From a candidate division WOR-3 bacterium (GTDB lineage: Bacteria > Hydrothermota > Tepidihabitantia > B3-TA06): a stretch of 64,000 nucleotides of DNA. The stretch lies in NCBI GenBank assembly GCA_965649265.1, contig CBFGKC010000006.1, forward strand, positions 114,975 through 178,974, read 5' to 3'. Within the stretch, counting starts at the first letter, position 1, and each line of letters starts with the position of its first letter. The position numbers and the translations under genes are program-made. The notes beneath the pieces were generated by a model that was given only the letters and a program-made list of their open reading frames with translations, was not told where the DNA came from and made no database searches. This document shows positions 1 to 64,000 of this stretch, piece by piece.

Positions 1-915
1 AAGCGACGGGTTCATGGAGTACCCGGCCGCGTTCGAAACGCGCGATGGGCTCGACCAGGTCTCGCCGCGGTCCAGTGAATACTCGGTGAATATCTCGAAG
101 TTATAGTCAAACCGCCTGTCCATCCACGCGAGATAGATCACCGAATCCTGGACCTCTATCGTCGGCATCCACGAGCTTGCCGGGTCGTCCGTGAGGCGTG
201 TATCCTCGCTCCAGGTCATGCCCGCATCCGCCGAGCGCTTGAAATAAATCTCCCTCGAGCCCGAGCGCGCGTCCGACCAGACCACGTAGACGTTGGAATC
301 CTTTACCGCCACGCAGGGGAAGCATGAATCCGAAGGAATCTGTACGAGCCGCACATCCGCGTCCCAGGTCTGACCGGCATCCACCGATCGCTTGTAGTAA
401 ACCTCGTCCGTGGCGTTGCGGTTGTCCTCCCACACGACGTGGACGAAGGTGCCCGAAGCCGCCATCGAGCCGAAGCGCGAGCGCGCGGGGTCCGTCGTAA
501 GGCGGACCTCATCATCCCATGTCTGGCCGTCGTCCGAAGACCGGCGGAAGTACATCTCCAGGTTGCCGTCGCGCCAGTCCTGCCACAGGACGTACACGAG
601 GGAATCCTCGACCGCGATTGAAGGATATGCCGACCCGCTTGGCGTGAGGCTGACCTTCATTGCGTCGTTCCAGGTCACACCCTTATCGGCGGACCTGATG
701 TAGTAGAGGTTGTTCGGGGCCTCGGCCTCACCCCAGATGACGTGAACGGTTGCGTCCCATACCGCCATGCAGCGGGAGTTGTTGTATCCCAGGTACGACC
801 ATGTCGGTGTCTCGGAGAGCTGTTGTAACGGTTCCCAAAGAACCTCCGCGTCGAGTGTTCCGGTTCCTGAGATCGCGATAAGCAGCGAAATCATGACTGA
901 AAAGAAAGTCTTCAT
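1..915 (-). CDS. BNR/Asp-box repeat protein (sialidase-like beta-propeller), N-terminal part; ORF runs off the left window edge
   Basis: The reverse-strand frame is uninterrupted from the ATG at 913-915 (MKTFFSVMISLLIAISG, signal-like) to position 1. It carries five S-x-D-x-G-x-T-W Asp-box motifs (SADKGVTW, SSDDGQTW, SVDAGQTW, SADAGMTW, SLDRGETW). It is absent from the ORF track only because there is no stop in the window. It is a paralog of 978..2417. Confidence 0.6.
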   Translation of the reverse strand, partial: MKTFFSVMISLLIAISGTGTLDAEVLWEPLQQLSETPTWSYLGYNNSRCMAVWDATVHVIWGEAEAPNNLYYIRSADKGVTWNDAMKVSLTPSGSAYPSIAVEDSLVYVLWQDWRDGNLEMYFRRSSDDGQTWDDEVRLTTDPARSRFGSMAASGTFVHVVWEDNRNATDEVYYKRSVDAGQTWDADVRLVQIPSDSCFPCVAVKDSNVYVVWSDARSGSREIYFKRSADAGMTWSEDTRLTDDPASSWMPTIEVQDSVIYLAWMDRRFDYNFEIFTEYSLDRGETWSSPSRVSNAAGYSMNPSL

Positions 916-977
916 CCATTCCTCCTGAATGTTATTTTAAATCGAATCTGTAGAGAGACCACGGCCGTTGAAGCCAG

Positions 978-2417
978 TCAGCGTAAAACAATCAACTTGC
1001 GCGAAAGAATCCTGTCTCCGGATTCAAGAATGCACAAGTAGACGCCTTCCGGAGCCATGCTTCCGGTGATGTCGGTTCCGTCCCACGAGACCGTATGGCT
1101 GCCTTCGGGCACTCGCTCGCACAAGAGCGTCTTCACGAGTCTTCCGGAAGCGTCAAGCAGCTTCAACCGCACGCTGCCTGCCGCCGGTATGTCAAAGTAC
1201 ACCAGCGCCACGCCTGAATTTATGAGCGATATCTTTAACGCCGGTCCATCTGCGTGGGGTTTCTCGCTTGTCCCCGGTTCAGGCTTATGGGGGATTAGCG
1301 CTTTTTTGTAGTATATCTCGTGGTTGCCGCTTTCGTTGTCCTGCAGGATCATATGCAGGACAGAATCCGAGAGTGCAAGAAAAGGGCTGTAAGAAGTAGC
1401 GGTGTTATTGCTGAGATTGGTATCGGCGCTCCAGGTCGCGCCGAGGTCGGTCGAGTACTTGAAATAAATTTCGGCGTTGCCGTCGCGGAAATCGTACCAG
1501 GCGAGGTAGACGGCCGAATCGGACGTTACCATATACGGGGTGCGGGAGTGACCGGCGGCATCCGTGAGTCTTTGGTCAGGGCTCCAGGTTGTACCCGCAT
1601 CCAGCGAATGCTTGTAGTATATCTCGTGGTTGTTCCACGGGTCGTTGCGGTCGTCAGTCCATGCAACGTGAATGTTTGAGCCGTTGACCGCAATGGCAGG
1701 ATGCTCCGAGTTCTTGGGATCGTCCTCGATGCTTGCATTTTTATCCCAGCTTTGGCCTTTGTTTCCGGAATGCTTGTAGTAAATCTGTGTGCCTTCTACC
1801 CATACGATATAGACGTCTGAACCCTGTGATCGAACGGCGGGGAACGAAGAGCGGAGAACGGTTCCTGAAAGATTCGTGTCCGCACTCCACGTGGTTCCGT
1901 TATCGGTCGAACGCTTGTAATATACCTCCATGTTGCCGTCGCGGAAGTCCTGCCAGACAAGATGGAGCACCGAATCCGAAACCGCTATCGATGGATACAG
2001 CGAGGAGTCGGCGTCGAATGTCAGCCGCTGCTCTTCCGTCCAGGTGCTTCCGGAGTCCTCGGAGCGCGTGTAGTATATCTCGTTCCACGCGTTCTGCCAT
2101 ACCACGTGAACGAGCGCTCCCTCTGTCGCGATTGCAGGGTAGTCGGCGGCGCCCGGCGCGTGAGAGAGCACCGTATCCCCGAGCCACGTTTGGCCTTCGT
2201 CGAGCGAGCGGGCGTAGCGGATGTTATATGGACCGTACGCCTCGCCCCACACCGCGTGAAGGACCTTGCCCGAACGGACGAGCGACTGCGTGTTGTTGTA
2301 GCTGAGGTATGACCATGAGGGCGTGTTCGATATCTTTTGGCCGGGCTGCCACTGCGGCTGCGCCGCGAGCGTTGCCGCGAACACTAAAGCGATGACTGCT
2401 GAAAGAAGGTATTTCAT
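978..2417 (-). CDS. Secreted BNR/Asp-box repeat protein with T9SS C-terminal sorting domain
   Basis: The ORF 978..2459 is trimmed to the ATG at 2417 (MKYLLSAVIALVFAATLAA signal peptide, with GGAGG upstream). It has at least six SxDxGxTW motifs (SLDEGQTW, SEDSGSTW, STDNGTTW, SGNKGQSW, SLDAGTTW, STDLGATW). The C-terminus ...GVYLCILESGDRILSRKLIVLR matches the T9SS CTD pattern. Confidence 0.65.
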   Translation of the reverse strand: MKYLLSAVIALVFAATLAAQPQWQPGQKISNTPSWSYLSYNNTQSLVRSGKVLHAVWGEAYGPYNIRYARSLDEGQTWLGDTVLSHAPGAADYPAIATEGALVHVVWQNAWNEIYYTRSEDSGSTWTEEQRLTFDADSSLYPSIAVSDSVLHLVWQDFRDGNMEVYYKRSTDNGTTWSADTNLSGTVLRSSFPAVRSQGSDVYIVWVEGTQIYYKHSGNKGQSWDKNASIEDDPKNSEHPAIAVNGSNIHVAWTDDRNDPWNNHEIYYKHSLDAGTTWSPDQRLTDAAGHSRTPYMVTSDSAVYLAWYDFRDGNAEIYFKYSTDLGATWSADTNLSNNTATSYSPFLALSDSVLHMILQDNESGNHEIYYKKALIPHKPEPGTSEKPHADGPALKISLINSGVALVYFDIPAAGSVRLKLLDASGRLVKTLLCERVPEGSHTVSWDGTDITGSMAPEGVYLCILESGDRILSRKLIVLR

Positions 2418-2651
2418 CCGGACCTCCAGTTTTTTTCTCCGCCGTCCGGCGAAGTCCACAAAGATTGAGATAAGGATAATGTATGTCGAAAAGGCTCATT
2501 GTCAAGAGGGGGGAGGGGGCAGTGCCTGGAAGTTTGTTGCATCCGGTATTGACAACGCTTGGTCTCGGCCTATATTAAAGATGTAAACTTTGACTCCCCA
2601 CGGGGTCCCCACGCAGACGCGAAGTGGATGCGCAGGGTATAACATTCGGAG

Positions 2652-4340
2652 GTGAACGTGAAACGGTTAGTGCTTTTAATAGTAATCCCAATGATAATCT
2701 TTGCAGGGGATGGATGGGTGAGGACATATGGTGGAGGTGGAGGATGTTGTGTACAATTGACTGATGATGGTGGCTATATTATTGTTGGGGTAAATAGTGA
2801 GCATCTCTCGATTCTTAAAACTGATGGAAACGGTGATACATTGTGGACGAGTTTTTTTCCTGAAGGAATTTGGAGTATCGGGAAGAGCATTACAGAAACA
2901 AGTGATGGATGTTATATTGTAACTGGGTTATTACATGGTTCGGGGATAAATGAAGTCGGTCTTTGGTTAATTAAGGTGGATTCCGTAGGCAAAACATTGT
3001 GGTCATATGTCTACGGAAGTGAGGAAGGAGCTGACGGTGAGTGTGTACAAAAAACAAACGATGGAAACTATATAATTACTGGTATTGTTAAAGGTGATCT
3101 TTGGTTGCTTAAAGCCAACCCTCAAGGTGATACCATTTGGACGAAAAGATATGGCAGAGAGGGTTACGAGGATATCGGTTTATTCCTCGAACAAACAAAG
3201 GACGGTGGTTTCGTAATTACAGGCTATAAAGATTATTCTGTTGCTCTGGGAAGCGAACCTAATTTGTGGTTATTAAGGACTAATTCTCAAGGTGATACCC
3301 TGTGGACAAAAAACTATGGTGGTTTGGGTATTTGTAAAGGGACCTGTGTTCGTCAAACCGAAGATGAGGGGTTCATAGTTACTGGTATAAACCGTTCACT
3401 CAATGACCTATGGTTAATCAAAACCAATAACGCAGGAAACATTGTTTGGTCTAAGATATATGACTGCGGTGTTAACTGGGATGCATCACCTTGTATTCAG
3501 AAAACTATTGACGGGGGGTATATTTTAATAACTATGACTCTTGCTTTTGGTGCAGGTTCCGTAGATTTCTGGTTAGCTAGAACGAATATTGACGGCGACA
3601 CTTTATGGACACGAACCTATGGAGGAACCGGTATAGATTGGCCGTATTATGTACAACAAACAAATGACGAAGGGTACATTCTCGTAGGTTCGGGGATGGG
3701 AGGGCTTATTGTGATTAAGACAGATTCTTTAGGAGATATCGCGGTGGCTGTTTCTCCCACCGATATCGGTCGACCAGACAACGGTGGCGATTATTACGGG
3801 GTTAGACCAGGTGCATATTTTACAAATTGGGGAACATTTGAAGAAGCAAAAGGCTTCTATTGTCATTGTGAAATTGCAGATATCAATGATTCAACTTTAT
3901 TCTACCATGACAGCGTTTTAATCGCTGCTCCCATTAAACCTTGGGAAACAAGATACGTATCATTTGTTCAGTGGATTGCACCTGCGATATCCAGTTTCAC
4001 GGCAACATTCTATACAACAAAAGCCAATAATCCACAGAGAAAGTCAGTTTCCTTTCGTTGGAGCGGTATCGCTGAACCCGTAACACCCGTAAGGTACCAG
4101 GCTTCTCCAGAAATGGAGATATCCTCATCAATCGGTTCGACCATCACCCTTCGCTACTCGAACTGCGCCGACGGTTTCCGGGCGTCCGTCTACGACGCGT
4201 CTGGAAGAGAAATTGACGAGATAGAATCGTCCTCAACCTCAGGCACACTAGAATGGGGGGAGTGTTACGGGCCTGGAATGTACTTTATACTTGCCGAGGG
4301 CTCGAATAGAAGCCCGACAAAGGTCGTGCTGGTCAGGTAG
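2652..4340 (+). CDS. Secreted beta-propeller-like tandem-repeat protein with T9SS CTD
   Basis: There is an N-terminal signal/TM (LVLLIVIPMIIFAG). A repeat of about 50 aa recurs at least 6 times, marked by DGGYI(I/V)(V/T)G ... GDT(L/I)WT(K/R)xYGG. The C-terminus is GMYFILAEGSNRSPTKVVLVR. Paralogs lie at 11732..13069 and 23225..24547. Confidence 0.6.
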   Translation: MNVKRLVLLIVIPMIIFAGDGWVRTYGGGGGCCVQLTDDGGYIIVGVNSEHLSILKTDGNGDTLWTSFFPEGIWSIGKSITETSDGCYIVTGLLHGSGINEVGLWLIKVDSVGKTLWSYVYGSEEGADGECVQKTNDGNYIITGIVKGDLWLLKANPQGDTIWTKRYGREGYEDIGLFLEQTKDGGFVITGYKDYSVALGSEPNLWLLRTNSQGDTLWTKNYGGLGICKGTCVRQTEDEGFIVTGINRSLNDLWLIKTNNAGNIVWSKIYDCGVNWDASPCIQKTIDGGYILITMTLAFGAGSVDFWLARTNIDGDTLWTRTYGGTGIDWPYYVQQTNDEGYILVGSGMGGLIVIKTDSLGDIAVAVSPTDIGRPDNGGDYYGVRPGAYFTNWGTFEEAKGFYCHCEIADINDSTLFYHDSVLIAAPIKPWETRYVSFVQWIAPAISSFTATFYTTKANNPQRKSVSFRWSGIAEPVTPVRYQASPEMEISSSIGSTITLRYSNCADGFRASVYDASGREIDEIESSSTSGTLEWGECYGPGMYFILAEGSNRSPTKVVLVR

Positions 4341-4659
4341 AACCGGATGTTCGCTCGCATTGAGTGGGGGAGAGGGCTTTTGTGAAGGCGAAGAAGGTGG
4401 TTCTAGTCAGTTAAACTTCACCGCCCCCTCCCCCTCCGGATACCGGTGGAATTTTTTGTGCCCGGGACGAATGAGGCGATTGCCTCGGCCCATGCGCCTC
4501 CCAGTCGCTGTTTGTCCCACTTCTGACCCACACTTTGACCGACTGCCGTAAGGGGCGGCTGACCCTCCTTCGGAGTGTTTGAAGTTTGCCTCGATTTCAT
4601 TTTTCAGTAGGCATACTTCCCCGCAATAATCGAAATTTCGCCCTGAATATGCCATGAAA

Positions 4660-4780
4660 AAAACCCAAAATTGGCCATTTTGTCCATCTTTTGTCCCACT
4701 TTTGTCCAGCTTTTTTTACCCCAAAATAGTCGCATTTTCCTCAAGAACGGACTACAATTTTGTGGGGATTCCCGTTTTTT
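4660..4780. repeat. Dispersed noncoding repeat, copy 1 (core TTTGTCCATCTTTTGTCCCACTTTTGTCCAGCTTTTTTT)
   Basis: The core is near-identical to 49613..49665 over about 55 nt. The flanks CCCCAAAAT...CAATTTTG(T/C)GGGGA are also shared with the 49592..49765 copy. No reading frame is conserved between the two copies. Confidence 0.55.
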
Positions 4781-4885
4781 CACCCCGGACGTCCACTTCG
4801 CCTCGCTCGTATCAAGCGGACTCCCCGTTTACCCAGTTATAAAATGAGATTCCACAAGATTAAGCCTGACTTGTGCTTATGAACG

Positions 4886-7153
4886 TTATCTCAAAATCAC
4901 GAGCTTGGTTTTGTAGCGGAACGAGCTGCCTTTTGCTTCAACGAAATACACGCCGCCGGGCATAGGACGGTTGAGGTTGTCCTTCGTGTCCCAGGTGTAA
5001 CTTACGTTATTCGAATAGATTACGGAAAGAGGAACCTGTCTTACCACTTGTCCTGCGATGTTGTAAATCGTCAGATTGACCGTTTGTCCCGGATCGGCTG
5101 AAAACAAAATCTCGGTTTGATTATTGGTAATATTCGGAATACATTCGAGCCCGTCGATTGTCGAGGTCACACCTGTTTTAAGTATCGGTACTGTAACGAC
5201 ATGCGAATCGTTGTTCGAATGAGGCAGAATGATAAAAATACGTTTTCCCCTGATCTCATAACTTTGCAGTTTAACCCCGTCCATCCATAAGTTACCATTA
5301 ATTTTGTACTTGTCTGGATCGAATTCGATGACCAGGGTTTCGTCCCTGCTGAGTTTCCCGTTAAAGGAAAAGACCAGACCTATATATTTTGAATATGAGT
5401 AACTTATGTTGTGTATGTCCCGAAGCTCATCCATGAAATCGCCGTATTCGTCAGGAAACAGGTAATCGAGATGGGGAAAATCGGTTTCCATAGCGGTGAA
5501 AACCTTATTGATTTTATCGTATGCCGTATCAGAACCACCATCGAACCATGCCCATGGATGTCCAGCAGTCAGCACATATTTTCCTTTCTGCAATAATATC
5601 TTGACGGAATCATAATTATCTGGTGTATCGCCCGACCACGTTGAGGAAAGGAGCCATAGTCGATTACTAGGTGAATAAACGGGGCACACAAAAGTATTCA
5701 CTTTGGATTTCGCTCTTACGAAGGAATAATCACTGACTTTAAAACCGTGGCGGAGCAGTGAAGAAGTAAGGGAAGCGCACGTTTTGAATCCGGGGGGACG
5801 AATGAAACGCAAGGATTTGTTCGTCAGACCTAAGGAGTCGTACATCTTTTCGATTCTTACGAAAGTGGATTCAGCACCTATCGAATCGTTGTGCTCAAAC
5901 TCCCAGCCTGGCCCCAGAGAATCCGGCGTCGGATAGTCAGGCTCGCTGTCACTTGGGGTGTGGTGCAGACCGTGGCTGCCCAAACGCGCCTGGTCTTCGT
6001 AGCCGTAAATCAAGTTTGCGTTTTCTATGTTGCGCAGCCAGGCCCTGTATTCTTCAGTTGAATGGTAGAGGACATTCCTGTACTTACCGTTTACTCGCCA
6101 CCACCGGGTTTCTTCAGGGTTTTCTACCCAGGAGCTGTCCCTGACATAATTAAGCAAGATCAGCCATCCCTGTTTCATGCGAGGATGATCTTCCAACAAT
6201 CTTACCATGCAATGACTTATTGGAGTTGTCGTATCCTGTCCGGATTTAGGCACGAACCATGTGGGCGGCGATCCTGGTTTTTTAGGAACCTCAAAGGGGA
6301 TGTTGTCAAACATCATCATTACGATTTGCTCGTTCCCGTTGGGGAACGGGGAGAAGTATGCGAGAGGGCATTCGAGTGCTGTTTGAATTTCTTCTGAGGC
6401 GTTGCCTAAGACAAGTTCATAACTGCATTCGAGAACATCACCAGGGCCAAGAATGGAGTAAGATGCCGGGCCGGTCCATGAATTTATTTTTCTCAACAAC
6501 TCACTTTTTAGAGTCCATTCCTTTGAGTGTGAAATGTGGTTAAGATTCCACAATCCCCAATAAGGGTTTCTTGAGATTACCCATAACGTGGAGTAAAGAT
6601 TTCGGAATTCTAGTATAGGGAAAACACTCAAGGGAGATTTTTTTAAAGTATCAGTGTCGGAAAAAGAGTAGACTTCGCCTGTATGATTATAAGTCTTGAA
6701 AGATTCGAAAGTCGGTATCTTCGATGTGAGATCAAGCCCTTCGGGAAATTTTACCGTGTCGAGTGCCTCGAAGCGGTATTTCAAGAACAGATGATTTTCC
6801 ACAAGCGTCATTTCAATTTCTGTGGAGAGGTTAAGCGGGGTAGCACTCGAATTGGTGAATTGCGGAGAAAATATTTTAATCTTATTTGTGTCCAGTATTA
6901 CGACTTCTCCCGATGAAGGAAAGTAGTCGCCCGCCCTGAGGGCAAAAAAATCATTTGTTCCGTCAACGATCTTTTTTTCTCCGGCGGTAAGATTCAGGAT
7001 AGAACCGACAGGGGTTTTCAATTTCGTAACACTCGTAGTGACTTCAAATGAAGATGATCTTATTGACCATGTGCCGTCGAGATTATTGATTACTGTTGCG
7101 AAACCAAATCCACGGATCAATAAAAACGAAATTAAAACAAGAAAACGTTTCAT
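4886..7153 (-). CDS. Large secreted protein with T9SS CTD; possible CE4/NodB-like polysaccharide deacetylase core (weak)
   Basis: The ORF 4886..7207 is trimmed to the ATG at 7153 (MKRFLVLISFLLIRGFGFA signal). The C-terminus is GGVYFVEAKGSSFRYKTKLVILR. Motifs GSHGLHH, RFIRPPGF and LTAGHPWAWFD loosely resemble CE4 motifs 2, 3 and 5. Confidence 0.5.
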   Translation of the reverse strand: MKRFLVLISFLLIRGFGFATVINNLDGTWSIRSSSFEVTTSVTKLKTPVGSILNLTAGEKKIVDGTNDFFALRAGDYFPSSGEVVILDTNKIKIFSPQFTNSSATPLNLSTEIEMTLVENHLFLKYRFEALDTVKFPEGLDLTSKIPTFESFKTYNHTGEVYSFSDTDTLKKSPLSVFPILEFRNLYSTLWVISRNPYWGLWNLNHISHSKEWTLKSELLRKINSWTGPASYSILGPGDVLECSYELVLGNASEEIQTALECPLAYFSPFPNGNEQIVMMMFDNIPFEVPKKPGSPPTWFVPKSGQDTTTPISHCMVRLLEDHPRMKQGWLILLNYVRDSSWVENPEETRWWRVNGKYRNVLYHSTEEYRAWLRNIENANLIYGYEDQARLGSHGLHHTPSDSEPDYPTPDSLGPGWEFEHNDSIGAESTFVRIEKMYDSLGLTNKSLRFIRPPGFKTCASLTSSLLRHGFKVSDYSFVRAKSKVNTFVCPVYSPSNRLWLLSSTWSGDTPDNYDSVKILLQKGKYVLTAGHPWAWFDGGSDTAYDKINKVFTAMETDFPHLDYLFPDEYGDFMDELRDIHNISYSYSKYIGLVFSFNGKLSRDETLVIEFDPDKYKINGNLWMDGVKLQSYEIRGKRIFIILPHSNNDSHVVTVPILKTGVTSTIDGLECIPNITNNQTEILFSADPGQTVNLTIYNIAGQVVRQVPLSVIYSNNVSYTWDTKDNLNRPMPGGVYFVEAKGSSFRYKTKLVILR

Positions 7154-7437
7154 AGACTGTGTTAAAGGGCTTTGTTCAGCCAGGCAAGGAAAATTCCCGC
7201 CCTTCATGATTTTTAAAAGTAACCCGCACGGTTGATGGTATAAATATCACCACTACTACCTCTGAACAATACCCTTACCTCCTTTCATAAACAAATTATA
7301 ATATGAGGTGCGTGTTTGTCAAGGACTTATCGGAAAGAAGCATTTGTACTTTATATAGATAAGTTTGTTGTCCTTCATTCATGTCTTTTGTATTTTCTCT
7401 TGAAGCGGCACATATGATTTTTTTTGCAATGTACGAA

Positions 7438-8856
7438 TTAGCGTGTGACGGTAGACAAGTCAAAACGGGAAAACCCGGCGTCAGTGGCAATCCAGAGATA
7501 ACGATCTTGCAGAGCTACTGCGGTGACATTATCCGAAAGCAAACCGTCCTTTGATGTGAGGGAAAGCTGGTAGTTGGTTTCCGGATTGTATATGGTAACT
7601 CCGCCCTTGCCGCCGATTATTATGAGGCTGTCCGTTCCGGTTACCGAACGCTGCGGAACCGGCATAAATCCTGGGGTTACGTAATATGACCAGCCTGACC
7701 GCGATTGCTTGACCACAAGGGAGCCGGTCCAGAAATAGCGAGCGTTTTTGCCCCTAACTATCGCAAGTACGTCGTTTCGAACGAGTTTCATGCGTTCATC
7801 CTCAAGTGGAGCAGGAGAGCCTTTTGGTATTATTGCAAGCGTTATCCCATCCTCAGACGCAACGAAAAGCGAGTCTTTGTGAAAATCGACATCGTAAATT
7901 GTTTTTTGGGTGGTAATTGTTGACAGGGTTCTCGCCCCGAGATTATAAACGTCAATTTTCAGAGGGGCAAGAAGAAAGAGGTTTCCTTCTATAAGTCGAG
8001 CCTTATCATAGGTTGTCAGGCGGAGGTTCCCGGCGATGCCGTCGCTCCAGGCGGGCTGAGGACTGGTCGTGGTTCCCCAACGTGAAAATGCCCGAAATAC
8101 AGTACTTCCGTTTCTCTGAACTAACTGATCTACTCCGTTCGTACCGAAGGCGTAAAGCGAGGTATCCGAACTGAAAAAAGAACTTACATCTACAGCTCCA
8201 GGGCTTTGGTATCGTAAGAGCTCGCGCCAGGAGAGCGCGTCAAATACCAGATATCCATACCCCGGTACTGATACGTAGGCCCTGTTCCTGAATTTGAAAA
8301 CCATGGTGTAGGAGCGCTGCATGAGGGCATCATCGGTAAAAAACCACGGATTTAAATAAGGGTAACTGCGTGGTTTACTCTCAGGGGTATTCGGCCCGAA
8401 CCAGTGAGTTGTCGAATCAGGTTCAACGTTTTTCTCCTGGCCGGAGAGCTTCTCGACAGGCTGTACAAACGAGCCGTGGTCCAGAAACAGGTATTCGTTC
8501 GAGAGTCCAATTTTTGAGACAGGTGAGACTTTTGAAAGAATTATAGAACTTGTAATTCCACTCTGCGGTTGGAAAGTGTAAAGCCTGCCTTCTGTCGTGA
8601 CGACCCAAAACCCGATAATGCTGCGGTCGTATATCGCCATTGATATGTTTTGAGGCAGCCCCCTCTCTGCTCCAAATGTCTCTCCGGGCAGGTTAGTGGA
8701 GGCGTCAAGTGTTAGTATTGACGTCCTGGTTACGGCGTATACGCTGCCGAAGACGTCATCGGCCGTGAAATTTCTTATTTCGTACAGCTTCGGATACTGC
8801 TGCCAGTCCGAGGGATTAAAGAAGTATGCCAGAATCGAGAGCAGGATTGCGTTCAT
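7438..8856 (-). CDS. Hypothetical beta-propeller-like protein (C-terminal Reg_prop-like repeat)
   Basis: It is a 472-aa ORF. Its stop overlaps the nnr start at 8853..8856 (ATGA coupling). The C-terminus GLLSDNVTAVALQDRYLWIATDAGFSRFD resembles two-component-regulator propeller repeats. There is no clear signal peptide. Confidence 0.45.
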   Translation of the reverse strand: MNAILLSILAYFFNPSDWQQYPKLYEIRNFTADDVFGSVYAVTRTSILTLDASTNLPGETFGAERGLPQNISMAIYDRSIIGFWVVTTEGRLYTFQPQSGITSSIILSKVSPVSKIGLSNEYLFLDHGSFVQPVEKLSGQEKNVEPDSTTHWFGPNTPESKPRSYPYLNPWFFTDDALMQRSYTMVFKFRNRAYVSVPGYGYLVFDALSWRELLRYQSPGAVDVSSFFSSDTSLYAFGTNGVDQLVQRNGSTVFRAFSRWGTTTSPQPAWSDGIAGNLRLTTYDKARLIEGNLFLLAPLKIDVYNLGARTLSTITTQKTIYDVDFHKDSLFVASEDGITLAIIPKGSPAPLEDERMKLVRNDVLAIVRGKNARYFWTGSLVVKQSRSGWSYYVTPGFMPVPQRSVTGTDSLIIIGGKGGVTIYNPETNYQLSLTSKDGLLSDNVTAVALQDRYLWIATDAGFSRFDLSTVTR

Positions 8857-10445
8857 TTTTCATCCTTACAATGGCATTCATCACACTCTTCTTCATTATC
8901 ATCCTCTTCCAGTGACGCGAAGGCCTGAGGAAGATAGCGAAGCAGGTCGCCGGCAAGCAAGGAGTGTTCGCCGATGTCCTCTATCGCTATATCAGCCGCT
9001 TTACCGTGAAGCCAGACGCCGAGCCGCGCGGCGGGGGAGAGGGGCATTTTTTGTGCAACAAGGCCGGCTATTATCCCTGTCAGAACGTCGCCGGTTCCTC
9101 CCGATGCGAGTCCCGAGTTTCCGGTCGAGTTAACCCAGGTTTCTGAGGGGCATCCGGTAACCGTCGGCGCGCCTTTGAGTGCAAGCACCGTTCCCCATTT
9201 TTTTGCATACTCCTCTGAAAGATCAAGTCTTTTCGAATCCACTTGCTTCGCATCCATGTCGGTCAGTCTTCCGAACTCTCCGGGATGCGGTGTCAGAATA
9301 AGTGGGGGCTTCTTTCCTTCGAGTAATCCAGGCTCCGAGGCAATGGCGTTGATTCCGTCAGCATCGATAATCAACGGTTTCTTCCACTGCTTGAAGAGTT
9401 TCTTGACAAGTTCCACCGTTTCAGGATGAGTGCCGAGTCCTGGACCAATTGCCAGAACGTTCACGTCCTCCACCATTGACATTATTTCCTCTAGCGCTTT
9501 CGATGAGATGTGGCCGTCGCCTGTATCTGCCAATGGTTTTTTGACGACCTCCAGGAGAGAGGAATCGAATACGCCGCTCATGGTTGCCGGGAATCCGAGG
9601 TAAACGATTCCGGCGCCGGACCTTCCTGCCGCCTCGCAGGCAAGCCGCGCGGCGCCGCTCATGCCCTGGGAACCTGCAACAACGAGAACCTTGCCGAAGG
9701 TCGCCTTGTTTCCCCAGGGGACGCGAGAAGGAACTAGGAGGGAGGCGTCTTCGGACGTCATAAGTCGCAAATGCCCCTCGCCATCAAAGATCGCGCCAGG
9801 TATACCGATATCTGCAACCCACACCTCGCCGCAGTATTCCATGGTTGGATAAAGCACATGGCAGGGTTTCAGGTAAGCCATTGTGACCGTTACATCCGCT
9901 TGAACCGCAGTCCCTGGTTTTTCAAGCATGCCGTCAGCCTCGATTCCTGACGGCAAGTCGACGCTCACGACGAAACCCTCAGACTCGTTTACGAGTTCTA
10001 TCGCCTTTTGAGCGAGTTCATCAGGCTTACCCTTGAATCCTGTGCCGAGAATCGCGTCCACGACCACGTCAAACGAATCGATATCGTCAATCCACGAAGC
10101 CAGGCCGTCCTCATCCAAGACCTCGTCTATGGGCAATCCCATCTTCTCGGCTATTCTCGCATTGGTAAGGGCATCGCCTTTCAGGTCGTCCACCCTGGCA
10201 AGCAGAATGATTTCGACGAACGCACCCCTGTTGGCCAGGTGGCGGGCCACGACGAATCCGTCGCCGCCGTTGTTACCTTTTCCGCAAACCATAAGAGCCC
10301 TTAAGCCGTCCGTGCCCAGGTACTCCTCGATGGTTTCGGCGACCGCACGGCCCGCGTTTTCCATGAGTAAAATTGTGGGTATCCCGAACTCGCTGGACGC
10401 GCGTTCATCTATTCCGCGCATCTCGTCGCGTCTCACAATACGCAT
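8853..10445 (-). CDS. nnr: Bifunctional NAD(P)H-hydrate repair enzyme (epimerase + ADP-dependent dehydratase)
   Basis: The YjeF-N domain is visible (VCGKGNNGGDGFVVARHL). The carbohydrate-kinase-like C-domain is visible (GVLVVAGSQGMSGAARLA, GPGLG, TPHPGEFGRL, SGGTGDVLTGIIAGL). It ends in an unusual acidic Cys/His tail, EEDDNEEECDECHCKDEK. Confidence 0.85.
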   Translation of the reverse strand: MRIVRRDEMRGIDERASSEFGIPTILLMENAGRAVAETIEEYLGTDGLRALMVCGKGNNGGDGFVVARHLANRGAFVEIILLARVDDLKGDALTNARIAEKMGLPIDEVLDEDGLASWIDDIDSFDVVVDAILGTGFKGKPDELAQKAIELVNESEGFVVSVDLPSGIEADGMLEKPGTAVQADVTVTMAYLKPCHVLYPTMEYCGEVWVADIGIPGAIFDGEGHLRLMTSEDASLLVPSRVPWGNKATFGKVLVVAGSQGMSGAARLACEAAGRSGAGIVYLGFPATMSGVFDSSLLEVVKKPLADTGDGHISSKALEEIMSMVEDVNVLAIGPGLGTHPETVELVKKLFKQWKKPLIIDADGINAIASEPGLLEGKKPPLILTPHPGEFGRLTDMDAKQVDSKRLDLSEEYAKKWGTVLALKGAPTVTGCPSETWVNSTGNSGLASGGTGDVLTGIIAGLVAQKMPLSPAARLGVWLHGKAADIAIEDIGEHSLLAGDLLRYLPQAFASLEEDDNEEECDECHCKDEK

Positions 10446-10522
10446 GTTACCTCTCCCTTTGTGTATCTATTTTTTCTTCTTGTCCTGAAAATTCTTGCCT
10501 GTGCCGGATAGTGCAGAAAGGC

Positions 10523-11599
10523 TCATCCGTAGAAGTACTGGTAAGAGAGCGAGCGTATTACGTCTCCGGAACGATCCTTGCTTATCTCCTCCAGAATATG
10601 TCCCTTGTCATCGTAGCGTAGATCGACGAATCCGTAAGGCTTGTTGCGCTCGTCGTGCCAGATTATCTTTATAGGCTCCTTTCCTTCTTTATCGTACTTG
10701 TACTCCCATGATTTCGTACGCCTTTTGTTGCTGTCGTGCCATTCCTTTTTAAGAAGGCGGCCTTTGCGGTCGTACTGGAATTCAATCGTATTTAAAATCT
10801 CGTTCTGGGAGTTACGGGTAATTTCCTTGGTAATCTTTCCGTCCTTGCTTACTTCCCTGTCGAAAACCTGCAGGGTGACACCCGAACGATCTATGTGTAT
10901 TTCCTGAACCAGGACCCCGTCCTTGTCGTAAATCATCTGTTGTGTGCGGACAGGCTGTCCTGCGGTGTCGAAGAAAACCATTCTCGTGAGACGATCCCCG
11001 TCGTACTCGTAGCGGCATATCTCGTTTACGCGATCGTTGAGAACCGTGCGGCGTTCGACCAGTCGGTTGCCCGATCCCTTTGGAGGAGGGGGAGGGGGTG
11101 CTGAAAAAGAAGCCTGGCCTTGAGGCTGGGGTTGTGGAGAAGCGGTTCTTGTGTCCTTTGCTTGCGTTTTGGCCTGCGGCTGCAGCTGAGGCTCCGGAGC
11201 GCGCTGTTTGGCGGCAATGGCGGGCGAAAGCGTCGGCATGGCATCCCTGCGCGGATGTTCGTCTCCCTGTTTGAGCGATAAGCGAAGTCTGGATTCCAGA
11301 TGTGTTTCAAGATGATCTATGAGCTTTACGGCCTTTTCGAGGTCGTTGGACTCGATAACGGCCAGCGTAATTTCGTTAAGTATCTCGACCTGGAATTCGT
11401 GAGCGGCAATCTTGATAAGCTCGGGAGAAATGGATTCGCGCGCGGCCGCAAGATGCACTTCCACCCTCTGGCTGAGCTTGCGGTTTTCCTCAAGAAGATC
11501 CGCAATGCGTTTGGCCAGTTCTTCCTGTTCTTTTGCCAGGTCCTGGTACTTTAAATAATCTTTTTCGGGATCGTACTTAGAAGCCATGGATTGTCTCAC
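10523..11599 (-). CDS. Coiled-coil / Pro-Gln-rich linker / YD(RHS-type)-repeat protein, no signal peptide
   Basis: The N-terminal roughly 110 aa are heptad-rich (EQEELAKRIADLLEENRKLSQ). A low-complexity linker follows (PQPQPQGQASFSAPPPPPPKG). The C-terminal third carries YD repeats (RYEYDGDRL, IYDKDGVLV, QYDRKGRLL, KYDKEGK, RYDDKGHIL). Confidence 0.6.
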   Translation of the reverse strand: MRQSMASKYDPEKDYLKYQDLAKEQEELAKRIADLLEENRKLSQRVEVHLAAARESISPELIKIAAHEFQVEILNEITLAVIESNDLEKAVKLIDHLETHLESRLRLSLKQGDEHPRRDAMPTLSPAIAAKQRAPEPQLQPQAKTQAKDTRTASPQPQPQGQASFSAPPPPPPKGSGNRLVERRTVLNDRVNEICRYEYDGDRLTRMVFFDTAGQPVRTQQMIYDKDGVLVQEIHIDRSGVTLQVFDREVSKDGKITKEITRNSQNEILNTIEFQYDRKGRLLKKEWHDSNKRRTKSWEYKYDKEGKEPIKIIWHDERNKPYGFVDLRYDDKGHILEEISKDRSGDVIRSLSYQYFYG

Positions 11600-11691
11600 T
11601 GGTTGTTGTCATACGCTAACTATACCAAGCTTAAGTGCCCTTGTCAAGCTAAATAAAATGCCCCCTAAAAGTCGAATGACGACATTTAGGG

Positions 11692-11730
11692 ATCCCGAGA
11701 AGTCAGTTTCGGACTTCTCGGGGTCCCGGA
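11692..11730. repeat. Perfect 16-bp-stem inverted repeat (GGGATCCCGAGAAGTC-agtttcg-GACTTCTCGGGGTCCC)
   Basis: It is seen directly in the sequence. It lies between the start of the YD-repeat gene and the stop of 11732..13069. No U-tract follows it on either strand. Confidence 0.5.
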
Positions 11731-11731
11731 T

Positions 11732-13069
11732 TCATTTCACAATTATAACCTTGCAGATTCGGCAAGGATCTACATCGGGGACTATGAAATACACGCCTGC
11801 CTCGTGTCCTTTACCCCATTTGAAAGTGCCTTGTGTTTGAGATGGTTTTATTTTGTCCACCTTGCGGCCGGATGCGTCGTATACATCGGCTTGAAAACCG
11901 CTGGGATGTCCCGAGTATTGCAGCACTATCTCCTTACCGATGGGGGAGAGGAGTTGCCAGGCTGTTATTTGCTCGACAGCAGGTTTTTCCGCGACTCCTA
12001 CGTTGCCAAGGGAATCGGTCTTAATAAGACAGATTTTGTAAATACCGCTTTCCGAGGTCATAACCTCTCCGGTAATAATAAAACCCTTATCCTGGGTTTC
12101 CTGGACACTGAATCCTCTGTTCCATGAGTTTTCGCCGAATTGTTTTGTCCACTGAAAGTTTCCATTTTTATCTAACTTAAGGAGGAGCAGAAAAGTTCCG
12201 TGATCGGTCCTGAAAATTCCGGTTGCGGCTAAACCGCCGTCATATGTCTCATCACAATCATAGGCCTGCAGAGAATCTCTTGCAAAAGACCAGACTGTAT
12301 CCCCCAGTTCATCGAGCTTGAGTATCCATAAAGCCTGCCCGCCGTTTTTCCAGCCTGCAACATAGTACCCACCTTCGGTCTGGTGTATGGAGTAGCCCTT
12401 TTCTCCTTCCGTGGACAAGCCATGGCTTTTTGCCCAAAGGAGATTGCCCTTATCATCGGTCTTGACAACGCCCAGATGAAAGGCTGAATCTCTGCCTGTT
12501 ACAATAAAACCGTTATCTTCAGTTTTTGCGATACACAAACCTTCCAGCCCATACTGGTGCGTCCAGACCGTATCGCCGTTCTTGTCGAACTTCATGATAG
12601 TCCAGGGGGTGCCTGTTGCAGCATATCCGTCTGCCGTTTCGATTACACATTCGCCATAAGAAAAACCACTATTATTGCCAATCGCCTGAGTCCATAAAGT
12701 GTCGCCATAAGGGTTCGTTTTTATCAACCACAAATGAACCGTCTGCCAGCCACCCGCACAACTACCCACGAGCGTATATCCTTCGTCAGTTGTTTGGATG
12801 ACAGAAAGGCCTTTACCGCCGTAAGCTTTTGAATCCTTGTATGTTTTAGACCATTGGATTTCGCCCAAAGGATCGGTTTTCAGGAGGCAGGTTCCGGCTA
12901 CTATATATCCTCCATCCTTTGTTTGCTTGACGGAGTATCCTGAATTGAAATCAGCGTCACCGTAAGTTTTCATCCAGCCGGCAACACTCGACAGAGGGAA
13001 TATCAGCAACCCAAGAACCGTCAAGACTATGTTTGTCAGAGGATTAAACACTAACCTCGATTTTTCCAT
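11732..13069 (-). CDS. Secreted beta-propeller-like tandem-repeat protein with T9SS CTD (paralog of 2652..4340)
   Basis: There is a signal/TM (LTNIVLTVLGLLIFPLSSVAG). The repeats are DGGYIVAG ... GDTLWTQAIG / GDTVWTHQYG / GNLLWAKSHG. The C-terminus is GVYFIVPDVDPCRICKVIIVK. Confidence 0.6.
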   Translation of the reverse strand: MEKSRLVFNPLTNIVLTVLGLLIFPLSSVAGWMKTYGDADFNSGYSVKQTKDGGYIVAGTCLLKTDPLGEIQWSKTYKDSKAYGGKGLSVIQTTDEGYTLVGSCAGGWQTVHLWLIKTNPYGDTLWTQAIGNNSGFSYGECVIETADGYAATGTPWTIMKFDKNGDTVWTHQYGLEGLCIAKTEDNGFIVTGRDSAFHLGVVKTDDKGNLLWAKSHGLSTEGEKGYSIHQTEGGYYVAGWKNGGQALWILKLDELGDTVWSFARDSLQAYDCDETYDGGLAATGIFRTDHGTFLLLLKLDKNGNFQWTKQFGENSWNRGFSVQETQDKGFIITGEVMTSESGIYKICLIKTDSLGNVGVAEKPAVEQITAWQLLSPIGKEIVLQYSGHPSGFQADVYDASGRKVDKIKPSQTQGTFKWGKGHEAGVYFIVPDVDPCRICKVIIVK

Positions 13070-13157
13070 AAAACCTCCTCAAGGTTTTTTTGGCTTACGC
13101 CTCCTCATTAACGCCCAACAATTAAATTCTGGTCAAAAAACCTGCTTATCAAGCTCT

Positions 13158-14453
13158 CTAGCTCGCGTAAGGGAACAGGAACTTTAGCGATGCGCCGAAG
13201 CGGTAGAACTTTTCGGTATACAAATCTTCCTCCAGCCCGAACTTCTTGGACCAGGTCGCGTACTCGAAGGAACTGTTGAGGACAACATACGAAGAGATAG
13301 GTATGCCTATCCCTGCGGTTACACCTTTGAGATACTTTGGTGTGTGCTGGCCTGAGTCGGCCTGCGGGATCGCGTCAAAGTAGAAACCTCCGCGTACTAT
13401 CACAGGCGATACGAATTCGGCACCGAAGCGGAACGTGGAACCGTCGTTCACGCCGAGCCTTGAGCCTAAGGCCTCGACGGCAGTGAAGAAGCGAGTCTGG
13501 AATTCACCTGAAAGATTGAGGAAAGGCAAAATCTTCGACCGCAAACCGACGGTGAAGACGCCGGGCAACATGTAGGCTGTTGAGTCATCTACCTGGTGTT
13601 TTATCTGAATTCCATTAGTGTCCAATACAAGCGTTGAATCAAACCAAGTAATCTCCGTTCCGGAAAGGCTTTCCTCGCCCCATCTCCAGCCCCAGGCTAT
13701 AGGTGATCGATATGAGAAGCTTATACCCAACTGGGGAAAGGGTTCCGCAAACGCGCCTACAGTGAAAAAATTTCCTGTCGAGGAGAAGTTACCTTTGTAT
13801 CTTATTCGTGTTTCATCGTATATACCGGAGGTGTCCCCGTCTTCAATCTCAAGATCATCGTAAACGCTTACTTCGTAATAGCTGCTTTTGAGCTTCTCTA
13901 GTGCGCTGAAGCTGAAGGCCAGACCAATGGAGTAATTGTCCAGTATGCTCATTGCGATCGCCGGGGTTATTACCCTTAAACCGCCGGTTGCGGTATCGGT
14001 CATCTTATAACTTCCGTTTTCGAATTCCCAGTTAATCTCCCTGTTGACGGCATTATCAATATGTAGGTGATAGCCGAAAGCAGGATAGAGCACAGCGTAT
14101 TCCGCGATCTGGATGGGCAAAGCTAAAGAGACGTGTGTGAACTGGGGGATGGTGTTATATTTTGTGTAGTATTGCTCTTCTTGTATCTCTTCCTGGCCGA
14201 AACCCCAGTAAAGCCTTCCGCCGATCTCCATTTCAAGATAATCAGCGTCCAGCAAAAGAGCAGGATTGAAAAAGATGGCGTTCGAACCCTGAGCGCTGAC
14301 CGATCCGGTATTGCCCATGCCGCAGGAACGGACATCCACGACGGTGGGATTAATTGCGTCAACCATAAATGCATAAACGGTTGAATTTACGAAAAATAGC
14401 GGTAACAATACGACCAAAGTCTTAAAGGTCGCTTTTTTTTCAAATCCTGACAT
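13158..14453 (-). CDS. Outer-membrane beta-barrel protein, FadL/OmpP1-like superfamily (possibly PorV/PorQ-like)
   Basis: The ORF is trimmed to the ATG at 14453 (MSGFEKKATFKTLVVLLPLFFVNSTVYA signal). The mature N-terminus, VRSCGMGNTGSVSAQGSNAIFFNPALL, fits the R-x-x-G-M-G-x-x-G ... NPA motif of FadL-like barrels. It has an aromatic-rich C-terminus (FLFPYAS). Confidence 0.4.
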   Translation of the reverse strand: MSGFEKKATFKTLVVLLPLFFVNSTVYAFMVDAINPTVVDVRSCGMGNTGSVSAQGSNAIFFNPALLLDADYLEMEIGGRLYWGFGQEEIQEEQYYTKYNTIPQFTHVSLALPIQIAEYAVLYPAFGYHLHIDNAVNREINWEFENGSYKMTDTATGGLRVITPAIAMSILDNYSIGLAFSFSALEKLKSSYYEVSVYDDLEIEDGDTSGIYDETRIRYKGNFSSTGNFFTVGAFAEPFPQLGISFSYRSPIAWGWRWGEESLSGTEITWFDSTLVLDTNGIQIKHQVDDSTAYMLPGVFTVGLRSKILPFLNLSGEFQTRFFTAVEALGSRLGVNDGSTFRFGAEFVSPVIVRGGFYFDAIPQADSGQHTPKYLKGVTAGIGIPISSYVVLNSSFEYATWSKKFGLEEDLYTEKFYRFGASLKFLFPYAS

Positions 14454-14670
14454 GCACATACCTACCTCCAGGCTTGCCTTTTTTGTATCTATAGTGTATA
14501 CCGAAACATGTGATTTGTCAAGCCCTTCTGTGAGCTTCTGGTCATCTAAGTCAAGCCAAAAAAACATCTGTAACCGTCAGCCCTCTCAGTCATATCCCGG
14601 CATTGGTCTTACAGACTGAGTTAATTGGAATAATATCCAAATCACAAGCAGAGAAAGATGTGTTACTGAG

Positions 14671-14905
14671 TCCTCCTCAGAAACCTCCTCAGAGCTACCC
14701 CTCAGTCTTCCTTACATCCCCGGCGCTCCTCATTGGATCAGTAATAATGAAACAGCAGAAGCCGGAGGGTTCTGCCAATGCGCCTCCGGCGCTCCTCATT
14801 GGAGAGTAGAAGTAAAATGGCGGAAGCGGAGCTTGCGCCCAGCGCCTTCGAGGCGCTCGCTCTCCTCAGAAATACCCTGACACATGTCTGACACACTGAG
14901 CTAAT
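14671..14905. repeat. Composite noncoding repeat element, locus 1 (CCTCAG-type short tandem repeats + GCGCCTCCGGCGCT hairpin modules)
   Basis: Its roughly 85-bp core, atgcgcctccggcgct..ttgga..gtagaa.t.aaatggcggaagcg.agcttgcgcccagcgcc, is shared with two copies at 51946..52170. It is flanked by ACTGAG(T/C)TAAT at 14622 and 14893. Confidence 0.6.
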
Positions 14906-15040
14906 CTTAGCGGTATGTTTCTATTTATGAGCTATGAGGGAGAAGGGGGGGCAGGAGCCCTCCTCAGAGACCTCTCGGTGTCGATTTTACATAATTTTCT
15001 GAGCGGAGTATCTTTCTATTCACGACCAATGAGGGATGGT

Positions 15041-15096
15041 GTGTTACGGGGGGGGGACGGGTGTTACGGGTGGGTGTTACGGGTGGCGTTACGGGG
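15041..15096. repeat. Short tandem repeat (GTGTTACGGG x4, the reverse complement of CCCGTAACAC) overlapping the rSAM stop codon
   Basis: The sequence reads gtgttacggg ggggggacgg gtgttacggg tgggtgttacggg tggcgttacgggg. The rSAM stop codon (TAA at 15089..15091, minus strand) lies inside the last unit. The same unit recurs at 48003..48081 and 58790..58830. Confidence 0.6.
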
Positions 15097-16111
15097 CAGA
15101 GAGAATCTGGGCGACGAATGGTTCGGTACCACCGCATTCATTTGCGGCGGCCCGGCACGATGCCCGGCATGTCTCGATATCCTTGCACCCTCTGCACATC
15201 TCCGGTATATCCTCAATGAACTCCTTCCTTTCGGCGGAATCCATCAGCTCCCAGAAACTTTTTTCCCTGATATTCCCGAGAACGAGCGGGGTGTGGTTGC
15301 ACGGACGCAGATTGCCTATGGAATCCACCACCGGGTAGCACTCCTCGGTTCCCGCCGAGCAGAAACCGAAGCCGAGATGCGGGTAGTTCTTAATATCCAC
15401 GAGGCAGCAGGGGATAGGTATCGATACGCTTATGGGGAACCTCTTTTCTACCGCGAACCGCTCGGCTGTGTCGAGCATGAAGAGCACATCCTGGGGGGAG
15501 GGGGAGAGTTCGTCGAGATTCTCGAGTCCCCTTCCGCCGGGATTGAAGCGGTTGAGCATCACGCCGTGCGTACCGAGGCTCCTTGCGAACTCCAGGGTTT
15601 CCCAGAGCCTTGCGAGGTTGATCTTTGTGACGATCAGGGCGACTACAATCTTCGCCTTTGTCGAAAGCACGGCCTCTATCCCTCGAACTGATTTCTCGAA
15701 GCTTCCACTGCATCCCTGCAGGTATTCGTGCTCGTCTGGCCTGTCCGATAGAAGCTGGATCTCGAAAAGAGAGATTCCAGCCCTCACAAGCGTCTTTGCG
15801 AGTTTCTTGTCGAGCGCCTGGCCGTTCGTGATGATGTTGAGCTGAGCGCCCGAGAGTGCGGCCTGAAGCGAGATGTCCACGAGATCGGGTCTCAGAGTCG
15901 GTTCTCCGCCGCTTATCGTGAAGAGTGACGGCTTCGTCTCTTTTAAGAGCTTTGCCAGCATCTCGCGGGTTTCCTTTGGGTTCAAGTCCTCATGTACAGT
16001 TTCCGGATGCTTATGCCAGATGTTGTAGCAGAAGCGGCATTTGAGATTACATCTTTGGGTTACTTCGAAGATGAGGATTTTCTGGCGGCGGTCCCTTAAC
16101 GAATCGTTCAT
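15089..16111 (-). CDS. Radical SAM enzyme with C-terminal SPASM-type auxiliary cluster domain (peptide/protein-modifying maturase class)
   Basis: The N-terminal CNLKCRFCYN carries the CX3CX2C motif. The C-terminal Cys cluster is PCCLVD...FCSAGTEEC...RPCNH...CRGCKDIETCRASCRAAANECGG. It starts 1 nt after the stop of paralog 16113..16688, and an AAGGAAG Shine-Dalgarno site sits upstream. Confidence 0.75.
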   Translation of the reverse strand: MNDSLRDRRQKILIFEVTQRCNLKCRFCYNIWHKHPETVHEDLNPKETREMLAKLLKETKPSLFTISGGEPTLRPDLVDISLQAALSGAQLNIITNGQALDKKLAKTLVRAGISLFEIQLLSDRPDEHEYLQGCSGSFEKSVRGIEAVLSTKAKIVVALIVTKINLARLWETLEFARSLGTHGVMLNRFNPGGRGLENLDELSPSPQDVLFMLDTAERFAVEKRFPISVSIPIPCCLVDIKNYPHLGFGFCSAGTEECYPVVDSIGNLRPCNHTPLVLGNIREKSFWELMDSAERKEFIEDIPEMCRGCKDIETCRASCRAAANECGGTEPFVAQILSAP

Positions 16112-16112
16112 G

Positions 16113-16688
16113 CTAATTATCTTCCTTTTTCTCAGTTCCTGACGTATCCGGTTTGCTGACTATTAGTTTTGCCAGGTGAGAGGTTTCAGAATTAAGCGAG
16201 GATATTTTCATGAAGACCCTGACGGTTTCAGGCGGAAGGCCTCGAACATCCAGCCTCGCTTCCAGAAGTTCCGCGGAGCTGTCGAATTTCCCGTCGACCG
16301 GGTCGAGCGATATAATATAAGGTTCAGCATCCGGTCGGCTAACCGCGGCCGTAGCACTGTATATTATGTCACCAGGTATTTCTGTTCTTCCAAGAACCTT
16401 TATAGTTACGGAATCCGCACCCCTGGTCGGGTTGGGATAGATCAAAAGCGAGTCGACAATCTCATCTGCAGGCGGAGAAAAATGAACATAGTAGCAAGTA
16501 ATCGCCGGTTCATAGTGACGGTGTGTCAGACATCCTATGAGCGAAAGTAAGCCTCCTAGAAGAACCAGTTTAAAATGTCTGGTTGTTCTTGAAAATCGGT
16601 TCTTGCTCTCTAAAACCGAAAGAAGATGGAATACTAAACCTCCCGCTCGGCTCAACAACCCTGAGAGCCTATTACGCAACTTGATCAC
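16113..16688 (-). CDS. Array paralog 12/12: single-pass membrane protein with TCY/PNPTxGADSV ectodomain
   Basis: The architecture is MIKLRNRLSGLLSRAGGLVFHLLSVLE, then a TM helix (LVLLGGLLSLIGCL), then ITCYY...PNPTRGADSVTIKV. It is the last gene before the rSAM gene. Confidence 0.6.
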   Translation of the reverse strand: MIKLRNRLSGLLSRAGGLVFHLLSVLESKNRFSRTTRHFKLVLLGGLLSLIGCLTHRHYEPAITCYYVHFSPPADEIVDSLLIYPNPTRGADSVTIKVLGRTEIPGDIIYSATAAVSRPDAEPYIISLDPVDGKFDSSAELLEARLDVRGLPPETVRVFMKISSLNSETSHLAKLIVSKPDTSGTEKKEDN

Positions 16689-16717
16689 TGGTCAATATAC
16701 GGCTGATAGGGATGGTG

Positions 16718-17278
16718 TCAATCCTTTTCTTCCGTAGAGTCAGGGTCCGTCACGACAAGCATTAGTTGTTGCGTATACATGCCTGCCTGGGAGGTGTAGA
16801 AGGTCAGGTCCACCCATGTTGTTTCGGAGACAAGCCCTCCGATATAGAACCTCCCCTGAACGGCCTCAAGCGTGTCCGAAAAATCTCCGTCAACCGCATC
16901 GAGAGGCGTAAGAAGCGTGTCTGATGCCAGTTTTATCGTCGCGCCGGTAATGATGTTGCCTTCTATTCCCGGATCGTAAACCTTGGCCGTCGCCTTCACC
17001 GTTACCGTATCCGCGCCTTTTGTAGGATTCGGCGTAATAGCAGCCTCGGTGACTACCACGGGGTCAATTATGGCCATGTCGTAGCAGGTTGCTATGGGTG
17101 TCTCCGGCTGTGCCCTGAGCCAGCCTGCAACAGTCAGAACGAGACCTAAAACGAAGAGCTTGGTCCACCTCGCCGTCTTTTTAATAGTTCCCTCCTCCTC
17201 CCAGCTTGAAAGAACCGGAAGGAGTTTTGCTCCTATCCTCGTTATGAATGATGAAAGCGCGTTTCGAGTCTTAATCAT
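16718..17278 (-). CDS. Array paralog 11/12
   Basis: It reads MIKTRNALSSFITRIGAKLLPVLSSWEEEG, then a TM helix, then IATCYD...PNPTKGADTVTVKATAKV...DGDFSDTLEAVQGRFYIGGL...TDPDSTEEKD. Confidence 0.6.
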   Translation of the reverse strand: MIKTRNALSSFITRIGAKLLPVLSSWEEEGTIKKTARWTKLFVLGLVLTVAGWLRAQPETPIATCYDMAIIDPVVVTEAAITPNPTKGADTVTVKATAKVYDPGIEGNIITGATIKLASDTLLTPLDAVDGDFSDTLEAVQGRFYIGGLVSETTWVDLTFYTSQAGMYTQQLMLVVTDPDSTEEKD

Positions 17279-17307
17279 GTTTTACTGTACCTCACTTTTC
17301 CGGACTG

Positions 17308-17865
17308 TCAATCTTTTTCTGTCGAATCGGGTTCAGAAATCACAAGCTGCAGCCCTTCAACATTTATGCCTGCCTGCGGGGTGTAGAATGTGATGTAAAC
17401 CCGGGTGGTTTCGGGTCCAAGCCCGGTGACGCACAGACGGCCTTCAACTGTCTCGAGCGTGTCCGAAAACTTGCCGTCGACCGCACGGAGAGGGACAATA
17501 ACCGTATCGCCGCCAATTCTTGCATCCGCTCCGGAGATTATATTGCCTTCAAGTTTCGAATCGTAGACCCTTGCGGTCGCTCTCACCGTAACCGAGTCGG
17601 CGCCATTTGTGGGGTTAGGCGTAATAGCAGCCTCAGTGATTATTACCGGTTCAATGACGACCGGATCATAACAGGTCGCATACCCCCTGGTCTCTTGGGC
17701 CGAGAGCCAGCCTAGTAAGCCCAGGATGAAACCCAGAATGTAGATTTTTGCAAATCTCGCGAATCCCTTAAGAACCCCTTCCTCCTCCCACCTTGAGAGA
17801 AGCGGGAAGAGTTTTGCTCCAACATTGCTTACAAACGCCGCGAGCGAGCTGCGAGCTTTGGCCAT
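17308..17865 (-). CDS. Array paralog 10/12
   Basis: It reads MAKARSSLAAFVSNVGAKLFPLLSRWEEEG, then a TM helix, then YATCYD...PNPTNGADSVTVRATARV...DGKFSDTLETVEGRL...SEPDSTEKD. Confidence 0.6.
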   Translation of the reverse strand: MAKARSSLAAFVSNVGAKLFPLLSRWEEEGVLKGFARFAKIYILGFILGLLGWLSAQETRGYATCYDPVVIEPVIITEAAITPNPTNGADSVTVRATARVYDSKLEGNIISGADARIGGDTVIVPLRAVDGKFSDTLETVEGRLCVTGLGPETTRVYITFYTPQAGINVEGLQLVISEPDSTEKD

Positions 17866-17929
17866 AAAATTCCTCCTTGACTGCGACTACTCCTGTTATA
17901 CAGTTGCAGGTGCAATAAATTCCCTTAAC

Positions 17930-18469
17930 CTATTCGGTTATCTCGATATCTGAGCTGTCTTCGATTACCTTGTTCTTGCTTGTAGATATTCTGACATGGA
18001 CTTTTGCGTTTGCGGTATCGATACCCCTGATGCTTAACTTCGCCGAGATTTCCTCGTATGAACCGTCAAAAGCACTATCCGCAGCCAGCATCTCCACCGT
18101 GTCGGAATTTGCACCTTTCCCGGTAATGAAACACTGTGCCGATTTTACATAATTGTCCTTGGAGCCTGGGATTATATTGGCTCTGGCTTTGACCATAACC
18201 GAGTCGGCTCCAGCCGTAGGATCAGGCAAAACCTCGATATTATGAATGGGGGGAGGTACAGGCTCGTAGCACGTGACCGGGCAGCAGGCGGTCGAGCCGG
18301 CCGCTCCGGAAAGACCTAATCCTGAAACGAGTGCACTCAGGAATGAAAGCTTCATCCACCTTGCAAGCTTGGGTAGTACCCTGCGTTCCTCGCATCTTGA
18401 GTAGAAGTCAAAAAGCGCAAAACCGGCTTTCCTGAGAATCTCGAAAACAATGTGTCTTGCCTGAGCCAT
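17930..18469 (-). CDS. Array paralog 9/12
   Basis: The ORF is trimmed to the ATG at 18469 (MAQARHIVFEILRKAGFALFDFYSRCEERRVLP). A TM helix follows, then VTCYEP...PDPTAGADSVMVKARA. Confidence 0.55.
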   Translation of the reverse strand: MAQARHIVFEILRKAGFALFDFYSRCEERRVLPKLARWMKLSFLSALVSGLGLSGAAGSTACCPVTCYEPVPPPIHNIEVLPDPTAGADSVMVKARANIIPGSKDNYVKSAQCFITGKGANSDTVEMLAADSAFDGSYEEISAKLSIRGIDTANAKVHVRISTSKNKVIEDSSDIEITE

Positions 18470-18476
18470 GATACTG

Positions 18477-19016
18477 CTATTCTGATTCCGTGATGTACAA
18501 ATCCACTGTCGTGTAATCTCGCTCCCCTTTATTGGAGGTGGCCTCAATGTTTACACTGCAGGTATCGCCTGCGGCAAGATTGCCTACGTATAATCGAGCT
18601 TCTACGTCTTTCATTCCGTATGGATCGGTTTTCGTGACAATCATCGTTATGGTGTCGTCATTAAGAACACATATCACCTTATCCACATAATCTTCTTCTA
18701 TGCTTACTCCATTGGGGACATTTGCGCTCGCTTCAACGGTTACTGAATCTGAGCCTGACGTCGGATTAGGGGTTATTGAGCAGGTTGCGATTTGAGGTTT
18801 CGGGTACTCCATCGGTGCGTAACACGTTATGCAGTTGAGCATGCTGGCCGCACTCAATGCGGTAATTCCTGTCACGAAGGCTCCGAGGAAGGTCGTTTTT
18901 ACCCACCTGGAAGCCCTTGGCAGTATCCCGCAATCCTCACAGTGGGAGAAGAAGTTGAAGAGTGATGTTCCCATTCTCCTCAAGGTTTCAAAGAAGAGGT
19001 AGCGGCTACTGGCCAT
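18477..19016 (-). CDS. Array paralog 8/12
   Basis: It reads MASSRYLFFETLRRMGTSLFNFFSHCEDCGILPRASRWVKTTFLGAFVTGITAL, then ITCYAP...PNPTSGSDSVTVEASA. The N-terminal 50 aa are near-identical to paralog 7. Confidence 0.55.
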   Translation of the reverse strand: MASSRYLFFETLRRMGTSLFNFFSHCEDCGILPRASRWVKTTFLGAFVTGITALSAASMLNCITCYAPMEYPKPQIATCSITPNPTSGSDSVTVEASANVPNGVSIEEDYVDKVICVLNDDTITMIVTKTDPYGMKDVEARLYVGNLAAGDTCSVNIEATSNKGERDYTTVDLYITESE

Positions 19017-19031
19017 TGTGCCTCCGGTGAT

Positions 19032-19547
19032 TTATTCAGTTATCTCGAGGTCGATTGTTGTATCCGCTCGCTGGTCTTCATTGTCGTATTCTGTGATTTG
19101 TATGGTTACTGTATCGGGCTCGAGGTCTCCTATATACAACTTCGCGTTCACGGCATATTCATTCGTGTAGTCTCCAGGCTCTATCTTCATGACGGTGGTG
19201 TCATTCTCGAGGATACATATCACCTTTTTCAATTCAATCCCGTTATCGGCAATTGCCTTGGCGGAAACGCTAACAGTGTCGGCCCCTGCCGTAGGATTTG
19301 GTGCCACGGAGGCGTTTTCGATTCGAGGTGATTCAATTGGCAAGTAGCAGCCGGTGGGGATACAGTTGATCATGCTGGCCGCGCTCAACGCGGTAATTCC
19401 TGTCACGAAGGCTCCGAGGAAGGTCGTTTTTACCCACCTGGAAGCCCTTGGCAGTACCCCGCATTCCTCACAGCGAGAGAAGAAGTTAAAGAGTGAGGTG
19501 CCTATCCTCCTCAAGGATTCAAAGAAAAAAAACTTTGTTCTAGCCAT
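19032..19547 (-). CDS. Array paralog 7/12
   Basis: The ORF is trimmed to the ATG at 19547 (MARTKFFFFESLRRIGTSLFNFFSRCEECGVLPRASRWVKTTFLGAFVTGITAL). A TM helix follows, then PTGCYLP...PNPTAGADTVSVSAKA. Confidence 0.55.
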   Translation of the reverse strand: MARTKFFFFESLRRIGTSLFNFFSRCEECGVLPRASRWVKTTFLGAFVTGITALSAASMINCIPTGCYLPIESPRIENASVAPNPTAGADTVSVSAKAIADNGIELKKVICILENDTTVMKIEPGDYTNEYAVNAKLYIGDLEPDTVTIQITEYDNEDQRADTTIDLEITE

Positions 19548-19629
19548 GGTTCCTCCTTTCACTGTATTAAATATAATCAACTTGCTCGGATTGTCAATCC
19601 ATGAAAATCACCTGAAATCCTGGCAGGTG

Positions 19630-20157
19630 TTATTTATCAGTAACGCGGAGAACGGTCGAGCCTATGCCCCAGCCTGAGGTTTTTGAATCGACTTTTACAA
19701 AGACCTGAGTGCTGTCCGTTTTGATTTTCTTCACGTATATGCGCCCGATGAGTTCCTCATTATTCTCGTCGAATGCGCCGTCCCTCGCTATCATCCGGAT
19801 GGTGTCTCCATCGACTATGCACTGGGCTGAGGCTATTATTTCGAGATCGCTTGCGTTTTCAAGTCTGGCTTTGGCGGTAACGGTCACCGAGTCGGCGCCT
19901 TTCGTCGGGTTAGGCTTGACTACTATCTCCGAAACCCTGGGATATACGGCCACAGGTTCGTAGCAGGTCACGAGCCCCTGATCCAGCGGAGGTTTTTTGG
20001 CGCATGCCGCAATGATGGTCAGCCACGCTCCAGCAAGCGCGAGCTTGAGCCAGCGTGATATCCTTGGCAGAGCGCTTCGTTCCTCACACCCGGTCAGAAT
20101 GGAGAACAGTGCCGAGCCTGTTCTCCTCAAAAACCTTGACAGTAACTCTCGCTTCAT
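19630..20157 (-). CDS. Array paralog 6/12
   Basis: It reads MKRELLSRFLRRTGSALFSILTGCEERSALPRISRWLKLALAGAWLTIIAACA, then VTCYEP...PNPTKGADSVTVTAKA. Its start overlaps the upstream stop by 4 nt (20154..20157). Confidence 0.6.
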   Translation of the reverse strand: MKRELLSRFLRRTGSALFSILTGCEERSALPRISRWLKLALAGAWLTIIAACAKKPPLDQGLVTCYEPVAVYPRVSEIVVKPNPTKGADSVTVTAKARLENASDLEIIASAQCIVDGDTIRMIARDGAFDENNEELIGRIYVKKIKTDSTQVFVKVDSKTSGWGIGSTVLRVTDK

Positions 20158-20726
20158 AACGAGTCCTTTTCAGTGATAAATAGCGGTAATGAAACCAGTG
20201 CTTCTTCACCCTTGGAAGTGGCCGCGTGCACGTAGACGAAGGTGGTCCCGGGTTTAAGACCCGCGACGCTGATGCGTGCCTCAATCATCTCGACGGTATC
20301 CGAGAAGCGGCCGTCCACAGGGTACATCCGGATTTTCCTTGACGTATCAATGGCCATTACGAGCCAAGCATCCGACACGTAATTGTTCTCAAGGCCAGGT
20401 TCCAGCACCCTTGCGGTGCCCGTTATCTTGACAGTGTGCACGCCCCTTGTCGGGTTCGGGCTTGCCTGAACTACTGAGATTTCGGGATCCATCCTTCTCA
20501 TCATGTAACATGTGTGGACAGGACCGTCGCCGTCTCCTCCTGGTCCGGGTCTTGCCTTTTTCCCGCACGAGGCTATCAGGGCGACAACGAGCCCGAGTAG
20601 CGAAACCTTCAAAAAGCGCGCGGTCTTTGAAAATATTGGAGTATCCTGGCATCTCGATAGCGCATTAAACACCAGATTACCTGCATTTCTGAGAACTGCA
20701 ATCAAGCTCTTTCTCATCTTTGCCAT
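20154..20726 (-). CDS. Array paralog 5/12
   Basis: It reads MAKMRKSLIAVLRNAGNLVFNALSRCQDTP, then a TM helix, then a Gly/Asp-rich insert (PGPGGDGDGP), then VHTCYMM...PNPTRGVHTVKITGTARV. Confidence 0.6.
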   Translation of the reverse strand: MAKMRKSLIAVLRNAGNLVFNALSRCQDTPIFSKTARFLKVSLLGLVVALIASCGKKARPGPGGDGDGPVHTCYMMRRMDPEISVVQASPNPTRGVHTVKITGTARVLEPGLENNYVSDAWLVMAIDTSRKIRMYPVDGRFSDTVEMIEARISVAGLKPGTTFVYVHAATSKGEEALVSLPLFITEKDSL

Positions 20727-20745
20727 TCTGCCTCTCCTATCTCGT

Positions 20746-21288
20746 TTAATCTGGTTCAGTAATCACCAGTTCTAAAGATTCAATTTCAATTTGACCGGAA
20801 GAATTTTCTACCTCTAAGTATATCCATGTCGTTTCCGGCTCAAGGTCTCCAACGTAAAGTCGGCCGACTATTCTCTCCGAAGCGGCGTCGAATTTCCCGT
20901 CAATCGCCCGCATGGGGTAATATATTGTATCTCCATCCATTCTCATGCGGGCTGAGCTTATCGTGCTTTCGCCGCTGTAGTGATCGCTAATCTTTGCCGT
21001 GGCCTTGACGGTTACCGAATCGGCGCCCCTTGTAGGGTTAGGCCTTACGGAAAGTTTGGATAGTTCTATGAGGGGAGGGGGGGCGGGCTTGTAGCACATT
21101 ATGACGTCTTCCTTTGCTTCGAGCGAGAGAGCGCTCACGAGTGCCACGAAAAATCCGAGGAATGTGAGCTTCAACCATCTTGCCGCCCCGGGGAGGATGC
21201 GGCGTTCCTCGAATCCGGAAAACGTTCCGAAAAGCCTTCCGCCAATCCTTGCAAAAAAGTCTGCCAGGCGTTTTCTGAGTTCAGGCAT
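20746..21288 (-). CDS. Array paralog 4/12
   Basis: It reads MPELRKRLADFFARIGGRLFGTFSGFEERRILPGAARWLKLTFLGFFVALVSAL, then IMCYKP...PNPTRGADSVTVKATAKI. Confidence 0.6.
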   Translation of the reverse strand: MPELRKRLADFFARIGGRLFGTFSGFEERRILPGAARWLKLTFLGFFVALVSALSLEAKEDVIMCYKPAPPPLIELSKLSVRPNPTRGADSVTVKATAKISDHYSGESTISSARMRMDGDTIYYPMRAIDGKFDAASERIVGRLYVGDLEPETTWIYLEVENSSGQIEIESLELVITEPD

Positions 21289-21289
21289 A

Positions 21290-21859
21290 TCAATCCTCCT
21301 TATTCTCGTTGCTGTCCGCTTCCGGTGCGGTGATGATTAATTGCCTCCAGGTGCTTTCCGCGTTGCCTGAGTTTGTCCTCACCACTATGTAAATCCAGGT
21401 GGTCTCCGGCTTGTGATCCCCGACGTAGAGACGGCCTTCGACTGTTTCAAGGGTATCGCCGAACTTACCGTCAACCGCTTTCATCGGATATAAAAGGGTA
21501 TCTCCGGTAAGCTGCATAATTGCTTCGGAAACAGCGGTGTCACCTGAGCAATAATATGCAGATTCCAATTTTGCGGTTGCCTTGACTGTAACGGTGTCTT
21601 TTCCTGCAGTGGGGTTCGGTGTTGCCGAGACATCGAAGATACTTAAGTGAGGTTCCTCAATAGGCACGTAGCACATGATGATATCGTCGTCCGCCTTGAG
21701 CGCTGGCGCGCCCAGCAGGGTTACCAGCAATCCCAGAACCGAAAGCTTTAGCCATCTTGCCGGTCTGCGTAGGATACCGCGTTCCTCCAATCCGGACAGT
21801 ATCCCGAATAAGGAGCCGCCTATCCGTGAAGAGATGCGGGCCAGTAAGCCTTTTGTCAT
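21290..21859 (-). CDS. Array paralog 3/12
   Basis: It reads MTKGLLARISSRIGGSLFGILSGLEERGILRRPARWLKLSVLGLLVTLLGAPAL, then IMCYVP...PNPTAGKDTVTVKATAKL. Confidence 0.6.
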   Translation of the reverse strand: MTKGLLARISSRIGGSLFGILSGLEERGILRRPARWLKLSVLGLLVTLLGAPALKADDDIIMCYVPIEEPHLSIFDVSATPNPTAGKDTVTVKATAKLESAYYCSGDTAVSEAIMQLTGDTLLYPMKAVDGKFGDTLETVEGRLYVGDHKPETTWIYIVVRTNSGNAESTWRQLIITAPEADSNENKED

Positions 21860-22435
21860 CTACTCCTCCCTGGCAGCGCTCGAATCAGCTGCGAGCGAAT
21901 CAATCCTTGTTACGGTGTAGGACTGCCAAAGAATCTCTTCATCTTCTCTGGAACTCGTCACGTCTATAAAGAACCAGTGGGTGCCGGTATCCAGGTCGCC
22001 TGTGTAAAACATGGCCTCAAGAACCTCAAGAGTGTCGTTAAGCTTGCCGTCCACGGCCTTCATGGGAATCCTCAGGGTGTCACGCTGCCTGGAAAGCCAG
22101 GCGTTTCGGATGTAATTGTTCTCAAGGGTCGGGTCCAGAACTTTTGCAGTTACCTTTACTTTTACCGAGTCCGCTCCTCGAGTCGGATTTGGTGTGATGG
22201 ACACATCCGAAATCTTTACCTCCGGCATCCTCATGGCTACGTAACAGGTCTTAATTGTTTCTACCTCGGCGGAAAGTGCTCCGATGGCTGCGGTAAGAAA
22301 TCCAAGCAGTGAGAGCTTTAACCAGCGCGAAGCGCTGGGCACAATCCCGCGCTCTTCGAATCGCGACAGGAGTGAAAAGAGACCTCCTCCCAGCACTTCA
22401 AGAATCCTTACGACGAACCCTTTCGTTCTCGCCAC
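21860..22435 (-). CDS. Array paralog 2/12 (GTG start)
   Basis: The track ORF 21860..22654 carries a non-homologous 73-aa N-terminal extension. The paralog alignment starts at the GTG at 22435 (VARTKGFVVRILEVLGGGLFSLLSRFEERGIVP), preceded by GGTGGAG. The start lies 1 nt after the stop of paralog 1. The ectodomain reads KTCYVA...PNPTRGADSVKVKVTAKV. Confidence 0.55.
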   Translation of the reverse strand: MARTKGFVVRILEVLGGGLFSLLSRFEERGIVPSASRWLKLSLLGFLTAAIGALSAEVETIKTCYVAMRMPEVKISDVSITPNPTRGADSVKVKVTAKVLDPTLENNYIRNAWLSRQRDTLRIPMKAVDGKLNDTLEVLEAMFYTGDLDTGTHWFFIDVTSSREDEEILWQSYTVTRIDSLAADSSAAREE

Positions 22436-22436
22436 G

Positions 22437-23009
22437 TCACTCCACCTTTGTCGAATCAGTCCTGATAGAATCAGGCTCCGAGACTTCAAAATAAAACCAG
22501 CTCGCTTCCAGTGCATCCTGGGATGTCTGGACGAGCATTGAGATCGAGTACTGGCCCGGTTCAAGATTTCCAACGTAAACCGTACCCTCGAGCACCTCGA
22601 GCGTGTCGTCCATCTTGCCGTCAAGTGCTTTGACCTTGAACCTCGTCGTATCACCGTCCCAGGAGAGCCAGGCGTCCTTTATGAAGTTATCCTTGATATT
22701 CGAGTACATCACCTTGGCCTGGGCCTTCACTTTCACCGAATCCGCTCCCTTCGTGGTATCAGGGGTTACGGACTTCTCTGTTATGATGACGTCGGGAATC
22801 CTCGCGACGATGTAGCAGGTGACTTCCGGATCCCTGGCTTGAAGTGAGAGTGTCGCGACTAGCGAGGCTATGATTCCCAGGGTCGAGATCTTTATCCATC
22901 TCGCGGCACGCGGCATGACGCCTTTTTCTTCTATCATTGTCAGAAAATGGAAAATTGCATCTCCCAGTTTCCCTAACAGCCTGGATAAGAGGTTGCGTGT
23001 CTTGGCCAT
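22437..23009 (-). CDS. Array paralog 1/12 (first gene of operon)
   Basis: The ORF is trimmed to the ATG at 23009 (MAKTRNLLSRLLGKLGDAIFHFLTMIEEKGVMPRAARWIKISTLGIIASLVATL), preceded by AAAGGAG. The ectodomain reads VTCYIV...PDTTKGADSVKVKAQAKV. Confidence 0.6.
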   Translation of the reverse strand: MAKTRNLLSRLLGKLGDAIFHFLTMIEEKGVMPRAARWIKISTLGIIASLVATLSLQARDPEVTCYIVARIPDVIITEKSVTPDTTKGADSVKVKAQAKVMYSNIKDNFIKDAWLSWDGDTTRFKVKALDGKMDDTLEVLEGTVYVGNLEPGQYSISMLVQTSQDALEASWFYFEVSEPDSIRTDSTKVE

Positions 23010-23059
23010 CGTCGCTCCTTTAATTCTCAATACAAGAAAACATCTCAAATATTCCCCAC

Positions 23060-23088
23060 AATATAAGCCCCAAAAGACAGGTGTCAAG
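23060..23088 (-). promoter_or_regulatory. Candidate sigma70 promoter for the 12-paralog/rSAM operon
   Basis: On the minus strand it reads TTGACA-N16/17-TATATT (the plus strand shows tgtcaa at 23083..23088 and aatata at 23060..23065). It lies about 50 nt upstream of the first paralog's start. Confidence 0.4.
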
Positions 23089-23111
23089 CATATCTTACGG
23101 GCGGATACTCA

Positions 23112-23140
23112 TTGACAAAGATGCAGCATTTCTCTATAAT
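23112..23140 (+). promoter_or_regulatory. Consensus sigma70 promoter (TTGACA-17-TATAAT)
   Basis: ttgaca is at 23112..23117, a 17-nt spacer follows, and tataat is at 23135..23140. It is divergent from the array promoter and upstream of the gene at 23225. Confidence 0.6.
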
Positions 23141-23224
23141 AAAACATGGGAAAGAACAGGGAGTTTCCAATGAAAAAAAAAAGGTTTGTGATAGTTCCGA
23201 GTCATTTTACAGGGAGAGATTGAG

Positions 23225-24547
23225 ATGCATCCATTTCTGGTTTTCTGTTGTTGTTTGATTTCATCTTTGACTTGGAATAGACATTATGATTTTCGGTTTA
23301 GTGACCACTGTAGCGCGCTTGTGCCGGTAGAGGACGGTTACGTGATTACGGGTAACACTATGCGGTATCTATTCGTGCAGAAGGTCGATACTCTGGGAAA
23401 TCAAGTCGGTTACAAAGAGTGGTATAAGGCCGAAGGTTATGACATAGAGAGAATGTCTGATGGTTATATTATTCTTGCGTACAAAGACGAATCTCCCAGG
23501 CACGGGATTTGGTTGGTAAGAACAGATAGCGATTTTGACACACTTTGGAGTAGAAGCTATGGATATAATAATGGAATTATGGCAAAATCTCACTCATTTG
23601 ATTTAACAGATGACAGTGGTTTAGTGATGGTCGGTGAGTGCGGCACGGGTCTTATTGTCTTTAAAACCGATAGTCTTGGTGATAGCTCCTGGGTAAAAAA
23701 ATATTTTCAGTCTGTCTCGATGCGCGCTGGGAATTTTATTGAAGAAACATCTGATCAAGGTTTTATTGTTACGGGAGTTTGTGAGGAACGTTTTTTTGCA
23801 CTGAAATTGGATGAGAATGGGGATTCCTTATGGTGTAAGAAATATTTTGAGGAAAAAACAGGTGAAGGTCTTTGTATAAGAGAAACCTCCGACAAAGGCT
23901 TTATAGTATTGGCTAGGATAAGGTATGGTAGTTCGGATTCCTTGCTTCTCATCAAGACGGATTCTTTTGGAAACGCTTTGTGGGTGAGAAAATTCAATTC
24001 GATGTCTCATTGGACTAGAACATGTTATATTGAGGTTCTGGATGATGGTTATGTTATGATTTCAGGGTCACAAGAAGGTCCATTAGTCAGGAAATTTGAC
24101 GAGTCTGGGAATGTCCTTTGGACAAAGACCTACAATCGTAATTTCGGTTATTTTTCCGGATTTGAAGGCACATGTATTCATTACACATCGGATAAAGGTT
24201 TTATTATTGGCACCGCTTTGGATATATCTCCATACGGATCAGACCTCTGGCTGGTGAAAACCGACAGCCTAGGAAACACGGTTCCTCTTGAATCCGTGAT
24301 AGAGCCAACGGAGACTGCCGTTAGCGAAGTTCATCTGAGTGTTTTGAATTCAGCTGTTGCATATTCCTTACCTGCTGGCGAGCGTTGTTTGTTGAAAATC
24401 TATGATGTTAGTGGAGTATTGAAAAAAGGAGAAATTGTTTGTGGCCGCGGAGAGATGCGACTAAAAGAATTCCCTGTAGGGGTTTATTTCGCTGAGTTAC
24501 AGTTCATGCGAAGTGCTGAAATCAAAAAGGTATTAGTTTTTCCCTAG
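23225..24547 (+). CDS. Secreted beta-propeller-like repeat protein with T9SS CTD (paralog of 2652..4340 and 11732..13069)
   Basis: The repeats are SDGYIILAYKD ... GDSSWVKKYF / GDSLWCKKYF / GNALWVRKFN / GNVLWTKTYN. The C-terminus is VGVYFAELQFMRSAEIKKVLVFP. An AGGGAGAG Shine-Dalgarno site sits upstream. Confidence 0.55.
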   Translation: MHPFLVFCCCLISSLTWNRHYDFRFSDHCSALVPVEDGYVITGNTMRYLFVQKVDTLGNQVGYKEWYKAEGYDIERMSDGYIILAYKDESPRHGIWLVRTDSDFDTLWSRSYGYNNGIMAKSHSFDLTDDSGLVMVGECGTGLIVFKTDSLGDSSWVKKYFQSVSMRAGNFIEETSDQGFIVTGVCEERFFALKLDENGDSLWCKKYFEEKTGEGLCIRETSDKGFIVLARIRYGSSDSLLLIKTDSFGNALWVRKFNSMSHWTRTCYIEVLDDGYVMISGSQEGPLVRKFDESGNVLWTKTYNRNFGYFSGFEGTCIHYTSDKGFIIGTALDISPYGSDLWLVKTDSLGNTVPLESVIEPTETAVSEVHLSVLNSAVAYSLPAGERCLLKIYDVSGVLKKGEIVCGRGEMRLKEFPVGVYFAELQFMRSAEIKKVLVFP

Positions 24548-24576
24548 TCGAAAATAGTTTTCGTTGACTAACTCTT

Positions 24577-25017
24577 TTGTTCAAGTACAATCCCCGCGTG
24601 AAGCAGCTCTTATCGGACTGGCGGGTGCTTTCGGCGATCGCGATACTCGGATGGGGGACCTGGGGCATACTCTCAAAGATTGCCCTGAAACAGGTTGACT
24701 GGCGGGTCATGATGCTGATTACGTCCGTAGCCGCCCTTCCTCTGGCTTTCATACTCGGGATTCCGAATTTCGACTGGAAGTTTAACCGCTACATCCTTCT
24801 CGCTTTTTTTGCAGGAATCGGAGCCGAGGTCGCGACGCTCTCCTTCAACCGCGCGATTCAAAAGGGCGGACCCGCGAACGTCGTGGTCCCACTCACCTCA
24901 CAGTACGTGCTCGTCATAGTGCTTTTTTCGACCATTTTCCTAAAAGAGCCTATAACGTGGCAGAGAATCGTCGGCATCGTTGCCGCGCTCATAGCAATTG
25001 TGATGCTTTCGCTGTGA
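24577..25017 (+). CDS. Small DMT/EamA-like membrane protein (4 TM)
   Basis: Hydrophobic segments are visible (VLSAIAILGWGTWGIL, VMMLITSVAALPLAFILG, YILLAFFAGIGAEV, YVLVIVLFSTIFLKEPITWQRIVGIVAALIAIVMLSL). The last segment fits the EamA C-terminal pattern. Confidence 0.5.
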   Translation: MFKYNPRVKQLLSDWRVLSAIAILGWGTWGILSKIALKQVDWRVMMLITSVAALPLAFILGIPNFDWKFNRYILLAFFAGIGAEVATLSFNRAIQKGGPANVVVPLTSQYVLVIVLFSTIFLKEPITWQRIVGIVAALIAIVMLSL

Positions 25018-25322
25018 TATTTTTCCTTATCGAATGAGTGCAAATCGAACCACCTCTTTCGTACTCTCCTTCTTACCCCCGGGATAGTATTGAGGGCGTC
25101 ATTGCGTTGTTCACAGGATTACTGATATGGTTTTGCATGCAGAATTGCAAAGAATACTATATTTAAGAAAACACCCGATTTTCAGGCGAAGTTAAAGATA
25201 CAAATCGAAAATCATTACGGCGGCGACAATCATTGCGAATCAACGCTATAATCCCTAATGCACAATTGATGAATTTCCTGTGACTTGATACGGTGGCCTT
25301 CGGCAAAAGCCGAAATCTACTG

Positions 25323-25538
25323 TTATTTCCTTGAAGCTTTGTTCAGTTCTTGCAGAACTTTTTCAGGCTCGGCAATATTGTAGCGGTCCATAAGCTCACC
25401 AACGGTTCCCCAGGCTGGTTCGCCGCAAACAAAGCAAGGCATACCAAACGCTATGAAAACCTCGACCGTTTCAGGATATTTCGAAATCACCTCTTCGATG
25501 ACGGATTCCCTCGAAATCTCAAAGTCTCCTTTATTCAT
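25323..25538 (-). CDS. DUF1858-domain small redox/disulfide protein
   Basis: The sequence VISKYPETVEVFIAFGMPCFVCGEPAWGTVGEL matches the DUF1858 pattern (YPETVEVF...HCxGCxxA) seen in hybrid-cluster-associated proteins. Confidence 0.6.
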   Translation of the reverse strand: MNKGDFEISRESVIEEVISKYPETVEVFIAFGMPCFVCGEPAWGTVGELMDRYNIAEPEKVLQELNKASRK

Positions 25539-25578
25539 TATAATCTCCTTAAGTTATGTTAGTTATAATAACAAATAC

Positions 25579-25607
25579 TTGACAATTCGGTGATTCTTTA
25601 GCATAAT
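25579..25607 (+). promoter_or_regulatory. sigma70-like promoter (TTGACA-17-CATAAT) for 25631..26005
   Basis: ttgaca is at 25579..25584 and cataat at 25602..25607. An AGGAGGA Shine-Dalgarno site is followed by the GTG at 25631. Confidence 0.5.
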
Positions 25608-25630
25608 TATACGGACTATAGGAGGATGCA

Positions 25631-26005
25631 GTGAATTTATCTCGTGCCGAGCGAATACAAGAATTACTCAACGATATCCGCAGGATTGATCCTGATATAG
25701 AAGGTACAGCCGTTGCGACAAATGAAGGCCTTGTCATTGCTTCTTCCCTTAACGAGAATCTTGACGAAGAAAGACTTTCGGCCGTATGTGCAGCAGTAAA
25801 CGAGGCCATTCGCAGGACGGCGGAGGAACTGGATAAAGGCAGGCCAACAGAGGTTCTCATTCATGCCCCGCAAGGCTACATTTTCATCATGAAGGCAGGA
25901 GCGGCTTCGCTTCTTGTTGCCGTCACACGGCGTACGGCGAATGTCGGACTCATCCTGTTGGACATGCGTAAGATAGCACGCGAAGTAACACCTATCCTCG
26001 ACTAA
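25631..26005 (+). CDS. Roadblock/LC7 (MglB-like) domain protein
   Basis: The sequence EGTAVATNEGLVIASSLNENLDEERLSAVCAAVNEAIRRTAEEL ... GYIFIMKAGAASLLV follows the Roadblock/LC7 fold. It starts with GTG. Confidence 0.6.
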   Translation: MNLSRAERIQELLNDIRRIDPDIEGTAVATNEGLVIASSLNENLDEERLSAVCAAVNEAIRRTAEELDKGRPTEVLIHAPQGYIFIMKAGAASLLVAVTRRTANVGLILLDMRKIAREVTPILD

Positions 26006-26006
26006 A

Positions 26007-26630
26007 TCAATTTCCGCTCGTTCGGAAGTACACCTTGAAATCGCTCCAGTCCTTGGGTGTCTGGAGAGGAGGAAATGTGTCAATTTCTTTTGTATCTGTA
26101 CTGTCAACAGGTAAGTGGGGGAGAAAGATTGTTTCGGCCGCCACGTCTTTCCAATTTGATATATACCAGTAGTTGCCCCGTTTTATAATCTCGAGCTTCA
26201 TTCCACCTGCAAGGGTTTCGTAGCCGTCGATGGCTGTAAGAATCAGGTAGTTTGCGTCAAGGTAGGCCATGGTATCGTTTGCGGAGAAAGAAGTAGTGTC
26301 CATTTGAAGCAGAAGGGGGGGGATCTGTCTGGACGTGGCGAGCTGGTTGAACATCTTCTGGGTGAGCCTTGATTCGGCCGAGTCCTCCCACGGGGTATAC
26401 GCGGTTCCTCTTGTGGAATCCTCGGGGTTGAACTTGAAGCTGAAGGTATCCAGACACAGAAAGAATTTTTCGAAATCAAGCGTGTTGTAGGAATCCACAA
26501 GATTGTGAATGACGGCCATGGAATCAATGGGAGTCAATTCCCTTGCATAGTCGCGGGGGTCAAAAAACTCGCAGCCAGCCGCCAGAAGTACTAAAATAAA
26601 ACCCAAAATCACGCAAAAGAACTTTTTCAC
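26007..26630 (-). CDS. Hypothetical lipoprotein
   Basis: The signal peptide ends in a lipobox (LVLLAAGC). The product is 207 aa with no recognisable domain. Confidence 0.5.
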   Translation of the reverse strand: MKKFFCVILGFILVLLAAGCEFFDPRDYARELTPIDSMAVIHNLVDSYNTLDFEKFFLCLDTFSFKFNPEDSTRGTAYTPWEDSAESRLTQKMFNQLATSRQIPPLLLQMDTTSFSANDTMAYLDANYLILTAIDGYETLAGGMKLEIIKRGNYWYISNWKDVAAETIFLPHLPVDSTDTKEIDTFPPLQTPKDWSDFKVYFRTSGN

Positions 26631-26684
26631 GGTAACTCCTTGTTATTCAAATTTCGATTCGTCTGCGGTTCATACGAGGTGAGT

Positions 26685-28460
26685 CTAAAAAGAACCGTAG
26701 ATCGACAAAGAAGCTTCGAGTGGTGCCTCATAGTCGCTTCTGATAAACTTGAAACCGCCGCTTATGGTCAGATACGGCCACGGGTAGTAGTTTGCCTCAA
26801 TGCCTGCAAAATGGCTGGACTGTGTCAGCGCTTGCCCGTCGGAAGGGAATAGCTTTTGTTTGAGTCCCACGAAACCGGTGATTGTCAACCACTGTCTGGA
26901 CCACCAACCGGGTTGATACCATTTTGGAGCCTCCTCTTTTCTCAGGGATATGTAAGAGAGGCTGTAGCGCTGCTCAATCTCGTCGCGAATAGCGCTTTGT
27001 TTGAGGTCGCCGGAAATCATGCGCCAGTTTTCGTATCTCTTCCAACTCACTCTTGCATCAGGTCTCAAGCACTCTTTCGGAAAAAGAGTCAATTCAAAAA
27101 TATCGGACCAGGTTCTATCGGCGCGGTTGTTGGAAGAGTCTGTATAATATTCGGTCCAGTCAAAAGAAAGACTGGCAGAATTCGCAATGGACGAAAAACT
27201 CAGTATATTAAGATCGCAGTCCCATGCAGCCTGGCTTGAACGGCGAAGGTTTGAACTTGCAGCATAGGCCGGTCTTACATAGTGCGTGCGAGTAACAGAA
27301 TGGTTGAGCTTGAAGTTTGTCGTAAAGTCGGTCCAGAGGTTGAGGGAGGTGGAGAGGTTTGCCTTTTCCGTGAACTTGTCATGGTCCAGATTGTTGAGGG
27401 TATCGGGCGTGTCAAAGCGTTCCAAAGAAATGGTGTGGGAGAAATACATGGATCCGGGAGATAGGGGGCGGGCCTCGCTGCCTGTGCTTCTGGCGTAGGA
27501 AGGTCTTCTCGTGAAATTGTGGTTTATTGTGCTGGTGAATGTGTTAAGTGTTTTGTTGTAATCGTAGTAACTTTCACTTTGGTCGTGCAAGGTGTTGTCA
27601 GTAGAGAAAAGAAGGCGCAGGGAAGTATACCGCAAAACCTGGTAAAGCATGGTTGCGTCAAGATTGCGTTCGGTTTCCTTGTAGCTGGAACTCATGAAGG
27701 AATTGTTCACGAGCGTATCGATTGAATAGTTCGCGGAAAAATCAAGTTTAATACGCGGAGATAATGAAAGGGTATCTCTGATCCAGGCAAGAGCGCCCAG
27801 CTCGTCATAATCCGAAAAACCCCTTGCTTCGCGCTTGCCGAATGATGCTCCCGAAAGGAAGCCGCTTTTAAAAAACGGCAGCGATGACAAGGAAATTTCA
27901 AAGGTGTCTCCCTTATCGCTCCAGTTTGAATGAATTTCTCTATTGTGATAAAAACTCAAGGTGCAAGGTGCGGTACGAACCATAAAAAGCGCATAGTCCT
28001 GCATAGTCGTATCGAAAGACCATCCGGCACCCGGTCCGTAAAGAGCGACTCTTTCATTTCCGTAACTGGCTTTGAAGTGTGTATAGAGGAGGTCCTTTGT
28101 GGTTACCGTATTTAAATAAGCGTAGGATGCGTGGCGTTCGTATCCTTCCGTACCGTCGGACTCGGTGGTAAGGGTTTTGGAACCATTAATTCCTGTGGTC
28201 AGGGAAAACCAGTCAACGGGACGATATGTGAGATCGACGACGCCGTAGTTAATCCTGTTAAGATTCTTGGAAAGCGAGTCCCAGTTGGAGGAACTCCACT
28301 GGCTCAGGGATACTCCTAACTGGCTGGAAAGCATGCGCTCAAAGTATGCACTTTCCCAAAACCCTCTGGTCAAGACGGTATTGTATCCGGAACTTTGAAC
28401 TATTACCGTGTCTGCGTTGAAGGCGCTAGGCAATAATATCAATAAGCTTAACATAATCAC
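26685..28460 (-). CDS. Putative outer-membrane beta-barrel protein
   Basis: It has an N-terminal signal (MIMLSLLILLPSAFNA). Amphipathic beta strands alternate throughout. It ends in Phe (SLSIYGSF), as is typical of OMP barrels. Its start overlaps the 3' end of rsmA. Confidence 0.4.
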   Translation of the reverse strand: MIMLSLLILLPSAFNADTVIVQSSGYNTVLTRGFWESAYFERMLSSQLGVSLSQWSSSNWDSLSKNLNRINYGVVDLTYRPVDWFSLTTGINGSKTLTTESDGTEGYERHASYAYLNTVTTKDLLYTHFKASYGNERVALYGPGAGWSFDTTMQDYALFMVRTAPCTLSFYHNREIHSNWSDKGDTFEISLSSLPFFKSGFLSGASFGKREARGFSDYDELGALAWIRDTLSLSPRIKLDFSANYSIDTLVNNSFMSSSYKETERNLDATMLYQVLRYTSLRLLFSTDNTLHDQSESYYDYNKTLNTFTSTINHNFTRRPSYARSTGSEARPLSPGSMYFSHTISLERFDTPDTLNNLDHDKFTEKANLSTSLNLWTDFTTNFKLNHSVTRTHYVRPAYAASSNLRRSSQAAWDCDLNILSFSSIANSASLSFDWTEYYTDSSNNRADRTWSDIFELTLFPKECLRPDARVSWKRYENWRMISGDLKQSAIRDEIEQRYSLSYISLRKEEAPKWYQPGWWSRQWLTITGFVGLKQKLFPSDGQALTQSSHFAGIEANYYPWPYLTISGGFKFIRSDYEAPLEASLSIYGSF

Positions 28461-29301
28461 CTGGAGAAAGTTCTTGCGGTCTTACATTTGACAAATGTCC
28501 GGTATTTTCGATAACCATTGCCGGGGAGGGTACACCGATCATTTTCAGGTTATTGGCGAGGGTTTTTCGCCTGTGAGCGAAACACTGCCTGACAAGCCTA
28601 GAGAAGGTTGCGGGGTCGTCGGGCCACAAGGGCTTTTCCAGCGGTTCGACTTTTATCGTTATCGAACGAACCTTGGGCACGGGCGCAAACGCGCGCGGGT
28701 CAATCTCAAAGAGTTTCTGGGTTTTCAGGAAAGCCTGCGCGACCACGGAAAGAGCCGAATAGTCATGAGAACCAAGCTGGGCCGTCAACCGCTCGGCAAA
28801 CTCCGCCTGAACCGTAAGCACGGCTTTCTTCCAGAATTTCCTCCTGTCGAGCAGCCAGAAGAGTATCTCCGCCGACAGGTGATACGGAAGATTTCCCAGT
28901 ACCCCGTCCACACATCCATAGCGATCAATATCAAGTTCTCTGACATCCGAAAGGAAAAGCTCGAGATTCTTGTGGAGGTCGGCAAGAACCCGGAGAGTCG
29001 GGAAGCATGTCTCGTCCACTTCCACCGCTACTATTCTCGATACCCTGTCGACAATCAAGCGGGTCAGCTCGCCGGTTCCCGCACCTATCTCGATTACCGT
29101 ATCTTCTTTTTTTGCGCCAAGACTGTCAACGATTCTTTCACCCACCTCTTTCCATCGCAAGAAGTGCTGACCCAGGCGCTTCTTGGGGTGAACATGGATA
29201 ATACCCCCATCTAATTTACTGCGTAAATTAGATGGGGACCCGCTATCCACGGGCACGGTTCTGGTACTTGAATCTCCGTGCAAGGTTTTCCTCTTACCCA
29301 A
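28426..29301 (-). CDS. rsmA: 16S rRNA (adenine1518-N6/adenine1519-N6)-dimethyltransferase
   Basis: The KsgA motifs are present (LGQHFL, VIEIGAGTGELT, LGNLPYHLSAEIL). The ORF has an N-terminal extension of about 40 aa, so the true start may be internal. Confidence 0.8.
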   Translation of the reverse strand: MGKRKTLHGDSSTRTVPVDSGSPSNLRSKLDGGIIHVHPKKRLGQHFLRWKEVGERIVDSLGAKKEDTVIEIGAGTGELTRLIVDRVSRIVAVEVDETCFPTLRVLADLHKNLELFLSDVRELDIDRYGCVDGVLGNLPYHLSAEILFWLLDRRKFWKKAVLTVQAEFAERLTAQLGSHDYSALSVVAQAFLKTQKLFEIDPRAFAPVPKVRSITIKVEPLEKPLWPDDPATFSRLVRQCFAHRRKTLANNLKMIGVPSPAMVIENTGHLSNVRPQELSPGDYVKLIDIIA

Positions 29302-30046
29302 GGAACAGCTCCTTGCCGTTGCGTTCGGTAAGTGCCGCTATATCCTCAGCAGGTTTGACTAGAATTTCGGCCGCCTTCTCCACAACATATCGGACATATG
29401 CGGGTTCGTTACGTTCCCGGCGATGGGGTTCGGGCGTCAGGTAGGGACAATCGGTCTCCACTAGAAGCCGCTCGAGTGGTGCATTGCCTAGCCAGCGTCG
29501 GGTTCTCAGAGCGTCATAAGTTATGGTTCCGTTCAGACCGAGGTAGAAGCCGAGTTCGACTATTCTGTCCACCTGATTCGAATCGGCGGACACCGAATGG
29601 AACACACCCCAGTAGTAGCCGATTTCCTCTACCGTTCGTATGGTATCGTCCATCGCCTCCCTGGTGTGAATAACTATCGGTAGCTTAACGGACTCGGCGA
29701 GTTCTATCTGCTCGGCAAACACCCGGCGCTGGACGTCGCGCGGGGAGAGGTCCCTGTAGAAATCTAACCCTATTTCTCCAATGGCCTTGACCTTCTCGTG
29801 TCTTGTCAATTCCTCAAGTCTGATTAAATAGTCAGGAGGTGTGTTACGGGAGTCGTGAGGATGATAACCCACGGCAACCCATACCCCGTCGTGTCTTTCC
29901 GCGAAGCCAATGGCATCCTCGCACGATCGCAGGTCCCAGCCCACCTCAAGCATGAGCGTGACACCCTCCCCCCTGGCCCGTTCTAAGACTCTCTCCCTGT
30001 CATTAGCGAAACGTTTGTGGCATATATGGGTGTGGGTATCGAACAT
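29294..30046 (-). CDS. tatD: TatD-family metal-dependent hydrolase/DNase
   Basis: It starts MFDTHTHICH and carries the conserved His/Asp/Glu residues of TatD (LMLEVGWD, AIGEIGLDFY, IVIHTREA, LVETDCPYL). It overlaps rsmA by 8 nt. Confidence 0.8.
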   Translation of the reverse strand: MFDTHTHICHKRFANDRERVLERARGEGVTLMLEVGWDLRSCEDAIGFAERHDGVWVAVGYHPHDSRNTPPDYLIRLEELTRHEKVKAIGEIGLDFYRDLSPRDVQRRVFAEQIELAESVKLPIVIHTREAMDDTIRTVEEIGYYWGVFHSVSADSNQVDRIVELGFYLGLNGTITYDALRTRRWLGNAPLERLLVETDCPYLTPEPHRRERNEPAYVRYVVEKAAEILVKPAEDIAALTERNGKELFLG

Positions 30047-30062
30047 CTTCCCCCTTCATTCC

Positions 30063-30386
30063 TTAAGTCAGTCTTGAACCCGGTTCCGCTTCCTTGTCCA
30101 TCGTTGCAAGGATAATCTTTCCCTCGCTTGTCGCTGCAAGAAGCATTCCCTGCGACTCTATTCCTCTGATTACCGCAGGTTCAAGATTGGCGACCACTAT
30201 AATTTGTTTGTCAAGGAGTTCCTCAGGCGCATAATGCTGGGCTATACCCGCTACAAGCTGACGTTCTTCGATGCCCACGGTGATTTTCAACTTCAGGAGC
30301 TTGTCAGCGCCTTCAACTCGTTCCGCCGCGAGTACTTTTGCGACTCTCAGATCTACCTTCCTGAAATCATCAATGGAGATGGCCAA
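30063..30386 (-). CDS. csaA: tRNA-binding (Myf/EMAP-type, CsaA-like) domain protein
   Basis: The sequence FRKVDLRVAKVLAAERVEGADKLLKLKITVGIEERQLVAGIAQHYAPEELLDKQIIVVANLEPAVIRG matches the OB-fold tRNA-binding domain of CsaA and the MetG C-terminus. Confidence 0.7.
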   Translation of the reverse strand: MAISIDDFRKVDLRVAKVLAAERVEGADKLLKLKITVGIEERQLVAGIAQHYAPEELLDKQIIVVANLEPAVIRGIESQGMLLAATSEGKIILATMDKEAEPGSRLT

Positions 30387-30489
30387 TTCTCCTCCTTGAA
30401 TTAATTTTTAGTGTAGGATACTCATGAGACTCGTTCTGTCAACGATATGAATTTTTTCGCGTAAAGAAATTGGCAATAATTGGCCGGTT

Positions 30490-32526
30490 TTAATTAACCA
30501 GGATAATCTTTCTTATGGATATTTCGTCGGTAGTTAATGTTCTTAAGAAGTATACGCCGGTTGAAAGGTTTTGAGGCCAGTGTATTTCCATTTCACCGTT
30601 AATTACTTGCAGTGGAAGGATTTCTTCTATCCTTCTGCCGCCAATATCGTAGAGTTCCATTCTGGCGAGCGTCCGGTAGGGCAGATTGAGTTTGAACGGC
30701 ACGCGGCTGTCCATTACCACGGGAAGGCTAAGGAGCCTGGAAACGGCACTGTCACGGGGCAGTATTTGTTCCTCGATGCTCAGTCTCAAGACCGGTTTGG
30801 CAGCAACAGGCTTGCACCTGCGGAACATTGCATCGATGGTGTTGCTGTCTGCAGCGTAAGATAAAAGAGTAATCTCATCGACGATTCCCTCTACAGAGTG
30901 GAGCTTATTGTTCTGACTGCCGACAAAGAAAGGCCAGTCTTGGTTTTGGTCTTTACCGGGGCGGCCGACCCAGATAGAATCCTGCAATACTGAATTTCGG
31001 TAGAAACGAATTATTTCCCCGTCATATGTAGCCGCCAGAAACATCCAATGATCAAGATTCTCCTGCGGATCCCCGGTCAAACGAAAGAAAGACTTCGATC
31101 GCGATTCGGTTGTGGTCCAGAGCGTGTCGTGCAAGAACGCAAGGTCCTCCGGCAGCAAGGGCTCGGAACAGAACGAAACGAATCCGGCTCTGTAATCTTC
31201 GAAAGCCGCGGCTTTTTCGAGATCGAATTTGATGAGACTTGCGTTGCCCGATTCCCAGACGTACTTACCGTCAAAATCCAGACCCTGAGAAGAGCCGGCG
31301 TTTCTGTATCGTCCTAAAATCTTCGGCTGGCCGGTGGCAAGAGAGGTCTTTTCGTCAACGATGTATGTGTAATGATTGACTCCCCAGGTGGAAATAAGAA
31401 GGCGTGACGTATCACCAAACGGAGCAAAACAGCATGCGGATAAGCTGTCTTGGTTGATAGAGAACGTACCGATGATGTTCGCGGAATGCGTTTCGTATGA
31501 TTTATGATAATCGATCGCGTAAATCATATTGGATTTGAAATCCGAGGCCCACAAGATATCGGATACCGAATCGTATGCCAGTCCTGACGTATGTTTGGCC
31601 TCGGGCGGCATATCGAACCAGCCGGTGCGTGACAGGTCGGCAGGATTGATCCTCCATACTTGAGAGGGTTGATTCGGATCGAGGTCAACGGCAAGAAAAA
31701 GCTCTTCCCCGACCGATGTAAGCCCCTGGGGAATAAATTTTTCTGAAACAAGGGGGCTTCCTACCCTTTCCCAGCCGAATGGAGGCATCATGCACGTAGA
31801 GGTTGTTGCCGCGTGGGATACCGAAAAGCAGAGATTCCCGCTTTGGAGCCAAATTTTGAAAAAATCGCTCACTTCGGCAATGATTCGCTGCGAAGCGGAG
31901 TATGCAAGGTTGCTCGAAGTGTCAAGCTTGAGCCATAAGGCGACTGTAAATGAATCCCTCAACGAATTCACGGGAATATCTGCCATTGCATAAGTACCTT
32001 TAGAAAAACACAAAGCCGAGCCCGATGAAAATGTCAAATCTTCCCTGTTTTGCCATCCTCCGCCGTCCCCTTCCTTCCAGGATGTTCCGTTAAGAGTAAG
32101 ACAACCGTTATGTTCCTCATAGTATGTCGAGTTCCCCAGGCCTTCGTCGCAGTGGAAAACCCAGCCTTGACCCGGGTCGACGGATATTTTTGTAAATACC
32201 GAATCGAAGTTTGGCCCAGTGTTTTCTTCATTTGCATAATATAAATCAAGGAAATCTTCGCCGGGTAAGAGAGTATCCATCTTGAGCCAGATGCTGGTTG
32301 AATTGGTTTGAATAGTATCCTCAATCCAGTACGGGATAAGATTATTATGGTGATAAAAGCGCAGCGAGTACGCCTCCGGATCGAGCTTTCCCTGGTCAAT
32401 TAGGTCGCGGGTATCCAGATTTAAATGAACCTGAACGTCTACAGCCGGGGTATCCGCAGGATTGCTTACTGTAATCTTGCGCTCGTATATATTCGACGCG
32501 AAGAGGTATAAAATCAAAAGCCCCAC
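30490..32526 (-). CDS. Secreted LamG/concanavalin-like domain protein with T9SS CTD
   Basis: A LamG-like stretch is present (SFTVALWLKLDTSS...IIAEVSDFFKIWLQSGNLCF). The C-terminus is GVYFLRTLTTDEISIRKIILVN. Confidence 0.5.
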   Translation of the reverse strand: MGLLILYLFASNIYERKITVSNPADTPAVDVQVHLNLDTRDLIDQGKLDPEAYSLRFYHHNNLIPYWIEDTIQTNSTSIWLKMDTLLPGEDFLDLYYANEENTGPNFDSVFTKISVDPGQGWVFHCDEGLGNSTYYEEHNGCLTLNGTSWKEGDGGGWQNREDLTFSSGSALCFSKGTYAMADIPVNSLRDSFTVALWLKLDTSSNLAYSASQRIIAEVSDFFKIWLQSGNLCFSVSHAATTSTCMMPPFGWERVGSPLVSEKFIPQGLTSVGEELFLAVDLDPNQPSQVWRINPADLSRTGWFDMPPEAKHTSGLAYDSVSDILWASDFKSNMIYAIDYHKSYETHSANIIGTFSINQDSLSACCFAPFGDTSRLLISTWGVNHYTYIVDEKTSLATGQPKILGRYRNAGSSQGLDFDGKYVWESGNASLIKFDLEKAAAFEDYRAGFVSFCSEPLLPEDLAFLHDTLWTTTESRSKSFFRLTGDPQENLDHWMFLAATYDGEIIRFYRNSVLQDSIWVGRPGKDQNQDWPFFVGSQNNKLHSVEGIVDEITLLSYAADSNTIDAMFRRCKPVAAKPVLRLSIEEQILPRDSAVSRLLSLPVVMDSRVPFKLNLPYRTLARMELYDIGGRRIEEILPLQVINGEMEIHWPQNLSTGVYFLRTLTTDEISIRKIILVN

Positions 32527-32566
32527 GCGCTCCTGCCTTTCTTAGAGTGAGTGGGGCTTTCGAATA

Positions 32567-32929
32567 TCATGAACTCATGAAGTTTTGATAGATAATCCCG
32601 TAGCGCGTCCTGACCGGTTCGTTGGAGCCCATTCTTGCGACCCAGCCGTTCTGAACGACTTGCCAGGTGCCGGGCTTGACGCCCTTTGATTCCACGAACG
32701 CGTTCACGGCCTCGGGGCCCATGATGCTATTCTTGCCCATCAGCGCCGTTATCTCGGCGTACTTATCCAGGGTGATGCCCTCGATAGGCGCCCACATGGG
32801 GTCATTGAAGTCCACCGGCTGCGAAGCCTTCTGCTGATCTTCCGCGGCCTTTGCCTGCATATCCTGGGATTTTTTTATCGCATCGTTGGCGTTCTTCATC
32901 ATGTTGTCGAAATCCTTAAACATGCCCAT
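32567..32929 (-). CDS. Hypothetical protein
   Basis: It is a 120-aa ORF with good coding appearance and no recognisable domain. Confidence 0.4.
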   Translation of the reverse strand: MGMFKDFDNMMKNANDAIKKSQDMQAKAAEDQQKASQPVDFNDPMWAPIEGITLDKYAEITALMGKNSIMGPEAVNAFVESKGVKPGTWQVVQNGWVARMGSNEPVRTRYGIIYQNFMSS

Positions 32930-33373
32930 GGTTCCTCCTTTGGTTTTGGCATACGTTGGCAGTATAGACAGCCGGTTAAAGTTGTCAATACGGAATTTTC
33001 CGGGTGTACTTAGGTAGAATAGAGGATGTCCTCCTTATCGAGAGGGGGTACTACCCCTCTTCGTTCTTGGATGAGGCTGCGCTTCAAGGAAGCGCCGGGT
33101 GAGGGTTCCTCACTAACTGGAAGGGGGGAGGGGGAATCACTTTCTTCCTACCTTGGTGGAGGGGGCGGGGCGACCTCGTAGGGGCTTACGTGGATGCTTC
33201 TGCATCCGCTTCGCGTTAGGTGAGCCCGCAAAAAAACGGGCTGACCTGAAGGTCGGCTCCTGCACTTTGCGAGGCTGCGCCCGTTAAAGAATTTGATATT
33301 GCAGAGTAAACCTAATTGCTTTGATAATCCTCGATTATCTTCCCATGATCGAAACAAATGTCACCCCAAGTAA

Positions 33374-33793
33374 TTACTTCGTAATTTCTTGGGGACCCCG
33401 ATTGATGTAATCACGGATGATTGTTGAGTGATCAAACGTAATCTGTTCCGGTAATGTATCCAGCTTAAAGACGCGGGCGAGCTTCGCGTCGTCGCCTTCG
33501 CGTAACACACCCTTGCCGTCGGCGGTGAAGACGACGGATACGGTATGGAAGCGGGGATCGCGCGAGGGTTCGGAGTAGACGTGGAACTGCTCGAGATTGT
33601 CCAAATCGAGTCCGGTCTCCTCCTTCATCTCCCTGCGCACGGCCTGCTCGACCGTCTCGCCTATCTCGACGAACCCGCCCGGCAGCGCCCACCCCGGGGG
33701 AGGGTAGCGTCTCTCGACAAGGATAATCCCGCCTTCGTACCGGATGATGCAGTCAACGGTCAGGTATGGGGTTTTGGGCGGCGACCAGGTCAT
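33374..33793 (-). CDS. NUDIX hydrolase
   Basis: The Nudix box is present (LPGGFVEIGETVEQAVRREMKEETGL). Confidence 0.8.
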   Translation of the reverse strand: MTWSPPKTPYLTVDCIIRYEGGIILVERRYPPPGWALPGGFVEIGETVEQAVRREMKEETGLDLDNLEQFHVYSEPSRDPRFHTVSVVFTADGKGVLREGDDAKLARVFKLDTLPEQITFDHSTIIRDYINRGPQEITK

Positions 33794-33810
33794 ACGCTGT
33801 CAGTAATGCA

Positions 33811-33957
33811 ACAATCGTTTTGTTGCCGCAATGACACGGTCATTGCACTCCACACGGACTTGTTGCCGCAATGACACGGTCATCGCACTCCACACGGACT
33901 TGTTGCCGCAATGACGCGGTTATCGCACTCCACACAGACTTTGTTGCCGCAATGGCG
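33811..33957. repeat. Tandem 40-bp repeat x3.6, each unit with an 8-bp-stem hairpin (GCAATGAC-acg-GTCATTGC)
   Basis: The units tgttgccgcaatgacacggtcattgcactccacacggact sit at 33811, 33851 and 33891, with a partial fourth. The copies degenerate from 5' to 3'. It lies between the polA stop and the NUDIX start. Confidence 0.7.
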
Positions 33958-33998
33958 CGGTCATAATCGATCTGCGTAGTTCTTGAATCAAATAATCC

Positions 33999-36530
33999 CT
34001 AATGCGCTTCGCCCCAGTTATCGCCCGAACCTATCTCGACCTCCAGGGGCACCGAGAGCTTCCACGCCGATTCCATGTCGCGCTTGACTATCTCCATCGC
34101 GCGGTCTACCTTTTTTTCAGGAACCTCGAACAGAAGCTCGTCGTGTATCTGCAGGAGCATTCCTGGCTCTATGCCTTCGTCCGTAAGACTCTTTTCGACC
34201 TTTATCATCGCGGCCTTGATGATGTCGGCTGCGGAGCCTTGCACGGGCGCGTTGATGATCGCGCGCTCGGCGACGTCGGCGCGATTGGGAACCTGCGGCA
34301 CGCGGCGCACACGTCCCGCAATCGTGGAGACGTAGCCTTTCTCCACCGCCTCCTGCACAATGCGCTCCCGCCAGGCCGATACGCCCGGGAACGACGCGAG
34401 GTAGTGATCGATGAAGTGCGCGGCCTCCTCGGTCGAGACGCCCATGCGGCGGGCGAAGCCGTAGGGACCCATGCCGTAGATGATTCCGTAGTTGATGGCC
34501 TTCGACATGCGGCGGTGGTCCGCCGTGATCTCCGATTCTTTTACCCCGAACACGCGCATGGCGGTCTCGGTGTGCACGTCGCGGTGGGCGTGGAAGATTT
34601 CTGTAAGCGCATCGTCGGCTGCGATATCGGCAAGCACGCGAAGCTCTATCTGGGAGTAGTCCGCCGACAAAAGCTTGTTGCCTGCAGCGGCCACGAAGCC
34701 CTTGCGCATCGCCGGCCCGCGCTCGCCCCTTATCGGAATATTTTGCAGGTTAGGGTTGGCGGTCGAAAGCCTGCCGGTCGAAGCGCCGGTCTGGTCGAAG
34801 GTGGTGTGAATCCTCGAATCGGAATCCACGAGCGTGACGAGCGGCCTCAGATACGTTGAAAGCAACTTGGAGAACTCCCGCCACTCGAGAATCTTCGGGA
34901 TGACCGGGTGCGCGTCCACCATCTCCTCAAGCACGTCCGCCGAGGTCGAATAGCCCGTCTTCGTGCGCCTGCGCGGCCTGATGCCTAAATCCTTGAAGAG
35001 AATTTGCTGCAGCTGCTTAGGCGAGCCTATGGTGAACTTCGTTCCGGCAAGCTCGTAAATATCGGTCTCGAGTTTTGCGAGTTCGTCCTCCCACTCGTCC
35101 GTCAACTTACCGAAATACTCAGTATCGAGCCTGACTCCGCGCTCTTCCATCTTCGCAAGAACAGGGATGAGGGGCACCTCCATCTCTTCGTAGACCTTGA
35201 GTGCGCTCACTTCCTTTAGCTCCATCTCGTAATGCTCGCCCGCATCGTGCATGAGGCTTACGGCGTCGGCCGGCGATGCCAGCGGCCTTCCTGCCGCGTG
35301 CACGAGAACGCGCTCGAGCGTTCTCAGGGAGAGATCGGAGTTTTCCACGAACGCCATAAGATGCAAATCCCAAAGCTTGCCTTTGATCTCAAACCCCAGC
35401 TTGATCAGCGGTTTGGCGTCCCAGAGAATCTTGGGAAAAGCTTTGTTCGAAAGCAACTCCCGAACTTGTTCCTCCTTGACCTCGGCAATCGTGAATCCGT
35501 CGGATGCTAGAACCCTTTCGTAGCATCCTCCGATGCAGCCTTTCTCGTCGGAAAACATGTCGGCCTGACCCGTTTTCTCCTCGAACAGGAAGGAAAGGGG
35601 GTCACCCTTCTTCGGCGCAAACTCAGCCTTCGAAATCTCGAGCGTTCCCTTCTTCTTGTCCTTCGGTTTCATGTGCGAAAGGCGCGAGGTGAAGCCGAGC
35701 TCGTTGTAGACGGCCTGCAGCGCCCCTTCGTCCTCGCTTCCGCAACGCAGGTCCTCATCCTTGATCTTCAAGGGTACGTCCTTGTGAAGCTGAACGAGTT
35801 CGTAAGAGAGCGTTGCTATCTGTCTGTGTTCTGCCAGCTTCTCGTCCTTTTCGAGCGCGGTCGCGAGGTTACCGTACTTCTCGATAAGAGCGAGCGCACG
35901 TTTTGGACCGATGCCGGGAACGCCCGGTATGCCGTCCGACGAGTCGCCCATGAGTGCGAGGAGGTCCGTTACCTTTTCGGGCGTCACTCCCATCTTCGTC
36001 TTCACTCCCTTTGAGTCGAACTCCTCGTCCTTGTAGGTGTCGTAAACGACTACATTATCTCCCACCAGTTGCGTCAAATCCTTGTCGCCCGAGACAATCA
36101 CGATCTTCGTGAACTTTTCCCTGAAACGCTCCGTTATCGTGGCCATGATATCGTCGGCCTCGTAACCCTCGAGTAAAAAGACGGGCAGGCCCTGCATCTT
36201 GGCGATTTCAGCGATCATGGGAACCTGCCAGATAAGCTCGTCTGGCGTCTCGGGTCTGTCCTTCTTGTAGTCTCGGAACTTTTCGTGCCTGAATACTTCT
36301 CTTCCTGCGTCGAACGTGATGACAATGGAATCCGTCGGGTAGCGTTCCCTTATCTTGTCCATGGCCTGAAGGAACCCGTAAATCGCCGAGGTGTTGCGAC
36401 CTTTTGTGTCTCTCAGGGGGTTGCGGATAAGGGCGAAGTACGAGCGGTAGGCTATGGAGTGGCCATCAATCAGGACAAGTATCACGCCCCCCTCCCAGCC
36501 TTCCTCGCCCTCCTCGCCCTCCTCAGGCAC
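33999..36530 (-). CDS. polA: DNA polymerase I
   Basis: The 5'-3' exonuclease N-terminus is visible (LVLIDGHSIAYRSYFAL). Polymerase motifs A (DYSQIELRVLA), B (RRMSKAINYGIIYGM) and C (QIHDELLFEV) are present. The acidic MPEEGEEGEEGWEGG extension is probably upstream of the true GTG start near 36485. Confidence 0.85.
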   Translation of the reverse strand: MPEEGEEGEEGWEGGVILVLIDGHSIAYRSYFALIRNPLRDTKGRNTSAIYGFLQAMDKIRERYPTDSIVITFDAGREVFRHEKFRDYKKDRPETPDELIWQVPMIAEIAKMQGLPVFLLEGYEADDIMATITERFREKFTKIVIVSGDKDLTQLVGDNVVVYDTYKDEEFDSKGVKTKMGVTPEKVTDLLALMGDSSDGIPGVPGIGPKRALALIEKYGNLATALEKDEKLAEHRQIATLSYELVQLHKDVPLKIKDEDLRCGSEDEGALQAVYNELGFTSRLSHMKPKDKKKGTLEISKAEFAPKKGDPLSFLFEEKTGQADMFSDEKGCIGGCYERVLASDGFTIAEVKEEQVRELLSNKAFPKILWDAKPLIKLGFEIKGKLWDLHLMAFVENSDLSLRTLERVLVHAAGRPLASPADAVSLMHDAGEHYEMELKEVSALKVYEEMEVPLIPVLAKMEERGVRLDTEYFGKLTDEWEDELAKLETDIYELAGTKFTIGSPKQLQQILFKDLGIRPRRRTKTGYSTSADVLEEMVDAHPVIPKILEWREFSKLLSTYLRPLVTLVDSDSRIHTTFDQTGASTGRLSTANPNLQNIPIRGERGPAMRKGFVAAAGNKLLSADYSQIELRVLADIAADDALTEIFHAHRDVHTETAMRVFGVKESEITADHRRMSKAINYGIIYGMGPYGFARRMGVSTEEAAHFIDHYLASFPGVSAWRERIVQEAVEKGYVSTIAGRVRRVPQVPNRADVAERAIINAPVQGSAADIIKAAMIKVEKSLTDEGIEPGMLLQIHDELLFEVPEKKVDRAMEIVKRDMESAWKLSVPLEVEIGSGDNWGEAH

Positions 36531-36591
36531 ACCCTTCTCAGCCTCATCTGTCTGATTAAAGGACGTTTCAATCGAGGGAGTCTTGCTCGAT

Positions 36592-37350
36592 TCATGGTGT
36601 ACTCTGCCGCTTTTCTTTTGCTTGTTGAAGAGACTTTTTCACCAGCTCAGTTGCTCTGTACAGCGATTCGAAGGTGCCCGCATCCGTCCACCAGCCCGAA
36701 AGCTTTGCCCAGCGCATCTGGCCCCAGGAGATATAGGTGTTGTTCACGTCCGTTATCTCGAGTTCATTTCTTCCTGATGGCGAGAGCCCTTTAACGATCT
36801 CGAACACACGTTTGTCGTACATGTAGATTCCGGTCACAGCCAGGTTGGATTCCGGTTTCTTCGGCTTCTCCACAATCCTGGCGACGTGTGCACCTTCCAC
36901 GGTCGCAACGCCGAAGCGCTGGGCGTCCTTCACTTCCTTCAGAAGAATCATCGCGCCGGTTCCGGCGGCCTCGAACTTCTTGATGTAGGGGAGGAGGGGG
37001 GCGGAAAAAATGTTGTCTCCGAGAATCACCACAACCGGCTGGCCCTCCGAGAAATCCTCGGCGAGCGATAGCGCTTCCGCGATGCCGCCGTGACCGTCCT
37101 GGTAGGTGTAGTGCAGACCCTTGATGCCGAACTTCCTTCCGTTTCCCAAAAGCCTCAAAAAGTCACCCGCGAATTCGCCGCCCGTGACCAAAAGTATCTC
37201 CTCGATTCCGGCCTCGACTAATTTCTCAATAGGATAAAGCACCATCGGTTTGTCGTAGACAGGCAAAAGGTGTTTGTTGGTCACCTCAGTCAGCGGCGCG
37301 AGCCTGGTGCCCATGCCGCCCGCAAGTATCACGCCTTTCTTCAATTTCAT
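36592..37350 (-). CDS. Sugar-phosphate nucleotidyltransferase, RmlA-like (glucose-1-phosphate thymidylyl/uridylyltransferase type)
   Basis: The sequence GVILAGGMGTRLAPLTEVTNKHLLPVYDKPMVLYPIEKL closely follows the RmlA N-terminal signature. Confidence 0.7.
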   Translation of the reverse strand: MKLKKGVILAGGMGTRLAPLTEVTNKHLLPVYDKPMVLYPIEKLVEAGIEEILLVTGGEFAGDFLRLLGNGRKFGIKGLHYTYQDGHGGIAEALSLAEDFSEGQPVVVILGDNIFSAPLLPYIKKFEAAGTGAMILLKEVKDAQRFGVATVEGAHVARIVEKPKKPESNLAVTGIYMYDKRVFEIVKGLSPSGRNELEITDVNNTYISWGQMRWAKLSGWWTDAGTFESLYRATELVKKSLQQAKEKRQSTP

Positions 37351-37409
37351 TCGCTATCTTACAGCAGGAGAGGGGAGGAGTCAAGGGAGTAAATGATTAC
37401 ACGCAAAGT

Positions 37410-37438
37410 TTGACACTATAAGACGGTTTTCTTATAAT
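37410..37438 (+). promoter_or_regulatory. Consensus sigma70 promoter (TTGACA-17-TATAAT)
   Basis: ttgaca is at 37410..37415 and tataat at 37433..37438. An AAAGGAGGAAAAG Shine-Dalgarno site is followed by the ATG at 37472. Confidence 0.6.
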
Positions 37439-37471
37439 GCAAACAGAGGATACAAGCCAAAGGAGGAAAAG

Positions 37472-38683
37472 ATGAAGCGTTGCTTTCTCGCAGTTGTGTT
37501 CGCAGTGCTTTTGTTCGTTTATTGCTCTCTGCCGAAGTATCACGGCGAGCCTCTCTGGACTTTTGAGGCCAAAGGGAGGATATGTTCCTCGGCTCTCGGC
37601 CAGGATGGAACTATTTATTTTACCATGAATTACAAAGATACCGCAAGTCTTTATGCGCTGAACCCCGACGGCGACATTAAATGGAAGTACACGTCAATTA
37701 GCACAAAGGATACTTTGAGGAGCTTTGATTTCCTGTCGATAAGAAGCGACGGGACAATCTATGTCGGCGGCGAGAGTGTTCTTTTCGCGCTGAATCCGGA
37801 CGGAAGTCTCTTATGGAGTTATGAAGATGTTTGTCAGGTCGGCGGAATGCTAATCGGGACTGAAGGGGCGTTGTACATTCTCGACAGCGGTATTCTCATC
37901 GCATTAAACGAGAGTGGAGAAAAGCTATGGGAATCTGATTTGGACATTATTCTTCTGGGATGCATTTCAGCCGATGGATCGGTATATGTTTATGAGAGCA
38001 GCCTTAGTTCTCCGATTGAAAATGCTGTTTCCTTGTATCCAGACGGCACTTTAAAGTGGCGGCGTGATTGCACAATTGGATTTCCTTGTCCCTATCCTAG
38101 TCCAGCTGTTGGCGAGGACGGAACAATCTACGATGCACAGATGTATCTCATGGCCATTTCGGACAATGGGGATTGCTTATGGAATTACAAGGATTGTTTT
38201 AATCCGTCAATAGGCTCAGATGAAAGCATATATGCCGTTGGGTATTACAACAATGCCAAAAAGAACAAAGTTATAGCGTTTGACGATTCGGGTAAAGTGG
38301 CATGGGAATACAAGATTCCGGGGGAAAAAAGAACAGTGGGTTATATTTCGCCTGTGGTTGGTGCAGACGGGACGATCTATGTGGGTGAATGTTTTTACTT
38401 CTTTTGGGGTTGGACTCCTGAAGAAGACTACTATCTTTACGCGCTGGATAATACCGGCAGGCTTTTGTGGACATATAGTATTGACGGGTTTCTCTCGAAT
38501 CCTCCTCTGCTTGCCCAGGACGGGACGCTCTACTTATGCACGAATTCTTCACTCGAAAGCGACGGTGCTAATTCAAAAGTAAAAATAACCGCCCTTCAAA
38601 CCGAGTCAATGGGTCTTGCCTCCTCCTCCTGGCCGCGGGCCGGGCACGACAACCAGAACACGGGCCGCGCGAGTGGGCATTAG
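37472..38683 (+). CDS. Lipoprotein with PQQ-like beta-propeller repeats
   Basis: The signal peptide has a lipobox (LLFVYCS). The repeated theme DGTIYF/V...LYALNPDGxxKW recurs. The C-terminus has a WPRAGHDNQNTG motif. A tandem paralog lies at 38767..39960. Confidence 0.55.
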   Translation: MKRCFLAVVFAVLLFVYCSLPKYHGEPLWTFEAKGRICSSALGQDGTIYFTMNYKDTASLYALNPDGDIKWKYTSISTKDTLRSFDFLSIRSDGTIYVGGESVLFALNPDGSLLWSYEDVCQVGGMLIGTEGALYILDSGILIALNESGEKLWESDLDIILLGCISADGSVYVYESSLSSPIENAVSLYPDGTLKWRRDCTIGFPCPYPSPAVGEDGTIYDAQMYLMAISDNGDCLWNYKDCFNPSIGSDESIYAVGYYNNAKKNKVIAFDDSGKVAWEYKIPGEKRTVGYISPVVGADGTIYVGECFYFFWGWTPEEDYYLYALDNTGRLLWTYSIDGFLSNPPLLAQDGTLYLCTNSSLESDGANSKVKITALQTESMGLASSSWPRAGHDNQNTGRASGH

Positions 38684-38692
38684 GAAAGTACT

Positions 38693-38720
38693 TGACAGTG
38701 TAGAATTTCCTTTTATTATT
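38693..38720 (+). promoter_or_regulatory. sigma70-like promoter (TTGACA-16-TATTAT)
   Basis: ttgaca is at 38693..38698 and tattat at 38715..38720. It lies upstream of a TAGGAGGATAAC Shine-Dalgarno site and the ATG at 38767. Confidence 0.45.
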
Positions 38721-38766
38721 TATATGTGGTCAAACCCTGCGAGGCGGGAAAATCTAGGAGGATAAC

Positions 38767-39960
38767 ATGAAGCGTGTGTACGTTATCTCCATAGCCGCGG
38801 CAGTCGTCCTTACAACCTGTTCCTTTCCTGAATACAAAGGTGAAGCACTCTGGACTTACGAGGTCTCAGGACACCTGGGTTCCACAGCGCTGGGCAACGA
38901 CGGTACAATCTATTTTACCGTCGACTACGTCTCCGATACTTTTAATGTTGACAGCGCCAGCCTTGTTGCCTTGAATCCTGACGGCTCACTGAAGTGGAGT
39001 CGTACCGAGAAATACGATGCCGGAACCTACAACGGAATGGGGGCCTTATCCATCGGTTCGGACGGCACCCTTTACATCGCAGGCAAGTTACTTTATGCGT
39101 TATCTCCCGAGGACAGCGTTCTATGGATGTATGAGCCGGAACAATACATATACCAGATTCTTGTCGGTGCGGATGGCACCCTTTATATCCTTGTCAATCG
39201 CACCCTCTGTGCTGTAACCGGCGAGGGGCAGCTTTTGTGGAAATCTCCCTTGAACCTGTGGAGACTCTACGGCGTGACTTCCGACGGAACCGTCTACGCC
39301 GCGGAAATAGATAATACTTTCTCCAATATTGCGGTGAACGCGGACGGGTCTCTCAAGTGGCGCTACGACCGGGGAACGTCGAGCAACTGTCAGTATGCGG
39401 CAATCGGCGAAGACGGCTCAACCTACTGCAGCGGTTTTGCGCTTAAGCCTGACGGAAGCCTGAAGTGGAAGTACGCCGGAATGTACGAGCCTTCTTTAGG
39501 AACGGATGACAACGTCTGCTCAGGCTCCTACATAGAAGAAAATAAGAGAGGGATCATTACCCTTGATACGAGCGGAAATCTTCTCTGGGAATACGAGATT
39601 CCGGGAAAGAGCTATGTTTCGGGGTTGAACCCGCCTGCTATCGGCGCCGACGGAACAATCTACATCGGTGAGTATTACATATCTATGGGCATAGGAAGCG
39701 ACCCCGGCGTGGTCCCTCACGATTATTACCTCTACGCGGTTGACAAGACCGGAAAATCGCTGTGGAAGTATAATACCGACGGCCAGGCTGCAGGCTCTCC
39801 GCTTATCGCACCCGACGGGACGCTTTACCTCTGGTCCGAAACGTATTTGTCTGAGCTCGGCTACAAACTTCACGCGATAAAGACGGAGTCCATGGGGCTT
39901 GCCGCCTCTTCATGGCCCCGCCCTGGTCACGACAACCGGAATACGGGCTGCGTGCAATAA
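38767..39960 (+). CDS. Lipoprotein with PQQ-like beta-propeller repeats (tandem paralog)
   Basis: It has a lipobox (VLTTCS). The same DGTIYF / LVALNPDGSLKW repeat theme is present. The C-terminus reads SWPRPGHDNRNTGCVQ. Confidence 0.55.
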   Translation: MKRVYVISIAAAVVLTTCSFPEYKGEALWTYEVSGHLGSTALGNDGTIYFTVDYVSDTFNVDSASLVALNPDGSLKWSRTEKYDAGTYNGMGALSIGSDGTLYIAGKLLYALSPEDSVLWMYEPEQYIYQILVGADGTLYILVNRTLCAVTGEGQLLWKSPLNLWRLYGVTSDGTVYAAEIDNTFSNIAVNADGSLKWRYDRGTSSNCQYAAIGEDGSTYCSGFALKPDGSLKWKYAGMYEPSLGTDDNVCSGSYIEENKRGIITLDTSGNLLWEYEIPGKSYVSGLNPPAIGADGTIYIGEYYISMGIGSDPGVVPHDYYLYAVDKTGKSLWKYNTDGQAAGSPLIAPDGTLYLWSETYLSELGYKLHAIKTESMGLAASSWPRPGHDNRNTGCVQ

Positions 39961-40018
39961 TCTTTTCCGGTCCACTTGGAGGTTTAATACGGTCGCGCGG
40001 CAGTACCCGGTATTTTAG

Positions 40019-40047
40019 TTGACAGATCGCGAAGCGCACCTTATAAT
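40019..40047 (+). promoter_or_regulatory. Consensus sigma70 promoter (TTGACA-17-TATAAT) abutting the start codon
   Basis: ttgaca is at 40019..40024 and tataat at 40042..40047. The ATG at 40053 sits only 5 nt after the -10 element, which makes this a leaderless candidate. Confidence 0.5.
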
Positions 40048-40052
40048 GAAGG

Positions 40053-41186
40053 ATGAAGCGTTTGCTTATCCTTCTGGTCGCGGCGGCGTTGCTTGCAGGT
40101 TGCGCGTCCCAGTCGGTAAAAAAAGGTAAAACCGGGCTCGAACTGCTCTATATCGCGGACGTACCGGCCGACGATGCCGGGTGTTCGGCGCTCTACTCTA
40201 CAATCAAGGGGTTCGAAAATCCCCTCGTCGTAGTTGATGATCCAACGTTCTCCACTATCTCCGATCTTGCCTGGTGGGAGGGGCAAAGGGAGCTTTTTCT
40301 CCTCGACTCTCTGGGTGTGGGACTTTTTTTCCTTCCTTCCTCCTGGATGCTTCTCGGTGCGGACAAGCTCAAGGAACTCTCGAACGAGGCCGATTTCTTC
40401 ATGCCAGCGATGAATCTTGCCGACAACTCGCTGCGCTACATTTTGCCTCGCTACATGATACGCAGGCAGGGTTCGTATCGTCTGGCCTTCTCTGCGGCGG
40501 TCAGACCGGAGAAACAAGCGTTTCTCATTAAAGGAGAGAATCTTCTTAATGTGGATTCGCTTCTGCCCGTGACCGCTACTTACCTGGCCATGCAGTCCGA
40601 TTTCTTCTTCTTTTTCAATGATGATTCGACCGGAAAGGTTTCATCGGGGATCAACTCCATTCCGCGTGGTGCCGGTTCTCGTCAGCTTTCCTTAAGCTTC
40701 CGCAGCACGACGGAATTCAAGCTTAACCAGAAGCCCTTGAGACTTGCGGCCGCGTCTGCGACCAATCCATGCGCGCTGTGGCAGCAGAAGGCTGATTCCA
40801 TCGACTTGGAGCTTCTGGGCGCGAGTTCTGAAGGCGTTTCCACGGACTCGCTGCGGCAGCTGGCAGCGAAGGCTCTTGGCTCAAGCGAGAGCGTAATGGT
40901 TTATCTCGGCGATGGGTTCATAAAAGATTCGCTGCCCGCCGGTCAAATAACATTCGGCAAGATGCGCAGAGTTCTCGCCCCCGAGATTTTCGTCGCAGTT
41001 CCAAGACAGGATTTCGTCAACGCTTTCCCGCGAGAGGGGGAGGGGGTATCTCAAAAAATAAAGGAAGTGATTTTACCTTCATCTCTTTTCATCGCCGATG
41101 AGGCTTTAGGAAGCACTCACGCGAAGCCGACAGGATTGACTTCGGCTTCGCTGGTTCGTAAGATGTTTTCAAAGGAGGAGAAGTGA
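40053..41186 (+). CDS. Hypothetical lipoprotein
   Basis: The signal peptide has a lipobox (LLVAAALLAGCAS). The product is 377 aa. Its stop overlaps the next gene's start (41183..41186). Confidence 0.5.
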   Translation: MKRLLILLVAAALLAGCASQSVKKGKTGLELLYIADVPADDAGCSALYSTIKGFENPLVVVDDPTFSTISDLAWWEGQRELFLLDSLGVGLFFLPSSWMLLGADKLKELSNEADFFMPAMNLADNSLRYILPRYMIRRQGSYRLAFSAAVRPEKQAFLIKGENLLNVDSLLPVTATYLAMQSDFFFFFNDDSTGKVSSGINSIPRGAGSRQLSLSFRSTTEFKLNQKPLRLAAASATNPCALWQQKADSIDLELLGASSEGVSTDSLRQLAAKALGSSESVMVYLGDGFIKDSLPAGQITFGKMRRVLAPEIFVAVPRQDFVNAFPREGEGVSQKIKEVILPSSLFIADEALGSTHAKPTGLTSASLVRKMFSKEEK

Positions 41187-41866
41187 CAGCTCAAGAAGCA
41201 ACCATCAAAAAGGAACAAAAAACACGTGGTATTCGCTGGGGCAGGCTTATCTGGACGCTGTTCGTCGTCCTCTACCTCATAAACTTCGCAAAGAACCTCT
41301 TCGGCGACGTCGCTCAGAATGAAGCCGCAATACCCATAATCTACTTCATCGTATGGCTTTGCTGGCTCGGAGTGGAGTTTTACCTTGGGGCGCTCTTTTT
41401 CCAGTCGAGCCTTGTGATGAACTTTAATCCATGGCTCAAGGCCGGTTTTGCCCTTTTCTTTTACGCCATGCAGGGGCTTGCTCCATGGGACGCATTCGCA
41501 AGCACACATATCCGCTTCGCATACCCCGTGTTCAACATCCTCGGGCTTCTCCTGTTCGGTCTCGGGATTTTTATACGCATCTGGTCGCTTATAGTCTTTA
41601 AACGCGCTAAAAACCCGAGGGACGTTCTGAAAACGAGGCCGTGGCTGATGTCGAGGCACCCGCGTTACATCGGCATGCTTCTCGTGATGTTTGCAATACC
41701 TCTCGTGTTCTTTTCGCCGTGGGCCATGCTTGCGACCGTCGTAATCGGGCTGCCCTTGTGGTATCTTGAAACGAGATTCGAGGAGAAAAAACTTGCGGAA
41801 GAATGGGGCGAAACTTACAGGGATTATTGCGCACGCACTCCCCTGGCTCCTCGTCTTAAGCCTTAG
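41183..41866 (+). CDS. Isoprenylcysteine carboxyl methyltransferase (ICMT/PEMT) family membrane methyltransferase
   Basis: It has multiple TM segments. The C-terminal motif is RPWLMSRHPRYIGMLL...EEKKLAEEWGETYRDYCARTPLAPRLKP (compare RHPxY...EE..L...FG..Y..Y). Confidence 0.65.
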   Translation: MTAQEATIKKEQKTRGIRWGRLIWTLFVVLYLINFAKNLFGDVAQNEAAIPIIYFIVWLCWLGVEFYLGALFFQSSLVMNFNPWLKAGFALFFYAMQGLAPWDAFASTHIRFAYPVFNILGLLLFGLGIFIRIWSLIVFKRAKNPRDVLKTRPWLMSRHPRYIGMLLVMFAIPLVFFSPWAMLATVVIGLPLWYLETRFEEKKLAEEWGETYRDYCARTPLAPRLKP

Positions 41867-42650
41867 TTCCTGTTCGCCGGCCGGGCATAAAGAAAAGGTC
41901 GTGGGCACACCTCGGAAAGTGGTGTCGCTCGTTCCCAGCATCACCGAGATAGTATACGCGCTTGGGGAGGATTCTAAACTTGTCGGCGTGACTACGTTCT
42001 GTGATTATCCGCCGCAGGTCAAGGAGAAATCTGTAGTCGGCGATTTTCTTCATCCCGATCCCGAGAAACTCAAGTCGCTGAAACCGGATATCGTTCTTCT
42101 GACAACCCCGACACAGGCTCAGCTGGCATCCGACCTGCGCGCCTCTGGATACAGGGTGGCCGTATTCGAGGACCCGGCGACGCTCGAGGGCGTATTCGCG
42201 CAAATCCAGGCACTCGCCGACACGCTCGGAGTCGGTTCCAAAGGCCGCAAACTCGCCGACAGCCTTCGTGCGAGCGTTACCGCCATCGGCGCAAGGGAAA
42301 GCCTTTCCTGCTACGTTGAAATCTCGGACGCTCCGCTGGTTGCGGCAGGCGCGTCCTACCTATCGGACGCGCTCGCGCACATAGGGCTTTTTAATATCTT
42401 TTCCGACCGCAGAGGATATCCTGCAATAGACCCGGAGGAAGTCGCCAAACGCCAGCCGCAGGTGGTTCTGCTGCTTTATCCCAATGCGTCCGGGGCAAAG
42501 GTCTCCTCGCGCATCGGCTGGGCAAAAGTTCCTGCCGTCCAGAACCGTATGGTTTTTTCGAATCTTCCTCTTGACGAACTCATGCGTCCCGGGCCGAGGC
42601 TCATCCACGCTCTCATCGAAACCGATTCCGTAATACGTGATGCGCGCTAG
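41766..42650 (+). CDS. ABC transporter periplasmic substrate-binding lipoprotein, BtuF/FecB-like (TroA cluster)
   Basis: It has a lipobox (LVLSLSSCS). The sequence VVSLVPSITEIVYALGEDSKLVGVTTFCDYPPQVKEKSVVGDF...LKPDIVLL matches the BtuF signature. The start is more likely the internal TTG at 41793. It overlaps the ICMT gene. Confidence 0.7.
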   Translation: MKRDSRRKNLRKNGAKLTGIIAHALPWLLVLSLSSCSPAGHKEKVVGTPRKVVSLVPSITEIVYALGEDSKLVGVTTFCDYPPQVKEKSVVGDFLHPDPEKLKSLKPDIVLLTTPTQAQLASDLRASGYRVAVFEDPATLEGVFAQIQALADTLGVGSKGRKLADSLRASVTAIGARESLSCYVEISDAPLVAAGASYLSDALAHIGLFNIFSDRRGYPAIDPEEVAKRQPQVVLLLYPNASGAKVSSRIGWAKVPAVQNRMVFSNLPLDELMRPGPRLIHALIETDSVIRDAR

Positions 42651-43584
42651 ACTGGGTTGGGCCCTCCTCCTCATCCTGCTTCTCATACTCGTTTCTCTCT
42701 CCCTCCTTATCGGTCCGGCGGGGCTTTCCTTCGGCCTGATTCTGTCTCGCCTGCCGAGAACCTTTCTCACACTCTTTGCAGGCGGCATCCTCGCTCTCGT
42801 CGGCGCGGCGCTTCAGGGGCTTTTGGAGAATCCGCTCGTCGATCCCTACATCATAGGCTCCTCATCAGGCGCAGGTGTCGGTGTTGCCCTTGCCTTGCTC
42901 ACCGGCTGGACATCGGTGTACGGCAGACCCTTGTTCGCATTCGCAGGCGCAATGGGTGCGCTTCTTCTCGTATACTTCTTTGCCCGCATGAAGGGCCGTA
43001 TCTCACGTCTCTCCCTTATCCTATCCGGGGTCGCGGTCGGCTTCGTGGGTTCGAGTCTCGTAATGATTCTTATGGTGCTTTCCCGCTCCGAACTCTCCCA
43101 GATCATCTACCTCCTTATGGGTTCCACCAACATCATCTTCACCCCTCAGGAGTTCTGGACCTTTGTTATCTCCGCATTTCTCTCCATAGTCCTTTGCACC
43201 TGGCTTATCACGCGCTGGCGCTCACTCGACATACTTTCCGCAAACATCGAGTCCGCCGAATCGCTCGGGGTCAACACCCAGCGACTGACGACCGAGGTTT
43301 TCATCATTTCAGCCGTGCTCGTGGGCGTTGTGGTCGCGTTTGCGGGCGCCGTCAGCTTCGTGGGTCTGATAGTTCCCCACATCGCCAGATTCATATTCGG
43401 TCCAAGGCATTTGCGCGTGCTGCCTGCAAGCTTTCTTGCCGGCGCGTCCTTGTTACTTCTTTCAGACATCATCCTCAGGCTTTTTGCCATGCTCACGAAC
43501 GTCTACCTGCCTTTGTCCGTCATCACCACTCTCGCAGGCGTGCCGTTCTTTCTTTTCATCATGAGAAGGAAGTCGAATGTTTGA
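42637..43584 (+). CDS. ABC transporter permease, FecCD/BtuC family
   Basis: It has about 9 TM segments. The FecCD-type conserved loop GAxxxxxGxxQ is present (AGGILALVGAALQGLLENPLVDPYIIGSSSGAG). Confidence 0.75.
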   Translation: MMRARLGWALLLILLLILVSLSLLIGPAGLSFGLILSRLPRTFLTLFAGGILALVGAALQGLLENPLVDPYIIGSSSGAGVGVALALLTGWTSVYGRPLFAFAGAMGALLLVYFFARMKGRISRLSLILSGVAVGFVGSSLVMILMVLSRSELSQIIYLLMGSTNIIFTPQEFWTFVISAFLSIVLCTWLITRWRSLDILSANIESAESLGVNTQRLTTEVFIISAVLVGVVVAFAGAVSFVGLIVPHIARFIFGPRHLRVLPASFLAGASLLLLSDIILRLFAMLTNVYLPLSVITTLAGVPFFLFIMRRKSNV

Positions 43585-44344
43585 GGTTCGTTCTCTTTCC
43601 TTTTCCTATCCCAGACGCCCGCTGTTCGAGAACCTTTCCGTCGGCATCGAAAAAAACGAGTTCGTCTCGGTCGTCGGTCCTAATGGGGCGGGCAAGAGCA
43701 CGTTCGTCAAGCTTCTGGCTAGGCTTCTTTATCCCTCATCCGGCAAGATACTGTTCGAGAAGCGATCCCTCGCCTCTTATCCCCGCCGCGAACTCGCAAG
43801 GCGAGTGGCGTACGTTCCGCAGGAGAGCCATTTTTCCCTCGACTTCACCGTTCTCGAGACCGTGCTTCAGGGACGCCATCCCTATCTGGGCGCGCTCGAA
43901 TTGTATCGCTCTTCCGACTACGCGCTCGCGCGCTCGTCGCTCGAAAGGCTCGGGATACTCCATCTCGCCGGGAAGAACATCAACAATATCTCCTCTGGTG
44001 AGCGCCAGCTTGCCGTCATATGCCGCTCGCTCGTGCAGGAGCCGTCGATCATCCTTCTTGACGAGCCCCTCAATCACCTCGACCTGCACCACCAGCTAGA
44101 AGTCCTTGTCCTTCTCAGGTCCCTTAACCGGGAGGGGATAGGTATCGTTCTCGTCGCCCATGACCTCAATCACGCAGCGCTCTGCTCGAACCGCATGCTC
44201 ATCTTCGCCCAGGGCCGTCTTGCGGAGGATAATTCTCCAGACGTTCTTCTCAATCCGGATATCATCGAACGCTACTGGGGCATCAGACCTCTCGAAGGCC
44301 GCCACCCTGAAACCGGCAAGCGCCAGATATTCCTGCCACTGTAG
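43577..44344 (+). CDS. ABC transporter ATP-binding protein (BtuD/FepC-like)
   Basis: The Walker A motif is GPNGAGKST. The signature/Walker B is LSSGERQLAVICRSLVQEPSIILLDEPLNHLD. It overlaps the permease gene by 8 nt. Confidence 0.8.
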   Translation: MFEVRSLSFSYPRRPLFENLSVGIEKNEFVSVVGPNGAGKSTFVKLLARLLYPSSGKILFEKRSLASYPRRELARRVAYVPQESHFSLDFTVLETVLQGRHPYLGALELYRSSDYALARSSLERLGILHLAGKNINNISSGERQLAVICRSLVQEPSIILLDEPLNHLDLHHQLEVLVLLRSLNREGIGIVLVAHDLNHAALCSNRMLIFAQGRLAEDNSPDVLLNPDIIERYWGIRPLEGRHPETGKRQIFLPL

Positions 44345-44644
44345 ATTACCCCAAAATAATACTCCGTATTCTTTTGGGGACCCCGTAAGACACGAAAGCG
44401 CGAATCCCACACAAGCCCCTTCAGATTTTCCTCAGCCCTCCTCAGCCCCCCTCACTCTCCCCTCAACTCGCCTCAGTTCCCCTCAGCCTTCCTCGGTTCT
44501 TTACGTATTGGCATCGCGCGTGATTTGTAAATTTGTCGTCGATCGCGAACAATCAATCTCTTAATTATTTCTAACCCTTTTATTTGTCGCGGCTGATTAT
44601 TTTTATGAGGATGTGAATCGCAGGCGTAGTTGTGGAAGAAGGGG

Positions 44645-44703
44645 TACCCCGCAAAGATGCCGGGTCTCTTTGCGGGGTATTTAAAGGGCGGCTTTCGCCG
44701 CCC
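44645..44703 (-). terminator. Candidate terminator hairpins downstream of 44725..46359
   Basis: There is a 12-bp-stem inverted repeat, ACCCCGCAAAGA-N9-TCTTTGCGGGGT (44645..44679). A second hairpin, GGGCGGC-tttc-GCCGCCC (44686..44703), is followed on the minus strand by TTTAAAT. Confidence 0.4.
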
Positions 44704-44724
44704 CACAGTCTGTCCCTGAACGAC

Positions 44725-46359
44725 TTACTTTACGATAGTTACCTTTGCGGTCCTGGTACCCGCGCCGTTGTCGAGCCTGACGAAATAGACTCCTGTTGGA
44801 ACATGACGTCCCACATCGTCCGTGCGATTCCAGGAGAGCGTGTGATTGCCAGCGCTCGCCTCGGTGCTCGCAAGCATCCGCACCAGCCTGCCCGACGCGT
44901 CGAATACGGAAAGTGTCATGCTTCCGGCCTTCGGCAATTGGTAGTTGATGCGGACGCTGCCCGATGCCGACATATCGTTCACCGAAAGACTCAGCTCGCG
45001 AACCATCTCCATTGTTTGCGATTGCGGGGTCTCAACCTCGTTGCTTGAGGGGGGGAGGGGTATTGTCGAAAGTCCGAGAAGCTTCTGTGAGGTCTCGAGC
45101 TTCCGTATCTTTTCCGTGACCGCCTTGTAATCGGTCTTCTGCTCCCTGCCCTTTACACGCGCGATGGCCATCCAGCTGAAGGTCGCGTTGAGGTCGCCTA
45201 CCTCGGATACCGCGGTGAATCCTCTTGTCGTCACGTCCTTCACGTATATGCCCGAGTAGGATCCCTCGGGTGTCACTATCACTTTGATCGGTATCTGACT
45301 CGATATCACCTGCGGGTACGGTTCCTCGAACTCTATCCTTGCAATGCCGTTGGAAAGCTTCGTGCGTCCCGATATGGTGTATTCGGGATACGGTGCTTCG
45401 GTGGCCGACATGGTCACCCAGGTGCCGTCGTCCATCTTGATCACGTTGTCCTTGTCGCCCGTTACGTAAAGGTCACCCTGTATAAGGACGTCTCCTAAAA
45501 AGTTGCCTGCATAGGGGGTGCCGACGATTTCGATTCCGGCATTCGCGGTTCCGATATATACGTAGTTCGATCCAAGTCCTTTGATGTATGCGCCCCAGTT
45601 GCTGCCTGCAAGGGCTGCTTCGGAGCCGTTTACGTGAAGGAATTGTCCCGCCAGAGAGCTTGTAGATGCCGCGTAAGCGTACAACCCCCTGGTCGAACTG
45701 CCCAGGTATGCGTTGTTGCCGTTATTATTTCGACCGAACACTCCGTAACTTGCGGAACCTATATATCCGTAGTTGCCCGATGAGCTTCTGCCGTATACCC
45801 CGTAGGAAGAATGACCCAGTATCCCGTAATTCGAATTTGAATTCGCTCCGTATGCGCCGTAAGTCGAGGAGCCAAGATAGGCGTAATTCCCGTTGCCGTT
45901 CGCGGCATAGGCAGCGTAGTCATTCGAACCTATATATCCATAGTTGTTGCTCGAGGAATCCTTGCCATAGACCCCGTAGTCGGTGGAAGCCAGATAACCG
46001 TAGTTGCCCAGGTTATGACTGCCGTATGCCCCATAGCTGAAGGAACCCAGATATCCGAGATTCCCTGATGAGTACTTGCCGTATGCGCCGTAGCCGATTG
46101 AAGCGATGTGCCCCTGGTTTCCCGAATAGTGCTCGCCGTACACGCCGAACAAGGTGTATCCCAGATAACCCAGGTTTCCGTTCGCGTTCTCTCCATACGC
46201 GCCGAAGTAGAAGTGACCCAGATATCCAACAGTCGAGGACAGTGTAGAGGTTCCTTTTACTCCCCAGTAATCACCTGAACCTTCCACCTGTACGGCGAAA
46301 AGGTTTATGCAGGCGAGCATTACACTCGCGATGACGACGAGTTTTTTTATTGTGGACAT
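44725..46359 (-). CDS. Secreted Tyr/Gly-rich tandem-repeat protein with T9SS CTD
   Basis: The signal peptide is MSTIKKLVVIASVMLACINLFA. About 11 consecutive units of roughly 15 aa follow (GYLGSFSYGAYGSHNLGNY / GYIGSNDYAAYAANGNGNY ...). The C-terminus is GVYFVRLDNGAGTRTAKVTIVK. Confidence 0.65.
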   Translation of the reverse strand: MSTIKKLVVIASVMLACINLFAVQVEGSGDYWGVKGTSTLSSTVGYLGHFYFGAYGENANGNLGYLGYTLFGVYGEHYSGNQGHIASIGYGAYGKYSSGNLGYLGSFSYGAYGSHNLGNYGYLASTDYGVYGKDSSSNNYGYIGSNDYAAYAANGNGNYAYLGSSTYGAYGANSNSNYGILGHSSYGVYGRSSSGNYGYIGSASYGVFGRNNNGNNAYLGSSTRGLYAYAASTSSLAGQFLHVNGSEAALAGSNWGAYIKGLGSNYVYIGTANAGIEIVGTPYAGNFLGDVLIQGDLYVTGDKDNVIKMDDGTWVTMSATEAPYPEYTISGRTKLSNGIARIEFEEPYPQVISSQIPIKVIVTPEGSYSGIYVKDVTTRGFTAVSEVGDLNATFSWMAIARVKGREQKTDYKAVTEKIRKLETSQKLLGLSTIPLPPSSNEVETPQSQTMEMVRELSLSVNDMSASGSVRINYQLPKAGSMTLSVFDASGRLVRMLASTEASAGNHTLSWNRTDDVGRHVPTGVYFVRLDNGAGTRTAKVTIVK

Positions 46360-46702
46360 TGTTGCCTCCTATGGTCGTTTTTTATGGAGACAGGGAAACA
46401 CCGACATTGTGCCCCGGAAAATCACGTTGTGTTTTTCCGCTCGTCCCGCCCATACTGCTTGACTCGATGCCAGCAATGGGACCTCCTGCTATCCACAAAT
46501 CCTCCTGCGGTCGAACGAAAGCGGCGCACGACGCTGGTTCGACCCGGCGCCATCCGGGCGCGTCCTAAAAATAACGGAAGTAACACTTCCGCCAGGCGCC
46601 TTCCGGGCGCAAGCCCTCCTTGCTGTCTCGCAAGTTTATGGTATACCTGCAATACAGCCGCCGCAGGATTTTATTCCATTTAATTAGACCGGGCCGCACA
46701 AG

Positions 46703-46730
46703 TTGACCTCGTTTCCAAAGCCCGTATAAT
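46703..46730 (+). promoter_or_regulatory. sigma70-like promoter (TTGACC-16-TATAAT) abutting the start codon
   Basis: ttgacc is at 46703..46708 and tataat at 46725..46730. The ATG at 46739 sits 8 nt after the -10 element, which makes this a leaderless candidate. Confidence 0.45.
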
Positions 46731-46738
46731 CGAGCGTT

Positions 46739-47998
46739 ATGGAGCACATCCCACTCCTTGCGAAGCTCGGAATTATCTTCGGCGTCATCATCGTCGTCAT
46801 GGTATTCAGGCTGCCCACGTTCGTGCCAATCCTTTTGGGCGCTGTCGTCACCGGCGTCCTCTTCACCATGCCCGCGCTCGATATCGGAAGAACATTCCTC
46901 GACAGCGTAATAGACTTCTACACCATTGACACCATCCTCATCGTCTGCTTCATCGAGATTCTCGGCAAGATGATGAAGGAGCGCGGCATCCTCTCGCGAT
47001 TCGCCGGCGGCGCCGACTACCTTCTGCGGGGCTCTCGCGTGAGCGTGGTCACGATCCCCATGTTCGTCGGCCTCCTGCCAATGCCGGGCGGCGCCTACTT
47101 CACCGCACCCATGACCGAGGAGCAGATAAAACCCTACGGAATAAAGCCCGGGCTCGCGGTCTACATCAACTACTGGTTCCGGCACGTGTGGGAGTACTTC
47201 TGGCCGCTTTACCCCGGCCTCATCGTGGGCTTCGCCATCCTCAAGGACGTCACCGTCGGCTCCGTCATCATCCACCAGTCGTTCGTGACACTGCTCGCGA
47301 TTGCGGCGGGCGCCGTCATCATCTTTGCCTTCGTCAAGCGCAGGGTGGTGCGGCCGGAGCGTCTTGCGGGCAAGGGTCGTTCTTCCACAAAAGACGTGCT
47401 CTACGGCGCGTTCCCTCTACTCATCATCGTCGTCCTCATCGTGGTCACGCAGGCGCTTGGCTCCATAGTCAAGATTCCCGTTTCCTCCGTCATGCTGATC
47501 GTGCTGGTCTCTTCGTGGATATTCTACAAGGTTCCATTGAAAGGTTCAGGCAAGCTCATTCTTTCCGCGCTCGACTGGCGCGTGATCTCGCTCATGGCGT
47601 CGGTCATGTTCTTCAAGTACATGCTCGACCGTTCGTCCGCGCTGACCGGGCTCGGCCCGATGCTTGCAGGGGCCCCCTCCTCCCTCATCATCGCCATGAT
47701 AATGTTTCTTCCCTTCGTGGTCGGACTCCTCGTGGGACTCAACCAGGCGTACGTTGCCACGACGTTTCCCCTGCTCGCGCCCTTCATCGGCCATGACCCC
47801 GGACTCGTCATGCTCGCGTACGCGTTCGGGTTCTTCGGCGTGATGCTCTCGCCCTCGCACCTCTGCCTTGCCTTATCGCGCGAGTACTTCAAGGCGAGCT
47901 GGGGCTCGGTGTACAAGTGGTTGGTGCCCTCAGTGATCGCGGTCGCCGTCGTGACGTTCGCCGTGTGGTTCTTCCTGTTCCCGCATCCTAAACTATAG
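46739..47998 (+). CDS. Polytopic membrane transporter-like protein (DUF401/ion-transporter-superfamily-like)
   Basis: It is 419 aa with about 10-12 hydrophobic helices. Internal two-fold similarity is apparent. The family assignment is tentative. Confidence 0.45.
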   Translation: MEHIPLLAKLGIIFGVIIVVMVFRLPTFVPILLGAVVTGVLFTMPALDIGRTFLDSVIDFYTIDTILIVCFIEILGKMMKERGILSRFAGGADYLLRGSRVSVVTIPMFVGLLPMPGGAYFTAPMTEEQIKPYGIKPGLAVYINYWFRHVWEYFWPLYPGLIVGFAILKDVTVGSVIIHQSFVTLLAIAAGAVIIFAFVKRRVVRPERLAGKGRSSTKDVLYGAFPLLIIVVLIVVTQALGSIVKIPVSSVMLIVLVSSWIFYKVPLKGSGKLILSALDWRVISLMASVMFFKYMLDRSSALTGLGPMLAGAPSSLIIAMIMFLPFVVGLLVGLNQAYVATTFPLLAPFIGHDPGLVMLAYAFGFFGVMLSPSHLCLALSREYFKASWGSVYKWLVPSVIAVAVVTFAVWFFLFPHPKL

Positions 47999-48002
47999 AT
48001 AC

Positions 48003-48081
48003 CCCCCGTAACACCCCCCCCCGTAACACCCCTCCCGTAACACACCCCCGTAACACACCCCGTAACATGCTCCGTAACACG
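48003..48081. repeat. Short tandem repeat, CC(C)CGTAACAC x6
   Basis: The unit cgtaaca sits at 48007, 48022, 48036, 48049, 48061 and 48073, separated by C-rich spacers. The array lies immediately after the transporter stop at 47998. Confidence 0.65.
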
Positions 48082-48294
48082 CCAACGTCATCCTGAGAAC
48101 CGCAGATGCGGGGCGAAAGGATCGCCTTCAGAAGGCAGTTTCTTTGAACACATGGGATCATTTATGTCTAAGGCGATGGCTTTGCTTGCTCGAAGCAGCC
48201 GTGCAAAGACACCCTCGTCCCACTTTCCCAGAGGGCAGGGGGTGTCCCACTTCGATAGGGGGGAGGGGGGGATTAATGTTTTGAGGGGGTCAGG

Positions 48295-48996
48295 CTAGTG
48301 AATCACCACTAACTTTGAGGTGTAGTCAATGTAGAACGAGCTGTCGGGAACGATGAATCTCGTAAAATAGATGCCAGCAGGCAAGGTCGAGAAGTCTTTC
48401 TGTATTGAGTGTGAACCTGCGCAGTAATTACCACTTAGTATTGTCTCGATTAACGCTCCCCGGAAATCGTAGAGAGCCAGGTGAACTACCATGGGTTTCG
48501 GTATCGCGTAGTTCAAACCGGCAGTTCCTGAGACTATTGAAGGGAAGTGCGGCGGTCTTTCTAACCGCAACTTTCGCGATGCGGTGTCGTTTCTTGCAAC
48601 GGTATCGTATGGATTCGAGACCCGCGCGAAAATCATGAAGGAATCAACGTCTTGAGAAGAGAAAGGCTTGTGAGAGTAGACGACCGTCTTTCCGGGCGCA
48701 AGCGCGTTTACGTACAACGTGTCTGTGTAAACCACCTGGTTTGTGGTAAGAGATGTTATCGTGAAGTAAAAATCGGCATAGGTGTGATGCGAGCTGAAAC
48801 TCTCTACGGTGCATCCGATCTTGATCTTACTATCAGGATACAAGTCATAGGCATAAAGACTACCAGCATAATTGATACTTGTTATCCAGAGGTCAAGGCT
48901 GTCGCCTGCCTGCAAACCTCTCTCAGGCGTGTTCGCTGCATTCATCGCGCTTGCTGAGACAAGAAGAAGTGTCGCTGTCAGAATTTTATTTCCCAT
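48295..48996 (-). CDS. Secreted protein with T9SS CTD
   Basis: The signal peptide is MGNKILTATLLLVSASAMNA. The C-terminus is AGIYFTRFIVPDSSFYIDYTSKLVVIH. Confidence 0.5.
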   Translation of the reverse strand: MGNKILTATLLLVSASAMNAANTPERGLQAGDSLDLWITSINYAGSLYAYDLYPDSKIKIGCTVESFSSHHTYADFYFTITSLTTNQVVYTDTLYVNALAPGKTVVYSHKPFSSQDVDSFMIFARVSNPYDTVARNDTASRKLRLERPPHFPSIVSGTAGLNYAIPKPMVVHLALYDFRGALIETILSGNYCAGSHSIQKDFSTLPAGIYFTRFIVPDSSFYIDYTSKLVVIH

Positions 48997-49141
48997 TCGG
49001 TTTCATATCCTCTCCATTTTGAAGCCGCGGGTATTCCCACTCTGGATAATCAGCATATTCAATAACGCCGTTCAGTCAACCTTGCAGGCTCGACGTTAAC
49101 GCCTCAAGCGTTTGCGTGAGTCAGGTCAGCCCGAATGGTGC

Positions 49142-49535
49142 GGGCCGACCTAAAGGTCGGCCCCTACGTTGTGTTAGTCATAAGGTGCATTTGTACCCTT
49201 CGTTCGCCCTTCGGTGGCTTCGTAGCCACTCGGGGTTGCATGTGCGGAACTACGTTCCACGAAGACTATTTCCAATTAAGGAGTATCGCCAGGGGTGATT
49301 TCGTCATCTTCGATTGCGGAAGGAACTTCCGCCCATGCGGATTCCATCCGCTCGCTCGCCAACGACAATCTAATGAATCCCCCTTGCCTTTCGGGCGTTC
49401 CCCCTTAATAAGGGGGATGTTACGGCCCCCCTTCGATAAGGGGGGAGCGGGGGGATTCTCCCGGTCTTCGTCTCTCGTTTAATGGGAGGGAAAGTCAACC
49501 CCTCCTCTTAATCCTCTTCGCAAGGGGGAGGAGGT
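49142..49535. other. Cluster of perfect GC-clamped hairpins in noncoding DNA
   Basis: The hairpins are GGGCCGACC-taaa-GGTCGGCCC (49142..49163), GTGGCT-tcgt-AGCCAC (49214..49229), CCCCCTTA-at-AAGGGGG (49400..49416), CCCCCCTT-cgat-AAGGGGGG (49426..49445) and CCTCCTC...GAGGAGG (about 49501..49535). Confidence 0.55.
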
Positions 49536-49591
49536 TTTACTTTCAGTCGGTAAATTTCCATAATTTTCCTCCCGAGACCGTCCGTTTTTTG

Positions 49592-49765
49592 CCCCCAAAA
49601 TGCCCTCAAAACCCCGGTTTTGTCCATCTTTTGTCCCACTTTTGACCAGCTTTTTTTTCACGAAAATTGCCCCAAAATGCCCGATTTGTCCATCTTTTGA
49701 CCATCTTTTGTCCCACTTTTTTTATGCCCCACAAAATTGCTGCGCAATTTTGCGGGGACCCCATT
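49592..49765. repeat. Dispersed noncoding repeat, copy 2 (TTTGTCCATCTTTTGTCCCACTTTTGACCAGCTTTTTTT plus internal partial duplication)
   Basis: The core matches 4666..4727. It carries an extra half-copy (TTTGTCCATCTTTTGACCATCTTTTGTCCCACTTTTTTT) and ends in the hairpin CCCCACAAAATTGC-tgc-GCAATTTTGCGGGG followed by ACCCC. Confidence 0.55.
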
Positions 49766-49803
49766 AGAGAGATATGAATTCTAAAACATAAGTGATTGTA
49801 AAA

Positions 49804-50007
49804 GAATATCTTAAACAAATTCAAGTCGCCTTATTGGCGTCTGAGGGATGAAATCCCTGGGCTTAAGTTATTCTATAACTTCAAGATTGAAATAACTTAA
49901 ACAAGAGGTGTCACTTATTGTGACTTATGAAACAGAGTTTCATCGGCTTAAGTTGTTACATAACTTTATAATTTGAATAACTTAAGCAAATCGCCGCCAC
50001 TTATTGT
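49804..50007. repeat. Three tandem modular palindromic units (about 65 bp each)
   Basis: Each unit has a long hairpin bounded by GCTTAAGTT...AACTTAAGC. A second hairpin follows with a conserved loop CTTATTG and a variable stem (GTCGCC / GTCAC / GCCGCCAC). A small third hairpin completes each unit. Confidence 0.55.
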
Positions 50008-50098
50008 GGCGGCGATAGCTCGCATATACGCGGAGTCTTTGTGCTCATTGGGCCATCCGCGGGGGCCGACTCCATAACCCCTTGTCGGATGGTAAGTT

Positions 50099-51097
50099 CT
50101 ATTCGTTGTATCGGATGTCGTAATCCCTCGATGGCTTCGTCTCCTGCTCTGGGAACAGGTCGGTATGCACCAAAATTCCGTCCGCAAGCAGCGCCGAACC
50201 CTGCGAGTCGTGACCGTCGACTTCGTATAAGTCGCCTGATCCCGGAGTATACGCGTCATCGAGGTCGGCCTTGGTGTACACCGCTAAGAGTTCCTTGGCC
50301 TTCTGCCACGAAACGGAGCCGTGCTCCTCGCCCTGCATTGCTTCAACTATATAGGATTCCAATAACTTATGCCAATAACTCTTCATCATCGTGTGGGAGC
50401 TGAAGAGGTCGATGCCCACAACCTGGTCGCCCACGCAAACGATTACGCCTTTCATGTTTGTATTGTTTGCCGCAAGGCCTTCGAGCTTTTTCCAGTATTT
50501 GTCGCGGTCACCTTTGTAGGAACTGGAAGTGTAAATATCGTTAAATGCGCCGGTTGATGAAGTCTCGCCCATCACTTTTTCCTGGTTTTCCGCGACCTTG
50601 TTCCAGACTTCGGACTGGCTCTTGTTCGCGCGCGCGTTGGCCCTGACAGACGGAGAAACGTTGATGTCGGCCTTCGCGAACTCCTTTGAGGAACCCGACC
50701 AGCGTCCGTGCTCGGTGCAGTACACGGAAACCTCCAGCCAGCCTGAACTTGGAGGAAGGATCAGGTCGTTTTCAATCATCCGGTCCTGCTTTGCGCCGAG
50801 TATTACCTCGCCCGCCATCGCGAACACCGGGTTAGAACTTTTGTTCTTTACGAGGACGGTGTTAACCTCGCCCTCGTTTTTTTCCTTGACGACCACAAGA
50901 CCCTTATCAAGCGCGTCCTTGAGGATCATAAAGCTTTCCGCGTCGCCGGTGTAAGAGAGGGGGTAGATACGTAAGTTCTCGGCTTCAGCATAGTTAAGAA
51001 TCGTGACCTTGCCAGGAATGGCGTTTACCACAGACTCGTCTCCTGAGGTGGACCCCAGGAGAGCGAGCGCTAAAGGTATGAGAAATTTCATTTCCAA
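50099..51097 (-). CDS. Hypothetical secreted protein
   Basis: The signal peptide is MEMKFLIPLALALLGSTSG. The product is 332 aa with no T9SS CTD and no recognisable domain. Confidence 0.45.
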   Translation of the reverse strand: MEMKFLIPLALALLGSTSGDESVVNAIPGKVTILNYAEAENLRIYPLSYTGDAESFMILKDALDKGLVVVKEKNEGEVNTVLVKNKSSNPVFAMAGEVILGAKQDRMIENDLILPPSSGWLEVSVYCTEHGRWSGSSKEFAKADINVSPSVRANARANKSQSEVWNKVAENQEKVMGETSSTGAFNDIYTSSSYKGDRDKYWKKLEGLAANNTNMKGVIVCVGDQVVGIDLFSSHTMMKSYWHKLLESYIVEAMQGEEHGSVSWQKAKELLAVYTKADLDDAYTPGSGDLYEVDGHDSQGSALLADGILVHTDLFPEQETKPSRDYDIRYNE

Positions 51098-51102
51098 CCT
51101 CC

Positions 51103-51738
51103 TTAGTTATCGGTAAGTTTGAAATTTACGGGAACCGAAATCTTGACGGCCAGCGGTTTTTCGCCCTGCATTGCCGGTGTAAAGCGCGCGTTGCGAACGG
51201 CTTCCTCCGCGGCGTTATCAAGCTCTTCATATCCGGAACTCTTCAATATTTGTGTGTCGAAGACAAGCCCTTGTTCGTCCAGTGCCGCACCGACTATGAC
51301 CAATCCCTCAACTTCCAATTTACGCATCCGTTCAGGATACTTGATATCCATTCCCCCGATAAGTTGCGGTTTTTTTGCACTTGCAGGTAAAAAGGGGACA
51401 TCGTTGATGGTTCTGATGATTCTGTCGCCGCCGATGATTCCGGGGTCAATCAAATTTGTATTTCCAGGGAGAATGGAATCAGCGGTCTGGCCAGGTGCAG
51501 CTTTCTCAATCTGGACCACTTTGTTGTCGATGGGAGGAGGAGTGTTGGGGTAGTTCTCGACGGTGATTCCGCCCCAGTCGATGATATCGCTGCCTGAAAC
51601 CGGTTTAACGTTCAGGGGTTTGATCGTAAAGCTTCCAAGGAACGCGAAAATTAGTATAGACGCTCCCAGCGCTCCAATCACTCCCACTTGCAGTCTTTCG
51701 GTTGCATGTTCGCGGATGGTGGCAATTTTTGCTTGCAT
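51103..51738 (-). CDS. tonB: TonB-family energy transducer (C-terminal TonB domain)
   Basis: The ORF is trimmed to the ATG at 51738 (MQAKIATIREH), preceded by AAGGAGG. A TM anchor is present (VGVIGALGASILIFAFLGSF). The C-terminal domain reads IGGMDIKYPERMRKLEVEGLVIVGAALDEQGLVFDTQILKSSGYEELDNAAEEAVRNARFTPAMQGEKPLAVKISVPVNFKL. Confidence 0.7.
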   Translation of the reverse strand: MQAKIATIREHATERLQVGVIGALGASILIFAFLGSFTIKPLNVKPVSGSDIIDWGGITVENYPNTPPPIDNKVVQIEKAAPGQTADSILPGNTNLIDPGIIGGDRIIRTINDVPFLPASAKKPQLIGGMDIKYPERMRKLEVEGLVIVGAALDEQGLVFDTQILKSSGYEELDNAAEEAVRNARFTPAMQGEKPLAVKISVPVNFKLTDN

Positions 51739-51827
51739 TTCATCCTCCTTTGCATTGTTATACATCTTGTCCCAAGGTTTATTCCGCTCTCCATGATTTG
51801 TAATCGTGAATCGCATAAGCTTATGCA

Positions 51828-52178
51828 AATGCGCCCCCGGCGCTAGCCCTCCTCAGACCCCCTCAGACCCTCCTCAGACCCTCCTCAGACTATCCTCAGA
51901 CTATCCTCAGACTATTGGGGGCTCAACACCTTGCAGAATTCTATTCTGCGCATGCGCCTCCGGCGCTAGCCCTTTGGATAAGTAGAAATGAAATGGCGGA
52001 AGCGCAGCTTGCGCCCAGCGCCTCCGGCGCTCCTCCTTAGATCGGTAATAGTGAAATCGCAGAAACCCCATGGGCTTCTGCGCATGCGCCTCCGGCGCTA
52101 GCCCTTTGGATAAGTAGAAATGAAATGGCGGAAGCGCAGCTTGCGCCCAGCGCCTCCGGCGCTAGCCCTGACTCAACA
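51828..52178. repeat. Composite noncoding repeat element, locus 2 (6x CC(C/T)xCCTCAGA units, then 2.5 copies of the GCGCCTCCGGCGCT-containing module of about 85 bp)
   Basis: The CCTCAG-type units lie at 51848..51917. The modules at 51946..52030 and 52086..52170 are near-identical to 14766..14850. It sits in the divergent region between tonB and the SBBP gene. Confidence 0.65.
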
Positions 52179-52260
52179 CACAGTCGAAACAATCTGAATA
52201 GCATCTTCCTAAGTCATCTATAATATGCGGAGCTTTTTTTGTAAGTATTTATGCCGCATA

Positions 52261-52288
52261 TTGACAAATTACCCTTACATCGTATCAT
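52261..52288 (+). promoter_or_regulatory. sigma70-like promoter (TTGACA-16-TATCAT) preceded by an 8-bp inverted repeat overlapping the -35 element
   Basis: ttgaca is at 52261..52266 and tatcat at 52283..52288. The inverted repeat ATATGCGG (52223..52230) / CCGCATAT (52254..52261) flanks it. An AAGGAGGAG Shine-Dalgarno site precedes the ATG at 52314. Confidence 0.45.
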
Positions 52289-52313
52289 TTTGCAAACGAG
52301 AAGGAGGAGTATT

Positions 52314-53723
52314 ATGAAACCTATGTGTTTTCTTTCAATAACGTTTTCGTGTATATTTTTTTTCCTCTCCACGGTCGTACGCGCCGAGGATGTTCCCGTT
52401 AACGTCTGGAACAAGGTCTATGATTCAGGCAAGAACGACGTACCTTACGCTATTGCGGTGGATGATTCGGGCTACGTTTACGTCGCGGGACTTTATTACA
52501 ATGGTGAGAACAGCGATTTCAGAACCATAAAATTCGACCCGGACGGGGAGATTGCATGGAACAAAACATTCGGGCCTGCAACCGAAGATATTGCCTGGGC
52601 GGTTGCGGTCAGCAGTACGGGTTCGGTATACGTTGCAGGTGAATCCAAGGATGCCTACGAACTGGTCAAATATGACTCGAAAGGAACCGAACTCTGGAAC
52701 AAATCATACGAATCCCAGTATAAATATTCGGACGCGGCGTACGGGATAGCCCTGGATGAGGATAACGGTTTTTGTTACCTTACCGGCAAGGTTCACAACA
52801 CGGCTACCGGAAACAACGATTACAGGACAATAAAATGCGATACATCCGGCAACAAGAAATGGGACAACAAATACGATTCGGGCGCAGATGACTGCGCATA
52901 CGGGGTGACAGTAGACAAAGACGGTAACGCTTACGTGACAGGCGGCATCAACTCCGACACGAGTGTGATGACCGTCAAGTATGGTCCTACCGGAAATACC
53001 GTCTGGAAAAAAACATACTCCGGAGGCGATAAAAATGTTGGATATTCCATAATAACAGATAATGGCGGTTCTTTTTATGTCGCCGGAATGTCGAAAAGCA
53101 GTGCCGGGAATATGGATTATCGCACCGTCAAATACGATCTTGCCGGAAATATGAAATGGGAGAAGCTATATGGATCGAGTAACAATGAGTTTGCCTGTGA
53201 TGTTGCGCTTGATGACAAGGGTTTCTTGTACGTAACAGGTTCATATTACGAGGGGTCATATCCTTTCTCCAGAACCATGAAGTACGATTCTCTTGGAAAC
53301 ATCCAGTGGGAGTTTGCTTATGATCAAGGCTCGAGGGAAGAAAGCGAGGGCGTAGCCGTGGATGCTGACGGGAACATCTACATCATCTGTAAATCTTACA
53401 ACGGCAAGGATAACGATTTCAGGCTTTTAAAATATCGGCAGTCTTCAGGGATAGCGGAAACGTTTTTTAAACCTGAAGATATGAATCTGGAACTTGAAAA
53501 TAAAGGATCCTTTTGGACTGTAGCCTACTCTCTTGTGGATTCCGGCCCAATAGAGCTGTCGATTTTTGATGTCAGAGGTACGAGGGTTGCAACGTTAGAT
53601 CACGGTTTTCGAAGCTCAGGCACACACTCTCTTGTCTGGATTCCGGAGGTAAATGGGGTATATTTCCTTAAGCTTTCGAAAGGGGCGAGCGTCGAAAACA
53701 GGAAAGTAGTGGTAATTCGCTAG
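52314..53723 (+). CDS. Secreted SBBP-type beta-propeller repeat protein with T9SS CTD
   Basis: The ORF is trimmed to the ATG at 52314 (MKPMCFLSITFSCIFFFLSTVVRA). The repeats follow the pattern YDSG..D.AYAIAVDDSGYVYVAG......DF.TIKYD.DG...W. The C-terminus is GVYFLKLSKGASVENRKVVVIR. Confidence 0.65.
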   Translation: MKPMCFLSITFSCIFFFLSTVVRAEDVPVNVWNKVYDSGKNDVPYAIAVDDSGYVYVAGLYYNGENSDFRTIKFDPDGEIAWNKTFGPATEDIAWAVAVSSTGSVYVAGESKDAYELVKYDSKGTELWNKSYESQYKYSDAAYGIALDEDNGFCYLTGKVHNTATGNNDYRTIKCDTSGNKKWDNKYDSGADDCAYGVTVDKDGNAYVTGGINSDTSVMTVKYGPTGNTVWKKTYSGGDKNVGYSIITDNGGSFYVAGMSKSSAGNMDYRTVKYDLAGNMKWEKLYGSSNNEFACDVALDDKGFLYVTGSYYEGSYPFSRTMKYDSLGNIQWEFAYDQGSREESEGVAVDADGNIYIICKSYNGKDNDFRLLKYRQSSGIAETFFKPEDMNLELENKGSFWTVAYSLVDSGPIELSIFDVRGTRVATLDHGFRSSGTHSLVWIPEVNGVYFLKLSKGASVENRKVVVIR

Positions 53724-53887
53724 TTTCCAAACAGGGGCTTTATAATAACTATTAATCGGTGCGAAGCTAAGCCGATTTTTTAGTCACGGAGGCCTTGACT
53801 AAATGCTGAATGTTGGTATATTTTCAAGAGTAATCTAGTCGTGTTGGGAATAAGAGGGCCAGAAAACAATAAAACTTTGGAGGTTAT

Positions 53888-55546
53888 ATGTCAAAAAACA
53901 AGTTTTTGTTACTGTGCATAGTTACCCTCGTGACAATGAGTTCCGGGTATGCTGTTTTGCCTCCGGAGGAGGTTTGGAACGTACCATACAGCTCAGGGGA
54001 CTTCGTGAGAGGTTATGATCTCGCAGTTGATGCACAGGGAAATGTATTCGTCGCAGGCGAGTACGATAACGGCATGGATAATGATTTTCTTATCATCAAA
54101 TATGACCCTTCAGGTACGGTATTGTGGTACAGGATTTTCGACTCCGGTGGAAATGATGAACCGCAGTCGATAATCCTTGACGCCGGCGGTAACGTTTACG
54201 TCTGCGGCTCTTTCGTGGATACTCTCGTACCCGGAACCGTTCACGCAAGACTTCTTAAGTACAATTCCGCCGGGGACAGCCTTTTAAACGCATCGTACGG
54301 TTTTTCGGCTTTCACCAGGCTGTACGCCGTAACCATTGATAAATCGGGCGGCCTTTATCTGGCCGGCTACACGACGAATCCATCGAACTCGGATTTTCTA
54401 TTCATGCAATGCGATACGATTACCGGCGACACTCTCTGGACAAAAGTTTATGATTCAGGAAGGGAAGAGAGTGTCTACGGTATTGCGGTCGATACGCTCG
54501 GTAACATTTTCGTGACCGGGACTGCAGGAGCAGATGCCGATACCACGGACGTAAGGACCATTAAATACGGTCCTACTCGCACTATTTTGTGGAACGAGCT
54601 CTACAACTCCGGCAGCTACGATGACGCCGGGGATCTTTCGCTTGACGGACAGGGCAACGTTTACGTCGGCCTTTCGAGCTACAACTCGTCAGGGAATGCC
54701 GACTATAGATTAATCAAGTACGACTCCGGCGGTGGTATTGTCTGGAACAAATATTATGACGCCGGCTCCGAGGACTGGCTGAATGACGTGATTTGCGATG
54801 AATCGGGTAACGCCTACATAACCGGTATGTCACTAAGCGGGCCGACCAACAGTGACATAAGAACCATGAAATATACACCTGACGGGGATATCGAATGGTA
54901 TAAGGTCTACGACTCTGGAACCCGTTTCAACGCCTTGTTAGGAGATGGTGCCAGTGGCATTGTTCTTGACGGACTCGGCTATGTTTATGTTACTGGTTAC
55001 TACGCGACACCAGGCAGCGTGAGTATCCGCACAATAAAGTACAGGCAGTTTTTTACCATAGCCGGTAAAACAAGTCAGCCCTATGCTACCTTGAATCTTG
55101 ATGGAGCCGTTACTGCCCAGACAATGTCCGATTCGAACGGCTACTACCAGTTTCTCGATCTTTCTTGCGGAAAGGATTACACGGTTACACCCAGTCTTGA
55201 TGGTTATACCTTTGAACCGTCATACAGGAAATATTCTCCTCTTATAAGCCACATGTTTCTTGAGGATTACACTGCTACACCGACTGGAATTGAAGACCTT
55301 TCGCAAATACGAGCAATTTCGCTCGAGGTATCCGCAAATAATGTAAGATACACTATCGATGAGCCCGGATTCGTAAAGCTTAGCGTTTACGATGCATGCG
55401 GCCGCAATGTTGCGTCCCTTTTCGAAGGCATCCTTTCACCGGGAGAGTTCAATGCCGACTGGAAACCACAGGCTGCCGGGGTCTACTTCGTCAAGTTGGA
55501 CGTGTCGAACAAATCGGTAACAAAAAAGATAACTTTCATAAAGTAA
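53888..55546 (+). CDS. Secreted SBBP-repeat protein with CarboxypepD_reg-like domain and T9SS CTD
   Basis: A GGAGG site is followed by the ATG. SBBP-like repeats are present (GYDLAVDAQGNVFVAG ... DFLIIKYDPSG). A carboxypeptidase-regulatory-like segment follows (YQFLDLSCGKDYTVTPSLDGYTFEP). The C-terminus is GVYFVKLDVSNKSVTKKITFIK. Confidence 0.65.
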   Translation: MSKNKFLLLCIVTLVTMSSGYAVLPPEEVWNVPYSSGDFVRGYDLAVDAQGNVFVAGEYDNGMDNDFLIIKYDPSGTVLWYRIFDSGGNDEPQSIILDAGGNVYVCGSFVDTLVPGTVHARLLKYNSAGDSLLNASYGFSAFTRLYAVTIDKSGGLYLAGYTTNPSNSDFLFMQCDTITGDTLWTKVYDSGREESVYGIAVDTLGNIFVTGTAGADADTTDVRTIKYGPTRTILWNELYNSGSYDDAGDLSLDGQGNVYVGLSSYNSSGNADYRLIKYDSGGGIVWNKYYDAGSEDWLNDVICDESGNAYITGMSLSGPTNSDIRTMKYTPDGDIEWYKVYDSGTRFNALLGDGASGIVLDGLGYVYVTGYYATPGSVSIRTIKYRQFFTIAGKTSQPYATLNLDGAVTAQTMSDSNGYYQFLDLSCGKDYTVTPSLDGYTFEPSYRKYSPLISHMFLEDYTATPTGIEDLSQIRAISLEVSANNVRYTIDEPGFVKLSVYDACGRNVASLFEGILSPGEFNADWKPQAAGVYFVKLDVSNKSVTKKITFIK

Positions 55547-55684
55547 CTGTTTTTTCTAAACACAAGGATTTGAGCAGGGGCGTTCATGAACCGCCCCTGT
55601 CTCTTTTTGTACTGAAACGGTATCTTCTTGGAATTTCTGCACGACCAGGGACGTAAGGCGCATTTCGTTTTTTAATAGATTCTG

Positions 55685-55713
55685 TTGACACTGCGTATGC
55701 AATACATATAATC
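55685..55713 (+). promoter_or_regulatory. Consensus sigma70 promoter (TTGACA-17-TATAAT) abutting the atpC start
   Basis: ttgaca is at 55685..55690 and tataat at 55708..55713. The ATG at 55722 sits 8 nt after the -10 element, which makes this a leaderless candidate. Confidence 0.5.
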
Positions 55714-55721
55714 TTTTTAAG

Positions 55722-56708
55722 ATGGTCGGCTATACCCCCTCTGAAGACCCGCGTTACGCATTTGTCATCGGTCGCGTAAGATCGCGGGAAGCTCGTATGT
55801 TGAATCGCCAGCAGTTCGACAGGCTGCTCGAGGCTCGTACCGAGAGTCAGATGCTTTCAAATCTAGCGGATACACCCTACTCGGAAACTCGCGCCGAAGA
55901 CATTGAAACCATGCTTATGCGTGCCGCGTCAGAGGAGGAGGCGTTCTTCTACCGGTATCTTGAAAATGAAAGGATACTTGACTTTTTTAAGGCACCTGAT
56001 AGAGCCTCTAATCTTAAATTTGCGTTGAGACGCAAGTACCGGGGGGAGGTGGAGGATTCACTTTTTATTTCTGACGCTCCTTCCTCAATGGAGGTGTTAG
56101 CCAGGTATCTTGAAGGAGAGTCCGTTATAGTCCCTGACTGGATGCGCGCTGCGGCCGGGAAAGTGGTCGCGGCGAATATCGAAAAAATCGATCCATCGAG
56201 CATAGATGTGATTGTGGATTCGGCTCTGATTATGCATCAACATACCCTTTCAGAGGGGTCTTCTTTTCTTGAGAAGCTGCTGTCGTTAAGGGTCGATTTT
56301 GCCAACCTTCTTGCTTTTTTACGAATAAAGGTTTCAGGGGAGGAGGGGGATGAATTCTCGAAAACGTTTCTTCCTTACGGTACGATTTCAATCGCTCGTT
56401 TCAACTCATGGTCGCAGCTGGGTTGGGATTCCTTGCCGCGGGAGGTAAAAAAAACAGAGATTTTCAAAAAACTAGAAGAAGGATTAAAGGAACTGCCGGA
56501 TAGTTTTCTTTTACTCGAACGTGAAATCAAGGAGGAGGAACTCTCATACCTTTTGTCGACAAGACGATTGGTTTTTGGATATGAACCCCTGGTGGGTTAC
56601 AGTCTTCTCAAGAGAGAAGAGCGCCGCAACATTCAAAGGGTAGCTACAGGTTTGCGGTACGGTCTTGAAAAAGAAACAATAAGGAAGTCCATTGCCTGGT
56701 TTGACTGA
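55722..56708 (+). CDS. atpC: V-type ATP synthase subunit C
   Basis: The product is 328 aa. The N-terminal YAFVIGRVRSREARML matches the subunit C signature (YAYVNARVR...). It lies immediately upstream of the F-A-B-D genes. Confidence 0.7.
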   Translation: MVGYTPSEDPRYAFVIGRVRSREARMLNRQQFDRLLEARTESQMLSNLADTPYSETRAEDIETMLMRAASEEEAFFYRYLENERILDFFKAPDRASNLKFALRRKYRGEVEDSLFISDAPSSMEVLARYLEGESVIVPDWMRAAAGKVVAANIEKIDPSSIDVIVDSALIMHQHTLSEGSSFLEKLLSLRVDFANLLAFLRIKVSGEEGDEFSKTFLPYGTISIARFNSWSQLGWDSLPREVKKTEIFKKLEEGLKELPDSFLLLEREIKEEELSYLLSTRRLVFGYEPLVGYSLLKREERRNIQRVATGLRYGLEKETIRKSIAWFD

Positions 56709-57018
56709 AATTTGTGTCCTTGGCCCGGAGGAGCTTCTGGAACCATTCAGGGCCGTCGGGCTTGCCGGTTCGGTTGCGGACAAGAGCAGCGCCCTCGAAC
56801 GGGCAAGAACGCTCGCACAGAGTGAGTACAAGATAGTTTTTTATGACGAGGAATTCTATCCGCTCCTCAAGGATTTTCTCCTTAAGCGACCTGGCGGGGT
56901 TTTCCCAACCTACATCCCCGTTCCCTCTCTTTCCGGAGGAGAACGATACGCCATGGAGCGGCTGAGAGAGTTAATAAAAAAGGCCATAGGAGTTGACGTC
57001 TACTTGGAGGCCAAGTGA
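56692..57018 (+). CDS. atpF: V-type ATP synthase subunit F
   Basis: The product is 108 aa ([20 protein letters not shown]). It has a TTG start. It is coupled to atpC by a 17-nt overlap and to atpA by a 4-nt overlap. Confidence 0.65.
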
Positions 57019-58787
57019 GAAAAGAAGAAACTGGTCGAATAGTAAAGGTATCGGGCCCGCTGGTCATTGCCGAGGGTATGAGTACCTCAAAGATGTACGA
57101 CGTGGTTAAAGTGTCGGACAAGCGTCTTGTTGGTGAAATTATTGGATTGTCAGGCACTCGTGCCTCGATACAGGTTTACGAGGAGACAGGCGGTATCGGC
57201 CCCGGTGAACCCGTATATCCGACATACGAACCCCTTTCCGTGGAGCTTGGTCCGGGTCTTATTGAGGCCATTTACGACGGGATTCAGCGTCCCCTGTCAG
57301 ATATAGCGGATAAAACGGGAGCCTTCATATCCCGAGGTGTTGAAGTGCCTGCGCTGCCGCGCGACAAGAAATGGGATTTCGTCCCCTCCCTCAAGAAGGG
57401 CGACAAGGTTGGGCCTGGCGATGTGCTCGGAACGGTCAAGGAAACGATACTCATCGAGCACCGTATACTGGTTCCACCGGGTGTATCCGGCGAAATCGTA
57501 GAAATATCAAAAGGCTCGTTTAACGTGGAGTCGACCGTTGCCGTCATCAAATCACCCGAAGGTAAAAGCATCGAAGTCGCAATGATGCAGCGCTGGCCGG
57601 TCAGAAAACCCCGTCCGTATATGCGCAAATATTCGCCATTTGAGATTCTATCCACGGGGCAGCGCGTTGTGGACACGTTCTTCCCGCTCGGAAAGGGTGG
57701 AACCGCATGCGTTCCAGGGCCGTTCGGATCGGGCAAGACCGTCATCCAGCATCAGCTGGCCAAGTGGGCGGATGCCGAAGTGATCGTCTACGTGGGCTGC
57801 GGCGAGCGCGGAAACGAGATGACCGATGTGCTCATAGAGTTCCCGGAACTCAAGGACCCCAAATCGGGCGAGCCCCTTATGAAACGCACGGTGCTCATCG
57901 CCAACACATCGAACATGCCGGTTGCCGCACGGGAAGCGTCGGTCTACACCGGTATTACGATAGCCGAGTACTTCCGTGACATGGGGTATTCGGTTGCCCT
58001 CATGGCCGACTCAACCTCGCGCTGGGCCGAGGCCATGCGAGAGATTTCCGGACGCCTCGAGGAGATGCCCGGTGAAGAAGGTTATCCTGCATATCTTTCC
58101 GCTCGCATCGCCGAGTTCTACGAACGCGCTGGACTTGTCGAATGTCTGGGCTCGACCTCGAAAAGAGGGGCCCTGTCCGTTATCGGCGCCGTGTCCCCTC
58201 CGGGCGGCGACCTTTCGGACCCGGTCGTTCAAGCCACCTTGCGCGTCGTAAAGGTTTTCTGGTCGCTAGAGGACAAACTGGCCTACGCCCGCCATTTTCC
58301 TGCAATTTCCTGGTTGCGCTCTTACTCCTTATATGTCGATTCGATCTCGGCAAAGCTGCGTGAAGAGATAGGAACTAACTTCCTTGAGGATACGAAGGAA
58401 GCCATGAGACTCTTGCAGGAGGAGGCCGATCTGACCGAGATAGTCCGACTCATCGGCATTGACGCACTTTCACCTAACGAACGCCTCATTATGGAAGCGG
58501 CGCGTTCGATTCGCGAGGACTTTCTGCACCAGAACGCGTTCCACGAGATTGACACGTACGCCAGCCTTGATAAACAGGCACGTATGCTTTCCCTTGTTCT
58601 CTGCTACTACAAAGAAACCAAGAAGGCACTCGAACAGGGAGCACTTCTTGAAGATCTCGTCAGCCTCCAGGTTCGTGAAAAGATTGCCCGAGCTCGCTAC
58701 CTGCCTGAGAGCGAGCGCGAAACCATCACTAAAACCGAGGAGGAGGTTATCGCTGAAATCGCTTCCTTAAAGAAGGAGGTCTCCTGA
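57015..58787 (+). CDS. atpA: V-type ATP synthase catalytic subunit A
   Basis: The Walker A motif is GPFGSGKTV. The sequence [13 protein letters not shown] and the A-type non-homologous insert are present. The product is 590 aa. Confidence 0.9.
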
Positions 58788-60295
58788 TGCCCCGTAACAC
58801 CCGTAACACACCCAATCCCTCCCATAACACCTCCCAAACTCTTGAGGAAACCTCTGGTTTAAAGCCTACTGTGGAAGATAAACCCAAGGGTATAATCGAT
58901 TACCAGACGATTACCTCTGTTTCTGGTCCACTCCTTCTCGTTGAGGGAGTCGAAGGAGTCAAGTATGAGGAGCTTGTTGAGATATTCCTTCCCTCAGGCG
59001 AACGCCGCAGGGGAAGGGTGCTTGAGGTTAACCAGGACAAGGCGCTCATACAGATATTTGAGGGTTCCTCGGGAATCGAGATAGGCCAGACAAGGGTACG
59101 CTTTCTTGGCAAGGGCATAACCTTGGGGGTCTCCGAGGAACTTCTCGGCCGCGTATTCGACGGCCTGGGCCGCCCGCGCGACAGCTCACCCGAGCTTATC
59201 CCTGAAGAATTTCGCGACATCAACGGTCTTCCAATCAATCCCTTCGCTCGCAGCTACCCCAACGAGTTTATCGAGACAGGCATCTCCGCTATAGACGGAT
59301 TGAACACGCTAGTACGTGGGCAGAAGCTTCCTATCTTCTCCGGTTCCGGTTTGCCGCACAACCGCATGGCGGCTCAGATAGCGCGTCAGGCAAAAGTACT
59401 CGGCGCAGCGGAGGAGTTTGCGGTGGTGTTCGGCGCAATGGGCATCACGTTCGAGGAAGCCCAGTTCTTTATCGATGATTTCCGCCGTACAGGGGCCCTT
59501 GAGCGCGCGGTACTCTTTCTTAACCTTGCGGACGACCCTGCAATCGAGCGAATCGCGACACCGCGTGTTGCGTTCACCGCAGCGGAGTATCTCGCCTTTA
59601 CGAAGAATTATCACGTCCTCGTTATCCTCACAGACCTGACCAATTACTGCGAGGCCCTTCGTGAGATATCCGCCGCCCGAAAGGAGATTCCCGGTCGGCG
59701 CGGTTACCCCGGCTATCTATACACCGATCTTGCCACCATCTACGAGCGATCAGGCCGCATCAAGGATTCGACCGGTTCCATAACCCTCGTTCCCATTCTC
59801 ACCATGCCCGAGGACGACAAGACCCACCCTATTCCAGACCTTACCGGGTATATCACCGAGGGGCAGATCATCCTTTCCCGCGTACTCAATAACAAGAACG
59901 TCGCTCCGCCGGTAGACGTACTCCCCTCCCTCTCCCGTCTCAAGGACAAGGGTATAGGCAAGGGAAAAACTCGCGAGGATCACGCGGATTCGTTTAACCA
60001 GCTTTACGCCGCGTATGCACGAGGCAAGGAAGCCCAGGAACTGGCCGTGATTCTCGGTGAGGCGGCGTTGACCGATATCGACAAGCTTTACATGAAATTT
60101 GCCGAGGCGTTCGAGCGCCGCTACATTTCCCAGGGCGAGTACGAGGCTCGCAGCATCGAGGAGACACTTGATTTGGGTTGGGAGCTTTTGACCAGTCTTC
60201 CGCGTTCGGAGATGAAGCGCGTTCGGGACGAAAACCTTGCAAAGTATTACGATACCGCGTTCGCAAAATTCCAGAAGACCGGGGAGAAATCATAA
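58787..60295 (+). CDS. atpB: V-type ATP synthase subunit B
   Basis: The product is 502 aa and closely follows the B-subunit pattern ([20 protein letters not shown]). It starts in an ATGA overlap with atpA. Its first roughly 30 codons are an N-terminal extension ([15 protein letters not shown]...) that is partly encoded by CCGTAACAC repeats. Confidence 0.85.
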
Positions 60296-60374
60296 TCGCC
60301 ATCGATTTCTGTAGTGCTTTGAGGGCGCCTGTCAACCTCGCATATGATTACAGAAAACAACTCGGAGGTAAGCG

Positions 60375-60992
60375 ATGAGGCTTAACGTGAATGCGACCAG
60401 AATGGAGCTTCTTAAGCTTCGTCGCAGGCTTGTCATAGCAGAGCGTGGATACAAGTTGCTGAAGGACAAGCTTGAAGAACTCATGCGTAATGTTTATTCG
60501 CTTGTGGACGAGATTCAAGCACTCAGAAAAGAAGTAGAGGAATCCCTTCGCAAGGCAGTTGCCCGTTACGCACTTGCAAAGAATCAGAGAGTACCGAACT
60601 CGACAAGGATAGCCACTTCGCTGCCTTCGGTCAAGCTTTCAGTTGAATCAGGAACAAAACGAATCCTTAACGTGAAGACTCCTACTTTCAAACCCAAGCT
60701 CGAGGGGCGCATTCGTTGTTATGGGTTTCTTGAAACCTCTGGAGAACTTGACCTTTCACTTGCTTCTCTCTATAAGGTTCTCGAAAAGATGGTGCTGCTG
60801 GCCGAAAAGGAAAACACCCTTGAACTCGTCGCTCAAGAAATAGAACGTACTCGCCGCAGGGTCAACGCCCTCGAGTACGTCGTCATTCCGAACATCAAAG
60901 AGACCATTTCTTACATAAACCTGAAGCTGGCCGAAATGGAGAGGGGTAATCTTACACGTCTCATGCGGATTAAGGAAATCATCAGGGGTTAA
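60375..60992 (+). CDS. atpD: V-type ATP synthase subunit D
   Basis: The N-terminus MRLNVNATRMELLKLRRRLVIAERGYKLLKDK is the canonical subunit D start. A GGAGGT Shine-Dalgarno site sits upstream. Confidence 0.8.
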   Translation: MRLNVNATRMELLKLRRRLVIAERGYKLLKDKLEELMRNVYSLVDEIQALRKEVEESLRKAVARYALAKNQRVPNSTRIATSLPSVKLSVESGTKRILNVKTPTFKPKLEGRIRCYGFLETSGELDLSLASLYKVLEKMVLLAEKENTLELVAQEIERTRRRVNALEYVVIPNIKETISYINLKLAEMERGNLTRLMRIKEIIRG

Positions 60993-60993
60993 G

Positions 60994-61326
60994 TTGAAGC
61001 GACAACACGTATATCTGATAGTTTGGGGAGTGTTTCTTATCAGTCTTTCGCTGATTCCGGGAAGGATATCGATTGTCAATAAGTTTCCCATGGACAAGGT
61101 GCTTCACTTTTTCGCCTTCAGTTATCTGGGTTTTCTTTCAGGACGTTCTTTGGGTTGGTGGGGTGTTTTAGTCGTTCTGGTTTTCGGTGTGGGAAATGAA
61201 TTTTTGCAGTATTTGACTCCGGGGAGGAATGTGGCTTTTTTTGATATAGCGTCAAACGAACTCGGTATAATTGTCGGGTTTATTATCGGATACGCCAGAA
61301 GGAAACGTGCGGTTTCAGAGAGTTAA
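60994..61326 (+). CDS. VanZ-like small membrane protein
   Basis: The sequence LHFFAFSYLGFLSGRSL...GVGNEFLQYLTPGRNVAFFDIASNELGIIVGF follows the VanZ pattern. It starts with TTG. Confidence 0.55.
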   Translation: MKRQHVYLIVWGVFLISLSLIPGRISIVNKFPMDKVLHFFAFSYLGFLSGRSLGWWGVLVVLVFGVGNEFLQYLTPGRNVAFFDIASNELGIIVGFIIGYARRKRAVSES

Positions 61327-62596
61327 GGGCACGCGCGACGTGCTCCCACTGGAGATGATGGCTCGCAAAGAGCTTGAGGAAATCGCTTTCGCGCATTTTT
61401 CGAAAGCGGGTATCCTGCCTGTTCTTACTCCCACATTTGAAGCCTACGAGATGTATGAACGCTCAACGGGCGAATCCTCCGATATAGTTATAAAAGAGAT
61501 GTACAAGTTCAGGGATATGGGTGACCGTGAATTGGCCCTGCGACCAGAGGGAACACCATCCATCATCCGCGCGGTCCTCGAGAATAATATCAAATTGCCG
61601 GCGCGTCTCTGGTATATGATGCCCATGTTCAGGCAGGATAAGCCGCAAAAAGGCCGCTATCGTGAGCATACCCAGATCGGCGTCGAAATAATCGGAGAAG
61701 CCGAGCCTGAGACCGATGTCGAACTCATAAAACTCGGTTTCGATCTTTTCACCAATATCGGTATGGATGGTCTCTATCTCGAACTCAACTCGATCGGCTG
61801 CAGGGAATGCAGAACTTTGTATATGAAAGAATTGAACTCCTTCCTTTCCCTGCATCGCGATAAACTTTGCTCGGATTGTAAGGTTCGCATGGAACGTAAC
61901 GCCCTGAGGGTTTTCGACTGCAAGGTGCCGAATTGTCAGGAGATTTTAAAAGATGCGCCTTCTCAATCGTCGTATCTTTGCCCGGAATGCTCCGTCCATT
62001 TCTCCAGGGTCAAGGAAGGACTTGTATACTTCAATATCCCATTCAAGGAGAACCCGAGGCTGGTGCGTGGACTTGACTACTATTCACGAACGGTCATTGA
62101 ATTCAAATCCTCGTCCCTTGGCGCACAGGATACGGTGTGCGGAGGAGGTCGTTATGATTACCTCATGGAAGAGATGGGCGGCCCGCCAACTCCCGGTGTA
62201 GGATTCGCATTCGGAGTCGAGCGTGCTCTTCTTGCCTCAAAAGGGGAGGAGGTGCTTGAATATTCAGGAGCATCAATTCCGCTTGTTCTGCTTCCTCTCG
62301 GAGAGAAAGCACGGTCTGCCTCTTGCGGGTACGTTTTTAAACTCAGGGAATCAGGTATAACGTCTCTCGTCGAGTACCGGTCAGGGAACCTTTCAAAACA
62401 GCTCAAGCGAGCTTCCTCTCGGAATGCCTTAAGGGTTCTCATTATCGGCGATGACGAGTTGGCCTCGGGCAAACTAATTTTGAGAGACATGAAAACGGGA
62501 GAGCAAAGGGAAGTAACCTTGGAGGAGCTTTGCATGATACAAGAACTTAAGACACCCGCTTTTTTGTTGACAAGCGGTGATAATTCAATAACATAA
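61271..62596 (+). CDS. hisS: Histidine--tRNA ligase
   Basis: The HisS motifs are present (GTRDVLP, LRPEGTPSIIRAV, MFRQDKPQKGRYREHTQIGVE). The start is probably the GTG at 61307. A Cys-rich insertion of about 70 aa carries 8 Cys. Confidence 0.85.
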   Translation: MSGLLSDTPEGNVRFQRVKGTRDVLPLEMMARKELEEIAFAHFSKAGILPVLTPTFEAYEMYERSTGESSDIVIKEMYKFRDMGDRELALRPEGTPSIIRAVLENNIKLPARLWYMMPMFRQDKPQKGRYREHTQIGVEIIGEAEPETDVELIKLGFDLFTNIGMDGLYLELNSIGCRECRTLYMKELNSFLSLHRDKLCSDCKVRMERNALRVFDCKVPNCQEILKDAPSQSSYLCPECSVHFSRVKEGLVYFNIPFKENPRLVRGLDYYSRTVIEFKSSSLGAQDTVCGGGRYDYLMEEMGGPPTPGVGFAFGVERALLASKGEEVLEYSGASIPLVLLPLGEKARSASCGYVFKLRESGITSLVEYRSGNLSKQLKRASSRNALRVLIIGDDELASGKLILRDMKTGEQREVTLEELCMIQELKTPAFLLTSGDNSIT

Positions 62597-62599
62597 AGA

Positions 62600-63355
62600 A
62601 TGCGAAGGATTGCCATAGTCAATCAAAAGGGCGGAGTCGGTAAGACTACCACGGCAATAAACCTTTCGGCGGCCCTGGCAGTAGCGGAGAAGCGGGTATT
62701 GCTTATTGATGTTGATGCCCAGGCGAACGCCACTTCGGGACTCGGTCTTGAAAATCGCGAATCCAACCACTCCACATACGAGATTTTCATTAATCCTTCC
62801 AACATCAAGGAGACTATCCGCGCGACCTCCGTTAAATATCTGGATGCGGTGCCTGCATCCCTGGATCTTGCAGGTCTTGAGATTGAACTCATCGATACGG
62901 AGGGCAGGGAGTCTAGACTTCGACAGGCAATGTCTTACATTGATTCGTACGATTACGTTATAATGGACGCCCCCCCCTCCCTCGGTCTCCTGACGCTTAA
63001 CGCTCTTGTTGCCGCAGACAGTGTTCTCATTCCGGTTCAGTGCGAATACTATTCCCTTGAGGGCATAAGCAAGCTCACTGATACTCTTAACAGGGTAAGG
63101 AGCTTTCTTAATCCGTCCCTCGAAATTTTCGGAGTCCTCCTGACCATGTATGACCCAAGAACGAATCTGGCCGATCAGGTTGCGGAGGAGATTAGAAAAC
63201 ATTTCCCTGAAAAAGTTTTCAGGGCGATGATTCCGCGAAACGTGCGTCTTGCCGAAGCGCCCAGTTTCGGCCAGACCATTCTTCATTACGACATCAATTC
63301 CCGCGGCGCCCAGGCTTACCTTGAGCTTGCGAGCGAGGTGATGGCTCGTGGCTAG
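62600..63355 (+). CDS. parA: Chromosome-partitioning ATPase ParA/Soj
   Basis: The deviant Walker A motif is present (IAIVNQKGGVGKTTTAINLSAALA). Confidence 0.9.
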   Translation: MRRIAIVNQKGGVGKTTTAINLSAALAVAEKRVLLIDVDAQANATSGLGLENRESNHSTYEIFINPSNIKETIRATSVKYLDAVPASLDLAGLEIELIDTEGRESRLRQAMSYIDSYDYVIMDAPPSLGLLTLNALVAADSVLIPVQCEYYSLEGISKLTDTLNRVRSFLNPSLEIFGVLLTMYDPRTNLADQVAEEIRKHFPEKVFRAMIPRNVRLAEAPSFGQTILHYDINSRGAQAYLELASEVMARG

Positions 63356-64000
63356 GAAAGCGCTGGGCAAAGGTATCGACGCGCTTATTCCGGCGTCAAC
63401 GGTCGAGGATAAAGGTTCCTTCATTACCATACCTGTGACCTTGATAGCCGAGAATCCATATCAGCCGCGAAAGGTCACAGGCCAGGAGGTTCAGGATCTT
63501 GCTTCCTCTATAAAGGAACACGGATTGCTGCAGCCTATAGTGGTCCGTCGACACGGCGCAGGCTACCAGCTTGTCGCAGGTTCGCGTCGTCTCAAGGCTT
63601 CCCAGCTGGCAGGCCTTAAGGAAGTGCCTGTAATCATTCGCGAGGCGGATGATCGCCAGATGTTAGCCCTGGCACTCGTTGAGAATCTCCAGCGTGAGAA
63701 TCTTAATCCGATAGAATCTGCACTTGCATACAAAGAACTCAGCGAGGCGTTCGGGATGACCCAGGAAGATATATCAAGGGTCGTTGGAAAGGATCGTTCT
63801 ACGATCGCCAACACGCTGCGCCTTCTCTCCCTGCCTCGCAAAGCCAGGCTTTATCTTGAGGAAGAAAAGATATCCGAGGGCCATGCAAGGGCACTGCTCC
63901 AGATAGCCTCACTTTCACTCGTTGAAAAGATATGCGACAGGATATTAAACGAGGGACTTACTGTACGTGCCGTCGAAAAAATGGCCCAGGCATCTAAGAA
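63348..64000 (+). CDS. parB: ParB/Spo0J partition protein, 5' portion; ORF runs off the right window edge
   Basis: The GTG at 63348 overlaps the parA stop. The sequence VARKALGKGIDALIP...LVAGSRRLKASQLAGLKEVPVIIRE...LVENLQRENLNPIE follows the ParB box and HTH pattern. The frame is open to position 64000. Confidence 0.8.
   Translation, partial: MARKALGKGIDALIPASTVEDKGSFITIPVTLIAENPYQPRKVTGQEVQDLASSIKEHGLLQPIVVRRHGAGYQLVAGSRRLKASQLAGLKEVPVIIREADDRQMLALALVENLQRENLNPIESALAYKELSEAFGMTQEDISRVVGKDRSTIANTLRLLSLPRKARLYLEEEKISEGHARALLQIASLSLVEKICDRILNEGLTVRAVEKMAQASK

Follow-up and report, generated by a model that had tools for sequence, protein, structure and literature searches.

Twelve tandem Ig-fold paralogs beside a radical SAM/SPASM gene in a WOR-3 bacterium: a probable enzyme-substrate system

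Related radical SAM/SPASM systems and exported protein families

Several radical SAM/SPASM enzymes act on peptides or proteins. anSME works in the cytoplasm, where it targets a short linear motif containing Cys and, nearby, Pro; this motif lies towards the N-terminus of a full-size protein whose export follows. PqqE forms a carbon-carbon bond to a Tyr ring, and QhpD introduces Cys thioether crosslinks into the QhpC subunit in the cytoplasm, before it reaches the periplasm. In RiPP clusters, multi-copy precursor arrays adjoining radical SAM/SPASM maturases are common. The wider QhpD/QhpC pathway (quinohemoprotein amine dehydrogenase gamma subunit) has been described (PMC7876137). In this study, we analysed a window of 64,000 nt of a candidate division WOR-3 bacterium (contig CBFGKC010000006.1, positions 114,975 to 178,974) and propose that twelve paralogs encoded there are likely substrates of an uncurated protein-modifying radical SAM/SPASM enzyme, with which they would form one operon-like unit shaped by old duplications and purifying selection. 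Most likely, the enzyme acts on the array proteins as its substrates, and the locus does not serve fast antigen variation. The coupling of the array to the enzyme gene and the cross-phylum substrate motif, which are the main point of the locus, were overlooked in a preliminary description made from the sequence of the array.

The anSMEs (AtsB, ChuR) are similar in being radical SAM/SPASM proteins of about 340-370 aa without RRE or leader-recognition domain, in fold (TM 0.69-0.71 over the whole length; SPASM region E = 7.8e-10), and in having a motif-based site near the N-terminus of a full-size protein and no dedicated protease or transporter. However, the motif here is T-C-Y-x-P instead of C/S-x-P/A-x-R, its invariant Tyr has no counterpart in sulfatases, the paralogs lack a sulfatase domain, identity to the enzyme is only about 20%, and NCBIfam anSME models stay below cutoff. 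Among solved structures, PqqE comes closest in a profile sequence search (E = 1.7e-23, full length) and, matching the invariant Tyr of the motif, acts on Tyr. In contrast to the PQQ system, TIGR02109 reaches 81.7 bits where its cutoff is 381, PqqD, PqqB, PqqC and PqqF were not found near the enzyme, the partner residue is Cys instead of Glu, and PqqA is a 20-30-aa peptide whereas the proteins considered here have 170-800 aa, most with an N-terminal hydrophobic segment. QhpD/QhpC is similar in logic only, namely Cys modification in a protein ahead of export; qhp genes, a protease and an ABC exporter are all lacking from the window, and substrate fold and motif differ. Multi-precursor RiPP clusters share the tandem diverged substrate genes directly 5' of one maturase and the conserved N-terminal, more variable C-terminal parts, but here the products are predicted to be folded, exported proteins of 18-20 kDa and not peptides, and leader-recognition domain, protease and exporter are lacking. 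A tandem family of exported proteins, mosaic at the level of modules and marked by one or more conversion tracts, is also seen in surface-protein loci diversified by gene conversion, such as those of the pilS/pilE, vls or vsp type. This array differs from them: its paralogs keep their positions as stable orthologues, purifying selection acts on them, and silent cassettes, switch elements and dN/dS above 1 are lacking.

Organisation of the array and its proteins

The array consists of exactly 12 tandem paralogs (c1 to c12) on the minus strand, from 23009 to 16113 (Table 1), and a family profile search of every ORF in the window gave no further copy. All copies are complete and have start codons of their own; silent cassettes are not present in the array. 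Promoter-like sites precede c1, c7, c11 and c12, as judged by consensus match; neither inverted repeats flanking them nor simple-sequence repeats were found in the array.

All 12 copies encode proteins of about 180 aa (171-191 aa) in four parts: a conserved N-terminal extension of 40 residues, a hydrophobic export helix, a disordered linker with an invariant (T/M)-C-Y that is often followed by x-P, and a seven-strand Ig-like beta-sandwich. Most copies have signal-peptidase-I-like sites; c5, c6 and c12 have lipoboxes instead. Export, signal-peptide cleavage and lipidation therefore appear plausible from these sequence features, while the paralogs could alternatively be uncleaved bitopic membrane proteins. 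C-Y is invariant in 12/12 copies and in 47 family members, as otherwise only M1, G16 and P83/T86/G88 are. In the AlphaFold model of c4 (pLDDT 87.9), residues 33-56 form a helix and residues 74-176 the beta-sandwich (pLDDT 95-98), and Cys-Tyr lies in the low-confidence linker between them (pLDDT about 62).

Table 1. Positions in the window of the array genes, the enzyme gene and associated features (CY, Cys-Tyr codons; orthologues with amino acid identity; L005 is the closest relative genome)
Feature	Position	Strand	Length	Remarks
c1	22437..23009	-	190 aa	ORF and translation; family profile E = 5e-76; CY 22817-22812 (EVTCYIV); L005_1, 79%
c2	21860..22435	-	191 aa	GTG start, 1 nt past c1 stop; CY 22246-22241; L005_2, 80%
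c3	21290..21859	-	189 aa	abuts c2, zero gap; CY 21673-21668 (IIMCYVP); L005_3, 80%; L001_2, 70%
c4	20746..21288	-	180 aa	CY 21096-21091; chimeric history
c5	20154..20726	-	190 aa	CY 20510-20505; chimeric history; lipobox-like IASC (Cys54), then Gly/Asp-rich tether, both kept in orthologues
c6	19630..20157	-	175 aa	overlaps c5 stop by 4 nt; CY 19965-19960; lipobox-like IAAC (Cys52); L(I/V)AAC-(A/T)KK retained by orthologues
c7	19032..19547	-	171 aa	CY 19349-19344 (PTGCYLP); Ig part without close relative (at most 60% nt)
c8	18477..19016	-	179 aa	CY 18824-18819; L001_7, 83%
c9	17930..18469	-	179 aa	CY 18271-18266; two extra Cys; L001_8, 81%, identical CCPVTCY
c10	17308..17865	-	185 aa	CY 17673-17668; old duplicate of c11 type, dS 1.12
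c11	16718..17278	-	186 aa	CY 17086-17081; L005_9, 92%
c12	16113..16688	-	191 aa	GTG start; lipobox-like LIGC; CY 16496-16491
Radical SAM/SPASM enzyme	15089..16111	-	340 aa	Pfam PF04055 1.5e-20, PF13186 4.3e-07
Promoter-like match, upstream of c1	23060..23087	-		sigma-70-like TTGACA-N16-TATATT, 11/12 positions; consensus match only
Promoter-like match, 82-nt gap 5' of c7	19570..19597	-		identical TTGACA-N16-TATATT; consensus match only
Promoter-like match, 5' of c12 and radical SAM gene	16694..16721	-		identical TTGACA-N16-TATATT; consensus match only
Gene-conversion tract, c7 copy	19360..19526	-		67-nt perfect core 19390-19456
Gene-conversion tract, c8 copy	18829..18995	-		67-nt perfect core 18859-18925
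Divergent block, c12 Ig domain	16130..16430	-		sharply bounded, compared with L005

The adjoining enzyme and the Cys-Tyr motif across phyla

The stop codon of c12 and the ATG of the radical SAM gene are 1 nt apart. The enzyme carries CX3CX2C (Cys21/25/28) and a full set of SPASM cysteines (251, 271, 306, 309, 315, 319, 326), but no RRE (N-terminal peptide-recognition) domain. No NCBIfam model attains its cutoff; the best scores, far under the cutoffs, are those of the tetrapyrrole enzymes AhbD and NirJ2. Its AlphaFold model (pLDDT 92.3) is nearest in fold to SkfB, anSME, SuiB and PqqE, all of which act on peptides or proteins, with the small-molecule enzyme BlsE ranked second. In every fetched WOR-3/TA06 relative with both genes, whatever the copy number, the family precedes the enzyme. 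Within this clade, adjacency by itself would be weak evidence of a functional link, because gene order there is kept across many genes flanking the array.

The stronger comparison comes from other phyla. Among 206 enzyme homologues in GTDB species genomes, the best 80 loci were examined, with genes called by a simple longest-ORF procedure; they belong to at least six phyla (Planctomycetota, Chloroflexota, Myxococcota, Gammaproteobacteria, Kiritimatiellia, Cyanobacteriota and WOR-3). At 62 loci a same-strand ORF ends at most 250 nt upstream of the enzyme gene, and at 59 of these it contains one to four CY dipeptides. CY occurs 5.0 times per 1000 aa in the upstream ORFs and 0.53 times in 714 further ORFs from these loci (Fisher p = 2.6e-44, which overstates independence since the loci are related by descent). 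The upstream motif reads (V/A/I)-T-C-Y-(E/A/D)-P-(M/A/V). Outside WOR-3, no similarity of the upstream CY proteins to the Ig family was detected; thus the motif, and not a protein family, travels with the enzyme. An N-terminal hydrophobic segment is found in 51/59 of these CY proteins and a Tat-like RR motif in at least 19/59, and both would fit modification in the cytoplasm preceding export. Downstream genes are heterogeneous across the 80 loci, which points to a two-gene cassette without protease or transporter; a search of the window gave neither of these nor an RRE/PqqD partner, and none of them is a conserved feature of the 80 loci. At one locus (L110) of a distant sister group, which consists of small TCY-Ig proteins, the family gene lies directly next to a radical SAM homologue with 37% identity. 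The sister-group arrays L102 and L103 comprise up to six copies in 8 kb. CY is missing from two of these copies, and neither array lies within 8 kb of a radical SAM gene.

The following mechanism appears most likely. The genes for the twelve ancient exported paralogs and for the enzyme form one operon-like unit. The enzyme, acting in the cytoplasm, would recognise the local T-C-Y-x-P without a leader peptide, as anSME does with its own motif in sulfatases, and Cys and/or Tyr would be modified ahead of export; candidate chemistries are a Cys-derived thioether, a Cys-Tyr crosslink or Cys oxidation. Against this, Sec substrates are usually exported quickly and unfolded, and cytoplasmic modification of Sec-exported paralogs would need time. 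The array itself probably goes back to a single gene of the c7/c8 type that was duplicated long ago, and purifying selection maintains each copy. Units are gained or lost, lineages swap 5' and Ig modules, and one neighbour occasionally converts the next (c7 by c8).

History of the copies and alternative explanations

The preliminary description had reported near-identical 5' segments in some neighbouring copies. The segment shared by c7 and c8 is real, and the peptide quoted for it agrees, but it concerns this one pair. Over 167 nt the two genes are 92% identical (149/162 nt match at nt 22-183), and dS is 0.09 in the tract core and 3.1 in the remainder of both genes. By maximal matching segments over all 66 pairs, c7/c8 is the sole pair that 0/2000 permutations reached. 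No other conversion tract in the array is significant, and this one is recent; probably, the 5' module of c7 was converted to the c8 type, with c8 as donor. For the remaining pairs, protein identity is 21-57% and DNA identity 38-65%, dS is saturated (at least 1.1), and only c7/c8 is similar enough for present-day recombination.

Maximum chi-square tests on triplets gave significant breakpoints in c4, c5, c7 and c11 (0/5000 permutations reach the observed values), most of which separate the 5' export-signal module from the Ig module. c4 is L005_4-like in its 5' part and L001_3-like in its Ig part (chi-square 66.7, 0/5000 permutations); c5 is correspondingly L001_4-like and L005_6-like, with a breakpoint near residue 63 (82.3, 0/5000). 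In c12, an Ig block of about 300 nt is 50-68% identical to L005 between flanks of 85-100%, and dS is 1.43 in the Ig part and 0.04 in the 5' part. The 5' and Ig modules thus have discordant histories in c4, c5, c7, c11 and c12. Copy number varies among related WOR-3/TA06 genomes (1, 7, 9, 10, at least 11, 12). In a tree of four genomes the copies cluster by array position and not by genome; therefore, there is no concerted evolution. The earlier claim that recombination shaped the family is supported by the tract, the breakpoints, the c12 block and the varying copy number.

The same cannot be said of the claim that the array is framework-conserved and loop-hypervariable, as in surface variation. 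A contingency locus of alternative surface antigens, diversified by gene conversion and by positive selection in exposed loops, would agree with apparently exported Ig-fold proteins, the c7/c8 tract, module-level breakpoints in five copies, differing copy number, promoter-like sites before four of the copies, and an array that is 77-79% identical in nt between the two closest genomes against 85-89% in its flanks. However, on the AlphaFold model, mean column entropy across the 12 copies is lower in predicted loops of the Ig domain (1.63 bits) than in strands (1.96 bits), and the invariant or near-invariant motifs C-Y, PNPTxGAD and DT, like the strongly conserved DG, lie in the linker and loops, not in strands. 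Orthologue dN/dS is 0.10-0.33, loops score 0.24 and strands 0.21, and the highest pooled pN/pS of any 9-codon window, 0.63, sits in the N-terminal helix and not in an Ig loop. Of the three outcomes named beforehand as counting against the preliminary description, dN/dS below 1 everywhere was found, whereas divergence is non-uniform along the genes and breakpoints exist. Together with positional orthology across four genomes, complete copies without silent cassettes, the lack of invertible-promoter or simple-sequence repeats, and a single pair able to recombine now, these values do not support loop-hypervariable surface variation or diversifying selection, and we consider such a locus unlikely.

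That the enzyme is merely a syntenic neighbour is improbable. Broad synteny in the clade, the sister-group arrays without nearby enzyme and the tetrapyrrole enzymes as best NCBIfam scores would fit this, but the motif recurs in 59/62 upstream ORFs of unrelated phyla in proteins without detectable family similarity, stop and start codons in the window are separated by 1 nt, and L110 shows the same coupling. A classical RiPP cluster, in which C-terminal parts of leader-core precursors would be modified, cut out and released as peptides, is very improbable: the multi-copy array beside a maturase-like enzyme and the leader-like 40 residues are set against products of 171-191 aa with a confidently folded 100-residue beta-sandwich, an invariant site after the export helix and before the domain, an enzyme without RRE domain, and the missing protease, transporter and RRE/PqqD partner. 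Least probable are pilin- or archaellin-like subunits of a twelve-variant fibre. An N-terminal helix with an Ig-like head resembles this architecture, and Foldseek matched the whole model to a Halobacterium archaellin (E 1e-4, TM 0.35), but this hit is weak (rmsd 14.5) and no better than those to generic Ig folds. Moreover, a conserved 40-residue segment lies ahead of the hydrophobic helix, a Gly-1/Glu+5 prepilin-type site before it was not seen in the alignment by eye, three orthogroups have lipoboxes, and pilus assembly genes are absent among the neighbours scanned. Two single-copy features listed in the preliminary description, the insert PGPGGDGDGP and the additional cysteines in TACCPVTCY, were found in c5 and c9, respectively, and both are kept by orthologues elsewhere.

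Organization of the paralog array and of the adjoining enzyme gene

The array is made up of twelve complete genes, c1 to c12, which are read from the minus strand as ORFs of 171-191 aa and are spaced by -4 to 82 nt. A profile of the family, searched against all ORFs of the window, matched exactly these 12 copies, in agreement with the number of paralogs recognized in the preliminary description. The copies share 21-57% identity at the protein level and 38-65% at the DNA level, and dS was at least 1.1 in every neighbouring copy pair tested. In a 47-member family alignment M1, G16, C65-Y66, P83, T86 and G88 are invariant, and E27, R37, K40, D90 and D120-T121 are nearly so. The Gly/Asp-rich insert and the extra cysteines noted earlier in single copies are present in c5 and c9, respectively, and both are kept in the orthologues of these copies. 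Coordinates are compiled in the table.

Features of the window and of related loci
Feature	Sequence	Coordinates	Strand	Remarks
c1	Window	23009-22437	-	ORF
c12	Window	16688-16113	-	ORF
Radical SAM/SPASM enzyme, 340 aa	Window	16111-15089	-	PF04055, PF13186
G-rich tandem repeat	Window	15033-15096		GGGTGTTACGGGT, 2.9 copies, 92% matches
FadL/BamG-like outer-membrane protein	Window	14567-13158		NCBIfam BamG 7e-13, far below cutoff
445-aa protein	Window	13069-11732
440-aa protein	Window	23225-24547	+	Weak T9SS-type C-terminal tail
EamA gene	Window	24577-25017		Divergent from the array
T8 run	Window	within 19520-19532		Inside c7 codons 6-9 (FFFF)
T10 run	Window	23172-23181		Intergenic, upstream of the c1 promoter-like site
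Family copy 8 of locus L005	L005	9415-9942		Intact, 175 aa
Array of at least 11 copies	L022 (WOR-3 MAG Zod_Metabat.887)	2-5985
Sister-group array	L103 (metagenome contig)	1796-8516
Sister-group array	L102 (metagenome contig)	5729-8522

The AlphaFold model of the family (mean pLDDT 87.9) consists of a helix (residues 2-28), a hydrophobic helix (33-56) and a confident beta-sandwich (74-176, pLDDT 95-98), and the Cys-Tyr pair sits within a low-confidence linker. Foldseek comparison of this model with the PDB returned generic Ig/E-set folds only (PmoB, the sulfite oxidase C-domain, RbmA, SoxZ, NPC2 and archaellin), and thus the function is not readable from the fold. Six copies scanned against Pfam and NCBIfam matched no family, and a profile search of the PDB sequences gave no match at E values up to 10.

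In c5, c6 and c12 the hydrophobic helix ends in a lipobox-like Cys (IASC, IAAC and LIGC, respectively), assigned solely from a match of the residues that close the hydrophobic region to the pattern [LVI][ASTVI][GAS]C. Lys/Pro/Gly-rich tethers follow, and both the Cys and the tethers are conserved in the orthologues. In this respect these three copies, and only these, resemble bacterial lipoproteins; in the remaining copies the helix ends in A-x-A-like sites. From these features we infer that c1 to c12 are exported via a signal peptide with an unusually long, conserved N-region. Type IV pilins and archaellins have a class III signal peptide, with a short leader that is cut directly before the hydrophobic helix, whereas here a conserved segment of 40 residues precedes it. 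No Gly-1/Glu+5 prepilin site was seen in the family alignment when judged by eye, and no pilin or archaellin assembly genes were found among the neighbours scanned.

The ATG of the enzyme gene, a neighbour absent from the preliminary description, is located 1 nt after the stop codon of c12. Its product is a member of the radical SAM superfamily (CX3CX2C at Cys21/25/28; PF04055, 74.5 bits vs a cutoff of 29.5) and harbors a SPASM domain (PF13186, 30.6 bits vs a cutoff of 21.5). The seven-Cys signature of SPASM proteins with two auxiliary clusters (CX9-15GX4C ... CX2CX5CX3C ... C) is complete, with C251-X14-G-X4-C271, C306-X2-C309-X5-C315-X3-C319 and C326. The radical SAM core begins at residue 16, and there is no N-terminal RRE domain. 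None of the best 25 of 88 NCBIfam matches listed reached its cutoff, the best match being AhbD (111.8 bits vs a cutoff of 500). In a profile search PqqE was the closest solved structure (E = 1.7e-23), and the AlphaFold model of the enzyme (pLDDT 92.3) superposes on SkfB, BlsE, anSME, SuiB and PqqE. The G-rich tandem repeat overlaps the last codons of the enzyme gene and extends past its stop.

Association of the enzyme with a T-C-Y-x-P motif across phyla

Beyond the orthologues of WOR-3 and TA06, which are 66-100% identical, hundreds of full-length homologues of the enzyme exist at 40-44% identity. We examined the loci of the best 80 of 206 enzyme relatives in GTDB species genomes, which came from Planctomycetota, Chloroflexota, Myxococcota, Gammaproteobacteria, Kiritimatiellia, Cyanobacteriota and WOR-3. 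In 62 of the 80 loci, simple ORF calling gave a same-strand ORF whose end lies upstream of the enzyme gene by no more than 250 nt. Cys-Tyr was present in 59 of these 62 upstream ORFs, with 101 instances and a density of 5.0 per 1000 aa, vs 0.53 in 714 other ORFs (Fisher p = 2.6e-44, a value that overstates independence since the loci are related by descent). The motif logo reads (V/A/I)-T(69%)-C-Y-(E/A/D)-P(66%)-(M/A/V); nine of the 12 window copies have T at -1, and seven have P at +3. The stretch spanning TCY in a putative Chloroflexota substrate is APITCYEPMIVDY. A Planctomycetota locus contains six upstream paralogs, all with xCYxxxxxP followed by helical domains, and the same arrangement recurs in an upstream Tat-signal protein of another locus.

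Outside WOR-3 no similarity between the upstream motif proteins and the Ig family was detectable, which argues that it is the motif, and not the protein, that travels with the enzyme. Four of the motif proteins from other phyla matched no Pfam or NCBIfam family. An N-terminal hydrophobic segment was detected in 51 of the 59 CY proteins, and at least 19 carry a Tat-like RR. The genes downstream of the enzyme are heterogeneous (64 loci), and therefore the unit is best described as a two-gene cassette.

We consider it probable that the array and the enzyme are related as substrates and modifying enzyme. The enzyme would recognize the local T-C-Y-x-P in the unstructured linker and would modify Cys and/or Tyr in the cytoplasm. 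After modification the protein would be exported, presumably by Sec in this genome and often by Tat elsewhere. Candidate chemistries are crosslinking, through a thioether or between Cys and Tyr (-2 Da), and oxidation of Cys (-18 Da), between which the sequence does not distinguish. Each Ig carrier is under purifying selection, and thus the carriers are not redundant.

To our knowledge, only few SPASM enzymes modify whole proteins and not small peptides, anSME and QhpD being the examples. anSME acts on sulfatases and QhpD acts on QhpC, and each of these enzymes revealed new protein chemistry. Both pairs share the proposed logic with the system described here, but motif, substrates and enzyme subfamily differ. 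Assignment of the enzyme to anSME itself would be in line with a one-chain SPASM protein without RRE and with a similar fold (TM 0.69-0.71 to 4k36-4k39); however, no anSME model is among the best 25 of 88 NCBIfam matches listed, and anSME substrates are sulfatases with C/S-x-P/A-x-R, whereas here the motif is T-C-Y-x-P and a sulfatase domain is absent. Similarly, the match to the PqqE model TIGR02109 (81.7 bits) is below its cutoff of 381, and no pqq genes were found among the neighbours scanned, so that with anSME and PqqE the enzyme shares only the overall architecture. A RiPP pathway would likewise use a SPASM enzyme, but RiPP precursors are short leader-core peptides, in contrast to the 171-191 aa proteins with a folded beta-sandwich observed here, and RiPP clusters contain an RRE and a protease or exporter, whereas here the enzyme has no RRE and the neighbours are heterogeneous in the 64 loci.

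A full-text search, outside whose coverage much of the subscription literature lies, found no description of an enzyme/T-C-Y-x-P system, and we provisionally regard it as undescribed. It would represent radical SAM/SPASM modification of whole, mostly exported-looking proteins. No dedicated Pfam or NCBIfam family exists for either partner. The pairing of a leaderless 340-aa SPASM enzyme with a five-residue motif, which recurs in at least seven phyla, is testable; it provides a defined substrate for in vitro enzymology and would give annotators a naming rule for many 'hypothetical', mostly exported-looking proteins.

Recombination and selection within the array

In the preliminary description the array was viewed as conserved in its framework and hypervariable in its loops, with some neighbouring copies sharing near-identical 5' segments in the manner of surface-variation loci. 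Recombination was analysed by permutation of maximal matching segments and by maximum chi-square on triplets. The near-identical segment of c7 and c8 was confirmed: the two genes have 167 nt in common at 92% identity, and over nt 22-183 149 of 162 positions are identical, including a perfect run of 67 nt. Among 66 pairs it is the only one whose matching was reached in 0 of 2000 permutations, and four further pairs have segments of 13-18 nt (nominal p 0.001-0.018, with no correction for the 66 tests). The core of the tract has a dS of 0.09, vs 3.1 in the remainder of both genes, which marks the segment as a product of gene conversion and not of slow divergence. Within the tract both c7 and c8 are 74-80% identical to the c8 orthologue of locus L001 (L001_7) and 55-58% to its c7 orthologue (L001_6), and thus the conversion most likely proceeded from c8 to c7.

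Mosaic genes, as proposed earlier, were also found beyond this pair. Maximum chi-square breakpoints were detected in c4, c5, c7 and c11 (0 of 5000 permutations reached the observed value). The 5' part of c5 is L001-like (61 informative sites vs 10) and its Ig part L005-like (95 vs 21), and the two parts meet near residue 63. c12 contains a 300-nt Ig block with 50-68% identity to L005, between flanks of 85-100%; dS relative to L005 is 1.43 in the Ig part vs 0.04 in the 5' part. The 5' module of c7 is 92-96% identical to those of c8 and of copy 8 of L005, and no close relative of its Ig part was found anywhere. Compared with L005, the closest genome, the array is 77-79% identical at the nucleotide level vs 85-89% for the flanks. 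For L001, which is more distant, nucleotide identity is 73-82% in array and enzyme vs 66-73% in the flanks, and dS is about 0.6 for c4, c8, c9 and c11 while that of the flanking genes is saturated. These comparisons suggest that segments of the array may have been exchanged or transferred between lineages.

Selection was analysed on orthologue pairs, by pooled Nei-Gojobori counting and not by site models, because dS between paralogs is saturated and paralog-paralog dN/dS was therefore set aside. Whole-gene dN/dS was 0.10-0.33 (14 pairs). With 17 orthologue pairs pooled by column, the maximum of pN/pS over windows of 9 codons was 0.63, in the N-terminal helix, and pooled pN/pS was 0.24 in Ig loops and 0.21 in strands. 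Of the single codons, that of residue 118 was the most extreme, and it was not significant (binomial p = 0.11). Thus, with these counting methods diversifying selection was not detected, and the positive selection expected in the loops did not emerge. Neither did loop hypervariability: among the 12 copies, entropy in the Ig domain is lower in loops (1.63 bits) than in strands (1.96 bits), and the conserved motifs PNPTxGAD, DT and DGKF are located in loops.

Contingency or antigenic-variation loci share breakpoints and mosaic genes with the array, but differ from it in other respects. Such loci have dN/dS above 1 in exposed variable regions, which is not the case here, and ongoing copy exchange or silent cassettes, whereas here a clear tract is confined to a single pair of the 66. 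They also carry switch elements (invertible-promoter or simple-sequence repeats), of which none were found in the array. Apart from the T8 and T10 runs, the only tandem repeat is a 12-nt unit (x2.3) in c4, and there are no inverted repeats around the promoter-like sites. Together with the grouping of copies by array position in a neighbour-joining tree across genomes, and not by genome, this is at odds with surface-variation behaviour and corrects the earlier reading: the array does not represent a locus of hypervariable antigens. The tree further indicates that the duplications are older than these lineages and that there was no concerted evolution. An identical promoter-like TTGACA-N16-TATATT, a consensus match only, precedes c1, c7 and c12; these predicted sites would allow expression of sub-operons.

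If the substrate model is correct, the array of this uncultured WOR-3/TA06 bacterium represents a substrate that was amplified and module-shuffled while each copy stayed under purifying selection. It is tempting to speculate further, although we regard this wider reading as rather unlikely, that T-C-Y-x-P is the site of an undescribed SPASM modification (either a crosslink between Cys and Tyr or a protein-bound redox group derived from Cys/Tyr; not formylglycine, sactionine or ranthionine) of largely exported proteins with unrelated carrier domains in at least seven phyla. In WOR-3/TA06 the carrier would have expanded to 7-12 or more Ig-fold envelope proteins, with Ig cassettes exchanged between lineages as under frequency-dependent selection.

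Distribution of the family and neighbouring genes

A word-indexed search covering 5.8 billion proteins recovered only 43 relatives of the family, none with a protein name, from WOR-3, TA06 and unclassified MAGs. In every locus fetched from these sources that holds both, the family is located directly upstream of the same enzyme gene. Copy number is one in L004, L008/L009 and L010, seven in L007, nine in L001/L002, ten in L005, at least 11 in L022 and 12 in the window. The genes of the single-copy loci are similar to c7/c8, the likely ancestral copy type. The copies of L022 precede a radical SAM gene of 67% identity, and the locus ends inside a family copy, hence the lower bound; large arrays thus occur also in another WOR-3 lineage, which is more distant. 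L005 contains no equivalents of c8, c9 and c10. Its copy 8 was considered as a pseudogene, but stop-to-stop reading gives an intact gene, which the public gene call shortens to 77 aa. This copy combines a c8-type 5' module with a c7-type Ig part similar to copy 6 of L007.

An exhaustive HMMER search identified the family Ig domain as 4-10 tandem repeats in giant proteins. These comprise 600-4100 aa (e.g., P0044, 1077 aa) with the repeat motif PNPTAGA ... DGxFNS..E, and no Pfam model covers the repeat. The same search revealed a sister group whose members are small, have a shorter N-terminus and share the TCY, PNPTxGA and DGxFDSDSE motifs. It forms arrays of up to six copies in L102 and L103, in which two copies are without Cys-Tyr and no radical SAM gene was found within 8 kb. 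Both arrays are interleaved with unrelated genes of ~275 aa. The sister group is also represented on the 134-kb contig FWWM01000466.1. In L110 a sister-group gene adjoins a radical SAM homologue of 37% identity.

The FadL/BamG-like protein, encoded 521 nt after the radical SAM gene, was considered as a dedicated partner of arrays and rejected: only L001, L005 and L007 carry a homologue of it after the enzyme, and the L022 array and the single-copy loci lack it. The other side of the cassette is occupied in WOR-3/TA06 loci by a small EamA gene (Pfam-confirmed). In the Anaerolineae loci L031, L083 and L100 the radical SAM gene is followed closely, on the other strand, by the gene of a 302-aa multi-pass membrane protein whose N-terminus by appearance resembles an EamA/DMT-type transporter. 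The EamA-like neighbours in the two groups may be a coincidence. In relatives the EamA gene directly adjoins the array, and only in the window genome is it separated from the array by the 440-aa protein, which has a paralog, at 29% identity, in the 445-aa protein.

Follow-up and report, generated by a model that had tools for sequence, protein, structure and literature searches.

Between polA and a NUDIX hydrolase gene in the genome of a candidate division WOR-3 bacterium, a 40-bp sequence containing an inverted repeat is repeated head to tail, which raises the question of what kind of element this array is and from where its unit was derived. The DNA analyzed is a stretch of 64,000 nucleotides, here called the window, for which a first-pass annotation had proposed either a stack of terminator or attenuator hairpins or a recently amplified REP-like element.

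The array is real. Tandem Repeats Finder (TRF) places it at 33820-33964, with a period of 40, 3.6 copies, 93% matches, no indels and a score of 239, and reports this one array only at the polA-NUDIX spacer. The earlier description of a 40-bp unit in about 3.5 head-to-tail copies is thereby upheld; the span of 33811-33957 given for it pointed to the right place, but started about 9 nt too early and ended 7 nt short. Likewise, the progressive decay attributed to the copies is reflected in their identity to unit 1, which in a repeat search is 100, 98, 90 and 92% for units 1 to 4. The hairpin with an 8-bp stem assigned to every unit, here called P3, was found in part of them. Unit 1 forms it perfectly (33828-33846; -12.1 kcal/mol on the + strand and -12.7 on the - strand) and unit 2 with one A.C mismatch on the + strand that corresponds to a G.U pair on the - strand (-7.9 and -12.4 kcal/mol, respectively), while units 3 and 4 lose it in the MFE folds, leaving two of the four units with the hairpin. 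The loop is GCG in units 3 and 4, as in the family consensus, and ACG in units 1 and 2; a 1-nt insertion at the junction sets unit 4 at a spacing of 41. The linker within the array is 8 nt long and invariant (ACACGGAC). Since 40 is not divisible by 3, the array encodes no repeated peptide, and the RNA fold of the whole spacer is no better than that of shuffled sequences on either strand (z=-1.62 and -0.81). Within the 64-kb window the 19-nt palindrome GCAATGAC-ACG-GTCATTGC occurs at the array site only, with no match at up to three mismatches in 100 dinucleotide-preserving shuffles, and the 16-mer TTGTTGCCGCAATGAC is absent elsewhere, such shuffles giving essentially none.

The naming of the flanking genes as polA and a NUDIX hydrolase gene was confirmed by Pfam, and both lie on the minus strand, a point previously missed. 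On the transcribed strand polA is the upstream gene, and the order is polA stop codon, 34 nt, array, full element, 9 nt and NUDIX ATG (Table 1). One NCBI protein (P0001) matches the polA product with 100% identity, and a group of homologues, several of which are named candidate division WOR-3, shares 67-81% identity with it, the nearest of these at 81%. Look-ups by exact sequence gave no record for either the polA or the NUDIX product of the window. The NUDIX protein, whose N-terminus (ATGACCTGG...) is conserved in relatives, displays only sub-threshold matches in NCBIfam, to NadM-Nudix and MutT; NadM-type ADP-ribose pyrophosphatases are the closest, but below threshold.

Table 1. Features of the polA-NUDIX locus in the window (listed along the transcribed strand) and copies of element A and of other hairpin repeats in further loci
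Feature	Position	Strand	Description
polA	33999..36530	-	DNA polymerase I, 843 aa; Pfam DNA_pol_A and 5'-3' exonuclease domains, E=4.7e-143; stop codon at 33999
GATT-rich stretch	33965..33998	-	directly 3' of the polA stop codon
Array unit 4	33940..33964	+	truncated after GTCAT; stem degenerate
Array unit 3	33900..33939	+	P3 hairpin not the preferred fold
Array unit 2	33860..33899	+
Array unit 1	33820..33859	+	TTGTTGC + C + P3 hairpin + ACTCC + linker ACACGGAC
Full element A copy	33800..33855	+	P1 5' arm decayed (GTAAT for GGAGT); P2, P3 and P1 3' arm ACTCC
P2 hairpin GCAACAA-TCGTT-TTGTTGC	33808..33826	+	7-bp stem; present once
NUDIX hydrolase gene	33374..33793	-	139 aa; Pfam NUDIX PF00293, E=1.1e-24; downstream gene, ATG at 33793
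L001, L003			two contigs of Candidatus Stahlbacteria MAG E44_bin36; element A, single copies
L002			MAG CSMAG_461; element A, single copy
L004, L007, L008			metagenome contigs; element A, single copies, found with a slightly looser pattern
L011 (polA 74%), L015/16 (73%)			one P3-less copy of element A, TTTGGAGTGCAACGA-GCGTC-TCGTTGC(C)GCAACACTCCATAAA, ending 10-11 nt before the ATG
L012/13 (polA 72%)			one simple, partly decayed hairpin copy of element A
L009/10 (polA 81%), L014 (77%), L017/18 (73%)			unrelated element B, CCCCCTCCCTGGTGGAGGGGG-hairpin-GGGGGAGGGG
L021			spacer with element C, GGGGCCGACC-TTTA-GGTCGGCCC
L019 (polA 70%)			no hairpin repeat in spacer

A promoter scan with a threshold of 9/12 detected no sigma70 promoter in the spacer; below this threshold, a weak sigma70-like match, TTGATT-17-GATTAT (8/12), lies on the minus strand at 33992..33963, in the GATT-rich stretch. 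Over 24000-43999 of the window canonical sigma70 promoters are enriched (31 found against 14.2±4.3 expected in shuffles), with perfect TTGACA-17-TATAAT sites at 37410 and 40019. Terminators composed of a hairpin and a T-run are not enriched over the same range (20 against 23.3 in shuffles), which points to non-canonical termination here. In every lineage the polA stop codon is immediately followed by three to seven short (A/G)GATT(A/G) repeats, such as CACAGATTACACAGATTAAGCGGATTAAG and AAGATTGGAAGATTAAAAGATTTGAAGATT, that recur about every 8-10 nt: at 33965-33998 (-) in the window, 11790-11830 in L011, 12478-12515 in L012, 12470-12530 in L019 and 5385-5410 in L021, and also in L015 and L017. 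The type of motif is conserved, the spacers being otherwise unalignable. No skew switch was found near 33.8 kb, and the idea of a replication origin or iterons was dropped because there is none at the position of the array.

The 40-bp unit is part of a larger sequence. It comprises the 3' arm of a second hairpin (P2), one C, the P3 hairpin, the 3' arm of a helix P1 and the 8-nt linker, corresponding to the 3' two-thirds of an element of about 56 nt, TTTGGAGTGCAACAA-N5-TTGTTGCCGCAATGAC-N3-GTCATTGCACTCCATAAA, which we designate element A. Because the unit is a sub-segment of element A, the array is the amplification of a partial element and not an array of an autonomous 40-bp unit; the first-pass annotation had described the unit and overlooked both the larger two-hairpin element and the second hairpin at 33808-33826. 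In all six copies from other genomes element A reads TTTGGAGTGCAACAA-N5-TTGTTGCCGCAATGAC-N3-GTCATTGCACTCC(A/C)(T/A)AA, and the full copy in the window aligns to these six without gaps, scoring 75 bits (E=3.3e-21) with a covariance model of the full element, R1. The sequence has the potential to fold into a Y, that is, a three-way junction with P1 (GGAGT/ACTCC), P2 (GCAACAA/TTGTTGC), P3 (GCAATGAC/GTCATTGC) and one unpaired junction C, or alternatively into a long hairpin, GGAGTGCAA/TTGCACTCC. The same arms are terminal inverted repeats (GGAGTGCAA...TTGCACTCC), extended by TTT/AAA. Single copies of element A fold far better than shuffled sequences on both strands (z=-4.6 to -5.1). With the exception of its 3' arm, P2 lies outside the repeated unit, and a pattern search for it gave one match against none expected. 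Both P2 and P3 span 19 bp with the form GCAA-N11-TTGC, 20 bp apart, and the P3 copies are 40 bp apart. Three structural variants of element A were distinguished (full, P3-less and simple hairpin), with sizes of 29-57 nt.

Single copies of element A with more than 90% identity are dispersed in other genomes. A search with TTGTTGCCGCAATGRCRCGGTYAT, restricted to one genome per species, retrieved three single-copy sites, all in Candidatus Stahlbacteria MAGs. L005 and L006, which account for two of the five matches to the pattern in metagenomes, proved to be chance matches inside coding sequence and were discarded. Homology between non-homologous loci is limited to 50-57 nt with 89-98% identity (blastn), and the neighbors of the copies are unrelated: T9SS-tail proteins, nadE, radical SAM, S41 peptidase, TauE and GNAT. 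In L003 and L008 the copy is found upstream of a CN_hydrolase/NAD_synthase gene. The copies in the window, L001-L004, L007, L008, L011-L013, L015 and L016 are extragenic, between called genes or ORFs, and most copies either directly follow a stop codon or are separated from the next start by hundreds of nt that include other repeats. A 139-aa ORF beside the L007 copy is NUDIX-like in length only, being unrelated to NUDIX and probably not a gene. L007 also contains a 59-nt direct repeat (1373-1431 and 14745-14803, 93% identical) that brackets 13.4 kb including the element A copy, and these repeats could be the att-like ends of an island. Three patterns gave no match to element A in viral contigs and blastn against plasmids and phages gave none; a plasmid- or phage-borne origin was accordingly not borne out by these searches.

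The gene order NTP-transferase-polA-NUDIX is conserved in relatives, and copy number in related assemblies, which had been named as a check on the first reading, could be determined in the orthologous spacers: these hold at most one copy of element A, and the array is absent from all of them. In three lineages the distance between element A and the NUDIX start codon is 9-11 nt. An NJ tree of polA pairs the window with a lineage bearing element B as its sister and places the clade bearing element A elsewhere. Judging by flanks and loop, the copy of L011 and L015 is in the polA sense and that of the window antisense, and in L012 element A is inverted, together with about 30 nt of flank, relative to L011. 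A target-site duplication is not definable, as the orthologous spacers are filled with A, otherwise filled (B, C) or empty, and too diverged for exact borders. The contig of L020 (ERZ778604 NODE_23461), a close polA relative, ends at 4755, a single base beyond the polA stop codon, which would fit a break of the assembly at a repeat in this spacer.

Elements B and C are small hairpin repeats as well. Element B (tCCCCCTCCCTGGTGGAGGGGG - variable small hairpin - GGGGGAGGGGa) is present in the window at 33120-33190 (+), about 200 nt downstream of the NUDIX gene, and in other loci at L003 ~6943 (-), L008 456, 1983, 2126 and 2152, L009 4737, L014 3319 and L017 12562; it adjoins element A in L001 (~7780) and has three to four copies in L008. 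Two copies of element B give sub-threshold matches to Rfam whalefall-1, reaching 20-21.5 bits where the gathering score is 37. The window contains element C (GGGGCCGACC-loop-GGTCGGCCC), in which a GGGGCAC...GTGCCCC hairpin is at times nested, at 49138-49168 and ~33231-33266; further copies lie in L001 at 7459-7489 and in L021 at 5455-5485, and beside element A in L004 and L007. Since both elements are dispersed, this spacer, like other long spacers here, is a turnover site for families of small hairpin repeats.

Other repeats were noted in the window. A 64-nt tandem repeat at 51954-52169 is present in 3.3 copies (TRF score 268), with two copies showing 100% identity throughout 88 nt; a relative of it with 81-83% identity is found at 14720-14870, about 37 kb away. 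Arrays of the 11-nt unit TTTTGTCCAAC are located in two distant spacers at 4678-4727 and 49585-49734 (3.4 copies each, 92% over 50 nt), the second inside a 66-nt duplicated block, and short tandem arrays of CCCCCCGTAACAC and its complement GGGTGTTACGGGG at 48001-48080, 15033-15096 and 58791-58809, and also in L001 at 5925-5994, in a Stahlbacteria MAG. At a larger scale, about ten tandem paralogous ORFs of 175-205 aa without a Pfam match (16113-22654, -), some pairs of which share 69-92% DNA identity, lie directly upstream of a gene for a radical SAM/SPASM enzyme (15089-16111, -), and together they could form a multi-substrate maturase cluster.

To what extent element A is abundant and constrained bears on its nature. 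The R1 model recovers all known copies, the shortened forms and array units 2-3; in the window and related loci, searched over 226 kb and then another 13.5 kb, it detected nothing beyond these. As nothing more is found in these ~240 kb, element A is low-copy, unlike classical REPs, a density that refers to the window and related loci. E44_bin36, with at least two copies on different contigs (the strict pattern finds two sites), is the only MAG with more than one. The orthologous copies of L003 and L008 are identical at 56 of 56 positions, in flanks that are 84-92% identical, and the chance of 56 unchanged positions at such identities is about 5e-5 to 9e-3. This very high conservation at low copy number could mean that element A serves the host and is not a selfish or neutral repeat. 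Among full copies, five of the nine loop and junction columns vary against three of the 40 stem columns (Fisher p=0.003). Pairing holds in 96.8% of all cells, most pairs being invariant. Only one double-sided change was observed, from A-U to G-C in P2 of L011 and L015, a single event, and the covariation test was not significant, no measure exceeding the shuffles. Given this weak covariation, the structure rests on pairing potential and not on evolution. Single changes compatible with G.U pairing favor the + strand in three cases and the - strand in two, hence no transcribed strand can be deduced from them.

Several known identities were considered for the repeat and set aside. A CRISPR array had been dismissed at first pass and rightly so: the unit is as long as the period, variable spacers are missing, the 8-nt linker does not vary, and no Cas family is found among the scanned ORFs. 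Rfam 15 gave no match in the window at gathering thresholds, no meaningful match on 32900-34100 at E<=10 and no match to element A at E<=1 in the six loci carrying it; on the loci bearing B or C nothing was found on element A, the sub-threshold whalefall-1 matches on element B being the only ones. Around the ten copies scanned, no promoter-like site was detected at a fixed offset, such as an sRNA gene with its own promoter would have. Resemblance to integron attC, dif/Xer, parS or matS was rejected, the defining core sequences being absent from element A; hammerhead or twister ribozymes and the nadA riboswitch were rejected as well, their core sequences being absent and Rfam giving no match. 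Pfam, run on 46 of the 61 window ORFs, gave no transposase, RAYT (Y1_Tnp) or integrase; these 46 encode chromosomal housekeeping or surface proteins, and no IS was seen in the related loci examined.

On the best reading, the dispersed single-copy occurrence in relatives makes element A a REP/MITE-like intergenic element rather than a stack of terminators, a CRISPR array or an RNA of a known family. We regard it as reasonably probable that the array arose in this lineage through tandem amplification of 40 bp out of a single copy of element A, an intergenic element of WOR-3/Stahlbacteria type. The idea of a recently amplified REP-like element is thus the better of the two proposed at first pass, supported by single copies at non-homologous sites and by no more than one copy in orthologous spacers. 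Amplification would most likely have occurred by replication slippage or unequal recombination at a hairpin-prone site. The loops, ACG in units 1 and 2 and GCG in units 3 and 4, fit older polA-proximal copies and a NUDIX-proximal pair as the most recent duplication. The extra units are probably neutral, with the outer ones already decaying, and element A itself may persist because its stems are recognized or required in hairpin form, whether in RNA or in single-stranded DNA. With neither a strong promoter nor a terminator in the spacer, the array is probably part of the transcript of an NTP-transferase-polA-NUDIX operon. The minus-strand RNA would then carry units 1 and 2 as two stable P3 hairpins (-12.7 and -12.4 kcal/mol) together with P2, ending 9 nt before the NUDIX AUG. 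In E. coli, an intercistronic REP hairpin can stabilize the message before it and reduce expression of the gene that follows. By analogy, the most likely effect of the array, if it has any, would be that of a REP-like intercistronic hairpin which protects the polA message and damps NUDIX expression, with no role as a terminator.

Other readings have to be weighed against a partial amplification of a REP/MITE-like repeat. One of them, possible but rather unlikely, is that element A is a structured RNA or ssDNA motif selected by the host, Y-shaped and low-copy, which a host protein would read, for example as an RNA processing or stability site or as a recombination site, and that the array multiplies P3 to tune NUDIX expression. 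Low copy density combined with very high conservation (56/56 against 84-92% in the flanks), stems that are kept while loops drift (p=0.003), the one compensatory change from A-U to G-C in P2, the strong folding z-scores of single copies and the distance of 9-11 nt from the NUDIX start codon in three lineages all argue for such a motif. Nevertheless, both orientations relative to transcription occur, G.U against A.C changes carry no strand signal (3 vs 2), the neighbors differ among copies and the spacers of sister lineages hold the unrelated repeats B or C, or none; moreover, there is no Rfam family and no promoter at a fixed offset, and array units 3 and 4 are decaying. A more specific version, in which element A is a non-selfish, sequence-constrained, low-copy Y motif read by a host protein (an RNA processing/stability signal or a site for site-specific recombination or inversion) and the array a functional P3 multimer setting the polA:NUDIX expression ratio, is in our view unlikely. 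If element A were a host-read motif, the inversion of element and flank between L011 and L012 would be programmed and not accidental.

The 19-bp palindromes might instead be double-stranded operators of a dimeric transcription factor, the array forming a phased operator cluster that controls the NUDIX gene, with a possible link to NAD. The outer half-sites shared by P2 and P3 20 bp apart, the P3 spacing of 40 bp, about four helical turns, the sub-threshold proximity of the NUDIX protein to NadM-type ADP-ribose pyrophosphatases and the position of the L003/L008 copies upstream of nadE are in accordance with this reading. We consider it improbable, however, given that most copies follow stop codons or sit hundreds of nt from starts, that no consistent -35/-10 partner accompanies them, that the radical SAM and S41 peptidase/TauE contexts have no NAD link, that the symmetric compensatory change is better explained by a hairpin, and that NUDIX orthologues in sister lineages have no site. 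A terminator or attenuator stack between polA and NUDIX, the other suggestion of the first-pass annotation, seemed plausible from its position between two co-directional genes and from the stability of P2 and of units 1 and 2 on the mRNA strand (-12.7 and -12.4 kcal/mol for the units), and the absence of enrichment of canonical terminators makes non-canonical signals conceivable. It did not withstand closer inspection and we judge it very improbable: the stems are followed by GGCAACAA or ACTCCACAC, and by a T/U run on neither strand, a scan for terminators over 33300-34400 gave no site, half of the units lack the hairpin and the whole spacer folds no better than shuffles. In addition, no strong NUDIX promoter lies downstream of the array, so that full termination would silence a conserved gene. 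There is hardly any likelihood that the array is an RNA antitoxin (ToxI) of a type III toxin-antitoxin-like system, which is suggested by geometry only, that is, 3.6 direct repeats of 40 nt within 30 nt of a 139-aa gene in the same transcriptional unit. That gene encodes a NUDIX hydrolase and not a nuclease of the ToxN/AbiQ type, PADLOC yields only a weak match to a candidate family (PDC-S07, 36 bits), the unit is a fragment of a dispersed element found singly elsewhere, and units are decaying. The NUDIX gene is also syntenic with polA in relatives whose orthologues have no array. This reading is effectively refuted.

These results show the intergenic spacers of WOR-3/Stahlbacteria genomes to be mosaics of several hairpin repeat families that replace one another at one site. 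The definition of element A is of value for annotation, as it avoids mis-calling such arrays as CRISPRs, riboswitches or terminators, and its copies are markers for strain typing and for assembly breaks in uncultured genomes. Should element A prove to be selected by the host, a phylum in which experimental genetics is almost absent would gain a new cis-acting motif.

In comparison with known systems, element A shares with Rho-independent terminators only the presence of stable hairpins downstream of a gene; in contrast to them, it has no U-tract, is equally palindromic on both strands, and belongs to a region in which the canonical pattern is not enriched. The array resembles ToxI in that direct repeats of about 40 nt, arranged in tandem, immediately precede a small gene, but that gene is here a conserved housekeeping-type NUDIX, relatives have no array, and the unit is a piece of a dispersed element. 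The likeness to REPs and BIMEs, the repetitive extragenic palindromes of Enterobacteria and Pseudomonas, which are mobilized by RAYT transposases, is closer. These too are short, imperfect palindromes, strictly intergenic and in either orientation, often just after stop codons or between the genes of an operon, single, clustered or in tandem, with conserved stems and free loops. REPs, however, number hundreds per genome, whereas no extra copy of element A was found in ~240 kb; they have one hairpin instead of two in a Y shape, carry a conserved 5' tetranucleotide of the GTAG type that element A lacks, and are linked to RAYTs, none of which was seen near element A among the window ORFs scanned. 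BIMEs, in turn, alternate Y and Z REPs with defined linkers, unlike the head-to-tail partial units of the array. In the ~240 kb searched, element A thus falls short of the high copy number of REPs proper, and no RAYT association was seen for it in the scanned ORFs. With respect to MITE-like elements (Correia/NEMIS, RUP and BOX), element A is at or below the small end of their sizes, with 29-57 nt, and neither a target-site duplication nor a parent IS was identified, nor a transposase in the scanned window ORFs. In common with them, it has terminal inverted repeats (TTTGGAGTGCAA / TTGCACTCC(AT)AAA), a non-coding body, internal-deletion variants (full, P3-less and simple hairpin), presence and absence at orthologous spacers and clusters with other repeat families. 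The family is absent from Rfam, and no description of these repeats was found in a literature search limited to Stahlbacteria; it appears to be undescribed, although its kind is familiar, that of the small palindromic intergenic repeats resembling REPs and MITEs.

Follow-up and report, generated by a model that had tools for sequence, protein, structure and literature searches.

A tyrosine- and glycine-rich hairpin repeat in a candidate T9SS-exported surface fibre of a WOR-3 bacterium

Repeat-built fibres are a means by which many bacteria and phages reach and hold surfaces, and the known shaft types come mostly from cultured organisms. In the trimeric tail fibres of phages, Peptidase_S74 acts as an intramolecular chaperone. 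Two described repeats offer points of comparison for the array reported here. The MORN repeat forms a hairpin from 23 residues and bears the motifs GxG and YEGEW; aromatic stacking, together with conserved glycines, stabilises its arrays (PMC7725318). The repeat of ice nucleation proteins (INPs) is a 16-residue solenoid coil with the consensus AGYGSTQTAGEESSLT (PMC9418140).

The open reading frame described here lies on the minus strand at positions 44725-46359 of the window, the whole stretch of 64,000 nucleotides that was analysed, and codes for a protein of 544 amino acids with an array of tyrosine- and glycine-rich (YG) repeats. The protein is best read as a T9SS-exported surface fibre, probably trimeric and variable in length, in which the YG repeats form a rigid shaft. 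We give this reading a probability of roughly 0.55; a surface fibre or adhesin had also been the suggestion of the original prediction made on this DNA. The features of the gene are the following.

46365..46370, minus strand: Shine-Dalgarno sequence AGGAGG, 5 nt 5' of the ATG, read from the upstream sequence.
46294..46359, minus strand: putative Sec-type signal peptide, residues 1-22, with the cleavage site placed between MSTIKKLVVIASVMLACINLFA and VQ, assigned from the sequence by eye.
46228..46293, minus strand: conserved N-terminal cap (EGSGxxWGVKG) and first degenerate hairpin, residues 23-44.
45655..46227, minus strand: ten YG repeats of 19 residues (one of 20), residues 45-235, delimited by autocorrelation, a unit HMM and the AlphaFold2 model.
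45463..45654, minus strand: degenerate hairpins and a shaft-end cap motif (YAGNFLGDVLIQGDLYVTG), residues 236-299, with strands running to residue 279.
45130..45462, minus strand: beta-sandwich domain ("MID"), residues 300-410, the most conserved section of the protein.
44995..45129, minus strand: helix (residues 411-427) and disordered Pro/Ser/Glu linker, together residues 411-455, from the AlphaFold2 secondary structure.
44728..44994, minus strand: T9SS type A C-terminal sorting domain (Ig-like, FlgD_ig-type), residues 456-544.

On inspection, the putative signal peptide showed two lysines, a hydrophobic core of 15 residues and an LFA cleavage-like site; the region is kept in orthologues, and its residues 3-19 are helical in the AlphaFold2 model. 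A lipoprotein signal was considered and rejected, as the cysteine at residue 17 varies among orthologues and the lipobox is poor. In the N-terminal cap, the aligned orthologues all have G27, V34 and G36, and strands were modelled at residues 34-37 and 44-47. With a putative signal peptide, a passenger, a disordered linker and an Ig-like domain of ~85 residues matching TIGR04183, the protein has the layout of T9SS type A cargo. It differs from such cargo of Bacteroidota and relatives in its passenger, which is an uncurated repeat shaft, and in its host, WOR-3. S74-type phage fibres likewise have an architecture in which an N-terminal part leads into a repetitive beta shaft that is capped and followed by a C-terminal module, whereas the window protein is chromosomal, carries a T9SS sorting domain and has no S74, and its YG repeat was not found in the phage records and the IMG/VR data searched.

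Residues 45-235 hold ten units in register with the consensus G-Y-L-G-S-x-x-Y-G-[AV]-Y-G-x-x-x-x-G-N-Y, and are composed of 22% Gly, 18% Tyr, 15% Ser and 12% Asn. A near-periodic Tyr/Gly-rich array had been predicted, and its presence is borne out by the lag-19 identity over these residues, which was 0.42 against a mean of 0.18 (sd 0.013; z = 18.6) when the best lag of each of 5000 composition-preserving shuffles was taken. Autocorrelation of the protein peaked at lags 19, 38 and 57 (0.39, 0.34 and 0.33, respectively), with sub-peaks at 8 and 11. The predicted period of 15 residues or 45 nt has to be replaced, however, by a unit of 19 residues or 57 nt. Identity at lag 15 was 0.03 over residues 45-235, which is under background, and at the DNA level the 57-nt period showed an identity of 0.51, compared with 0.21 at lag 45, at or under background. 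The repeat examples quoted in support of 15-mers were themselves 19-20-mers, and the recognisable units number ten instead of about 11.

The copies share a nucleotide identity of ~51% with a maximum of 68%, and Tandem Repeats Finder reported no tandem repeat in the DNA of the gene because the copies are too diverged. The array is an old repeat of the protein, now diverged, as opposed to a repeat of the DNA that arose recently or is prone to slippage. Eight units were strongly re-detected with an HMM made from seven of the window units, and a six-frame scan recovered nine, one weak; the six-frame scan of the 64 kb found no further copies of the YG repeat elsewhere in the window.

The original prediction had allowed that the repeat might prove to belong to a known family. 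No model for it was found in Pfam (window protein and a summary for 47 homologues), NCBIfam or PHROGs; a profile of three repeat units found nothing related among PDB sequences, and neither the whole protein nor two C-terminal domain profiles gave a meaningful match there. Pfam and NCBIfam recognised the window protein at its C-terminus only, through the sorting domain. The YG repeat is thus missing from these four collections, and it belongs to a familiar class of fibre-like surface proteins. At E<=1, the Pfam matches included neither MORN (PF02493; window protein and 47-homologue summary) nor the YadA and Hep_Hag (14-residue repeat) models nor CW_binding_1 (PF01473, a hairpin "YG" repeat of ~20 residues). 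Curlin_rpt was not among the Pfam or NCBIfam matches at the same threshold, and the neighbouring ORFs scanned contained no csg-like genes. The C-terminus also sets the protein apart from YadA trimeric autotransporters, as it is a T9SS sorting domain and not a YadA anchor. Compared with MORN, the YG unit is 19-20 residues long with four-residue strands instead of 23 residues with six-residue strands, and the GxG and YEGEW motifs are missing from it, leaving the fold class alone in common. A place for the protein in the MORN, curlin, YadA or CW_binding families is thus not supported.

The structure of the window protein was modelled as a monomer with AlphaFold2 on the basis of 47 homologues (mean pLDDT 81). 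The model showed two four-residue strands per YG unit with a pLDDT of 95-97 in the array core, and the same pattern continued past the ten units to give 26 short strands (13 hairpins) over residues 34-279. Further along the chain, the beta-sandwich spans approximately residues 305-405 (pLDDT ~93), the linker at 430-452 is disordered (pLDDT < 50), and an Ig-like C-terminal domain occupies residues 457-542. The shaft is accordingly modelled as an antiparallel hairpin ribbon ~12 nm long, and not as a solenoid. Each 19-residue unit would form one beta-hairpin composed of a strand (x-G-Y-L), a loop (G-S-x-x-Y-G), a second strand ([AV]-Y-G-x) and a second loop (x-x-x-G-N). From the strand positions, we infer a pairing register of L3-A10, Y2-Y11 and G1-G12. 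In this register, Tyr 2, 11 and 19 would share one face as three tyrosine ladders, and the opposite face would present a Leu/Ala/Val stripe with flanking glycines, a surface suited to tight packing against other chains. Much like the aromatic stacking of MORN arrays, the tyrosine ladders would lend stability to the thin sheet, and they may in addition offer an interaction surface.

A different arrangement to be weighed is a cross-beta or beta-solenoid stack, in which the repeats would act as a functional amyloid or as an ice- or surface-binding array in the manner of CsgA or INPs. In its favour, Gly, Asn, Ser and Tyr abound in the array, and a two-strand unit of 19 residues could in principle make one solenoid coil. 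INPs, which are outer-membrane-associated, likewise have a short Gly/Tyr/Ser-rich tandem repeat that contains GYGS and builds a tyrosine ladder (PMC9418140; consensus AGYGSTQTAGEESSLT). However, the INP unit (AGYGSTxTAxxxSxLT) has 16 residues, forms a parallel beta-solenoid and carries the water-organising TxT and SLT motifs, whereas the YG unit has 19-20 residues, was modelled as an antiparallel hairpin ribbon and contains no TxT motifs. The ice nucleation repeat PF00818 had no Pfam match in the window protein. The resemblance to amyloid-forming repeats proposed in the original prediction is thus not supported, the model being a hairpin ribbon and not a cross-beta solenoid and neither a Curlin nor an ice-nucleation match having been found, and we regard a stacked arrangement as very unlikely.

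The original prediction had also called for orthologues with differing repeat numbers and would have failed if no relative conserved the repeat; many relatives were found to carry it, in varying copy number. A word-indexed search with the whole protein matched 135 proteins. With the repeat region as the only query, an exhaustive HMMER search of 1.84 billion cluster representatives gave 256 matches at E<=1e-3, of which 96 reached E<=1e-10 and 11 reached E<=1e-30. Judged by these matches, the YG repeat family spans at least 256 protein clusters and is real, but not large and fairly rare. The members with a named source belong to Bacteroidota, Zixibacteria, KSB1 and Planctomycetota, to which the window adds WOR-3, and across the family the units are spaced by 20 or 19 residues with the same consensus as in the window protein. 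A scan of genome contigs matched only two distant loci, and two of the family alignments were too variable for pattern scans. PF26696 is annotated in eight distant homologues and, judging from the shared sequence, most likely covers an N-terminal domain absent from the window protein; Pfam scans of relatives gave only S74 and unrelated N-terminal domains.

Five close relatives align with the window protein across the whole non-repeat part and vary in repeat number (~6, 5, 8, 4 and 11 units, against ten in the window protein), a range of 4-11 units in close orthologues. In the four closest, identity is 80-86% in the beta-sandwich and 48-63% in the repeats, and the corresponding values for the fifth (P0006) are 64% and 45%. 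Two of the five, P0004 and P0006, have no sorting domain, and no remnant of it was detectable in P0004. The absence of this domain from two of five close relatives indicates that T9SS export is not essential to the core module. Among 231 family proteins, the sorting domain was added only in the window protein and three close orthologues.

The remaining C-terminal architecture of the family appears as a set of swappable modules. The cap motif [AG][GAN]xFxG[DN][VLI] was present C-terminal to the repeats in 99 of the 231 proteins. The shaft is followed by a beta-sandwich with an "IDHP" motif in about 80, by a beta-sandwich of the window type in about 40, by Peptidase_S74 in 29 and by a module of the P0008 type in 27. 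These modules are largely alternative, and S74 and the P0008-type module never co-occur with the others. One member, P0088, has the order LamG, PASTA, collagen triple-helix repeat, YG repeats and S74, which places its YG shaft between two trimer-forming elements. The contigs that carry family members are several hundred kb long; some members belong to tandem clusters of fibre-like genes with S74, and others adjoin T9SS cargo genes.

On the basis of these architectures, the shaft is most likely a homotrimer. A trimer is favoured because family members carry a collagen triple helix and/or S74 and because the closest structures in the viral library are tail proteins; in a Foldseek search of BFVD, the highest-ranking structures were those of phage tail, minor tail and tail-fibre-like proteins, each modelled as a monomer. 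S74 and collagen are both missing from the window protein itself, and its shaft could instead be a monomeric ribbon made of one beta-sheet layer, which owes its stability to the tyrosine ladders, does not trimerise and serves as a binding platform or a free-standing spacer. This would fit the pLDDT of 95-97 that the repeats reach in a monomer model, the lack of any known trimerisation module in the window protein, and the best structural matches of the repeat part, which were single-layer sheets (MORN, the CPAP/SAS-4 G-box and the central sheet of OspA); hairpin arrays of MORN are indeed held by aromatic stacking and conserved glycines (PMC7725318). In a monomeric ribbon of the register given above, however, a continuous Leu/Ala/Val stripe would face solvent. 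Monomer models of phage fibres, moreover, look alike, and within the family the YG repeat is found between a collagen triple helix and S74, where AlphaFold2 in monomer mode is equally confident. When P0088 was modelled in monomer mode as a control, its YG region showed two strands per unit with a pLDDT of 90-94 and its collagen part was unconfident. Prediction of the hairpin unit is therefore robust at the local level, and equal confidence in a trimeric context means that the model is blind to the difference between monomer and trimer. Unlike the MORN, CPAP/SAS-4 G-box and OspA sheets, the window protein is predicted to be extracellular and has a fibre-like, trimeric family context. We consider the monomeric ribbon rather unlikely.

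The beta-rich domain and the T9SS C-terminal domain of the original prediction are both present downstream of the array, and T9SS targeting is supported at several levels. TIGR04183 matched residues 470-542 with 32.6 bits (cutoff 23) and PF13860 (FlgD_ig) matched with 38.6 (cutoff 27), and the modelled C-terminal domain resembles the CTDs of PorU, PorZ and mirolase. As expected of a type A sorting domain, the Ig-like domain lies at the extreme C-terminus and is preceded by a disordered linker. The window encodes three further TIGR04183 proteins, and a fourth neighbour has a CTD-like end (pairwise E 5e-10); four other sorting-domain proteins in 64 kb fit a T9SS-rich genome. It could be argued that the domain is a mere FlgD-like Ig domain and that the protein is periplasmic or reaches the surface by another route. 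FlgD_ig is the best Pfam match, PF18962 (Por_Secre_tail) scored 23.5, under its gathering cutoff of 27, P0004 and P0006 do without the domain, and no T9SS machinery genes were seen within the 64-kb window. Against this stand the TIGR04183 score above its curated cutoff, the terminal position after a disordered linker as in known cargo, the resemblance to the PorU, PorZ and mirolase CTDs, and the four other proteins in 64 kb with the same kind of terminal domain, which together make a route other than the T9SS improbable. A literature search found no published T9SS work on WOR-3, and nothing relevant on Tyr/Gly repeats in T9SS cargo or on cellular S74 proteins.

The likeness to tail fibres also raises the question of whether the gene belongs to a phage or prophage, as homologues carry the S74 tail-fibre chaperone and tail proteins rank first in the viral structure library. 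However, the product has a putative signal peptide and a T9SS sorting domain, and the gene is surrounded by housekeeping genes (FecCD/ABC transporter, DUF401, PolA and V-ATPase). The locus is syntenic with one in another WOR-3 genome, in which P0004 is the positional orthologue and DUF401, the FecCD/ABC transporter, TonB, ARPP-1 and V-ATPase are the common neighbours. The host of the window is itself assigned to candidate division WOR-3, as its PolA (DNA polymerase I) shares 67-73% identity with WOR-3 proteins and no more than about 45% with the next best hits. There was no PHROG match, and a tblastn search of 50,697 phage records returned nothing, although its low-complexity filter may hide repeats. 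When 2.9 million IMG/VR contigs were scanned with two degenerate DNA patterns of the canonical unit, one pattern matched nothing and the other a single locus, a lone motif occurring by chance in a phage tail protein. The chromosomal context, the T9SS domain and the lack of a match in phage databases effectively refute a phage tail fibre identity.

For the T9SS-exported surface fibre, the following course is proposed. The Sec system would carry the protein into the periplasm, where folding may start from the C-terminal sandwich and yield the capped YG shaft, probably as a trimer. The T9SS would then recognise the type A sorting domain and take the protein across the outer membrane, after which the sorting domain would be cleaved off within the disordered linker and the protein either fixed to the outer surface or released. 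Fibre length would be set by the gain and loss of repeats, of which close orthologues have 4-11. None of the results points to a ligand or to a binding role for the protein.

A more far-reaching version, which we regard as a long shot, is that the tyrosine face is a binding surface for an ordered substrate or drives lateral self-assembly into a coat. The YG unit would then represent a new structural class, a tyrosine-ladder beta-hairpin fibre of a single layer or three ribbons, presenting a flat face of about 30 regular tyrosines with neighbouring hairpins about 9.6 A apart. Candidate substrates would include a crystalline polysaccharide, a mineral, ice or the surface lattice of another cell, and the repeat would be a functional element and not a passive spacer.

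Apart from these possibilities, the YG repeat is a module with a very confident predicted fold that turns up, with interchangeable end modules, in a number of environmental phyla about which little is known. Its description would give a name and a boundary to something now annotated only as "hypothetical", add a compact aromatic-ladder hairpin scaffold to the known beta-repeat architectures, and provide a candidate surface structure for WOR-3 bacteria.

Finally, the beta-sandwich C-terminal to the shaft is a domain that likewise lacks annotation and occurs in hundreds of proteins. Its high conservation and its location where other members carry a trimerisation chaperone suggest that it may serve as a C-terminal folding nucleus, an oligomerisation nucleus or a knob. 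A profile of the domain had no relative among PDB sequences and matched 416 proteins, the best 120 of which were all short ORFs of 100-186 residues without Pfam annotation. The window-type and IDHP sandwiches are probably homologous, with an hhalign probability of 66% (E 5.7e-5). On one metagenomic contig of 1.29 Mb (L011), an ORF encoding the beta-sandwich adjoins a small S74-containing gene.

The gene under study (44725-46359, minus strand) lies among the following features:

33999-36530: DNA polymerase I gene
44430-44488: C-rich short tandem repeat with roughly 5.8 copies of the unit CCTCAGCCCC
55722-60295, plus strand: V-type ATPase operon, subunits C and A identified

The presence of the V-type ATPase operon and of the DNA polymerase I gene indicates that the window is ordinary chromosomal DNA of the WOR-3 bacterium. 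The C-rich repeat is intergenic: the ABC-transporter ATPase gene ends on one side of it, and the 3' end of the gene under study lies on the other.

Besides the studied protein, four further proteins encoded in the window end in a T9SS-type C-terminal domain:

4886-7207, minus strand
48295-48996, minus strand
52251-53723, plus strand
53888-55546, plus strand

Three of these four exceed the cutoff of TIGR04183, the T9SS type A sorting-domain model, with two of those three being SBBP beta-propeller proteins. For the 233-aa ORF, the match to the studied protein's sorting domain was pairwise only (E 5e-10, 30% identity).

The syntenic WOR-3 orthologue P0004 (L009 8001-9392, compared to 44725-46359 in the window) stops after the helix, and comparison of P0004 for the sorting domain identified neither the domain nor a remnant of it. 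In this locus, an SSB gene and small ORFs occupy the place of the sorting domain, between the P0004 gene and the ABC transporter, suggesting replacement of the 3' end through an insertion.

P0088, a 691-aa protein from a Planctomycetota MAG fragment, is a mosaic fibre protein harboring LamG, PASTA, collagen triple helix, YG repeats and the Peptidase_S74 chaperone, with the YG shaft and the collagen segment joined within one chain. A 781-kb contig (L005 1-11477) contains at least five fibre-like genes in tandem, including three with Peptidase_S74 and one encoding the YG-repeat protein P0008, followed by a Peptidase_C10 gene. A gene pair was also observed on a 1.29 Mb metagenomic contig (L011 5375-6498), in which a 178-aa gene composed of a signal peptide, a short fibre-type N-terminal domain and Peptidase_S74 is followed after 90 nt by a 165-aa ORF made up of the window-type beta-sandwich. 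The same protein is present on 23 contigs, and the pair is a fibre cassette, either minimal or decayed.

Elsewhere in the window, about 12 paralogous ORFs of 175-264 aa each are arranged in tandem:

15089-16111 and 16113-23087, minus strand: paralogue array and the enzyme gene downstream of it

The paralogues share a layout of an amphipathic N-terminal part, a conserved ARW-K-L, a hydrophobic segment, TCY and PNPT-G-ADSVTVKA; a Pfam search of three of them returned no match. A gene for a radical SAM and SPASM enzyme lies directly downstream, and together they may represent a multi-substrate maturase cluster, or the array may consist of surface-protein paralogues.

Follow-up and report, generated by a model that had tools for sequence, protein, structure and literature searches.

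Mosaic intergenic elements, built from modules that can be combined in more than one way, are familiar from the BIMEs of E. coli, the BOX elements of the pneumococcus (boxA-boxB(n)-boxC) and the NIMEs of Neisseria, while in cyanobacteria the short tandemly repeated repetitive sequences are known as STRR. A further group of relevance here is the GTAG super-family of REPs, in whose definition, as given by Di Nocera et al. (2013, PMC3733652), an unpaired GTAG stands beside a short palindrome, and for the REPIN-RAYT system our comparison relies on Bertels & Rainey (2011, PMC3116915). The DNA described in this work is a 1.1-kb gap between genes (positions 48997-50098) in the window, by which we mean the whole 64-kb stretch of WOR-3 DNA that was analysed. 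It is quite probable, in our opinion, that this gap is a patchwork or hotspot of hairpin-forming repeats specific to the WOR-3/Stahlbacteria lineage, sitting beside ordinary expression signals, rather than one functional RNA gene. Its repeat families seem to be undescribed, though of kinds that are known, and we read them as REP/BIME/BOX-like selfish or structural DNA.

The palindrome at 49137-49170 resembles the GTAG-REPs, for which a stem-loop of 20-40 bp is expected, in its 9-bp stem, in the GTAG at one of its ends, in being multi-copy and found in both orientations in the related loci sampled, and in its location downstream of genes. The likeness to REPIN-RAYT comes from related genomes, which hold Y1_Tnp (RAYT-like) genes with GTAG palindromes on their flanks; a REPIN, however, is a doublet of two inverted REPs with a short spacer, whereas at 49137-49170 there is a single unit. 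With BIMEs, BOX and NIMEs the WOR-3 elements have in common modules that occur in variable order, a tandem module of variable copy number (the 11-mers), a hairpin module, and intergenic dispersal in both orientations at 3-13 loci per MAG, so that both the variable module combination and the many dispersed intergenic copies expected of mosaic elements were found. This likeness is in kind only, as the sequences, judged by eye, are unlike. The WOR-3 elements also differ in that their tandem unit is only 11 nt long and made of phased A-tracts and T-tracts, and in that the stem of their hairpin module is hypervariable instead of conserved. Like STRR, finally, they consist of short tandem units (7-11 nt) arrayed in a large number of intergenic regions within a single lineage, although unit length and sequence are different, and the WOR-3 arrays are tied to hairpin modules.

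Loci for comparison were retrieved by means of ARPP-1 homologues, ARPP-1 being encoded next to the gap, and included L076 (protein >90% identical), L066 (85%), and L072, L074 and L075 (58-62%). From the ARPP-1 stop codon onward, along the minus strand, the gap contains a 3'UTR stem, a terminator, an 85-nt minisatellite, a 35-nt hairpin and two 11-mer blocks, followed by short perfect palindromes, a GTAG-tagged REP-like element, and the promoter of the next gene. In this order, the features are:

50017-50098, minus strand: conserved stem-loop of the ARPP-1 3'UTR, ACCATCCG...CGGATGGC and then GACTCCGCGTATATGCGAGC, 100% identical in L076
49990-50016, minus strand: predicted intrinsic terminator of ARPP-1, ATCGCCGCCAC-AATAA-GTGGCGGCGAT and then TTTGCTT, kept in position and with covarying stems in six relatives
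49805-49989, minus strand: minisatellite of 85-86 nt, variable in copy number, with module spacings of 86, 85, 85 and 86
49727-49761, plus strand: 35-nt hairpin of the CCCCA-N9-C(TNC)G-N9-GGGGACCC family, 30 distinct copies of which were aligned
49585-49726, plus strand: two tandem 66-nt blocks of phased 11-mers of the TTTTGTCCNNC family, from a repeat search
49499-49545, plus strand: terminator-like GC hairpin and then TTTTACTTT (terminator-like site at 49512-49545), from a consensus scan
49197-49470, no strand given: short perfect palindromes at 49214-49229, 49246-49258, 49316-49332, 49337-49351, 49399-49417 and 49426-49445, from an enumeration of stems of at least 6 bp, except for 49246-49258, which has a 5-bp stem and was read from the sequence
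49137-49170, minus strand: GTAG-tagged REP-like palindrome, CGTAG-GGGCCGACC-TTTA-GGTCGGCCC-GCACC, multi-copy in related loci
49052-49079, minus strand: sigma-70-like promoter candidate (TTGACT-16-TATGCT) for the 233-aa gene starting at 48996, a consensus match only
4640-4775, plus strand: second array copy, elsewhere in the window and between convergent genes, with A-tract/T-tract 11-mers and a partial CCCCA...GGGG hairpin, from self-comparison

Setting and hairpin content of the gap

The gap is bounded on one side by the stop of the minus-strand ARPP-1 gene (50099-51097; PF20208), which is its upstream neighbour, and on the other by the start of a minus-strand gene of 233 aa (48295-48996), its downstream neighbour, an orphan with a secretion-tail-like C-terminus and a ribosome-binding site, GGAGAGGA, upstream of its ATG. 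Close homologues of the ARPP-1 protein carry the annotation candidate division WOR-3, which, together with repeats that turn up almost exclusively in WOR-3/"Candidatus Stahlbacteria" MAGs, points to this phylum as the origin of the window. An earlier note on this DNA had called the gap gene-free, which agrees with the two flanking minus-strand genes and with the seven small ORFs inside 48997-50098, none of which had a Pfam match. It had also called such a noncoding stretch unusual in the window; the gap is indeed among the longest ORF-poor stretches, and the longest without an ORF of at least 150 aa save for two gaps of about 1.46 kb, at least one of which appears to contain smaller genes. Repeats of the kinds seen in the gap are also present between other genes of the window.

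The whole of 48997-50098 has nine perfect Watson-Crick hairpins whose stem reaches 6 bp or more, compared to 0.96 +/- 0.95 in dinucleotide shuffles, and six of them lie in 49100-49545, compared to 0.52 +/- 0.71, which makes non-random the cluster of at least five that had been noticed in 49142-49535. Kilobase 49 has the highest hairpin density in the window. Two of these hairpins do share the CCCC(C)TTA arms attributed to them, but their loops are AAT and CGAT and do not contain TTAAT. Folding of the region, which the earlier note had suggested together with an Rfam scan, yielded z-scores from -4.7 to -6.8 on both strands (-4.7 on the plus and -6.8 on the minus strand for 49100-49550; -6.6 and -6.2, respectively, for 49780-50060), in line with the structure that had been described. 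The Rfam scan, instead, came back empty: no family was found in the whole window at gathering thresholds, and only chance-level matches in the gap region at E-value thresholds. A scan for tRNA and tmRNA returned none, and BLAST of the gap region against phage and plasmid collections gave no match.

Dispersed elements: REP-like palindrome, 35-nt hairpin and 11-mer arrays

Dispersal in multiple copies within this lineage was seen for the GTAG palindrome, for both the 35-nt hairpin and the 11-mer arrays, and for one or two short palindromes. The GTAG palindrome combines a 9-bp perfect stem, with GGGCCGACC and GGTCGGCCC as arms and TTTA/TAAA as loop, with an unpaired GTAG that is kept in the listed copies. 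It gave 26 BLAST matches and, in both orientations, 22 fuzzy matches in WOR-3/Stahlbacteria loci, the latter counted in 594 kb of related MAG loci, a sample biased toward repeat-rich spots. The source genome was read for copy counts over 64 kb, and there the element has one good copy and a degenerate one near 33263; it is also present at the equivalent position in L066. A tblastn search with E. coli RayT, followed by Pfam, identified Y1_Tnp (RAYT-like) ORFs in two related MAGs. One of them, in L011, has several GTAG-tagged palindromes on its flanks, and the other, in L051, has GTAGGGGC-type palindromes alongside and one more inside the ORF, in frame. The 64-kb window yielded no Y1_Tnp/RAYT by tblastn.

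The most repetitive part of the gap, made of the 11-mer arrays (49585-49726) and the 35-nt hairpin (49727-49761), both of them dispersed families, had received no mention in the earlier note. Four copies of the 35-nt hairpin are found in the window (at 29205, 33364, 44349 and 49727). The 30 distinct copies have identical length and invariant ends (5' CCCCA, 3' GGGGACCC), and the centre, C-T-N-C-G, is nearly invariant, while the stems are unrelated in sequence among copies and yet paired, in 86% of cells compared to 68% in shuffles and 28-50% in slid controls. Double changes are such that 9 of 14 pairs covary, with 80 doubly changed cells where 23 were expected. Compensating stems, which the earlier note had described for the repeated modules, are real, both in the three local TTATT-loop hairpins discussed below and, much more strongly, in this family. 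G-U pairs, however, were seen in only 1 of 420 cells, and their near absence argues for a constraint on a DNA palindrome or a single-stranded-DNA hairpin and not on a one-strand RNA, that is, for a hairpin constraint at the DNA level rather than RNA-level selection. On the complementary strand, most of the loops read C(GNA)G, a loop type known to form very stable DNA mini-hairpins.

In the gap, each 66-nt block starts with A-tract 11-mers (GCCCCAAAATG) and continues with three T-tract 11-mers (TTTTGTCCATC, TTTTGTCCCAC and TTTTGACCAGC), and the copy at 4640-4775 is 97.5% identical over 40 nt to 49618-49657, in the same orientation. When GTDB contigs (one genome per species) were searched with a strict 29-nt degenerate pattern that spans three successive 11-mers, 65 loci matched; 55 of these were in six WOR-3/Stahlbacteria MAGs, with 3-13 loci per MAG, and the remaining 10 were simple triplets in unrelated taxa. 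The usual array begins with a G-rich long hairpin, followed by CCCCAAAA-type 11-mers, by TTTTG(T/A)CCNNC or TTTTGGGGAGC 11-mers (three to seven or more per array; 3-7 under the strict definition), by a T-run and by the 35-nt hairpin. Some genomes add to the arrays a GTGACGAG...CCTGACGAG motif, GCGACGAAGTCGC hairpins, and heptamer arrays (CAATCTT, GAAATTT and AGCTGTC, for example, lie beside 11-mers in related MAGs), and the order in which G-rich hairpins, 35-nt hairpin, heptamer arrays and GTGACGAG motif are joined varies. Orthologous arrays count 3+3 units in the window, 3+3 in L076 and 4+6 in L066. A hammerhead-like reading of the GTGACGAG...CCTGACGAG motif of the related loci was abandoned, as by inspection the G12 position is absent, and the motif is missing from the window. 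Since many of the arrays coincide with, or come close to, the ends of the retrieved stretches, the same repeats probably break MAG assemblies.

It is possible, if somewhat doubtful, that the 35-nt hairpin and the phased A-tract/T-tract arrays belong to one undescribed modular repeat system of the WOR-3/Stahlbacteria, in which the hairpins would either be read by an enzyme or be made de novo, and would not be copied from a master. In the first case, a single-strand DNA enzyme would recognise the base and the loop alone; alternatively, a templated palindrome-forming process would generate the hairpins anew. Such a system would depart from classical REPs, which are copied from a master sequence.

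The arrays, and perhaps the triple TTAAGTTAT motifs, could also be regulatory or architectural DNA, with binding sites for a lineage-specific protein that acts on the nucleoid, by bending, or as a regulator. The 11-nt period is close to one helical turn, A-tracts are followed by T-tracts, and several arrays are placed shortly before TTGACA-17-TAGAAT promoters, among them that of what its sequence indicates to be a probable tRNA gene; moreover, simple TTTTGTCCCCC triplets are iteron-like in unrelated phage contigs, and the E. coli BIMEs, which bind IHF and gyrase, offer an analogy. We nonetheless regard this explanation as unlikely, given that the arrays have no orientation bias toward downstream genes (26 in the same orientation as neighbouring ORFs and 21 in the opposite one, by a crude ORF call), that both window copies face away from genes or sit between gene ends, that unit sequence and number drift freely among relatives, and that no candidate binding protein was identified. 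The lack of orientation bias makes a general promoter role unlikely as well. A function as promoter UP-elements, conceivable at some loci where the array precedes a promoter and then a gene or probable tRNA, was rejected as a general rule on the same ground, and on the ground that neither window copy faces a gene. Tandem direct repeats in helical phase, as in iterons and ParR centromeres, are indeed seen (11-nt period), but the many loci per genome and the lack of a rep or par neighbour led us to discard iterons of a replication origin or centromere. A viral origin of the arrays was discarded because the six viral contigs hold simple TTTTGTCCCCC triplets only, without the other modules.

Local elements: terminator, minisatellite and palindrome cluster

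What the ARPP-1 relatives have in common past the gene is a stem directly behind the stop codon, together with the motif GACTCCRCGTAGCGAGC and with a GC hairpin and T-run; the stem of this hairpin is different in each relative. In the 3'UTR stem-loop, compensatory changes were found in L066, L075, L072 and L074. The segment 49990-50016, which is the third of the hairpins listed in the earlier note as having a CTTATTG loop, places a GC-rich stem-loop and a T-run just past the gene on the sense strand, as an intrinsic terminator would. It is like Rho-independent terminators also in the covariation of its stems in relatives, and unlike them in the weakness of its T-run (TTTGCTT). The functional-RNA reading offered for the region thus has some merit, in that the predicted ARPP-1 terminator (49990-50016) counts as functional RNA of an ordinary sort, but not as far as a dedicated structured RNA or riboswitch-like gene is concerned, for which no Rfam match was found.

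Next to the terminator, the repeated modules have a period of 85-86 nt and not of about 65 bp, as had been proposed. Of the three modules, each said to contain a long hairpin, two have the AT-rich palindrome in full (49861-49902 and 49946-49987), while the first has the right end of it only (49805-49818). The hairpins with a conserved loop and different stems are there as described, with TTATT loops at 49825-49842, 49910-49924 and 49990-50016, and so are the small third hairpins and the GCTTAAGTT...AACTTAAGC palindromes. The minisatellite unit is composed of an AT-rich palindrome (GCTTAAGTTATT...AATAACTTAAGC), a weak AATAA-loop hairpin and a small hairpin, and the number of units is about one in L066 (hairpin only, without the AT-rich palindrome), about two in L076, and about three in the window (two full and one partial). 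Compared to the terminator, one of the other two TTATT-loop hairpins has a paired C-to-T and G-to-A change and has lost the outer stem, and the second has a symmetric two-base deletion in both arms; both are local paralogues of the terminator. With stems of only 4-5 bp, they are probably not effective terminators. The whole minisatellite probably arose when the terminator, along with the AT-rich sequence that follows it, was duplicated, first as an inverted copy and then in tandem. No further copy of the AT-rich palindrome was found in 594 kb of related DNA, and since it was seen only at the ARPP-1 locus we read it as a young, locus-confined minisatellite. The possibility that it is a dispersed MITE was rejected after a scan of JGI metagenomes, which returned 28 unrelated low-GC matches only.

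Content and copy number of the repeats turn over between close relatives. The window and L076 are colinear, with 77% identity, from 50200 to 49521; past 49521, within the cluster, the match is limited to two patches, one of which is inverted. The inverted patch is the double hairpin at 49316-49351, and no alignment of 49170-49520 with either L076 or L066 was obtained, although the flanks do align. A comparison with homologous regions, another of the checks proposed for this DNA, revealed compensatory changes in the terminator and 3'UTR stem; this cluster is unaligned with L076. Among the short palindromes, 11 further copies were found of TCCCCCTTAATAAGGGGGA, and CCCCCCTTCGATAAGGGGGG is shared with L065 and L076. 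For about half of the short ones, namely those at 49214, 49246 and 49337 together with the 49447-49535 hairpins, the 594 kb sampled gave no further copy, and we count them as repeats because of the turnover to which they would be subject. At the position of the 49499-49545 hairpin, L076 has a different stem and TTTTTACTTTCAGTCG, downstream of a convergent FlgD_ig gene. In the window there is no plus-strand gene for this hairpin to terminate, so that it would be a relic or the end of some other transcript; a relic, or else a terminator in antisense, seems probable to us. Its being kept in L076 with a changed stem also fits a transcribed element.

We considered whether 49140-49545 might be a plus-strand structured ncRNA of about 400 nt, ending at the 49499-49545 hairpin and T-run, with 49805-50016 as a second RNA or a regulatory 3'UTR. 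Strong fold z-scores, TTCG-containing loops on the plus strand, and a terminator-like site (49512-49545) that is retained in L076 with a different stem are all compatible with such a transcript. In spite of this, we find it quite unlikely. No curated covariance model of Rfam matched, a consensus scan found no plus-strand promoter-like site upstream, and the minus strand folds better than the plus. Moreover, 49170-49520 is not conserved, being unaligned while its flanks align at 77% and having one unit inverted; some of the hairpins are dispersed repeats; the stems pair perfectly by Watson-Crick rules and hardly ever by G-U; and the L076 terminator lies downstream of a convergent protein gene. 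It is very unlikely that the palindromes are instead site-specific recombination sites (attC-like or transposon ends) exchanging cassettes between ARPP-1 and DUF401, although the gene content of this spot differs in every relative and the palindromes are imperfect, some of their parts being conserved and their stems variable. Among the eight genes of the neighbourhood that were scanned (from 44.7 to 56.7 kb, including ARPP-1, TonB, DUF401, T9SS-tail proteins, SBBP and V-ATPase) there is no recombinase, integrase or transposase. Moreover, the 85-nt units hold no ORF, the AT-rich palindrome was seen at a single locus, the dispersed elements are found in all gene contexts without cassette structure, and no attC core pattern was seen by eye in the GCTTAAGTT...AACTTAAGC arms. 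The recombination sites suggested by the earlier note thus find no support here.

Between ARPP-1 and DUF401, L066 has RmuC, L076 has two FlgD_ig genes, the window has the 233-aa orphan, and L074 has nothing. With a synteny breakpoint of this kind, where each relative has different genes, a loose link of the repeats to rearrangement is possible. Homology of the 233-aa gene to the L076 genes at the same spot was rejected, as they share a C-terminal sorting domain only.

Spread of the repeats and implications for WOR-3

If the gap is a patchwork of lineage-specific repeats, as we favour, its palindromes may have spread as single-stranded DNA hairpins by means of RAYT-type (HUH, Y1) transposases, and its tandem parts may have grown and shrunk through slippage or unequal recombination. 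Any benefit to the host would be of the REP/BIME kind, such as protection of transcript ends, termination or insulation, or DNA bending and protein binding.

Our results suggest that GTAG-REP/RAYT-type elements occur in the uncultured WOR-3 phylum, from which, to our knowledge, there is no report of them. WOR-3 is also probably not among the eight phyla of the GTAG-REP survey (PMC3733652). Hairpin-dense gaps of the WOR-3/Stahlbacteria moreover illustrate that folding scores alone are insufficient to call RNA genes. No major concept is altered by the repeats of this gap, and only the stem diversity of the 35-nt hairpin, along with the phased 11-mers, has some novelty. With a stem that is paired and yet free in sequence, the 35-nt family is a useful case in which to ask what a hairpin-recognising enzyme reads.

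A conserved element downstream of ARPP-1

A conserved feature of the gap that separates the ARPP-1 gene from the orphan gene is found right at the ARPP-1 end of the gap, and its counterparts in the ARPP-1 loci of relatives occupy the same position:

Window 50017-50098, minus strand: conserved 3'UTR element, immediately 3' of the ARPP-1 stop codon
L076, 1808-1890: same element
L066, 4874-4955: same element
L075, L072 and L074, right behind ARPP-1: same element

The element opens with a stem of 7 bp that shows compensatory changes; GACTCCRCGTAGCGAGC comes next, and then the terminator. It is retained in relatives as distant as 58% protein identity, and was found only on the 3' side of the ARPP-1 gene. 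A regulatory role within the 3'UTR is conceivable, as is a small RNA derived from the 3'UTR.

In a comparison of positions 46739-51828 of the window with L066, L074 and L076, the gene content between ARPP-1 and the convergent DUF401 gene changed from locus to locus: no gene, RmuC, two FlgD_ig/T9SS-tail genes, or the orphan 233-aa T9SS-tail gene. The window also has two SBBP-repeat genes (52251-55546) between TonB and the V-ATPase operon, which sets it apart from L066, L074 and L075.

Repeats elsewhere in the window

The dispersed 35-nt hairpin CCCCA...GGGGACCC has three additional copies in the window, all without 11-mer arrays:

29205-29241
33364-33398
44349-44383, beginning 5 nt beyond where the plus-strand ORF 43577-44344 stops

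More intergenic gaps (47998-48295, 33000-33400, 33800-33960 and 44420-44500) are filled with repeats, among them roughly seven CCCCGTAACAC units in tandem, a 43-nt repeat (ACTTGTTGCCGCAATGACACGGTCATTGCACTCCACACGG) in four tandem copies, some seven CCTCAGCCCNC 11-mers, and G-rich hairpins. The genome as a whole seems to fill its spacers with repeats in this way.

Related MAGs and viral contigs

RAYT-like Y1_Tnp genes are present in related WOR-3 MAGs:

L011, 1-1020: gene flanked by five or more GTAG-tagged CACCCTGAGAGGGTACGCTAC copies
L051, 3214-3900: GTAGGGGCGACGCATGCGTCGCCCCTAC palindrome inside, in frame

In related MAGs, many 11-mer arrays are directly trailed by a motif of about 30 nt, GTGACGAGTNNNAYTCAAACCTGACGAGTT (L002, L008, L013, L016, L046, L048, L052, L061 and others), which is not present in the window. 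A TTGACA-17-TAGAAT promoter often comes next, and in L061 an apparent tRNA gene follows.

In unrelated viral contigs from IMG/VR (L108-L113), TTTTGTCCCCC 11-mers also stand three or four in tandem, at a conserved spot past a gene end. Because these viral repeats look like iterons or operators, the same 11-mer theme is probably a protein-binding site outside WOR-3.
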